A stretch of DNA of 31,056 bases. Source: Planctomycetota bacterium (GTDB lineage Bacteria > Planctomycetota > Planctomycetia > Pirellulales > Lacipirellulaceae). The translations under genes and the position numbers were made by a program. The notes beneath the pieces are model-generated. The model was not told the DNA's origin and searched no databases. It saw only the letters and a program-made list of their open reading frames with translations. Positions 1 through 31,056 of the stretch are shown here, piece by piece (position 1 is the first letter of the stretch; each line of letters opens with the position of its first letter). Where the stretch lies: contig JBCCXZ010000049.1 of the NCBI GenBank assembly GCA_039190745.1, forward strand, positions 1 to 31,056, read 5' to 3'.

Positions 1-1
1 C

Positions 2-970
2 GCCCGACTCGGCGAGGCGCAGGAGTTCGTCATCGGGCATGCTCGACCAGAGGAAGTAGGAGAGTCGCGTGGCTAGCTCCCAATCATCAACCGCGTGCTC
101 GTTGTTTCCCTTCGGCGACTGTTCCACGCGTAGCAAGAACCGCGGAGAAACAAGCACGCCGGGCAGCACGCCCTTAAAAGCCTCGAACGGCCCGATGCCC
201 GCGTCTCGGGCGGCTTGATAGTCGTTCTTAGTCTGTGTGAGGTCGGCCTCCGACGGCGGGCGTCGATAGGCCCGCAGCAGGAACCGCTGCAGCAGACGGT
301 TTGCCCGATCGTCGTTGAGGCTGTCCATGGATACGCCTTGGAAAACCACATCTCGCGTCGCCGCCGCAACGTCGCCTTTGCCTTGCCCGGGAAACGCCGC
401 GTCGACCACCCGTTCAGCCGCTGCGATGTATCGCTCCATCAGCGCGGGCTGCAGGAACAGCGTTGACGAGTCGTTATCGAATCCAGTCGCCCCGGTCAGC
501 TCGCGAGGGAACCGGTCGGCCGGACGCAGGTCGACTCCCAGCAGGTCACGCAGCGTATTGTTGTACTCGCGGTGCGTGAGCCGCCGCACGGGTTCGTGGC
601 CAACGGACGAAACAGACCGGTAATCAAAGCGATCGAGTGCCCCGTCGATTGCGTTTGCTAACCGCTGCCGCTCCTGTGCTGCGGGCTGTTCGGCTCCTTC
701 GGGCGGCATCGCTTTCAGTTCGATGACCCTCGCGACCTGTCGCCACGCCGCCCGCTCCTGAACGACAGGTCGTATCGCCAGCAGTTGTTTAAGGTCGAGC
801 CCCCCCTCGCGGGTCTCGCCCGAGTGGCAGTCGAAGCAGTACTGCTGGAGCATTTGCGGGGTGGATCCCGCTGTGGCGAGAGGCGGATCGTACGCCATCG
901 ACGCAAGAACCGCCGCGAGCAAGGGAGCCGTCAATGCGCGGTGTCGACTCGACAGCGGATCACTTGGCAT
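2..970 (-). CDS. Planctomycete cytochrome-c domain / DUF1587-DUF1595-DUF1592 (PSD-type) protein, truncated at window edge
   Basis: Not in the ORF track because it runs off the edge. Hand translation from the ATG at 970 gives MPSDPLSSRHRALTAPLLAAVLASMAY (signal-like), YCFDCHSGETREGGLDL (CxxCH heme motif), VRRLTHREYNNTLRDLLG, GFDNDSSTL, and ELASRLSYFLWSSMPDDELLRLAES, all typical of this family. Confidence 0.88.
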   Translation of the reverse strand, partial: MPSDPLSSRHRALTAPLLAAVLASMAYDPPLATAGSTPQMLQQYCFDCHSGETREGGLDLKQLLAIRPVVQERAAWRQVARVIELKAMPPEGAEQPAAQERQRLANAIDGALDRFDYRSVSSVGHEPVRRLTHREYNNTLRDLLGVDLRPADRFPRELTGATGFDNDSSTLFLQPALMERYIAAAERVVDAAFPGQGKGDVAAATRDVVFQGVSMDSLNDDRANRLLQRFLLRAYRRPPSEADLTQTKNDYQAARDAGIGPFEAFKGVLPGVLVSPRFLLRVEQSPKGNNEHAVDDWELATRLSYFLWSSMPDDELLRLAESG

Positions 971-1177
971 CGCGGTACCTGTCCGTGTTCAGATCTCGGT
1001 AGGGCGCCAGTTGTTGGTTAGTGGCAAGAACCCCAAGACGGTTTACGACAAAACGCTAGGAAGCGGCGAGAAAGAAGCGGATCGGCGACGCTGCCTGAAG
1101 GAGAAACCCAACAGTTGCCGCTTCCTCCCTGGAGCGGCAACCGCCGAGAGCGCTGCCTCCGCCGTTCTGCGGGCTCG

Positions 1178-4100
1178 TCAACGACGCCTCAACCATGGCC
1201 GAGCCAACCGCCGTCCGAACTCCGCGAAGACCGCGTCGGAAGCGCCTCGGTCTTGCTCTTCCTCTTCGCCTTCCGTCTCAAAGAGCCGCTCGACTTCCTC
1301 AGCGCCTTCATCTCCTATTTTCAAGATGTCAAACTGCAGGTTCATGTCGCTGGGATCGGCTGCTGGTTGGTTTTCGATCGATTCGATGGTGTTCGTCCGT
1401 TCGGGGCCCGGCTCCGTATCAGCGTCGCCGCCCAAGAAAGTCGCGATGGCCATCATTGCCGGGTCGGCAGCAGCTTGATGTCCCGTCATCGACATGTGCC
1501 CGGCTTGTCCCGAATGGCCCATCGATCCGTGGGCCGCGACGTGCACCAAAAACTTCGTGAAACTCTCCGCGCCCGCTGGGTCGCTTGCCGTGACCGTGAT
1601 CTCGGTGGTGCCGGCCTGGTTCGTGGCGATGATCAGATCGAGTGTGCCGTCGGCGTTCACGACCGGCGTCGCGAGTGACGGGTCGCTGCTCGTCGCGGCG
1701 TAGACCAACTGGCTGTCGGCGTGATTGAAGTCGTGGAAGACGTCGTCTAAGTCGACGTGGGCGAGCGCTTGCTGAGCGTGCCCGCCAGCCATCCGCATGA
1801 CGTTCGGGATCGGCGTGACCGCGATGGGCACGGCGTTGCGGACGCCGCTAAGGTTGTCCGCCACCTGCGCGTCAGAGCTGAATATCGTTCTCGCGATCAG
1901 GTTTGGCGGCGGACCCGTGGGAGACCCGACGAGCGCCGCGATGCCGTCACCGGTGAGATCGACCGCGTCGGCCGGTGGCAAAACGCCGCTCGTCGAGTGG
2001 CCGAATTGTGCCTGCATCTGACCGTTATTGATGCCGACGTATTGCGCGGGCAGCTTGATATCGTCTTCGATCACCGGGGCCGTTGGGTAGGGCACGAAGC
2101 TCGCGGCTTGTTCGGGGCGATAGATCTGCTCTCCGTTATACGTCCCGTAGTTCAGCGTCACCTGATCGTAGTAAAGAAACGCGTCCTTGTTCACGCTGAC
2201 ATCAACCAAAAACTGGAGGTCCATGGCGGTCGCGATGTTCCGACGCTCGTTGATCGGATTGTCCGTTGGCAGGAACTGGATGTCCCCGCGGATATCCAAG
2301 TAGCGATGATCTTGGATCGGTGGCGTCAGCAGGATGTCGGTCTCGTTCGCGAGCTTGGCGCCGTTGAGAACAGCCGTGCCATTGGGCGCCGGGATAAACC
2401 CGGTCTCAAAACCGCGGATATCGAGGTTCTCATAGGTGAGTGTGGAAAGGCTCTCGCCGTTCAGCCCGTAGCCGTTGTTGTTGTTGTAGCGATTCATCAG
2501 ATCGAGCCCGACGCGGCCGACGAGGCCGGCCTCGTTGAGGATGCGGAAGTCTTTGTACTGCACGTCATTGTTGTACAGCCCGAGGAATCCCTCGTGGTTG
2601 TTCCACAACGTCAGGCCCTCGATCAGGCTGTCAGGCAGGTTCCATCCGTAGTGCTGGATCTGCTCGGCCATACCGTTGACGTCCATGTTGACCGCCGAGC
2701 GGTGGTAGTACATCTGGAAGCCGATCGCCCCGCCGTATGCGACGTTGTCCTTGACCTCGCCAAGCCACGTCTGCCCGACAAGGATGGTCTCGGCTCCATT
2801 AGCCTGCGACGGGTCGGGCAGGTTCTCGGAACGGAAGTTGATCGGCGACTCTTCACTCTGCGGAAACTCAACGCCAAAGATCGCGAACCCCGATCCGGTC
2901 GAGCCCGACGCGACGTTGCCGCGGATCGTCAGACCGCTTCCACCCTGGAACCAAAAGCCGTCGCCCGAATGGCCGAAGTCTTCCCCTTCAAAGTTCGAAC
3001 TAGGAAACAGGTCGTCTCGTGAGGCGCGGGCGTCGAGTCCGGTGCCGTGCGTCTTGACCGCCAGGTTGTTAACAAACGACCCCTTCTCGTCACCCGCCTC
3101 GGTGTAGAACGCCGCCCCGTACGCCCCGTAGCTGACGTTGTCGACCATGTGCACATGGCTGGAGTGGTTGACGTACCCCCAGCCGGGCGTGCCGATCAGC
3201 GCGTTGCCCGTTAGCGTGGAGGCGGGCGGGTCGCCCGCGACGCCGTGGCGGTGGAAATGCACCGCGTACCGGCCTAGCACGTTCGATCCGGTGCCGGCTA
3301 CGAGCTCGCCGTCCTCGATCTCCGCCGGGTCGGGAAGGATCGATTTGTCGGTTCTGCCCAGGTCGTAGAATCCGGTGTAGGCCAAATGGGTGTCGGGGTT
3401 GTGCATGAACATGATGTGCCCGCGACGCGATGTTTCGGTGCTCTCCGACTGGATAAACGCGTTGCGGGTTGTGTTGGCAACATGAATCTCCAGGTCGCTA
3501 GCCGGCGGGATGTGATCGAACGCCAGCGGCTGAGAGATCGTGACCGTGTTGCCGTTGATCGCCGCAACCGTAACCAGCTCTTCCCCAGCCGGCTGAGCCC
3601 TGATGAGCTCAGGGTCGATTGGGTCGGGTACGATCTGATACTGCGTGCCGGCGATCGCCAGCTGGTCGCCAACCCGCCAGCCGTCGGGCGACTCGGTCAG
3701 GGTGAGCGTCGTGTCGCCAGCCCGCGGCGCGTTGGCGGCGGCGACGGTGGTCCAAGAGTTCTTTACGGCGCCGTGCACCTCCGTTGAGCCGAGTAGAATC
3801 ATCCCTCGGCTGACAGCGGTCGGGTCCCAGACGCGATCGATTGCCCCGGTGTCGGTGATCAGGATCTTCGCAGTAACGTCGGCGGCGATGGGGCTGTACT
3901 TCGTGCCCATAACCAGGTGACCGGTAGCTGTGCTGACGAGCGTGTCGACTCGGAGCTGCGTGTCAACACTCGGGTCGAACGTCAGCGTTCCGCCGAGCCG
4001 GACCGTGGCGAACCCTTCGGCGATCTGCGAATCGACCGTGACGGTGTGTCCTTGCGGGATGACGATGCGGGCGCCGCTGGTCGGCAGAACACCGTTTTGC

Positions 4101-4477
4101 CACACGCTCGGGTCGGACCAGTCGCCCGATTGGACGACCGTATGCGTCGCCGACTCAATTGGCACGAGGGCTAAAGCCGCCTGCACCTCGGCCATGTGGC
4201 TCGGGCCGTGCAGCGTGTGGCCCGCCTGAGGCGTTGCCGTGGCCCCGAAGTTGTCTCGCCAAGCCAGGTAGTCTTCAGGCCCGACGGTTCCGTTGGCGCT
4301 GTGGTCGGCCCCGGACAGCGGGATTGTTTGCGTGCCGAGCGAGTCGCGCCAAACTGAGTAGTCAGCCGCATTGACCACAGCATCGCCGTTGTAGTCGCCG
4401 GTCAAAGCGTCGCCAGCGAGCAGGGCCCGAAGTTCCAGCGTTTCTATCTGCAAACGACGCCTGAGCATCTCGGTCAT
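1178..4477 (-). CDS. Large secreted/surface G8-domain protein with parallel beta-helix, N-terminal planctomycete LEPR-XLL motif, dockerin-like repeat and C-terminal cadherin/Ig-like domain
   Basis: Long ORF, probable start MTEMLRRRLQIETLELRALLAGD at 4477. Dockerin-like GDYNGDAVVNAADYSVWRDSLG. G8 start VQSGDWSDPSVWQNGVLPTSGARIVIPQGHTVTVD. GRYAVHFH and GHSGDGFWF beta-helix motifs. C-terminal NQAGTTEITVTASDPAG. Confidence 0.85.
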   Translation of the reverse strand: MTEMLRRRLQIETLELRALLAGDALTGDYNGDAVVNAADYSVWRDSLGTQTIPLSGADHSANGTVGPEDYLAWRDNFGATATPQAGHTLHGPSHMAEVQAALALVPIESATHTVVQSGDWSDPSVWQNGVLPTSGARIVIPQGHTVTVDSQIAEGFATVRLGGTLTFDPSVDTQLRVDTLVSTATGHLVMGTKYSPIAADVTAKILITDTGAIDRVWDPTAVSRGMILLGSTEVHGAVKNSWTTVAAANAPRAGDTTLTLTESPDGWRVGDQLAIAGTQYQIVPDPIDPELIRAQPAGEELVTVAAINGNTVTISQPLAFDHIPPASDLEIHVANTTRNAFIQSESTETSRRGHIMFMHNPDTHLAYTGFYDLGRTDKSILPDPAEIEDGELVAGTGSNVLGRYAVHFHRHGVAGDPPASTLTGNALIGTPGWGYVNHSSHVHMVDNVSYGAYGAAFYTEAGDEKGSFVNNLAVKTHGTGLDARASRDDLFPSSNFEGEDFGHSGDGFWFQGGSGLTIRGNVASGSTGSGFAIFGVEFPQSEESPINFRSENLPDPSQANGAETILVGQTWLGEVKDNVAYGGAIGFQMYYHRSAVNMDVNGMAEQIQHYGWNLPDSLIEGLTLWNNHEGFLGLYNNDVQYKDFRILNEAGLVGRVGLDLMNRYNNNNGYGLNGESLSTLTYENLDIRGFETGFIPAPNGTAVLNGAKLANETDILLTPPIQDHRYLDIRGDIQFLPTDNPINERRNIATAMDLQFLVDVSVNKDAFLYYDQVTLNYGTYNGEQIYRPEQAASFVPYPTAPVIEDDIKLPAQYVGINNGQMQAQFGHSTSGVLPPADAVDLTGDGIAALVGSPTGPPPNLIARTIFSSDAQVADNLSGVRNAVPIAVTPIPNVMRMAGGHAQQALAHVDLDDVFHDFNHADSQLVYAATSSDPSLATPVVNADGTLDLIIATNQAGTTEITVTASDPAGAESFTKFLVHVAAHGSMGHSGQAGHMSMTGHQAAADPAMMAIATFLGGDADTEPGPERTNTIESIENQPAADPSDMNLQFDILKIGDEGAEEVERLFETEGEEEEQDRGASDAVFAEFGRRLARPWLRRR

Positions 4478-4670
4478 CTCAGTTCCCCGAAATCTGGATC
4501 GCAAGCAAGGCTCCCGCGAGACTCACTGCCGCCGACAAGCGGCTGCTATGATCTAGTAGGGGCGGTCGAGAGCTCTTCTAACACGATTTTGGAATTTATT
4601 TGGCCGCGTGCGACGAAGTCCTTTTGGACGCCAACGGATAGCTCACAATCGAACCCCACTCAGAAACCAC

Positions 4671-5252
4671 GTGCTTACAACGAGAGGCAGCCTGCTCGGA
4701 CGCATCCGAGACACGAACGACGCCGACGCGTGGGCCGCCTTCGTCGACATTTACGGACCGCTCGTCTATCGCTACGGCCGCCGCAAGGGCCTGCAAGACT
4801 CCGACGCGGCCGACCTGTCGCAGGCGGTATTGACCGAAGTGGCCCGCTGCATCGACCGTTTCAGCTACGACCCGTCGTTGGGTCGGTTCCGCAACTGGCT
4901 GATGGTGATCGCACGCCACCAGCTGTCGTCCCTGGCAGACAAGCACGTGCGGCATGCCGGGAGTGGTGATTCCCGCGTCGCTGTGGAGCTGCACCAGCTG
5001 CCGGCGGATGATGACCTGGAAGAGCGCTTTGAGTCGGAGTACCGTGAGCATTTGTTCCGCTGGGCCGCCGACAAGGTGCGCGATGAGGTTGAAGAGAGCA
5101 CGTGGCTCGCGTTCTGGCGGACGTCCGTCGAGGGGGCGCCCCCGCAGAAGGTAGCGGACGAACTCGAAAAGAAGGTCGGCTCGATCTATGTCGCCAAGAG
5201 CCGGATCGTGCTCCGCATTCGAGAACTGATCGCGTCGGTCGACGACCGCTAG
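4671..5252 (+). CDS. ECF-type RNA polymerase sigma-70 factor (planctomycete kinase-associated type)
   Basis: TTRGSLLGRIRD..DADAWAAFVDIYGPLVYRYGRRKGLQDSDAADLSQAV (region 2), GRFRNWLMVIAR, region 4 VADELEKKVGSIYVAKSRIVLRIRE. GTG start at 4671 inferred; the ORF is open from 4608. Confidence 0.92.
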   Translation: MLTTRGSLLGRIRDTNDADAWAAFVDIYGPLVYRYGRRKGLQDSDAADLSQAVLTEVARCIDRFSYDPSLGRFRNWLMVIARHQLSSLADKHVRHAGSGDSRVAVELHQLPADDDLEERFESEYREHLFRWAADKVRDEVEESTWLAFWRTSVEGAPPQKVADELEKKVGSIYVAKSRIVLRIRELIASVDDR

Positions 5253-5269
5253 GAGGCCGCCTGAGTCTT

Positions 5270-7348
5270 ATGGATTGCCCGTCTACGAATGCACTGCGGC
5301 GGTTGTGCCTCGATCAGCTGGCAGACGATCAAGCGCAGGCGCTGATAGATCACATCGGGCTCTGCCGCGAATGTCAGGCCGCTATCGACGGTTTGGCGGG
5401 TGACCAGAGCGACGCTGGCCTCATTCTCTTAGCCGCTGCAAGTGAAGGCGACTCGCAGCTCCTACAAGCGGGCCTTGCCGATCTCAAGGCACGCCGCCCG
5501 GACTCCGATTCGGACGCCGCGCTCCACTACCGGGACCTTGCCCCGTGGATCGACGACGGGGATGCCCCTGTCGGGCGGGTTGAGCACTACGACCTCGTGC
5601 GTTGCCTTGGGCGGGGCGGCATGGGGGTCGTATTCGAGGCGTTTGACAGCAAGCTGCAGCGTGTGGTCGCGTTGAAAATGATGGGGCCTTCGCTGCTTAT
5701 CGACCCCGCGAGCAGCGAACGATTCCTTCGCGAAGCGAGGGCCGCCGCCGCGATAGCCCACCCGAATGTCGTCGCGATCCATGAAGTTTCGAGCATTCGG
5801 GAGCTTCCGTTCTTGGTCATGGAATACATCAGCGGCGAGTCGCTACAAGCGCGTCTCGATCGAGAATCACCGTTGGAACTTGGAACCGTAGTCGACATCG
5901 CCACACAGGTCGCCGCCGCCCTCGCTGCCGCCCACGAAAAAGGCCTGATCCATCGCGATGTGAAGCCGGCGAACATTCTAATCCAAGAGGGCTCCGGCCT
6001 CGCAAAGCTCACCGACTTCGGGTTGGCTCAGACTCGGTCCGGCGACCGCTTAACCCAATCAGGAACGCTGCTCGGAACGCCCGAATACCTGGCGCCCGAA
6101 CAGATCAACGGTGGCTCCATCGATCATCGCAGCGACCTGTTCAGCCTCGGCAGCGTCATCTACCGCATGTGCAGTGATCGCCCGCCGTTCTCCAGCGATT
6201 CGATCGTCGCGACCCTTCAACAAGTCGCCGCTACTAGACCGACCCCGCTTAGAAGGCTTGATCCACGCGTCCCGGCCTGGCTGTCGAGTCTTGTCGAAAG
6301 ACTTCAGCAAAAAAAACCGGAAGACCGCCTTTTAAACGCCAAAGACGTTTCCGCGGCCCTCAGTAGCCAAACAGCCACGGTCGCCACGCCGCCGAGTCAA
6401 CGCGTTCGCACACGCGGCCTCAAGCTCGGCACTGTAGTAGCGGCTTTAGCCTGCGTCGTGGCGATCACAACGATCTCTTTGCCACGCGGCGAAACGCAAC
6501 CCTCCCCAGCAAGCAGCTCTGCCCAGCTGATCGAGCTCCTAACCGACCGCGAAGCTACGGAGTTAGTTGTTGAATTGACGTCTCAGCGGACTTATCGAAT
6601 GCCGCCGCTCAGCTTTGACGGCCGTTCTATCAAGCTGCTGGCAAGCCCGGGTATCGAGCCGACGTTGGTATTTAATCTCGCCTTCGACGATGTCGCCATC
6701 AGCTGCCGTGACTCCCGGATCGAGTTTGAGGGGGTTAGCATCGAAATCGGCGAAGACAGGGCTGCTGAAGACGAGGAGGAAGCCGACTTCGAGTCGCTAC
6801 TTTCGGTCGTCGACGGGAGCGTTTCGGTTAAGGACTGCAGTTTTGACGCCGGCGATCGCCCTTGCATCGAGTTGGTCGCATCAGATGCCACCTTGATTGG
6901 CTCGACGTTCGTATGCGCCACAACAGCCGTCGTTTGTGAGCCGTCAGACGCGTCGACGCTGCTCCTAGAAGATTGCTCGATACGCACGGAGACCGGCATT
7001 GCATTTCCGGATAGCGTGCGAGGCACGCTGCAGTTGAACAACACGGTCTTCGAGACGGAATCGGCCGTTGAGATGCTCTATGACGTTGACACTGCCGGCA
7101 AGCTTTCGATCGACGCGCGCAACAATCGCTTCGGTTGCGAACGAGCCGCCCTCCTATTGCTTGATGTCGAGAGTAGTGTCCTAAACGAGCCCAAGAGCTT
7201 GCTGGAAGCCAGTCTCCCGTTCCACTGGCTGGGCACCGACAACCACCTTCCCAAGGTTGCATTACTTCTGGTCGATGAAGACAGTGAGCGCGGACGAAAG
7301 ATAAGCCGGGCCGTGTTCAACGAGCTATTTGGCCAGCAAGGCCAGTGA
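5270..7348 (+). CDS. Membrane Ser/Thr protein kinase with N-terminal anti-sigma-like zinc finger and C-terminal extracytoplasmic beta-helix-like domain
   Basis: ATG at 5270 downstream of AGGAGG (5251-5256). HIGLCRECQ (HxxxCxxC). Hanks motifs LGRGGMGVV, VALK, HRDVKPAN, DFG, GTPEYLAPE, DLFSLG. TM segment LGTVVAALACVVAITTISL. Acidic, beta-strand-rich C-terminus. Confidence 0.93.
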   Translation: MDCPSTNALRRLCLDQLADDQAQALIDHIGLCRECQAAIDGLAGDQSDAGLILLAAASEGDSQLLQAGLADLKARRPDSDSDAALHYRDLAPWIDDGDAPVGRVEHYDLVRCLGRGGMGVVFEAFDSKLQRVVALKMMGPSLLIDPASSERFLREARAAAAIAHPNVVAIHEVSSIRELPFLVMEYISGESLQARLDRESPLELGTVVDIATQVAAALAAAHEKGLIHRDVKPANILIQEGSGLAKLTDFGLAQTRSGDRLTQSGTLLGTPEYLAPEQINGGSIDHRSDLFSLGSVIYRMCSDRPPFSSDSIVATLQQVAATRPTPLRRLDPRVPAWLSSLVERLQQKKPEDRLLNAKDVSAALSSQTATVATPPSQRVRTRGLKLGTVVAALACVVAITTISLPRGETQPSPASSSAQLIELLTDREATELVVELTSQRTYRMPPLSFDGRSIKLLASPGIEPTLVFNLAFDDVAISCRDSRIEFEGVSIEIGEDRAAEDEEEADFESLLSVVDGSVSVKDCSFDAGDRPCIELVASDATLIGSTFVCATTAVVCEPSDASTLLLEDCSIRTETGIAFPDSVRGTLQLNNTVFETESAVEMLYDVDTAGKLSIDARNNRFGCERAALLLLDVESSVLNEPKSLLEASLPFHWLGTDNHLPKVALLLVDEDSERGRKISRAVFNELFGQQGQ

Positions 7349-7363
7349 AGTCGCCCGATCATA

Positions 7364-7381
7364 CGCCAAGCGGTCTTGGCG
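7364..7381 (+). terminator. Hairpin downstream of kinase gene, possible terminator
   Basis: Perfect 7-bp stem CGCCAAG-cggt-CTTGGCG 15 nt after the stop codon, followed by AT-rich AGATATTCATT with no clean U-tract. Confidence 0.4.
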
Positions 7382-7861
7382 AGATATTCATTAGTCGCCG
7401 AAGTTGGACCATCCGCACTCAGATTGCGTCGCCCGGAAGTGCAGTCGGTGTCCAAGACCGCTGAACTTGTGCAGTCAACTCGTCCGCGAAGGTGCTGTGC
7501 CGTTGACGCATCCGTCGCGGTTGGGCAGCCTTTGCCACCCTGACCGAGCGTGCCTGGATTGGCGATTAGCAGCGGTTGACGCTTGCCCAGCCGGTAGCAA
7601 GCGACTCTAGCCGCTTGCAACACGCGTCGAGACGGTCAGCGGTCGGGAGAGATGCGACGCGGCGGAGTTCGACCGATCAATCACGCGACACGCAACCCAG
7701 CTCAATGCTGCCTTATCGAAGCGAGCATTCTCTTGAGCAGCACCGGAGTCGTTCGACCTACCGTGCGGCTGTATGCGATGTAGAGCAGGACGCTTGTCAA
7801 CAAGTTTCTTTTCACGTCAGCCGAGCAGATTGTTGGCAAGCCGAAGTCGCGAGGATAGCAA

Positions 7862-7887
7862 CGTATCAAAACGTCCTTTATGAAACG
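7862..7887. other. Putative tyrosine-recombinase core site (dif/res-like, 10-6-10)
   Basis: CGTATCAAAA-cgtcct-TTATGAAACG: arms match 8/10 as an inverted repeat around a 6-bp asymmetric spacer, flanked by GCAA...TTGC. It ends 24 bp before the recombinase ATG. Confidence 0.7.
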
Positions 7888-7911
7888 CTTGCGGTGTGGC
7901 ATGGTCGGCGG

Positions 7912-8889
7912 ATGGACAACGAGCCATTCCCACAACCTAACGGCGTGATTGGCGTCGGTTCGCGGCGGTGTGTGCCGTCGTTGGTGCGGCGTGAGGGGAG
8001 GCGGGCGGAAGAGAGGTTCATCGAGTTCTTCACCGCTGAGATCCGCAACCCAGGCACTCGGGCGGCGTACGCCCATGCAGTGGCCGACTTTCTCACGTGG
8101 TGCGAGGACCGCGGCGTGGGTTTTCGGCAGGTGACTCCGGTGGTGGTCGCGGCTTACGTCGAGCAGCTCACGGCGAGCTACACCGCCCCAACGGTCAAGC
8201 TGCGGCTGGCGGCTCTGCGGTCGCTGTTCGACAACTTGGTTGTCGGTCAGGTCCTTCCGGTGAACCCTGCGGCGAGTGTCCGTGGCCCAAGACACGTCGT
8301 GAAGAAGGGGCTCACGCCGGTGCTGGAGGCCGAGGAAGCCCGGCGGCTGATCGACGCGATCGATCTGCGAACGGTCGTTGGTCTCCGTGATCGGGCGCTG
8401 GTCGGCGTGATGGTCTACAGCTTCGCGCGGGTCTCCGCCGCGGTCGGGATGAACGTCGAAGACTACTACCCGCAGGGCCGCCGGATGTGGCTGCGGCTGC
8501 ACGAGAAGGGTGGCAAGCCGCACGATGTGCCGGCCCACCACAACGCCGAGGCGTATCTCGACGCATACCTGGAAGCCGCTCGAATCGGCGACGAAAGGAA
8601 GGGGCCGCTCTTTCGTACCGTCTCACGCCGGCGGGAGCTGACGCTAAACCGCCTGCACCGCGTCGATGTGCTGCGGATGGTCAAGCGTCGAGCCCGCCAA
8701 GCCAGAATCCGAACCGCCGTCTGTTGCCACACCTTTCGGGCGACGGGCATTACCGCGTACCTGCGAAACGGCGGTCAGCTGGAGCACGCTCAGCGTATCG
8801 CGGCTCACGAATCCGCGAGGACCACCAAGCTTTATGATCGCACCGACGACGCGGTGAGCCTCGACGAGGTCGAGCGGATTGTGATCTGA
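7912..8889 (+). CDS. Tyrosine-type site-specific recombinase/resolvase (phage integrase family)
   Basis: Full catalytic set: SFARVSA (R), HEKGGK (K), HTFRATG (HxxR), AAHES (H), TTKLYDR (Y). N-terminal core-binding domain RFIEFFTAEIRNPGTRAAYAHAV. Start at MDNEPF (7912) inferred. Confidence 0.95.
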   Translation: MDNEPFPQPNGVIGVGSRRCVPSLVRREGRRAEERFIEFFTAEIRNPGTRAAYAHAVADFLTWCEDRGVGFRQVTPVVVAAYVEQLTASYTAPTVKLRLAALRSLFDNLVVGQVLPVNPAASVRGPRHVVKKGLTPVLEAEEARRLIDAIDLRTVVGLRDRALVGVMVYSFARVSAAVGMNVEDYYPQGRRMWLRLHEKGGKPHDVPAHHNAEAYLDAYLEAARIGDERKGPLFRTVSRRRELTLNRLHRVDVLRMVKRRARQARIRTAVCCHTFRATGITAYLRNGGQLEHAQRIAAHESARTTKLYDRTDDAVSLDEVERIVI

Positions 8890-8962
8890 ACCGCTTGTCC
8901 TTGTGATAGAATACGCGTCAACGGGCCAGGCGGGCGAGGCACGCACACTTTGGAAGGCGCGG

Positions 8963-9946
8963 ATGCAGCAAGACAATCGCAACTACCGAGAAGGCCAGGC
9001 CGGCGGGGGCAACCGCAATTACAAGGAGGGGAGGCCGAAGGGCCGTCGCCGAGGCGGTGGTGGAGGCGGTGGTGGAGGCGGTAAGCGCGGTGGGGGCGGT
9101 GGCGGTGGACGGAGTCGGTCCCGTCGCATTGACGTGTCCGTCTCTTGGGAAGACCAATGCCGGTTTCGGTTCAAAGTCGATCCTCCTATTCCGATTCCGC
9201 CGCTGCGTCGTAGCGACACCTCGGGGCGTAGGACGGTTGGCCCGCACAAGAAGCAGCTGGTGATCCTCGCGGTCGATGACAGCGAGTCGATGCAGCACGA
9301 TGGAAAGTGCTTCGCGGCGGCCGAGGCGGTCAAAGAGATGGTTTATCGGATGAAGCTCCGCGAACAGACCTCTTCCGCCGCGTTCGACATCGCGATTTTC
9401 TCATTCGGCCATGCAGTGCGTTCGATTGACCACTTGATGCTCCGTCCGGTAGCGGAGGTCGACGAAGATGTCTACAGCTTTCAGGGTAAGTCCGGCGGCA
9501 CCAGGATCTACAACGCTTTGGGTGAGGTGTGCGCTCTGCTGTACGCCTATCAGTTGGGGTATTACGACCTCCATGAAGCCCCCGAAACGGTGCCTCCGCC
9601 ATTGGTCATCATGCTCAGCGACGGGTGTGATCGTGACAGCGAGCACGACCCGGTTGCGGTCGCCCAGAAGATTACGTCAACCGATCTGCCGATCGGCCTG
9701 CCTCCCTTGGTCGTCACCGTCGGCGTCGAGTTCACCGATCGGTTGCTGAACGACACCTTGCTTAAACAGATGGCGAGCAAGACCGACGACGGGACGCCGC
9801 TGTACCTCGATATCGGCGAGGCGGACCAGCTCGCCGACTGCCTGGCGACCGTTGGCAGTTCGGCGGCAACGACCGCCAACACGTTGTACGCCATGATCAG
9901 TCATCTCACCCAAACGACTTCGACCCCTCCTGAGCCGAGCAGCTGA
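8963..9946 (+). CDS. vWA (TerY-like) domain protein with Gly/Arg-rich disordered N-terminus
   Basis: MIDAS motif VILAVDDSESM (DxSxS), GGTRIYNAL, VIMLSDG. ATG at 8963 after GGAAGG. Its stop overlaps the next ATG (TGATG). Confidence 0.88.
   Translation: MQQDNRNYREGQAGGGNRNYKEGRPKGRRRGGGGGGGGGGKRGGGGGGGRSRSRRIDVSVSWEDQCRFRFKVDPPIPIPPLRRSDTSGRRTVGPHKKQLVILAVDDSESMQHDGKCFAAAEAVKEMVYRMKLREQTSSAAFDIAIFSFGHAVRSIDHLMLRPVAEVDEDVYSFQGKSGGTRIYNALGEVCALLYAYQLGYYDLHEAPETVPPPLVIMLSDGCDRDSEHDPVAVAQKITSTDLPIGLPPLVVTVGVEFTDRLLNDTLLKQMASKTDDGTPLYLDIGEADQLADCLATVGSSAATTANTLYAMISHLTQTTSTPPEPSS
9052..9110 (+). repeat. GGN trinucleotide low-complexity tract encoding poly-Gly
   Basis: GGCGGTGGTGGAGGCGGTGGTGGAGGCGGT... 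encoding G10-KR-G7. Confidence 0.85.
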
Positions 9947-10770
9947 TGGGAGGTGGAATCAAAGAGTCCGATCCGCTGTCGAGTTGGGCCGCTCAACGCG
10001 ATGCCGAGCTGCACGACTCTCTCGCGTCATGCGGCAAGGTTTATCGAGAAACGGCGCAGCTGTCGGTTGCGGGCACACGGGTCTCGTTCGCCAGCCTCGC
10101 TGGCCGCAAAGCGGTGAACGAGGACGCGGCGGCCGTGTGGGTTGCGGGACGGCCCGGCTCGATCCGTTGGGCGGCGGCGGTTGCTGATGGCGTCTCGGCG
10201 TGTCTGCTCCCCGAGCTGGGCAGCTCGCTCGCCTGCCTCTCAGCGCTCGCGGCCGTCGCGGCACATCAAGGCGAGGCTAGCGGCTTGCGGCCGATTGCCG
10301 CCGCTTCCGAAGCGATGCAGCAGCTCGCCGAGGCGGTCGCGGGCCGTCCCGAAGCGTGGCGTCCCGGCTCGGTATCCCGGAGCATGTGGAAACGCGTGCT
10401 ACGCGACGGCGCTTACTTTCAGACCACGCTGACGGTGGTGTGGGAGGCGGATGACGGGCTGTATGTGGAAGGCCTAGGCGACGGCGGTTTTTCGGTTGGG
10501 GTGGAAGGCGGCTCGATGGGGTTTGTGCCGAACCCGAGCCTTGCGGTCAGCTGCATCGGTCCCGGCAGGAGCGACAGCGCCTTGTATTGGCACTCGTACG
10601 CCCGCTGGAGAGACGCCGCGGTGTTCACCGACGGACTGTCTCCCTGGGTCGAGAATGGTGGCGACCCGTGGGGATGCGCAGACGCCGCGGGGGCTTTGGA
10701 GGCTTGCCTCGAAGCGGATGAAACGACCGACAACCTGACGCTGCTTCTCGTTTCGAGGGAAGCGGCATGA
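9946..10770 (+). CDS. PP2C-family protein phosphatase (TerY-P associated type)
   Basis: Motifs NEDA, AVADGVS, QTTL, GLGDGG, VFTDGL, DNLTLLL. Overlaps both neighbouring genes. Confidence 0.88.
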   Translation: MGGGIKESDPLSSWAAQRDAELHDSLASCGKVYRETAQLSVAGTRVSFASLAGRKAVNEDAAAVWVAGRPGSIRWAAAVADGVSACLLPELGSSLACLSALAAVAAHQGEASGLRPIAAASEAMQQLAEAVAGRPEAWRPGSVSRSMWKRVLRDGAYFQTTLTVVWEADDGLYVEGLGDGGFSVGVEGGSMGFVPNPSLAVSCIGPGRSDSALYWHSYARWRDAAVFTDGLSPWVENGGDPWGCADAAGALEACLEADETTDNLTLLLVSREAA

Positions 10771-11981
10771 CCGATTTTCCGACCATCAGTGGTCGCGGGG
10801 CCGCAGGATTGCTGGGGAAGACGTGGAGGATTGCCGGCCGCGAGTATCGATTCGGGACGGAGCTGACCGAAGGCAACGAAGCGACCCTTTTTCCGCTTCT
10901 CGACGCTCGCGGCGAGCACACGCTGTACCTGCGAGTCCCTAAGAGCGGCAAGATGACCGCGCCGCGGCTTCGCCGGACGGAATGGCTGGTCGCGAGACGT
11001 CTCGACCAACGGTCCGGAGCGTTCGCAGCGGCTCCGCGGGCCTGGGCGTCCACCGCGGTTGATGGCCGAGTCCCGAGGGTCGATCACGATTTCGCCGGGA
11101 CGCTGCACGCGGTTGTGCCTGGCAGAAGCTGGCAGAGCATCAAGTACGACATCTACGTCGGAGAGGCATCGGCTCTTTCGCTCGAAGCCCGACAGGCCGT
11201 TGCGCGAGATTTCCTCATGCAACTGGCCGATCTGGAGTGGTGCGGGGTCGTCCACGGGGACCTTTCCGACGGCAACCTGGTCGTTGACTTTCGGCAAGGC
11301 ACGTGTCGGCTTGTCGACTTTGACGCTTTCGTCTGCAACGGCGACCCGTCGCTGCTCCACCCCTGGCTATCGGTTGGCGATGGCGGTGTGAAAGGGACGC
11401 CCGGCTACATGCCGCCGGACCTTGAGGCGCAAGCCGACCCCGAGGCGTCACCGTACTCCGACCGGCACGCCCGCGACATGCTCCTGATCGAGCTGCTTTC
11501 CTTCGGTAAAGGCGACCACCATGACCGGTCCCCAACGCACTGGGGTAACCAGGCGGTGTTGCGTGCCGCCCTCGAACCGTTCGCTCAGGGGTTGCGTCTT
11601 GAGCATCTGCTGAGGGAAGACCTCTTCACTCTGCCCGAGACCCAGAGGCCATCGAGCCGGGAGCTGGCCGAGGGGTTGGGATGGCGACCGCCGGTCGAGC
11701 GTGACGACGCGCCAAGGACTCTCTTGGAAGAGGCCGAAGCGATCTGGTCAGGCGCCGTTGGGGCCGCGGTCGCGGCGAGCCTGTTGTTGGCGACCGGCGT
11801 GGGCTACGTCGCGATGCTGGTTCGGGGGAGCTGGTTGTCCTGGCCTTGCCTGTTCGCCATGGTTGGGTTGGTTTGCGTTATCGTCTCGGAAGACGTACGC
11901 GACTTCACCGAGCAGTGGCGTCGTACGGGGTACTCGCTCGGTTGGCTAGTCAGCAAGGTTCGAGGTGGCGGGAGTGGATAG
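10767..11981 (+). CDS. Protein kinase-like protein (TerY-P associated type) with two C-terminal transmembrane segments
   Basis: Catalytic loop HGDLSDGNLVV, LVDFD, GTPGYMPP, SDRHA. ATGA overlap with the PP2C stop. Hydrophobic AVGAAVAASLLLATGVGYVAMLV and WLSWPCLFAMVGLVCVIVS. Confidence 0.87.
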   Translation: MTDFPTISGRGAAGLLGKTWRIAGREYRFGTELTEGNEATLFPLLDARGEHTLYLRVPKSGKMTAPRLRRTEWLVARRLDQRSGAFAAAPRAWASTAVDGRVPRVDHDFAGTLHAVVPGRSWQSIKYDIYVGEASALSLEARQAVARDFLMQLADLEWCGVVHGDLSDGNLVVDFRQGTCRLVDFDAFVCNGDPSLLHPWLSVGDGGVKGTPGYMPPDLEAQADPEASPYSDRHARDMLLIELLSFGKGDHHDRSPTHWGNQAVLRAALEPFAQGLRLEHLLREDLFTLPETQRPSSRELAEGLGWRPPVERDDAPRTLLEEAEAIWSGAVGAAVAASLLLATGVGYVAMLVRGSWLSWPCLFAMVGLVCVIVSEDVRDFTEQWRRTGYSLGWLVSKVRGGGSG

Positions 11982-12053
11982 CGCAGCGGACTCGATGATA
12001 AGAGAGAGGCCAGCGACGGCGCAAGAAGGAAGAACCTTCGCTAGAACCTCTCC

Positions 12054-12072
12054 ATCGCTCAGATTGAGCGAT
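12054..12072. terminator. Hairpin between convergent genes
   Basis: Perfect 8-bp stem ATCGCTCA-gat-TGAGCGAT between the kinase (+) and small protein (-) stop codons. No U-tract. Confidence 0.4.
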
Positions 12073-12080
12073 CGCGAGCG

Positions 12081-12359
12081 TCAGAACTCACCGGCCGAGG
12101 CAAGCTGGTCCGGCGCGACGCCGAAGATCCAGCTGTGGGCCAGGTCGGTCACCTTCGCCACCAGCGGCAGGTCGTCACGCCCAAAACTGGCCGTGTCCTT
12201 CCACTCGTCGCCGTCCTTGTAGAGCCGGCTGATGGTGACGTTGTGCCGCGTGCCATTCTGGGTTTCGTTCTCCCAGATCGCCGCGCGGACACGTCCGACA
12301 CGGACCTCGTGAACCGGACGCGACTTCTTCGACTCGCCGTTTCTCGCTTGGGTAGCCAT
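12081..12359 (-). CDS. Small conserved mobile-element protein, probable ssDNA-binding protein (PC4/whirly-like beta-sheet plus helix)
   Basis: Strong RBS AAGGAG before the ATG at 12359. Sequence RPVHEVRVGRVRAAIWENETQNGTRHNVTISRLYKDGDEWKDTASFGRDDLPLVAKV suggests four beta strands with exposed aromatic/basic residues and then a helix. Function is inferred. Confidence 0.7.
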   Translation of the reverse strand: MATQARNGESKKSRPVHEVRVGRVRAAIWENETQNGTRHNVTISRLYKDGDEWKDTASFGRDDLPLVAKVTDLAHSWIFGVAPDQLASAGEF

Positions 12360-12435
12360 CGTAGAATCTCCTTGAAAAAGGAACAGAAAACGTAGCAACG
12401 CCGCCACACACGGCGCCGTACAGCACGCACTCGCT

Positions 12436-13461
12436 TCACGCGGCGAGCGCCAAGAGCGTCGCCGCCTTCGCGTCGATCTCGACCCGGTCGCCCGCGTAGC
12501 GCATCTCTTGGGCGAGCCGTGTCAGGGCGTCAACCAGAGAGAAGATCGAGAACCGACCGCTCTCCAGGGCCAGCTGGGTCGCCTTGGCCGCGAGGCCACG
12601 GGGGATCCCTTCGTTGGCGAGCGTCTTGAGGACGTCGTCGGCGTCCGATCCGAGCGATTGCTTCATGGCGGTCGAGACGACCTTCACGAAGCCGTCGCGT
12701 CGCTCGTCCCGTTTGGCCACCAGCCGCTCGATTAGCCGGCGGATTTCCGAGAGCCCGTCGCCCACCTTAGCGGTGTGCTTGCGGGTGAATTCGACGACCT
12801 GGACCGCGTCCCACACGATGTGGTTCTGGCAGACCGCCTGGAACCAGAACGTCTGGATGCCCAAGCTCCGCCGTCCCACTTCCGAGTTCCACACAAAGAA
12901 ACCCGGCGCGAACGCCTCGCCCTCGATCTCAATCCACCCGGTAGGGTCGATCAAGAACGCGAACAGGTCCTGCTCGCCGCAGTAGAGCCCAGTCGCGCCG
13001 TTCATGCCGACTTGCGGCGGCTCGAAGTCACCGGCGAACTCGCTGACGACCGACAAGAGGTCGTCGTTCCAGAGCCGAGTGTAGCTGACGCCGTGCAGCG
13101 AGCGGATGCTCTTGCCGGTTGCCAGCAGCTGCAGCGGCTTGTCGCTCGCAGGGAGCGTCTCGCGCAGGGCGCGGCTCGCCGTTTCGGGCGTGAGCCGGTT
13201 GATCGTCTCCTTGCTGACGCCGGCGAGGCGGCAGAGCTGGGAGAACGACCAGTCGCTGAGGCGATGCGTTTCGCCACTATCGAGCGAGACGGTCACTTCG
13301 CCACCCGACGCTTGTGGCCGCAGCTTCTGCGGCGGTTGCCAGTGGTCGGTCGAAAACCGCTTCTCGCGTGAGCAGTGCTCTCGTAGCTCCTGGAGGGAGC
13401 CGAACCGTTCGTCAGGGGATCGCTCGAACAGTTGGTCGGACGCACGCTTGAGGGTCGTCAT
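12436..13461 (-). CDS. DUF932-family (phage/plasmid-associated) protein
   Basis: Family-like motif GFFVWNSEVGRRSLGIQTFWFQAVCQNHIVW...FTRKHT. RBS GGAG upstream of the ATG at 13461 (MTTLKRAS). Confidence 0.8.
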   Translation of the reverse strand: MTTLKRASDQLFERSPDERFGSLQELREHCSREKRFSTDHWQPPQKLRPQASGGEVTVSLDSGETHRLSDWSFSQLCRLAGVSKETINRLTPETASRALRETLPASDKPLQLLATGKSIRSLHGVSYTRLWNDDLLSVVSEFAGDFEPPQVGMNGATGLYCGEQDLFAFLIDPTGWIEIEGEAFAPGFFVWNSEVGRRSLGIQTFWFQAVCQNHIVWDAVQVVEFTRKHTAKVGDGLSEIRRLIERLVAKRDERRDGFVKVVSTAMKQSLGSDADDVLKTLANEGIPRGLAAKATQLALESGRFSIFSLVDALTRLAQEMRYAGDRVEIDAKAATLLALAA

Positions 13462-13483
13462 GGTCTTCACTCCATAGAGGGGG

Positions 13484-13512
13484 AAAGAAAAAAACAGCCG
13501 AAACGAGGCTGA
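13484..13512 (-). terminator. Intrinsic terminator-like hairpin plus U-tract directly upstream of DUF932 (possible attenuator)
   Basis: Minus strand reads CAGCC-tcgtttc-GGCTG-TTTTTTTCTTT, ending about 20 nt before the start codon. Confidence 0.5.
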
Positions 13513-13821
13513 GCCGGAGGCTGTGCATCACAGCCAACGACTCAACCCCGCTCCGACTGCGTGAAGTGAGAAGACCCACTGGAAGAGTCGGGGAGCACAC
13601 GAACTCGTGCGCATGCCGCACTCAAAAACCTGAGTTGTTGCGCCGCCGCCTCCTCCGTGCGCGGCTCGGGGCTCGTGGGTGGACGAACGACCGAGCTTCG
13701 CAAGGGTAAGGCGACAGTTGTCGCTTCTACCAATGACCGAATTATGAATGAGCCGTCAGATTCACGGACCTCCTCCGCAAACCTCACCACCCTTATGCGG
13801 GAATTGGTCGTGAGTGTGCTC

Positions 13822-14118
13822 TTAAGACGCGAAAAAACTCGGCGGAGTGTCGGAGAAGCCGGCCGGTTCGGGCGTGATGAGCCCCGCGTCGATCGCCGCC
13901 TCGTTGAGCAGCCAGAGGGCGGGCCGGTGGTGGCCGCAGGCGATAAGCCAGCGGATCAACTGGGCGTTGTCGGTATCGAGGCAGGCCCAGTAGCAGCGCT
14001 CGTGGCTGCGGCGTCGCCTGCGGCAACGCCGCAGCAGGAATCGCTCGGCGTGGGCCGTTTCTTCGGCGATCAGCTCGAGCCCTGCCGGCGAGACGATGAT
14101 GAGGTAGGCTTCGGTCAT
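13822..14118 (-). CDS. Small hypothetical protein
   Basis: Protein-like sequence MTEAYLIIVSPAGLELIAEE...RFLLRR...CYWACLD. Co-oriented and closely spaced after the WD40 gene. Alternative start at 14133. Confidence 0.6.
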   Translation of the reverse strand: MTEAYLIIVSPAGLELIAEETAHAERFLLRRCRRRRRSHERCYWACLDTDNAQLIRWLIACGHHRPALWLLNEAAIDAGLITPEPAGFSDTPPSFFAS

Positions 14119-14163
14119 ACCGAGCCGTACCACGGATCGCCCTGATCAAGCAACGACGACGCT

Positions 14164-15498
14164 TCAATCCTCGGGGTCGGGTTCGACCGTTTCGAGCGTC
14201 AACTCGCCGCCGCCGTAGTAGGCGATCCACTTGCCGTCCGGGCTGAGCCGAACGATTTCCGCTTCGACGTTCTGGGGGGCAGCGAACTGTCGCAGCTTGT
14301 CGCCGCTCTCGGCCGACCAAGTGGCGACCTCCCCGCTCGGCGCTGCAACGGCCAACACGCCCTGGGGGCTGATGTCGAAGCTGTTGAGCAGTGCCTTGGG
14401 CGATCGGGCCCGGGTCTGCGGAACCCACCAATCGTCCGGGTCGTCAACCTTCGCCTCGTCGCGGATGGTCGGCTTCCAGCCGAGGTTGATCTGCCGTTCG
14501 ATCTGGTGGGTTTTGCAGCCGACGACGTAGACCGAATCGTGGCTGCCTACCAGTAGGTCCCCGTTTGTCGGGTTGTAGCGCAGCTGGATCCAGGAGTCGT
14601 CGAACGGCGTGGCGGCGAGTCGCTGCCGTGTCGCGACATCGTAGGTCTCGATTAAGTAGCGGGTCTTGCCCTTCTCGCGGCGTTTGCCGAGCGAGGCGAG
14701 TCGCTTGCCATCGGGCGACATAGCGCGTTGGCCTATTTGCTCGGTCTCTTCGAGCGCCAGGATCGAGTTGATGTCGCCCGACGCCGCGTCGAGCAGCACG
14801 ACGTACTCGTCGCTGCCGAAGACGACACACGGCGCCCCCTCACGGTGCGGCCGTTCTGGCAGGAACCGTGCCTTGCCGCTGCTGAGGTCGCCCCGTCGAC
14901 GCACGACCTCAAACACTTTGGGATTGCGTTTGCCACGCGGGATGATCGTGAGGTCGATCCGCGTCCCCGCCGGCCCGTTCAGCAGACCGTTTGCGTTCTT
15001 GACCCCGCGGCCAAGCACCGAGTTGGTGCGGCCGAATTCACGCACGGCGACCAACTCGCTTTCCTCGGGCACTCCGGTTTGATCGAGTGGTCCTCCGGCC
15101 ACGAAGTTGCTCAAGATCAGCTTGCCAGCGACCTCGTTCAGCTCAAGGCCGAGGTAGCCGGGGTCGAAACGCCAACCCACCCTCGCGATTGCCCCTGTCT
15201 GGAGATTCAGCGCTTGGGTGCTGCGAGTCGAGACGAGAATCGCCATCCCGCTATCGCGGCTGATCCCGAGAGCGAAGGCGGCGGTCGGCTTCTCGTAGAG
15301 CACGCGGCCACCGCCAACGTCCAGCACCATCGTCCCCTTGCCGCTGGTGAAGAGGAGCTTATGGCTATCGGGCGTGAACTCCATCGCCTTGGCGGTGTAA
15401 GCACGTCCCGAGCGGTTGAGAACCCGGAAGGTGTAGAAGTCGGCGCTGGCGTCACACGCCATTGCGACCCAGCACGCGAGGGCGAGTCGAAGAATCAT
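14164..15498 (-). CDS. Exported WD40-like beta-propeller protein with inserted PDZ-like domain
   Basis: Signal peptide MILRLALACWVAMACDASA after a GGAG RBS. Blade motifs FTPDSHKLL, MSPDGKRLAS, ISPQGVLAVA, LSPDGKWIA. PDZ-like insert GYLGLEL...NFVAGGPLDQTG...LNGPAGTRIDLTI. Confidence 0.8.
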   Translation of the reverse strand: MILRLALACWVAMACDASADFYTFRVLNRSGRAYTAKAMEFTPDSHKLLFTSGKGTMVLDVGGGRVLYEKPTAAFALGISRDSGMAILVSTRSTQALNLQTGAIARVGWRFDPGYLGLELNEVAGKLILSNFVAGGPLDQTGVPEESELVAVREFGRTNSVLGRGVKNANGLLNGPAGTRIDLTIIPRGKRNPKVFEVVRRRGDLSSGKARFLPERPHREGAPCVVFGSDEYVVLLDAASGDINSILALEETEQIGQRAMSPDGKRLASLGKRREKGKTRYLIETYDVATRQRLAATPFDDSWIQLRYNPTNGDLLVGSHDSVYVVGCKTHQIERQINLGWKPTIRDEAKVDDPDDWWVPQTRARSPKALLNSFDISPQGVLAVAAPSGEVATWSAESGDKLRQFAAPQNVEAEIVRLSPDGKWIAYYGGGELTLETVEPDPED

Positions 15499-15863
15499 GG
15501 CAAGGCTCCAGGTGTTACACGCTCGCAAGCCACGATTCTAAGCAGACCAAAGGCACGTGTCGAAATCAGGGTCCGCGAAGGCGCTGACTGCCATACTTCT
15601 CGCTTTCGGCGCCAAGCGTTCTAAGACTGGTCTCGCAATGGCTTCCGGTCGTTTAGCCGTCTTCCTCGGGTCCAAAGCCCTCACGCGGCTCGGTATTGCC
15701 TGAGATGCCTGCGGTTAGTTGCAGGCTTAGGTCTCACCCGATTTACGAGCGGTCCTGCCTCCCGGGTTGGCGGGGCGTATGGCTGACACGATCGTCTCAC
15801 CATGGTCGGCGCCGACTGCCTTCTCCCGAGTCTGCAAAAAGTGAGTCTCGGCGAGATGCGTCC

Positions 15864-15994
15864 CGGCTTCCTTCCCTTCGCTCGTTTGGCCCTCGCCTTG
15901 CCCTGGGCCGAGCGAACGGAGGGGAGGAAGTCGATTGGACGATGGCGTCGCCGCCGCTGCCGCCTCGGCTTACTTTTGCAGAGCTTGGAGGCCC
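15864..15994 (+). repeat. Structured non-coding repeat, copy 1 (long hairpin plus conserved downstream block)
   Basis: Stem GGCTTCCTTCCCTTCGCTCGTTTGGCCC / GGGCCGAGCGAACGGAGGGGAGGAAGTC, then block CCGCCTCGGCTTACTTTTGCAGAGCTTGGAGGCCC. Homologous to 27822-27960. Confidence 0.88.
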
Positions 15995-16286
15995 TCTTCG
16001 CCAAGCCCGTATCCAGTTCTTCGCCATGCCGACATCAGCCCTCCAGCGTTCCCAGTGCCATAGGCGTGTCACTGTCAGGGCGCGTGTCTTGGACGACCTA
16101 CACGTTCGGCCACGTGTTAACAGACAATGAAGACCCTGTAGTCTGCTACCTAAGTCTTACGAATCCGCCGGCGCTGATTATCGTCCTGACCTGGAGGTGA
16201 TAGACTGCGGTTTCCCGACCAGCGGCTGCCTAAGCCGCCGTACCAGTGGTTTGCGTTCGAGATGAAGAGGAAGCCGAGCGGTCGCT

Positions 16287-19200
16287 ATGCCCGAAGACGC
16301 GCCGATTTCGAACAACAGCGATAGCAGCGCGAAGCCATTGGTTCGGGTTATTGCAGAGGAGTGCTTCAACTACGCGGCGTGGCAGAACGCCGTGCCCCTC
16401 TTGCGAGAGGTCATTGTTGAGAACCCCACCGACGATGAATTGTCATCGCTGACGGTCGAGCTGACCCCCTCTCCGTCATTCGCCCGCGGCAAGAGCTGGA
16501 AAGTCGACCGAGTTGGTGCAGGCCAATCGGTCACGCTGCGGGATATCGACTTGGACATCGATGCGGAGTACCTCGACCGCCTCGACGAGGCGGTTCGTGG
16601 CCGTCTCGGCTTTCGGCTTGTGCGGCAAGACGAAACGCTGGCGGAGAGGAAGCACGAGCTGCGTGTGCTGGCCCGCGACGAGTGGGGCGGCATGGGCTCG
16701 ATGGGCGAGCTGCTCCCGGCGTTCGTGACGCCCAACGACCCGGCGCTCGCCCCGCTGCTGAAGTCGGCATCGGAGTCGCTTGAGCGCCACGGGCACCCGG
16801 CTGGCCTCGACGGCTACCAGTCGGGCGACCCCAACCGCTCGTACATGCTCGCGGCCGCGCTCTGGTCGGCGGTCGCCTCCCGGTCGCTGACCTACGCCAA
16901 TCCGCCGAGCAGCTTCGAACAGGTCGGCCAAAAAACACGACGTATCCAAGCGGTGCTCGCGGACGGCTTGGCGACCTGCCTCGATTCGACGCTGCTCTTC
17001 GCTTCTGGGTTGGAGGCGGTTGGGCTTAACCCAGTGCTCGTGATGACCGAGGGGCACTGTTTCGCCGGCGTTTGGCTGGTGGAGAAGACGCTCAAGAAGC
17101 TCAACGAAGCCGACCCAAGCGAGCTTCGGAAAGCGGTCGCAGCGAAAGAGCTCATCGTCTTTGAGACGACGCTGGTGACGCACCGGCCAGCGGCCGGGTT
17201 TCCTGAAGCGATGCAGGCGGCCGAGGCGGCGCTAGGAGAATCGCGCGAACACGAGTTCGTCGGGGCGCTCGACGTGGCCCGCGCACGGATGTCGCAGGTG
17301 CGGCCGCTCGCGTCGCACGGCGAGCGGGCAGAGGGGGAGTCGACCGAGGTCGAGACCGGTCACACCGCGCTGCCGGCGATGCCGAACTACGAGCGACCGA
17401 CGGTTGAGGAACCGGAGCCGGCCCCAACAACCCCGGCGGGACGCATCGATCGTTGGCAACGCAAGCTGCTCGATCTGTCGCTGCGGAATCGGCTGCTGAA
17501 CTTCCGGCCGACCAAGCAGACGGTTCCGGTCGTTTGCCCCGACGTGTCGCGTCTTGAGGACTTGCTCGCCGACGGGACGAAGATGCGACTGGTGTCGCTG
17601 CGCGACGAGAACCAGGTCGGGGAACGCGACAAGGAGCTGCACCAGCAGCGGACGCAGAAGGACTTCGATCTGGAGTTCGCCCGGGAGGCGCTCGCGCGGA
17701 ACGAGGTCGCTTGCCCGGTCGAGGCGCGTGACCTGGAGCTTCGCCTGACGGCTTTGTACCGCAAGGTGAAAAACGACCTGGCCGAGGGAGGTTCCAACAC
17801 CCTTTATTTGGCGGTCGGGTTTCTGCGGTGGAAGCAGCAAGCGACCGACGAGCGGACCTACCGTGCGCCACTGCTGTTAGTGCCCGTGAAGCTGACCCGC
17901 CGCAGCGCATCCTCTCCCTACTACCTGGCGCATCACGAAGACGATGTCCGGTTCAACGCTACCCTGCTGCAGCTGTTGAAGAAGGACTTCGACTGCGACC
18001 TGACCGCGATGGAGTCGGACCTGCCGACCGACGACAGCGGGGTGGATGTCCCGAAGGTGCTCGATCGCATGCGCCGGGCGGTCCGTGACATCCCCGGTTT
18101 TGAGGTGGTGGAGGACGCGGCGGTCGCCTCGTTCTCATTCGCGAAGTACCTGATGTGGAAGGACCTGGTCGAGCGGGTCGGTCAGCTGGAGCGCAACCGG
18201 GTCGTCCGGCACCTAGTGAACGAGCCCGACAAAGCGTTCGAAGCGGGCGGCGACGGCCCGATGCCCCGGCCGCACGAGATGGACACCCGCTACGAGCCAT
18301 CGGAGATCGTCCACCCGCTGCCGGCCGACTCTTCGCAACTGACAGCGGTGATGGCGGCCTCTGAGGGGCACGACATGGTCATCGTCGGGCCGCCCGGGAC
18401 GGGCAAGAGCCAGACGATCGCGAACATCATCGCGCAGTGCCTGGCGGTCGGGAAAACGGTGCTCTTCGTCGCCGAAAAGACGGCCGCCCTCGACGTGGTG
18501 CACCGGCGGTTGAAGGAGCACGGGCTGGGCGACTGCTGCGTCGAGCTGCACTCCAGCAAAGCCGAGCGACGCCGGCTGCTCGATCAGCTCGAAGCCTCTT
18601 GGAAGCGGCGCCAGCGACCCAACAATCAAGAGTGGATTGAGGTCAGCGAGCGGCTCAAGGTGCGCCGTGACGAACTGAACGCCTACGTCGCGGCGGTGCA
18701 CACCGAGCACCCCAACGGGTGGACCGTCTACCGGGCGATGGGCGTCAGTGTGCGTGGGCGCGACACCGAGACGTTTACGCTCGACTGGCCGCGGGCGACA
18801 CGGCATGACCGCGAGGCTTTCGCCGAACTACGACGGTGCGTCGATGGGCTTGCGGGAGCGAGCCGTGCTCTGCCCGACGGCGTGGACCTCGGCCGGCTGG
18901 AGGGGGCCCAGTGGTCGATGGCGTGGGAGACGGAGCTACTAGGGGTTTGTCGGCGGCTGAAGGAGGCCGGCGCCGGCCTCGGCGAGGCGGTCCAGAAGCT
19001 CTCGGGTGAGCTCGGCCTGTCGCTCGCAGGCGACATCTCCTCGTCTCAGCTATCGACGCTCTACCGATTCGCCCACGAGCTGACGCGTCCGTCCCTGCCC
19101 GATGCCGAGCTGGTCCTCCATGAGCAGCTTGACTCGCTGAAGGAGCGACTAGGCGAGCGGGGCGATCTGCTCGCCCGACGTGACGAAGCGAATCGGGAGC

Positions 19201-22200
19201 TGGAGACCGCGCTGAGCGCGTTTGCCGCCGCCCTTGGCGAGCCGGCCGCGGAGGGCGTGACCGAGGCGAGGAAGAAGGCGTACTATCGCCTCGCCAATGA
19301 GCTGGTCCGCCCGGATTCCCCTCCGGCGGCCCTTGTGTTCCATGACGAGTTCTCCGAGCTAGGCGGTCGACTCGCGACACGCGGCGACCTGCTAGTCCGA
19401 CGTCAGGAAGCGTGGGAGGGCGTCGAGGCTCGGGGTTTCAAGTCATCGCTCGTCAAGCGTTTGAAACTCGAAGAGGTGGAGGCGGCGTGGGAGAAGGCTT
19501 GTGGGGCGTTCTGGCCCCTCTCGGTCTTCGCGAAGGGAGGTGTCAAGAAACGGCTCAAGTCTTACCTCGCCGCCGGCTCAGCGGCCGACCCAGAAGTCGA
19601 TCTTCCGCTGCTGCGTGACCACAACGACGCAGTCGCGGCGCTCGATGAGAACCTCGCTGCGCTGCGACTCCCGGCCGAGCTGCAGTCCGCCGTCGATGAG
19701 AACCCCGGGGCGATCGAGGCGGAGCTTCAAGCGGCCGAGCGGATGCGGGAGGTGTTGACGGCTGCCGGACTCAGTCCGTCGGCCGTTGGCCACGCCTGCG
19801 GTGGCGACCTGCAGCCGCTCGCAGCGGCTGCGCGTGGCCTCTATCCCCCCGGTCGTGAAGTGGAGCAGCTCCGCGCAGCGCTCCGCGAGAACCTCGCCTC
19901 GCTCGGAGTCGGCCCCGAGCTCCAGTCTCAGCTCGAAGAAGACGGGGGCGCCCTGGAATCGCAGCTCACGGCCGCCGAGCGGCTGCACGCCGGGGTCGTA
20001 TCGCTTGGTTTACCCGACGAGTCCGTCAGTCGACTGCTGTCTGGTCACAGTGAGCAGCAACGCGGTGTCGCCGCCGGTTACTGCCACTCCGCCAAGGCGT
20101 TCCAGGCCGCGTGGCTCGACTACACGAAGCTCGCTGGGACGACCCCAGTCGCCGCTGAATCGACTGAGGTGTCGTACGAAGCACAGCAGCAGGCCGATCG
20201 GGTGTTGTCGGGGCGCAAGCAACTTAAGACGTGGACAGGTCTGGTGGGGGCACGCAAGGTCGCCGCGGCGCTCGGGCTGGAGTCGATGGCCGCCGCACTC
20301 GCTTCCGGGGAAGTCTTCCCAGAAGACGCGGTCGGTCGCTTCGAGCTAGCGTACGCTCGGTGGTGGCTACCGATTGTGGTCGATGGGTGTGACACGCTGC
20401 GGGCGTTCCAGCGTCACCAGCACGAAGAGGCGGTCGCCGACTTTCGGGAGCTCGACGAGCTTGCTCGCCAGGCGGCGGCTCCCCGCGCGAAGCAGGCGAT
20501 CTATCACGACTTGCCTCCCAGCGATCAGGTGCCGCGCAAGAGTGAGCTGGGGCTGCTTCGCCACCAGATGGGCCTCAAGCGGCCGAGCAAGTCGATCCGG
20601 GAGGTCGTGTCGGGGATGCCGGAGTCGTTCGGCAAGCTCGCCCCCTGTCTGCTGATGTCGCCGTTATCGATCGCCCAGTACCTGCCGGCGGATCAGGCGC
20701 AATTCGACGTCGTGGTCTTCGACGAGGCGTCGCAGATCGCGACGTGGGACGCCATCGGCGCGATTGCCCGCGGTAAGCAGACGATTATCGTGGGCGACCC
20801 GAAGCAGCTGCCCCCCACCAACTTCTTCGGCAAGGCGGACGCGGACGAGGAGAACGAAGAACTCGACGACTACGAGAAGGACCTCGAGAGCATCCTCGAC
20901 GAGGCGCAAGCGTCGGGGCTTCCAACGCTACAGCTCAACTGGCACTACCGCAGCCGGCACGAGTCGCTCATCACGTTCTCGAACTGGAACTACTACGGCA
21001 ACGAGTTGGTGACGTTCCCGGCCGCCGAGTCGGAGGACCGTGGCGTCTCGCTGACGCACGTCGAAGGGGGCGTCTACGACCGGGGCAAGAGCCGCACCAA
21101 CCGGGCCGAAGCCGAAGCGATCGCGGCCGACCTCATCCAAAGAATGAAGCGTTGTCTTACGCGGCCGGAGGACGAACGCCTGACCTACGGCGTGGTGACT
21201 TTCAACAGCCAGCAGCAGTCTCTGATTCAAGACCTGCTCGACGAGGCGCTCCGTGAGACGCCCGCATTGGAATGGTTCTTCGCCGACGACCGCATCGAAC
21301 CAACAGCGGTCAAGAACCTAGAAAACGTCCAGGGGGACGAGCGGGACGTGATGTATTTCTCGATCACGTTCGGCAAAGACACGGCCGGCAAGTTCCCGGT
21401 CGATTTTGGGGCGATCAACCGGGACGGCGGAGAGCGCCGGCTCAACGTGGCGGTGACCCGGGCACGCCAAACCCTCCTGGTGTACGCCTCGTTCCTGCCC
21501 GACGAGCTTCGCGCGGAGCGTTCGCAGGCCCGCGGCGTGCACGACCTAAAGGCCTTCTTGGAGTACGCCCACCGGGGGCCGGTTGCGATCGCCGCGCGGA
21601 CCGAGGGTTCGGTCGGCGGCTACGATTCGCCGTTCGAAGAAGCGGTAGCCGAGGCGCTGTCTAGTCGCGGTTGGCGCCTGGAGCCGCAGGTAGGCGTGTC
21701 GGGTTTTCGGATCGACCTCGGTGTCTTCCACCCCGACCTTCCCGGCGCTTACCTCGCTGGCGTGGAGTGCGACGGCGCGACCTACCACCGCTCAGCCGCG
21801 GCGCGCGACCGCGACAAGACGCGGCAGCTCGTCCTGGAGAATCTGGGATGGACGATCCTGAGAGTCTGGTCGCCCGACTGGTGGTACGACTCCGAGTCGG
21901 CGGTCGAGGCGGTCCACGAGAGCCTCAATAAGTTGCTCACCGCGTCGCGCGCGAACCGATCGGCGGCGACCGAGCCGCCTGAAGCGAGCGATGGTGCTCC
22001 GTCCGAGTCGTCGGTTTCGGTGGCGTCTCCACCCCCAGAGTCAGGCCTTGAGTGGTCCGATTCCGACTCAATCGAGCCACCGCTGGACTTCGCTCAGGCG
22101 ACCAGAGCAGACGACCTCGTCGAGTCGCCAGGGAAGCAGCTTGTCGCTCGCAGTGCGACGGGGGATGAGAAGCGGCAGATTTACGAGACTGCGCAGCTGG

Positions 22201-22691
22201 GCGACGCTTCTGGTCATCAGGGTCGGTTCTACGACGAAGACTACTCGCCCGAGCTTCGGCGCATGGCGCTTGCCGTGGTTGCGGCCGAGGGTCCGGTGCG
22301 AGACGACGTAGTCGCCAAACGCATCGCCCGCGCGCACGGATTCGCCCGGACGGGAGCACGCATCCGAGACCGCGTGCTCGCTCTGATCCCTGAGTTACCC
22401 GCTACCAAGGAAGGCGTGGGACGATTCTTGTGGTCGAGCGATGCGCCGCACGCAACGGTCCCGTTCCGGTATGCGGCGGATGAGGATGAGCGACGGAGCC
22501 TGGATGAGATCCCTACGCCAGAGCTGTTCGGTTTGCTGATCAATCGTCCTGATATAGCAGTAAGCGAGGACCCCGCACTCGCGCTCGCACGAGAGGTGGG
22601 GTTGTCTCGGCTGGCCACGGCGGCTCGCGAGCGACTTGAGTCAGTTATCGAACTCGCCAACAACGTCGACGCGGGGCGGCCGGGGCGTTGA
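16287..22691 (+). CDS. Hhe-like anti-phage protein: DUF4011 + SF1 (UPF1/DNA2-like) helicase + Vsr/DUF559-like nuclease + DUF3320
   Basis: 2134 aa. RWQRKLLDLSLRNRLLN (DUF4011), Walker A GPPGTGKS, LLMSPLSIAQYL, FDEASQ, LNWHYRSRHESLI, VQGDERD, RRLNVAVTRAR. Nuclease SPFEEAV..GFRIDLGV..VECDGATYH. C-terminal VVAAEGPVRDDVVAKRIARAHGFARTGARI (DUF3320). Confidence 0.9.
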   Translation: MPEDAPISNNSDSSAKPLVRVIAEECFNYAAWQNAVPLLREVIVENPTDDELSSLTVELTPSPSFARGKSWKVDRVGAGQSVTLRDIDLDIDAEYLDRLDEAVRGRLGFRLVRQDETLAERKHELRVLARDEWGGMGSMGELLPAFVTPNDPALAPLLKSASESLERHGHPAGLDGYQSGDPNRSYMLAAALWSAVASRSLTYANPPSSFEQVGQKTRRIQAVLADGLATCLDSTLLFASGLEAVGLNPVLVMTEGHCFAGVWLVEKTLKKLNEADPSELRKAVAAKELIVFETTLVTHRPAAGFPEAMQAAEAALGESREHEFVGALDVARARMSQVRPLASHGERAEGESTEVETGHTALPAMPNYERPTVEEPEPAPTTPAGRIDRWQRKLLDLSLRNRLLNFRPTKQTVPVVCPDVSRLEDLLADGTKMRLVSLRDENQVGERDKELHQQRTQKDFDLEFAREALARNEVACPVEARDLELRLTALYRKVKNDLAEGGSNTLYLAVGFLRWKQQATDERTYRAPLLLVPVKLTRRSASSPYYLAHHEDDVRFNATLLQLLKKDFDCDLTAMESDLPTDDSGVDVPKVLDRMRRAVRDIPGFEVVEDAAVASFSFAKYLMWKDLVERVGQLERNRVVRHLVNEPDKAFEAGGDGPMPRPHEMDTRYEPSEIVHPLPADSSQLTAVMAASEGHDMVIVGPPGTGKSQTIANIIAQCLAVGKTVLFVAEKTAALDVVHRRLKEHGLGDCCVELHSSKAERRRLLDQLEASWKRRQRPNNQEWIEVSERLKVRRDELNAYVAAVHTEHPNGWTVYRAMGVSVRGRDTETFTLDWPRATRHDREAFAELRRCVDGLAGASRALPDGVDLGRLEGAQWSMAWETELLGVCRRLKEAGAGLGEAVQKLSGELGLSLAGDISSSQLSTLYRFAHELTRPSLPDAELVLHEQLDSLKERLGERGDLLARRDEANRELETALSAFAAALGEPAAEGVTEARKKAYYRLANELVRPDSPPAALVFHDEFSELGGRLATRGDLLVRRQEAWEGVEARGFKSSLVKRLKLEEVEAAWEKACGAFWPLSVFAKGGVKKRLKSYLAAGSAADPEVDLPLLRDHNDAVAALDENLAALRLPAELQSAVDENPGAIEAELQAAERMREVLTAAGLSPSAVGHACGGDLQPLAAAARGLYPPGREVEQLRAALRENLASLGVGPELQSQLEEDGGALESQLTAAERLHAGVVSLGLPDESVSRLLSGHSEQQRGVAAGYCHSAKAFQAAWLDYTKLAGTTPVAAESTEVSYEAQQQADRVLSGRKQLKTWTGLVGARKVAAALGLESMAAALASGEVFPEDAVGRFELAYARWWLPIVVDGCDTLRAFQRHQHEEAVADFRELDELARQAAAPRAKQAIYHDLPPSDQVPRKSELGLLRHQMGLKRPSKSIREVVSGMPESFGKLAPCLLMSPLSIAQYLPADQAQFDVVVFDEASQIATWDAIGAIARGKQTIIVGDPKQLPPTNFFGKADADEENEELDDYEKDLESILDEAQASGLPTLQLNWHYRSRHESLITFSNWNYYGNELVTFPAAESEDRGVSLTHVEGGVYDRGKSRTNRAEAEAIAADLIQRMKRCLTRPEDERLTYGVVTFNSQQQSLIQDLLDEALRETPALEWFFADDRIEPTAVKNLENVQGDERDVMYFSITFGKDTAGKFPVDFGAINRDGGERRLNVAVTRARQTLLVYASFLPDELRAERSQARGVHDLKAFLEYAHRGPVAIAARTEGSVGGYDSPFEEAVAEALSSRGWRLEPQVGVSGFRIDLGVFHPDLPGAYLAGVECDGATYHRSAAARDRDKTRQLVLENLGWTILRVWSPDWWYDSESAVEAVHESLNKLLTASRANRSAATEPPEASDGAPSESSVSVASPPPESGLEWSDSDSIEPPLDFAQATRADDLVESPGKQLVARSATGDEKRQIYETAQLGDASGHQGRFYDEDYSPELRRMALAVVAAEGPVRDDVVAKRIARAHGFARTGARIRDRVLALIPELPATKEGVGRFLWSSDAPHATVPFRYAADEDERRSLDEIPTPELFGLLINRPDIAVSEDPALALAREVGLSRLATAARERLESVIELANNVDAGRPGR

Positions 22692-22719
22692 AACAGCCAG
22701 AATCCGAGAGCTTCGAACT

Positions 22720-23964
22720 ATGTTCTCCTTCCTTCACGCCGCCGACATCCATCTGGACAGCCCGCTGCGTGGTTTGGACCGGTACGAGGGCGCGCCGGTC
22801 GAAGAGATCCGCCAGGCGACCCGCCGGGCGCTTGAGAATCTGGTTGACCTCGCCATCCGGGAAGCGGTCGACTTCGTGGTGCTCGCTGGTGACTTGTACG
22901 ACGGCGACTGGCCCGACTTTGACACCGGCCTGTTCTTCGTCGGTCAGATGCGCCGCCTCCGTGAAGAGGGCATCCCAGTCTATGGGGTTCTCGGCAACCA
23001 CGACGCGGCCAGCAAGATCACCCGACGGCTGCCGCTGCCCGAGAACGTCAGTTTTTTCCCCACCGCAGCAGCCGAGACACGCCGGGTCGAGGGGCTGGAC
23101 GTCGCCATCCACGGTCAGAGCTTCGCGAGTCAATGCACGACGGACGACCTTGCGAAGGACTACCCCGCGGCGGTCTCCGGGTGTTTCAACCTCGGCGTGC
23201 TGCACACGAGCATGACCGGACGCGAAGGGCACGACAGCTACGCGCCCTGCAGCGAGAGCTGCTTGCGGGATAGCGGCTACGATTATTGGGCGTTGGGCCA
23301 TATCCACCTACGCGAGGTGTTCTCGGACAGCCGCCCGACGATCGCTTACCCCGGCAACCTCCAGGGCCGCCACATCCGCGAAACCGGAGCGAAGGGATGC
23401 CTGTTGGTGCGGGTCGATGACGGCAATGACGTGACCACCGAGTTCCACCCGCTTGATGTGCTGCGGTGGGAAGTCGCTGAAGTGGCGTTGAACGACGCCC
23501 AGAGCGAAACCGAGGTGCTCGATCTGGTGGACCAGACCCTACTTCGACTGCTGGAGGAGGCGGACGGGCGCCTCGTTGCGGCGAGGGTCTTCCTGAACGG
23601 CGTCACGCCGCTTGCGGAAGAGTTGACCGCCAACGCGAAGCAGTGGACAGCGAGCGTCCAAGCGCGAGCGGTCGACATCGGCGGGGGTGGGCTCTGGGTG
23701 GAGAAAGTGATAAGCGATGTGGAGCCGCTTAGTGAGAGCGTCACGGCCGCCGCCGACGACACACCGGTGGCGGAGGTGGTCGCCATTGCCGAGGAGCTGC
23801 TCAGCGAGCCGTCGGCCGGCGAAAGCCTCGGGCTCGACTTCGAGGACATCCAGCGCAAGCTTCCCCCGGAGCTGAGGGAGGCGGTGCGCATCAGCGACGC
23901 CGATTGGTGGCGGGGCGTTCTGCACGACGCGAAGGCCAAACTACTCACGGAGCTGAGGGGGTAA
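22720..23964 (+). CDS. Mre11/SbcD-like (YhaO family) metallophosphoesterase DNA exonuclease
   Basis: Motifs HAADIHLD, AGDLYD, GNHD, LHTS, YWALGHIH, YPGNLQGRH. ATG at 22720, 28 bp after the helicase stop. Confidence 0.93.
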   Translation: MFSFLHAADIHLDSPLRGLDRYEGAPVEEIRQATRRALENLVDLAIREAVDFVVLAGDLYDGDWPDFDTGLFFVGQMRRLREEGIPVYGVLGNHDAASKITRRLPLPENVSFFPTAAAETRRVEGLDVAIHGQSFASQCTTDDLAKDYPAAVSGCFNLGVLHTSMTGREGHDSYAPCSESCLRDSGYDYWALGHIHLREVFSDSRPTIAYPGNLQGRHIRETGAKGCLLVRVDDGNDVTTEFHPLDVLRWEVAEVALNDAQSETEVLDLVDQTLLRLLEEADGRLVAARVFLNGVTPLAEELTANAKQWTASVQARAVDIGGGGLWVEKVISDVEPLSESVTAAADDTPVAEVVAIAEELLSEPSAGESLGLDFEDIQRKLPPELREAVRISDADWWRGVLHDAKAKLLTELRG

Positions 23965-23967
23965 TGC

Positions 23968-26900
23968 GTGCGACTCGAAGAACTTCGCTTGATCGCTTAC
24001 GGCACGTTCAGCGACTGCACGCTTCGGCTGCAGCCGGGTCTGAACGTGCTGTATGGGCCGAACGAAGCGGGGAAGAGTTCCGCCCTGCGGGCTGTGCACG
24101 CGCTGCTGTTCGGCGTTGAAGAACGGACGACCGACAACTTTGTCCACAGCTACCCGCAGCTGCGCGTCGGCGGAGTGCTCGTCGATTCACAGGGGCGTCG
24201 GTTGGAGTGCGTCCGGCGCAAGGGGCGTCGTTCGACGCTACGCGATTGCGACGACGACGAACCGCTCGACGAAGGCGAGCTGCGGGCGATGCTCGGAGGC
24301 GTGAATGAGGAGTTTTTTGCCTCCGTCTTCGGCATCGATCACCAGCGGCTCCGCGAGGGTGGCGAAGAGGTCATTCGTGGCGAGGGCCGAGTGGGAGAGC
24401 TGCTGTTCTCGGCGGGCGGCGTCGCCCATCTGAGAGAGAAGCAAGAGGCGTTGCAGAACGCCGCGGCGGAGCTGTTCAAGCCAACCGGCCGCAACCCCCG
24501 CATTAACGTGGCGTTGTCCGAAGCGCGTTCGCTAGGAGCGGCAGTCCGCGAACTGCAGCAGTCTCCCGAGCAGTGGGCGCGTCACGACGCCGAGTATCGA
24601 AGACTGGAAGCGAAGGAGGGGCAGCTGAGGCGACAGCTCGTCGAGACCGAATCGAAAAAGAAGCGCCTGGAGCGTATTCGTGATGCGAAGGAGTTCGTAG
24701 GAGCGTGGAAGGACAAGCGAGCGCAGTTGTCCGAGCTTGACGCCGTCGTCGTCCTGGCTGAAGACGCCGACCAGCGTTTTCGGGAGGAGAACGAGAAGCG
24801 ATCACTCGCGGCAGCTGCGAAGGCTGCCGCCGAGAAGCGTCTGGGGGAGCTGCAGTCGGACCTTGAGAAGCTCGACGTACCAGCCGAGCTGCTGAGTGAA
24901 GCGACGCGCGTCGACGAGCTGTATCGAAGGCTTGGCAGCCACGAGAAGGCAGCTGAAGACAAGGGCGTGCTGGCGGGTCAGCAGCGCACCGCTCGCAGCG
25001 CCGCGAAGCGGACGGTCGAGAAACTGGGCTGGGAGCTGTCGGTCGAGGACGCTGGGCAGCGTCGGGTTGCAGACGAGAAGAAGGCACGGGTCAGAGCACT
25101 GGCGAGCCGGCACGCCGCAGTGACTCAGGCCAGGAGCCAGCAACAGCAGGCGCTCGGTCGCGCCGAGGCGAAGCTCGTCGAGCTGAAGCAGAGTCTATCA
25201 GCCTCGGAGAAGCCCGATGACCCTGCCTCGTTGCGAGCTGCCATTGCGTCGTCGGCGCCGCCGCTTGAGTTGGAAGCCGGACTTGATGCCCGGCGAGAGG
25301 AAGAAGAACGACTGAAACGTGATGCGGACGATTCGCTTTCGCGGCTGCTGCACTTTAGCGGGACACTCGAAGAAGCTTGCCGGTTGGCGGTCCCCGGTGA
25401 AGAGACGGTCGATGAGTTCGATCAATCGCGGCGCGACCTCGCCAGCGAGGCCGAGACGCTGACCGTACAAGTAGCAGCGAATCGATCCGAACGGGAAGAC
25501 GTCGCCCAGAAGCTGCAGGCTTTGGAGCTGCAGGAATCGGTCCCCACCGAGGAGGAGCTGGCGGTGGCGCGAGCGACCCGCGACAGCGGCGTGCGGCTCG
25601 CCGTAAACGTACTGGCGGGTGAAGATCCGGACTCTAACGCGGTCGAAAACTTCGTTCAAAACGTTACCGAGGGAGAAGACCTCGCGACAGCGCTCGAGCC
25701 CAGCGTACGGCACGCGGACGAGGTTTCAGATCGTCTGCGTCGCGAGGCGAGCCGCGTCGCGGACAAGTCGCAGCTGGTCGCACGCCTCCAGGCACTCGAC
25801 GCAAAGGCGGACCAGCTGAAGACGAAACAGACGGGTTTGGAGCAGCGGCAGAACGCTTGGGACGGCGACTGGAAGAGTCGCTGGGAGGCGTCGGGCATCA
25901 CCCCGATGTCACCGTCGGAGATGCGTGGGTGGTTGCGGCAGCTCGCGGAGTTGGTTGGGTTGTCGACTGGGCTCGCGACGGCTTCCGAACAACTTGAGGG
26001 CGACGCGAGTCGGGTTGAAGCGGCGGTAGTCGATCTCCGCACCGCGCTTGAGCGACAGGGCGTAGACGTGCCTGGCGACGCAACGCTCGCACGGCTGCTC
26101 GAAGCGGCTGAAACGCGACTAGAAGAGGTGACTGAAGAACGCCAGCAGCACGCGGATCTCGAGTCGGATGTCGCCCGGGTCACCGATGAGGTCGAGCAGG
26201 CGAAGCGCGATCTGGAAGCGGCGGAGGGCGCATTGCGCGAGTGGAGTGAAGACTGGGCCAACACAGTCGCACCGCTGTCGCTGGATGCCGACGCCCTACC
26301 CGAGCAGGCCGAGGCAGTGCTGACCAACCTCGACGAGCTGTTCCGCAACCTCGACGCCGCCGCAGGCTTCCGCGCACGGATTTGGGGCATCGACAAGACG
26401 GCGGCCGAGTTTGCCGAAGCGTCGACGGAGATGGCCAGGAAAGTCGCTCCCGACTTAGCGGAGCTTGGAGCGGAAGAGTTGGTGACGACGCTCAAGCAAC
26501 GACTCGACTCCGCCAAACAGATGCGTCAGCAGTACGATTCGTTGACTGAGCAACTGCAAGACGCTCGCGAAGCTGTTGATGAATCCGAGCAAGACCTCTC
26601 TAGTAGCACGGCGGTTCTGGAAGCGATGGTCACGGAGGCCGCCTGCGATGGCGTTGACAGCTTGCGGTCCGCGATCGAGGCGTCGCGCAGAAGAGTAACG
26701 CTTGTGAACGACGTCGACGAGCGTGAAAGGGAACTCACGTTGTTGTGCGCAGGCAAGTCACTCGCGGACTTCGTCGTGGACGTTGAGCAAGAGGACGCCG
26801 ATCGGCTCCCAATTCAGATCGAAGAACTCGGCAAAGAGGTTGGAGGCCTCCGTGGCGAACTTGAAGAGACGATCGCCGCACGGCAGCGGGAGGCGTCGGA

Positions 26901-27483
26901 GCTAGAAAAGTACAATGGCTCAGCGGAGGCAGCCGAGAAGGCGGAGGAGCGTCTTTCGGTTCTTGCCAGGGTTGAAGACGACATCCGAGAGTACATCGTT
27001 GCCACCACCGCGGGCCGCCTGCTGCAACGCGCGGTTGAGCGTTACCAGGAGAAGTCTCAGGGGCCCGTGTTGACTGCCGCATCGGAGTACTTCCGGCTGC
27101 TGACCTGCGGCTCTCTTGAGGCTTTGCGGGCCGATTACGACGAGTCGGGGGGCGAGGTGCTAGTCGGCGTACGGTCGGACGGCGGCGTCCTGATGGTCGA
27201 TGGCATGAGCGAAGGAACACGCGACCAGCTTTACCTTGCTCTACGCCTCGGCACGCTCGACCACTGGTTCGAAGGCCACGAGCCGATCCCTTTTATCGTG
27301 GATGACGTCCTGCTGACTTTTGACGACGCTCGCTCGGAGGCGGCTTTACGTGTGCTCGCGAAAGTAGCTGACAGCCACCAAGTCCTGTTCTTCACACACC
27401 ACGAGCACTTGGTAGAGATCGCACAGTCGGTATGCGGTGACTCAAGCGATCAGGGCATCAACGTGCTTGCGGATTGGAGCTAG
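23968..27483 (+). CDS. YhaN-family (AAA_27) Rad50/SMC-like coiled-coil ATPase
   Basis: Walker A YGPNEAGKSS, long coiled coils, signature MSEGTRDQLYLALR, Walker B/D-loop FIVDDVLLTFDD, H-loop FFTHH. GTG start 3 bp after the nuclease stop. Confidence 0.93.
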   Translation: MRLEELRLIAYGTFSDCTLRLQPGLNVLYGPNEAGKSSALRAVHALLFGVEERTTDNFVHSYPQLRVGGVLVDSQGRRLECVRRKGRRSTLRDCDDDEPLDEGELRAMLGGVNEEFFASVFGIDHQRLREGGEEVIRGEGRVGELLFSAGGVAHLREKQEALQNAAAELFKPTGRNPRINVALSEARSLGAAVRELQQSPEQWARHDAEYRRLEAKEGQLRRQLVETESKKKRLERIRDAKEFVGAWKDKRAQLSELDAVVVLAEDADQRFREENEKRSLAAAAKAAAEKRLGELQSDLEKLDVPAELLSEATRVDELYRRLGSHEKAAEDKGVLAGQQRTARSAAKRTVEKLGWELSVEDAGQRRVADEKKARVRALASRHAAVTQARSQQQQALGRAEAKLVELKQSLSASEKPDDPASLRAAIASSAPPLELEAGLDARREEEERLKRDADDSLSRLLHFSGTLEEACRLAVPGEETVDEFDQSRRDLASEAETLTVQVAANRSEREDVAQKLQALELQESVPTEEELAVARATRDSGVRLAVNVLAGEDPDSNAVENFVQNVTEGEDLATALEPSVRHADEVSDRLRREASRVADKSQLVARLQALDAKADQLKTKQTGLEQRQNAWDGDWKSRWEASGITPMSPSEMRGWLRQLAELVGLSTGLATASEQLEGDASRVEAAVVDLRTALERQGVDVPGDATLARLLEAAETRLEEVTEERQQHADLESDVARVTDEVEQAKRDLEAAEGALREWSEDWANTVAPLSLDADALPEQAEAVLTNLDELFRNLDAAAGFRARIWGIDKTAAEFAEASTEMARKVAPDLAELGAEELVTTLKQRLDSAKQMRQQYDSLTEQLQDAREAVDESEQDLSSSTAVLEAMVTEAACDGVDSLRSAIEASRRRVTLVNDVDERERELTLLCAGKSLADFVVDVEQEDADRLPIQIEELGKEVGGLRGELEETIAARQREASELEKYNGSAEAAEKAEERLSVLARVEDDIREYIVATTAGRLLQRAVERYQEKSQGPVLTAASEYFRLLTCGSLEALRADYDESGGEVLVGVRSDGGVLMVDGMSEGTRDQLYLALRLGTLDHWFEGHEPIPFIVDDVLLTFDDARSEAALRVLAKVADSHQVLFFTHHEHLVEIAQSVCGDSSDQGINVLADWS

Positions 27484-27821
27484 CAAATCCCGCCGTTTAT
27501 CACCCTGCACGAGTAGGCCGATGCCGACGAGATCGTGACTGCTGCGGGGGCGGATCTGCAACATGGGGTACATCGGGTCGGAAGGCCTTGGATTATCGCT
27601 CGACAACATCGATTGTCTGGTAGGCGCGAATAACTCAGCAGAATCCACCGTACAGAGAGCGTGTGCGGCTCACCCGCGGGCTCCTCAGCCCGACCGATAC
27701 GCCTATTAGGCCCGCTCACGCAGGTCCGATATATATGCCGCCATGCTCAACCTCCTTTTCGCGGAGACCGAGTCCTACTCGCCACCGCCTCCGGCTGCAG
27801 CCACCCACTGCGTGGTCGCCG

Positions 27822-27960
27822 CGGCTTCCTTCCCGTCGCCCGTTTGGCCCTCGCACCGCCATGGGGGGCCAAGCGGGCGGAGGGAAGGAAGCCCGTGCAC
27901 AACCAGTGACAATCAGCTGTCACCCCCGCCTCGGCTTTCTTTAGCAGAGCCTGGAGGCCC
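27822..27960 (+). repeat. Structured non-coding repeat, copy 2
   Basis: Stem GGCTTCCTTCCCGTCGCCCGTTTGGCCC / GGGCCAAGCGGGCGGAGGGAAGGAAGCC, then block CCGCCTCGGCTTTCTTTAGCAGAGCCTGGAGGCCC. Same orientation as copy 1. Confidence 0.88.
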
Positions 27961-28149
27961 GCTTTGCCGCGCAGCTTCTGGGCGTGCCGCAGATGCGCCT
28001 CGCTGTACGTAGAGCGTCTTCGTCAGCGATGTTCCGGCAAGTGTACACTCGTGCGCATGGTCTAAGTTCACTATCATCGAAGGGATTGGAGCGCCAAATC
28101 GGAGGGCGCGTGCGTGAGGTTGACTGCCCTAACGACTCAAGGACGTGCT

Positions 28150-31056
28150 ATGGCCAAGCAAGAGATTGAGGCGCCCGACACACTAGTGCTTCCGCCGGCA
28201 GTACGCACCGTCGCGAAGTGTCACGTCGGCACGGCGCTCTGCGAGTTGCATTCGGGAGGCCCGGTCAAGGTCGCAAGCAGTAAGTCCATCTCGGTCTCGA
28301 AACGCCGAGAAGAGCTGCTGCTGACCTTGGACGACGGGCGCTCGGTGCTTTGGACCAAGCGCTCTAGGTGTCCTCTGCCAGAAGCGGCAGACGCGGTCCT
28401 CTCCGCAGAGCAAGGCAGCGGCCCTCGCTGGCTCGCACACAGGCTTCTTCCCGAAACGGACAGTGAACCCAATGGCGATCTACGGAACGCGATCGCGCTG
28501 GGGTGGAGTGGCCAGCTCCGATTCCAAGCTGAAGAGCTAAACTCGGACGGGTCGGTATTAGAAGCTGGACTCCGGCCGCCGCAGCTTGGGGCTCTCCACG
28601 CGATCGGCGCGCACTGGAGTCTTCACACCGAGCCGGCAACGGTTGTGATGCCGACCGGCACAGGGAAGACCGAGACAATGCTGGCGGCAACGATAGCCTA
28701 CGGCCGCGGGCCGGTGCTCGTGGTCGTCCCCTCGAAAGCTCTCAGGCGTCAGACCGCGAAGAAGTTCCGAACGCTAGGGTTGCTGCGTCAGCTGGGGGTT
28801 GTTCCCGACAGCATCGGCAATCCCGTCGTAGGTGAGCTCAAGCACCGTCCACGGTCGGAGGATGACCTAGCTATCTTCGACTGCTGCAACGTTGTCGTGT
28901 CGACAATGAGTTCGATCAGCCAAGGCACCGCGGCTGCGCTGGGCGACAAGATCGCCGAGCGAGTCGGCGTGCTCATCGTCGACGAGGCTCATCACGTCGC
29001 CGCTAGGACCTGGACGTCGTTCCGCGAGCACTTCGACTCGAAGCCGGTGCTCCAGTTCACGGCGACGCCGTTTCGAACCGACGGCAAGTTGGTTGATGGG
29101 AAAGTCATCTACAGCTACCCGCTACGCCGCGCGCAGGAAGACGGGTACTTCATGCCCATCACCTTCCATCCGGTCTTTGAGTTCGATCAGCGCGTCGCTG
29201 ACGAGGCGATTGCCGAAGAGGCAATCGGTGCTCTGAAAGAAGACCTGACGACCGGTTACGACCATGTCCTTCTCGCCCGCTGCCGGTCGATTGCTCGCGC
29301 CGAGGAGGTTCTGGCGGTCTACCAACGCTTGGCTGAGGAGTACGAGCCTGCCCTCGTCCACTCGGGGCTCACCCGTCCACAAGAGACGATCGAGAGCCTA
29401 CAGAAGGGCGAGTGCAGAATCGTTGTGTGCGTCGACATGCTGGGGGAAGGGTTTGATCTTCCCCAGCTAAAGATTGCGGCGGTCCATGACCCGCACAAGA
29501 GTCTGGCAGTGCTCATGCAATTCGCCGGAAGGTTCACTCGCACAGCCGGCGCCGATCTGGGAGAAGCGACAGTTGTCGGCAACATCATGAACGATGATGT
29601 CAGCGACGCCCTGGAACGCCTTTACAGCGAGGACGCCGATTGGAACGAGCTGCTCAGTGAGTTCAGCTCGCAGGCCGTGCGACAGCACGCAGAGCTGCTC
29701 GAGTTTCTGAGGCAGTCAACGCGGCTTGATGGGGACGCCGACAAGGGGGGCGACAGTATCTCACACACGCTCTTGCGGCCGAAGTTCAGCGCCGGGGTCT
29801 ATCGCTGCAAGAGCTTCGAGCCGAAGCGATTCCATAGCGCGCTTGGTCGTAGCACGGAAGTCCACGCCGTCTGGCTGCATGAGGACAGCCACACCCTGTA
29901 CTTCGTGACCAAGAGCGAGCCCACCGTGCGTTGGAGCCGGTCAAAACAGCTCAGAGACCGGCAGTGGGACCTGTTCGTCGTTCACTACGACCCCGGCCTT
30001 GGGTTGCTTTATGTCTACTCAAGCGACAAGTCGTCCATGCACCAGTCCTTAGCTCAGGCCATCGGGGGAGACGACGCGACTCTGATTTCCGGGGACAAGG
30101 TATTTCGGGTGCTCAGCGGTGTGAAGCGACTCGTGTTCCAACAGATCGGGGTCAAGAAGTTCGGGCGTCGGAACCTGAGGTACGCGAAGTACACCGGCGC
30201 CGACGTCAAGCAGGCGATGTCAGTTTCGCAAACCTCCGGGTCAGTGAAGTCGGATCTGACAGGCACCGGGTTCGAGCGGGGCGGCCCGGTCACCATCGGC
30301 TGTTCCTACAAGGGCCGAGTTTGGAGTCGAGAGCAGGGAACGGTGCAGGGATTCGTCTCTTGGTGCGGGAACATCGGCAACAAGCTCATTGACGACCGCA
30401 TCGACACGTCGAGCATCATCGACAACGTCATGATCCCGGACGAAGTGACCGCCATCCCCGAGGGGACTGTCTTGAGCCTGGAGTGGCCGGTGGAATTGCT
30501 CCGTCAGTCGGACGAGCGAGTCACGCTCGCCTCGCGAGGCATGGTGCAGCCACTCTCGCTCTTCGAGCTTGGGCATGTGGCGATCTCTGAGGATCGCCAG
30601 GAACTGCGTTTCACTGTGTCGAGCGAGCGCCGCGCGGCCGATTACGCACTTCGCCTCGAAGGCGAAGGCGGGTACGCCGTCACACTTGAGTCAGGAGACG
30701 ACCTGCAGGTCGCGGCAGGACGGATCAAGTCGTCGCTCGCGTCCTACTTCAGTGATTACCCGCCACTCGTGACGTTCTGTGATCTATCGGAGCTGGACGG
30801 CAACCTCTACGTCTCGCCGGAAAAGGCCCCAGATCTGGTGCTGCCGGCATCGCGGTTCGAGTCATGGGACTGGTCTGGGGTCGACATTCGGAAGGAGTCG
30901 ATCTGGAGCGGCGGTCAGCATCGGGCTTCGTCTATCCAGGGGCACGCAGCGGATCACTACACTTCAGGGGGCGGGTTCGATTTGGTGTTCGACGACGACT
31001 CGTCGGGCGAAGCGGCGGACCTAATCTGCATGAAGGAAGAGGAGACGCACATCCGC
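28150..31056 (+). CDS. SF2 DEAH helicase (ResIII-like) with probable C-terminal nuclease domain, truncated at window edge
   Basis: Not in the ORF track because it has no stop in the window. ATG at 28150 after AAGGA (MAKQEIEAP), in-frame stop upstream at 28063. Motifs GLRPPQLGA, MPTGTGKT, IVDEAHH, QFTATPFR, VDMLGEGFDLP, QFAGRFTR. In-frame acidic motif VFDDDSSGEAADLI at the window end. Confidence 0.9.
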   Translation, partial: MAKQEIEAPDTLVLPPAVRTVAKCHVGTALCELHSGGPVKVASSKSISVSKRREELLLTLDDGRSVLWTKRSRCPLPEAADAVLSAEQGSGPRWLAHRLLPETDSEPNGDLRNAIALGWSGQLRFQAEELNSDGSVLEAGLRPPQLGALHAIGAHWSLHTEPATVVMPTGTGKTETMLAATIAYGRGPVLVVVPSKALRRQTAKKFRTLGLLRQLGVVPDSIGNPVVGELKHRPRSEDDLAIFDCCNVVVSTMSSISQGTAAALGDKIAERVGVLIVDEAHHVAARTWTSFREHFDSKPVLQFTATPFRTDGKLVDGKVIYSYPLRRAQEDGYFMPITFHPVFEFDQRVADEAIAEEAIGALKEDLTTGYDHVLLARCRSIARAEEVLAVYQRLAEEYEPALVHSGLTRPQETIESLQKGECRIVVCVDMLGEGFDLPQLKIAAVHDPHKSLAVLMQFAGRFTRTAGADLGEATVVGNIMNDDVSDALERLYSEDADWNELLSEFSSQAVRQHAELLEFLRQSTRLDGDADKGGDSISHTLLRPKFSAGVYRCKSFEPKRFHSALGRSTEVHAVWLHEDSHTLYFVTKSEPTVRWSRSKQLRDRQWDLFVVHYDPGLGLLYVYSSDKSSMHQSLAQAIGGDDATLISGDKVFRVLSGVKRLVFQQIGVKKFGRRNLRYAKYTGADVKQAMSVSQTSGSVKSDLTGTGFERGGPVTIGCSYKGRVWSREQGTVQGFVSWCGNIGNKLIDDRIDTSSIIDNVMIPDEVTAIPEGTVLSLEWPVELLRQSDERVTLASRGMVQPLSLFELGHVAISEDRQELRFTVSSERRAADYALRLEGEGGYAVTLESGDDLQVAAGRIKSSLASYFSDYPPLVTFCDLSELDGNLYVSPEKAPDLVLPASRFESWDWSGVDIRKESIWSGGQHRASSIQGHAADHYTSGGGFDLVFDDDSSGEAADLICMKEEETHIR

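What the first reader, a model, noticed from the sequence alone, without database searches (positions are those of the whole stretch)
15864..27960. Two copies of an unannotated structured non-coding element bracket the Hhe-YhaO-YhaN block and precede each defence-type helicase
Seen: 15864-15994 and 27822-27960 are diverged direct repeats. Each has a 28-bp stem with only one true mismatch, a variable loop, a variable spacer of about 26-32 nt, and a conserved 35-nt block (CCGCCTCGGCTTwCTTTwGCAGAGCyTGGAGGCCC). The differences mostly preserve pairing: one compensatory change (T-A in copy 1, C-G in copy 2) and several Watson-Crick to G-T swaps. The wobbles (5 in copy 1, 2 in copy 2) pair only on the + strand, so selection appears to act on a single-stranded + strand fold (RNA or ssDNA). 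Copy 1 ends about 290 nt before the Hhe-like start and copy 2 about 190 nt before the SF2 helicase start. Inference: this could be a new cis-regulatory RNA or sRNA tied to defence genes, or a folded-ssDNA recombination site that delimits exchangeable defence cassettes, analogous to integron attC, possibly served by the nearby tyrosine recombinase.
Basis: partly seen in the sequence, partly recalled or inferred. Interest (0 to 1): 0.85.

Follow-up and report, generated by a model that had tools for sequence, protein, structure and literature searches.

The report
Mobile hairpin hitchhiking in planctomycete transposons
The two repeats are real copies of a small folded DNA element found across one family of planctomycete bacteria, where it turns up as an insertion inside unrelated transposons and mobile islands, so it is likely a gene-less jumping passenger rather than a switch for defence genes or an integron-like joint.

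Summary
Observation confirmed: two 75%-identical copies, the only two in this genome, each a 28-bp stem, variable spacer and 35-nt box. Covariance models found the element in 47 of 119 other genomes of the family (159 matches) and barely outside it. Across 46 stems 30 of 31 pairs change on both sides; G·T outnumbers A·C 122 to 26, so one strand folds. It is not defence-specific: it sits in ISL3 leaders, ISL3-type MITEs, the non-coding ends of two IS110-type elements, islands and beside housekeeping genes. In both IS110 clades it is a clean 130-140-bp insertion absent from close relatives (1 of 9; 1 of 25), so it moves as a unit, without terminal repeats or evident target duplication. No attC boxes, no integron integrase, no Rfam, BoxC or promoter match. 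Best reading: an undescribed, non-autonomous, strand-specific palindrome, probably moved by a HUH (Y1) transposase in trans; no cognate transposase was found (38 loci). Main rival: an ssDNA signal of mobilisable islands (17 of 17 copies nearest DUF932 share one orientation). This scan earlier noted an ISL3-type MITE in another planctomycete.

The parts
15864..16002 (+). Element copy 1 (subtype A): stem 15865-15932, variable spacer, 3' box 15960-15994
   Evidence: models R2/R3
15966..15976 (+). a': C-to-T direct repeat of the stem's 5' foot; could pair with the stem's 3' end instead (inferred)
27822..27968 (+). Element copy 2 (subtype A): stem 27823-27893, spacer, 3' box 27926-27960; other strains' copies match 27817/27818-27960 with unrelated flanks
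27932..27942 (+). a' repeat of copy 2
27711..27777 (+). 67-nt piece with the first 12 codons of an ORF that goes on with other sequence in contigs of three runs; ends 40 nt before copy 2, so possibly cut at the element's left edge (inferred)
16287..22691 (+). ProA (Prometheus) anti-phage helicase-nuclease
   Evidence: NF058533 above cut-off
22636..27483 (+).
28114..31056 (+). SF2 helicase (ResIII, Helicase_C), cut by the contig end
12081..13470 (-). DUF932 gene (12436-13470) and a small SSB-like gene (label recalled, no Pfam hit): core of the mobilisable island
14164..15528 (-). Beta-propeller gene, divergent from copy 1; same place in G238 and G332
7576..8889 (+). Tyrosine recombinase (conserved part from 8032); not an integron integrase

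Best explanation
The repeats are copies of a 130-170-base gene-less palindromic element of one planctomycete family that occurs as a discrete insertion in other mobile DNA and likely moves as a folded single strand, probably served in trans by a HUH (Y1, IS200/REP-type) transposase. Shown: the family, its covarying stem, the + strand bias, a fixed 3' end at the box, and presence/absence as a unit inside two IS110-type clades and at matching island positions. Inferred: the long hairpin is what the enzyme binds and the 3' box, with its C-to-T repeat of the hairpin foot, sets the cut; insertion into exposed single strands would explain the one orientation next to DUF932; gaps in islands and IS ends are where insertions are tolerated, and host ISs and MITEs then multiply it. 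The window's copies would be two old passengers at gene-block junctions; at 75% identity they could at most seed rare homologous exchange.
For: Insertion of about 130 bp right after the transposase stop in 1 of 9 aligned IS110 non-coding ends, the other 8 collinear (model hit in 1 of 30 loci). Second IS, IS110-like by a recalled N-terminal motif: element in the 5' end of 8 G018 copies, 1 of 25 related loci, nearest relative (71% aa) about 140 nt shorter there. Also in leaders of one ISL3 clade in two subtypes and as a facing pair in ISL3-type MITEs with 8-bp duplications and an empty site. Subtype differs at the same place before ProA (A in G000, G332; B in G238, G016; none found in G433). Same-study strains carry copies bounded at 27817-27960 with other flanks. 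Covariation 89.9% paired against 71.7% shuffled and 37-61% slid. G·T 122, A·C 26. Class-3-like Y1 genes in G238 and G018 are flanked by hairpins of the same size with a GAGCC foot, a type described for Planctomycetes (PMC6006769 section 27).
Against: No cognate mobiliser: none of 38 Y1/IS91 loci from 10 genomes has the element as a flank; the one hit is an ISL3 end carrying it inside an IS200 gene. G000 shows no Y1, IS91, ISL3 or either IS110 transposase (95% complete assembly). The CnGA foot is in 9 of 35 B and 1 of 22 A copies, in neither window copy. Both clean insertions are subtype B; subtype A mobility rests on homology and on presence/absence. Copy number is low and stems are kept intact, which also fits a function for the host element. 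No fresh multi-copy burst of the bare element was seen.
Confidence: 0.55

Rival explanations
1. A single-strand signal of mobilisable islands (sso/ssi priming site or Frpo-like promoter) that folds on the transferred strand; ISs picked it up later.
For: 17 of 17 copies nearest a DUF932 gene fold on that gene's template strand (8, two weak; 5; 4 from coordinates). The islands carry RepA, ParA/B, TrwB, ArdC; fold strand is the TrwB template in 3 of 4 loci. Frpo copies also occur as repeats a few kb apart (PMC9849209 passages).
Against: Only 5 of 30 further DUF932 loci have it within about 9 kb upstream; distance 0.25-6 kb, either side; the loci share descent, so 17 is not 17 events. Second copies in G238 and G332 face the other way. 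No -35/-10 in the stem. Most copies lie in ISs and MITEs without a transfer step.
Confidence: 0.2
2. A structured RNA: terminator, stabiliser, leader or antisense RNA read from the + strand, with a' as an alternative partner of the stem's 3' end.
For: G·U-type bias and covariation; a' differs from a by C-to-T in 27 of 32 differences over 13 subtype A copies; 24 of 43 scorable IR-less copies follow a same-strand gene, some within 20 nt.
Against: 19 of 43 have a divergent gene upstream and 14 of 42 an opposing gene downstream (rough ORF calls); sense to one transposase, antisense to two; no U-tract terminator in the window copies. Strand-biased deamination of an often single-stranded + strand gives the same G·T excess (inference), and model-based finding favours it.
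Confidence: 0.12
3. Left-over left ends of an ISL3 transposon or its MITE.
For: Both subtypes occur between the left inverted repeat and the transposase of one ISL3 clade; 29 of 79 sites have an ISL3-type repeat just downstream (heuristic).
Against: 50 of 79 sites, both window copies included, lack it while stem and box are intact; internal insertions in IS110 ends carry no ISL3 repeat; four leaders of the clade hold other hairpins and one keeps the box without the stem.
Confidence: 0.08
4. An attC-like recombination site that lets the island's tyrosine recombinase swap defence cassettes.
For: Six copies punctuate one G238 island at block junctions, with different cargo after YhaN than here; strand-specific fold.
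Against: No R boxes; recombinase far below the IntI cut-off; 6 of 24 recombinase neighbourhoods; G018 and G446, richest in copies, have no match to it; both orientations in one island; not found at three matching junctions; no contig skips the 12-kb block with matching flanks.
Confidence: 0.05

Closest known systems
REPINs and class-3 TnpA(Y1) 'atypical' hairpins (PMC3116915 abstract; PMC6006769 passages and section 27)
   Same: Gene-less extragenic hairpin, variable copy number, strand-specific fold, no evident target duplication; class-3-like Y1 genes with equally long hairpins occur in the same family.
   Different: One 28-33-bp stem, not two short tagged REPs; separate conserved 3' box with a C-to-T repeat of the foot; CnGA foot mostly missing; no flanked transposase found.
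ISL3-derived MITEs and ISL3 left ends
   Same: The element is carried in both.
   Different: It is cargo: the window copies have no terminal repeat and no 8-bp duplication, and it also sits in IS110-type elements.
Frpo / ssi / sso single-strand signals (PMC9849209, PMC5714925 passages)
   Same: Long hairpin on one strand, repeated, oriented relative to establishment genes.
   Different: No -35/-10 boxes; not at a fixed place; common in non-conjugative ISs.
Integron attC (features recalled)
   Same: Imperfect palindrome with one folding strand between gene blocks.
   Different: No R boxes, no IntI, no one-gene cassette array, both orientations.
BoxC / TM(ECO) triplex repeat (PMC4666352 passages)
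   Same: Pyrimidine-rich arm facing a purine-rich arm; CCCTC(A/G)CCC at the apex.
   Different: Consensus matched in 0 of 79 sites and 0 times in G000.

Membership tests
REP/REPIN (RAYT, class-3 TnpA-Y1) | Extragenic hairpin folding on one strand | tested here: met
REP/REPIN (RAYT, class-3 TnpA-Y1) | Tetranucleotide foot (GTAG, CGTC or CnGA) 5' of the stem | tested here: not met
   CnGA in 9 of 35 B, 1 of 22 A, neither window copy; no GTAG in either window copy; CGTC before copy 1 only (its family-wide tally overlapped the stem and is not counted)
REP/REPIN (RAYT, class-3 TnpA-Y1) | Cognate Y1 gene flanked by the repeat | tested here: inconclusive
   0 of 38 loci from 10 genomes; the other 110 family genomes not examined
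REP/REPIN (RAYT, class-3 TnpA-Y1) | Cleavage of the ssDNA hairpin by the enzyme | not testable with these tools
   bench test
MITE (DDE-type) | Terminal inverted repeats and target duplication | tested here: not met
   Absent at window copies and at the IS110 insertion; met only by the larger 318-bp unit that carries two elements
Integron attC | RYYYAAC / GTTRRRY boxes (recalled) | tested here: not met
Integron attC | IntI integrase nearby | tested here: not met
   TIGR02249 36 bits, cut-off 265
Frpo/ssi/sso | -35 and -10 boxes rebuilt in the stem | tested here: not met
   no sigma-70 match inside either copy, linear scan only
Frpo/ssi/sso | Fixed orientation on the transferred strand | tested here: inconclusive
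   17 of 17 next to DUF932; opposite second copies in G238, G332; no oriT mapped
Frpo/ssi/sso | Priming or transcription from ssDNA | not testable with these tools
   bench test
BoxC/TM(ECO) | Published consensus | tested here: not met
IS110 bridge/seek RNA | Conserved in the IS non-coding region | tested here: not met
   lies outside the conserved part and is missing in relatives
Rfam family | Score at gathering threshold | tested here: not met

The most novel reading that the evidence does not exclude
A new class of single-strand module: a long hairpin with a built-in partner swap (a, a*, a') that is both self-mobile and useful, acting as a portable ssDNA origin or promoter; unrelated planctomycete elements (ISL3, two IS110 types, MobF-type islands) keep capturing it, and its scattered copies make the joints at which defence blocks are reshuffled.
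Probability: 0.2. Interest if true: 0.8.

Novelty: new variant of a known kind. Interest (0 to 1): 0.45.

Why it matters
It gives a well-aligned, covarying repeat family in a phylum whose small mobile DNA is little charted, with exact filled and empty sites and a candidate enzyme class (class-3 TnpA-Y1, untested in the paper seen). That makes an open question, what moves long tag-less palindromes, testable. The a/a' repeat that follows the stem's sequence across subtypes matched nothing in the papers seen. It also warns that hairpins between defence genes need not be cassette joints. It does not reveal a new defence mechanism.

Tried and rejected
Sequence-only searches missed the family: blastn in 61 relatives gave only short chance hits; box pattern with 3 mismatches, 1 of 401 genomes, the own one; GTDB pattern, 15 hits, none with the stem; viral scans 0, 11 and 5 hits, none real, one unanswered; plasmids none; first metagenome scan 0, second 3 real copies. 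Rfam below threshold gave only miRNA/snoRNA hairpins. No RNA holder listed among public runs. A short X3 contig joining copy 1's 5' arm to copy 2's 3' arm is not counted as recombination: one search shows several further variants in that run. My first reading, an ISL3 left end (given), fell with the IS110 insertions. A coding role was dropped because the spacer changes frame between copies. Rows dropped: 7 of 53 stems (L093, L113, L207, L089, L189, L122, L203; broken arms or long loops) were left out of the covariation alignment; L180 was dropped from the a/a' count (mis-anchored). Look-ups of earlier findings by sequence and place were blank. Ten paper searches listed no description of this family; supplements were not opened, and Table S1 of PMC6006769 (class-3 hairpins) may bear on novelty.
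Full report
Observation. The window is a whole contig (C49) of a 3.89-Mb, 95% complete planctomycete assembly. The two repeats are as described: 75% identity, E 2e-18; 28-bp stems with 5 G·T plus one C·A and 2 G·T plus one G·G, one compensatory pair; folds far beyond shuffles on + (z -5.3, -7.4), weaker on - (-1.9, -4.0). blastn, nhmmer and two covariance models find only these two copies in the assembly. No Rfam family reaches threshold; lower hits are eukaryotic hairpins.

Setting. The copies lie in a mobile island: tyrosine recombinase, VWA-PP2C-kinase, a small SSB-like gene (label recalled), DUF932, a beta-propeller, copy 1, ProA (NF058533 above cut-off), a YhaO/YhaN-like pair, copy 2, an SF2 helicase. 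Related islands in G238, G332, G035 and G433 carry RepA, ParA/B, TrwB, ArdC and many defence genes.

The family. A two-sequence model found homologues in 3 of 60 family genomes, a nine-sequence model in 31 of 119, a 34-sequence model in 47 of 119 with 159 matches, a lower bound as 24 candidates per genome were scored. Outside the family: 2 weak hits in 140 order genomes (one is a true subtype A copy) and 1 weak, uninspected hit in 150 phylum genomes. Three metagenome contigs carry subtype A. Anatomy: a pyrimidine-rich 5' arm starting with foot a, a 28-33-bp stem with a GGCC(C)TC(A/G)CCC apex, a spacer of a few to about 80 nt, then a box that starts with a'. Subtypes A (window) and B align in stem and box. 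In 46 of 53 non-redundant stems, 89.9% of cells pair (shuffles 71.7%, slid controls 37-61%) and 30 of 31 pairs change on both sides; relatedness and A/B register shifts inflate this. With strand-neutral arm calling G·T outnumbers A·C 122 to 26, in 42 against 3 stems with 8 ties; the models favour such hits, and strand-biased deamination would give the same sign, but either way the + strand is the single-stranded one. a' follows a across subtypes and differs by C-to-T in 27 of 32 differences in 13 copies, so it could pair with the stem's 3' end through G·T on + only (inferred).

Where it sits. (1) ISL3: between the left inverted repeat and the transposase of one well-supported clade, as B in G018 and G302 and as A in G446 and G013; G434 keeps the box with the stem gone between a and a'; four other leaders hold different hairpins. 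(2) A 318-bp MITE of two facing elements with ISL3-type ends: six G018 copies at 93-99%, 8-bp duplications, one empty site; like units in G207 and G004. (3) An IS110 element in G420: a clean insertion of about 130 bp right after the stop codon, antisense to the gene, in 1 of 9 aligned ends, seven of the others 72-83% identical in protein; 1 of 30 loci hit. (4) A second IS, IS110-like by a recalled motif: element in the 5' end, sense to the gene, in 8 G018 copies, 1 of 25 related loci; the nearest relative is collinear and about 140 nt shorter. (5) Islands: nearest copies to DUF932 fold on its template strand in 17 of 17 cases, but only 5 of 30 newly fetched DUF932 loci have one upstream. (6) Beside dehydrogenases, transporters and other ordinary genes. 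Of 79 sites, 50 lack an ISL3 repeat, both window copies among them (heuristic).

Against the cassette-site idea. Six copies do punctuate the syntenic G238 island, with IetA/IetS-like genes after YhaN where this genome has a helicase. But the copy before ProA is A in two genomes, B in two and not found in one; none was found after YhaN in G332 or G178; islands hold both orientations; there are no attC boxes; the recombinase is no IntI, has the element in 6 of 24 neighbourhoods and has no match in the two most copy-rich genomes. Contigs of four runs of one study show further copies bounded at 27817/27818-27960 with unrelated flanks and no joined form of the 12-kb block.

How it most likely works. 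Shown: it moves as a 130-170-bp unit without terminal repeats or evident duplication, has a sharp 3' end and folds on one strand. Inferred: a HUH transposase acts on it in trans. Such enzymes bind ssDNA hairpins and cut where short guide pairings direct them (PMC6006769, passages); class-3 members, mainly planctomycete, are flanked by atypical hairpins (section 27), and such genes in G238 and G018 have hairpins of the same length with a GAGCC foot but other sequence and no box. Insertion into exposed single strands would give the constant orientation in transferable islands. Against: no cognate gene in 38 loci from 10 genomes, CnGA foot in 10 of 57 copies, and both clean insertions are subtype B. 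I put self-mobility at about 0.75 and the whole account at 0.55; an ssDNA signal 0.2, an RNA 0.12, ISL3 remnant 0.08, attC-like 0.05.

Known systems and novelty. It works like a REPIN (PMC3116915, abstract and outline) but fails the tag test (PMC3733652, passages); it is no DDE MITE by itself, no BoxC (PMC4666352, passages), no Frpo by its boxes (PMC9849209, passages; sso/ssi from PMC5714925, passages) and not the conserved IS110 guide region (PMC11187229, listing only). Ten searches of the open library listed no description; subscription papers and supplements were not seen. Verdict: real, apparently undescribed, a new variant of small non-autonomous palindromic repeats, not a defence regulator. 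Interest 0.45.

Noticed in passing
window 8903-11981: VWA, PP2C and kinase genes in a row, like the TerY-phosphorylation triad of stress islands (name recalled).
   Followed up: no
window 27711-27777: Start of a gene that continues differently in contigs of three runs; here it stops 40 nt before copy 2; no second copy in the genome or loci.
   Followed up: partly
window 15823-15856: Small imperfect hairpin just upstream of copy 1 holding TCTGCAAAAAGT, an inverted near-copy of part of the box; not present before copy 2.
   Followed up: no
L274-L282, 3' of the transposase; L355, L356, L359, 5' of it: Strongly conserved non-coding regions of two IS110-type clades: candidate seek/bridge RNAs.
   Followed up: no
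L219, L220, L237, L239, upstream of the ISL3 transposase: Another multi-hairpin leader shared by four ISL3 elements; the clade also has a hairpin over the start codon. L219 and L237 gave no Rfam hit.
   Followed up: partly
L318:1247-1883, L314:1168-1918, L327:1228-1895: Class-3-like Y1 genes flanked by long hairpins; a similar-looking lone hairpin at L263:5782-5868.
   Followed up: partly
L195, about 5050-5150: What looks like the 3' end of a group II intron (recalled pattern) right after a subtype B copy.
   Followed up: no
L066:5517 onward (G238): 1264-aa reverse transcriptase between two element copies in the defence island.
   Followed up: no
L182:9800-10430 (G027): Tandem duplication of a 313-bp unit that holds the element, next to an IS110 gene and a split integrase.
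   Followed up: no
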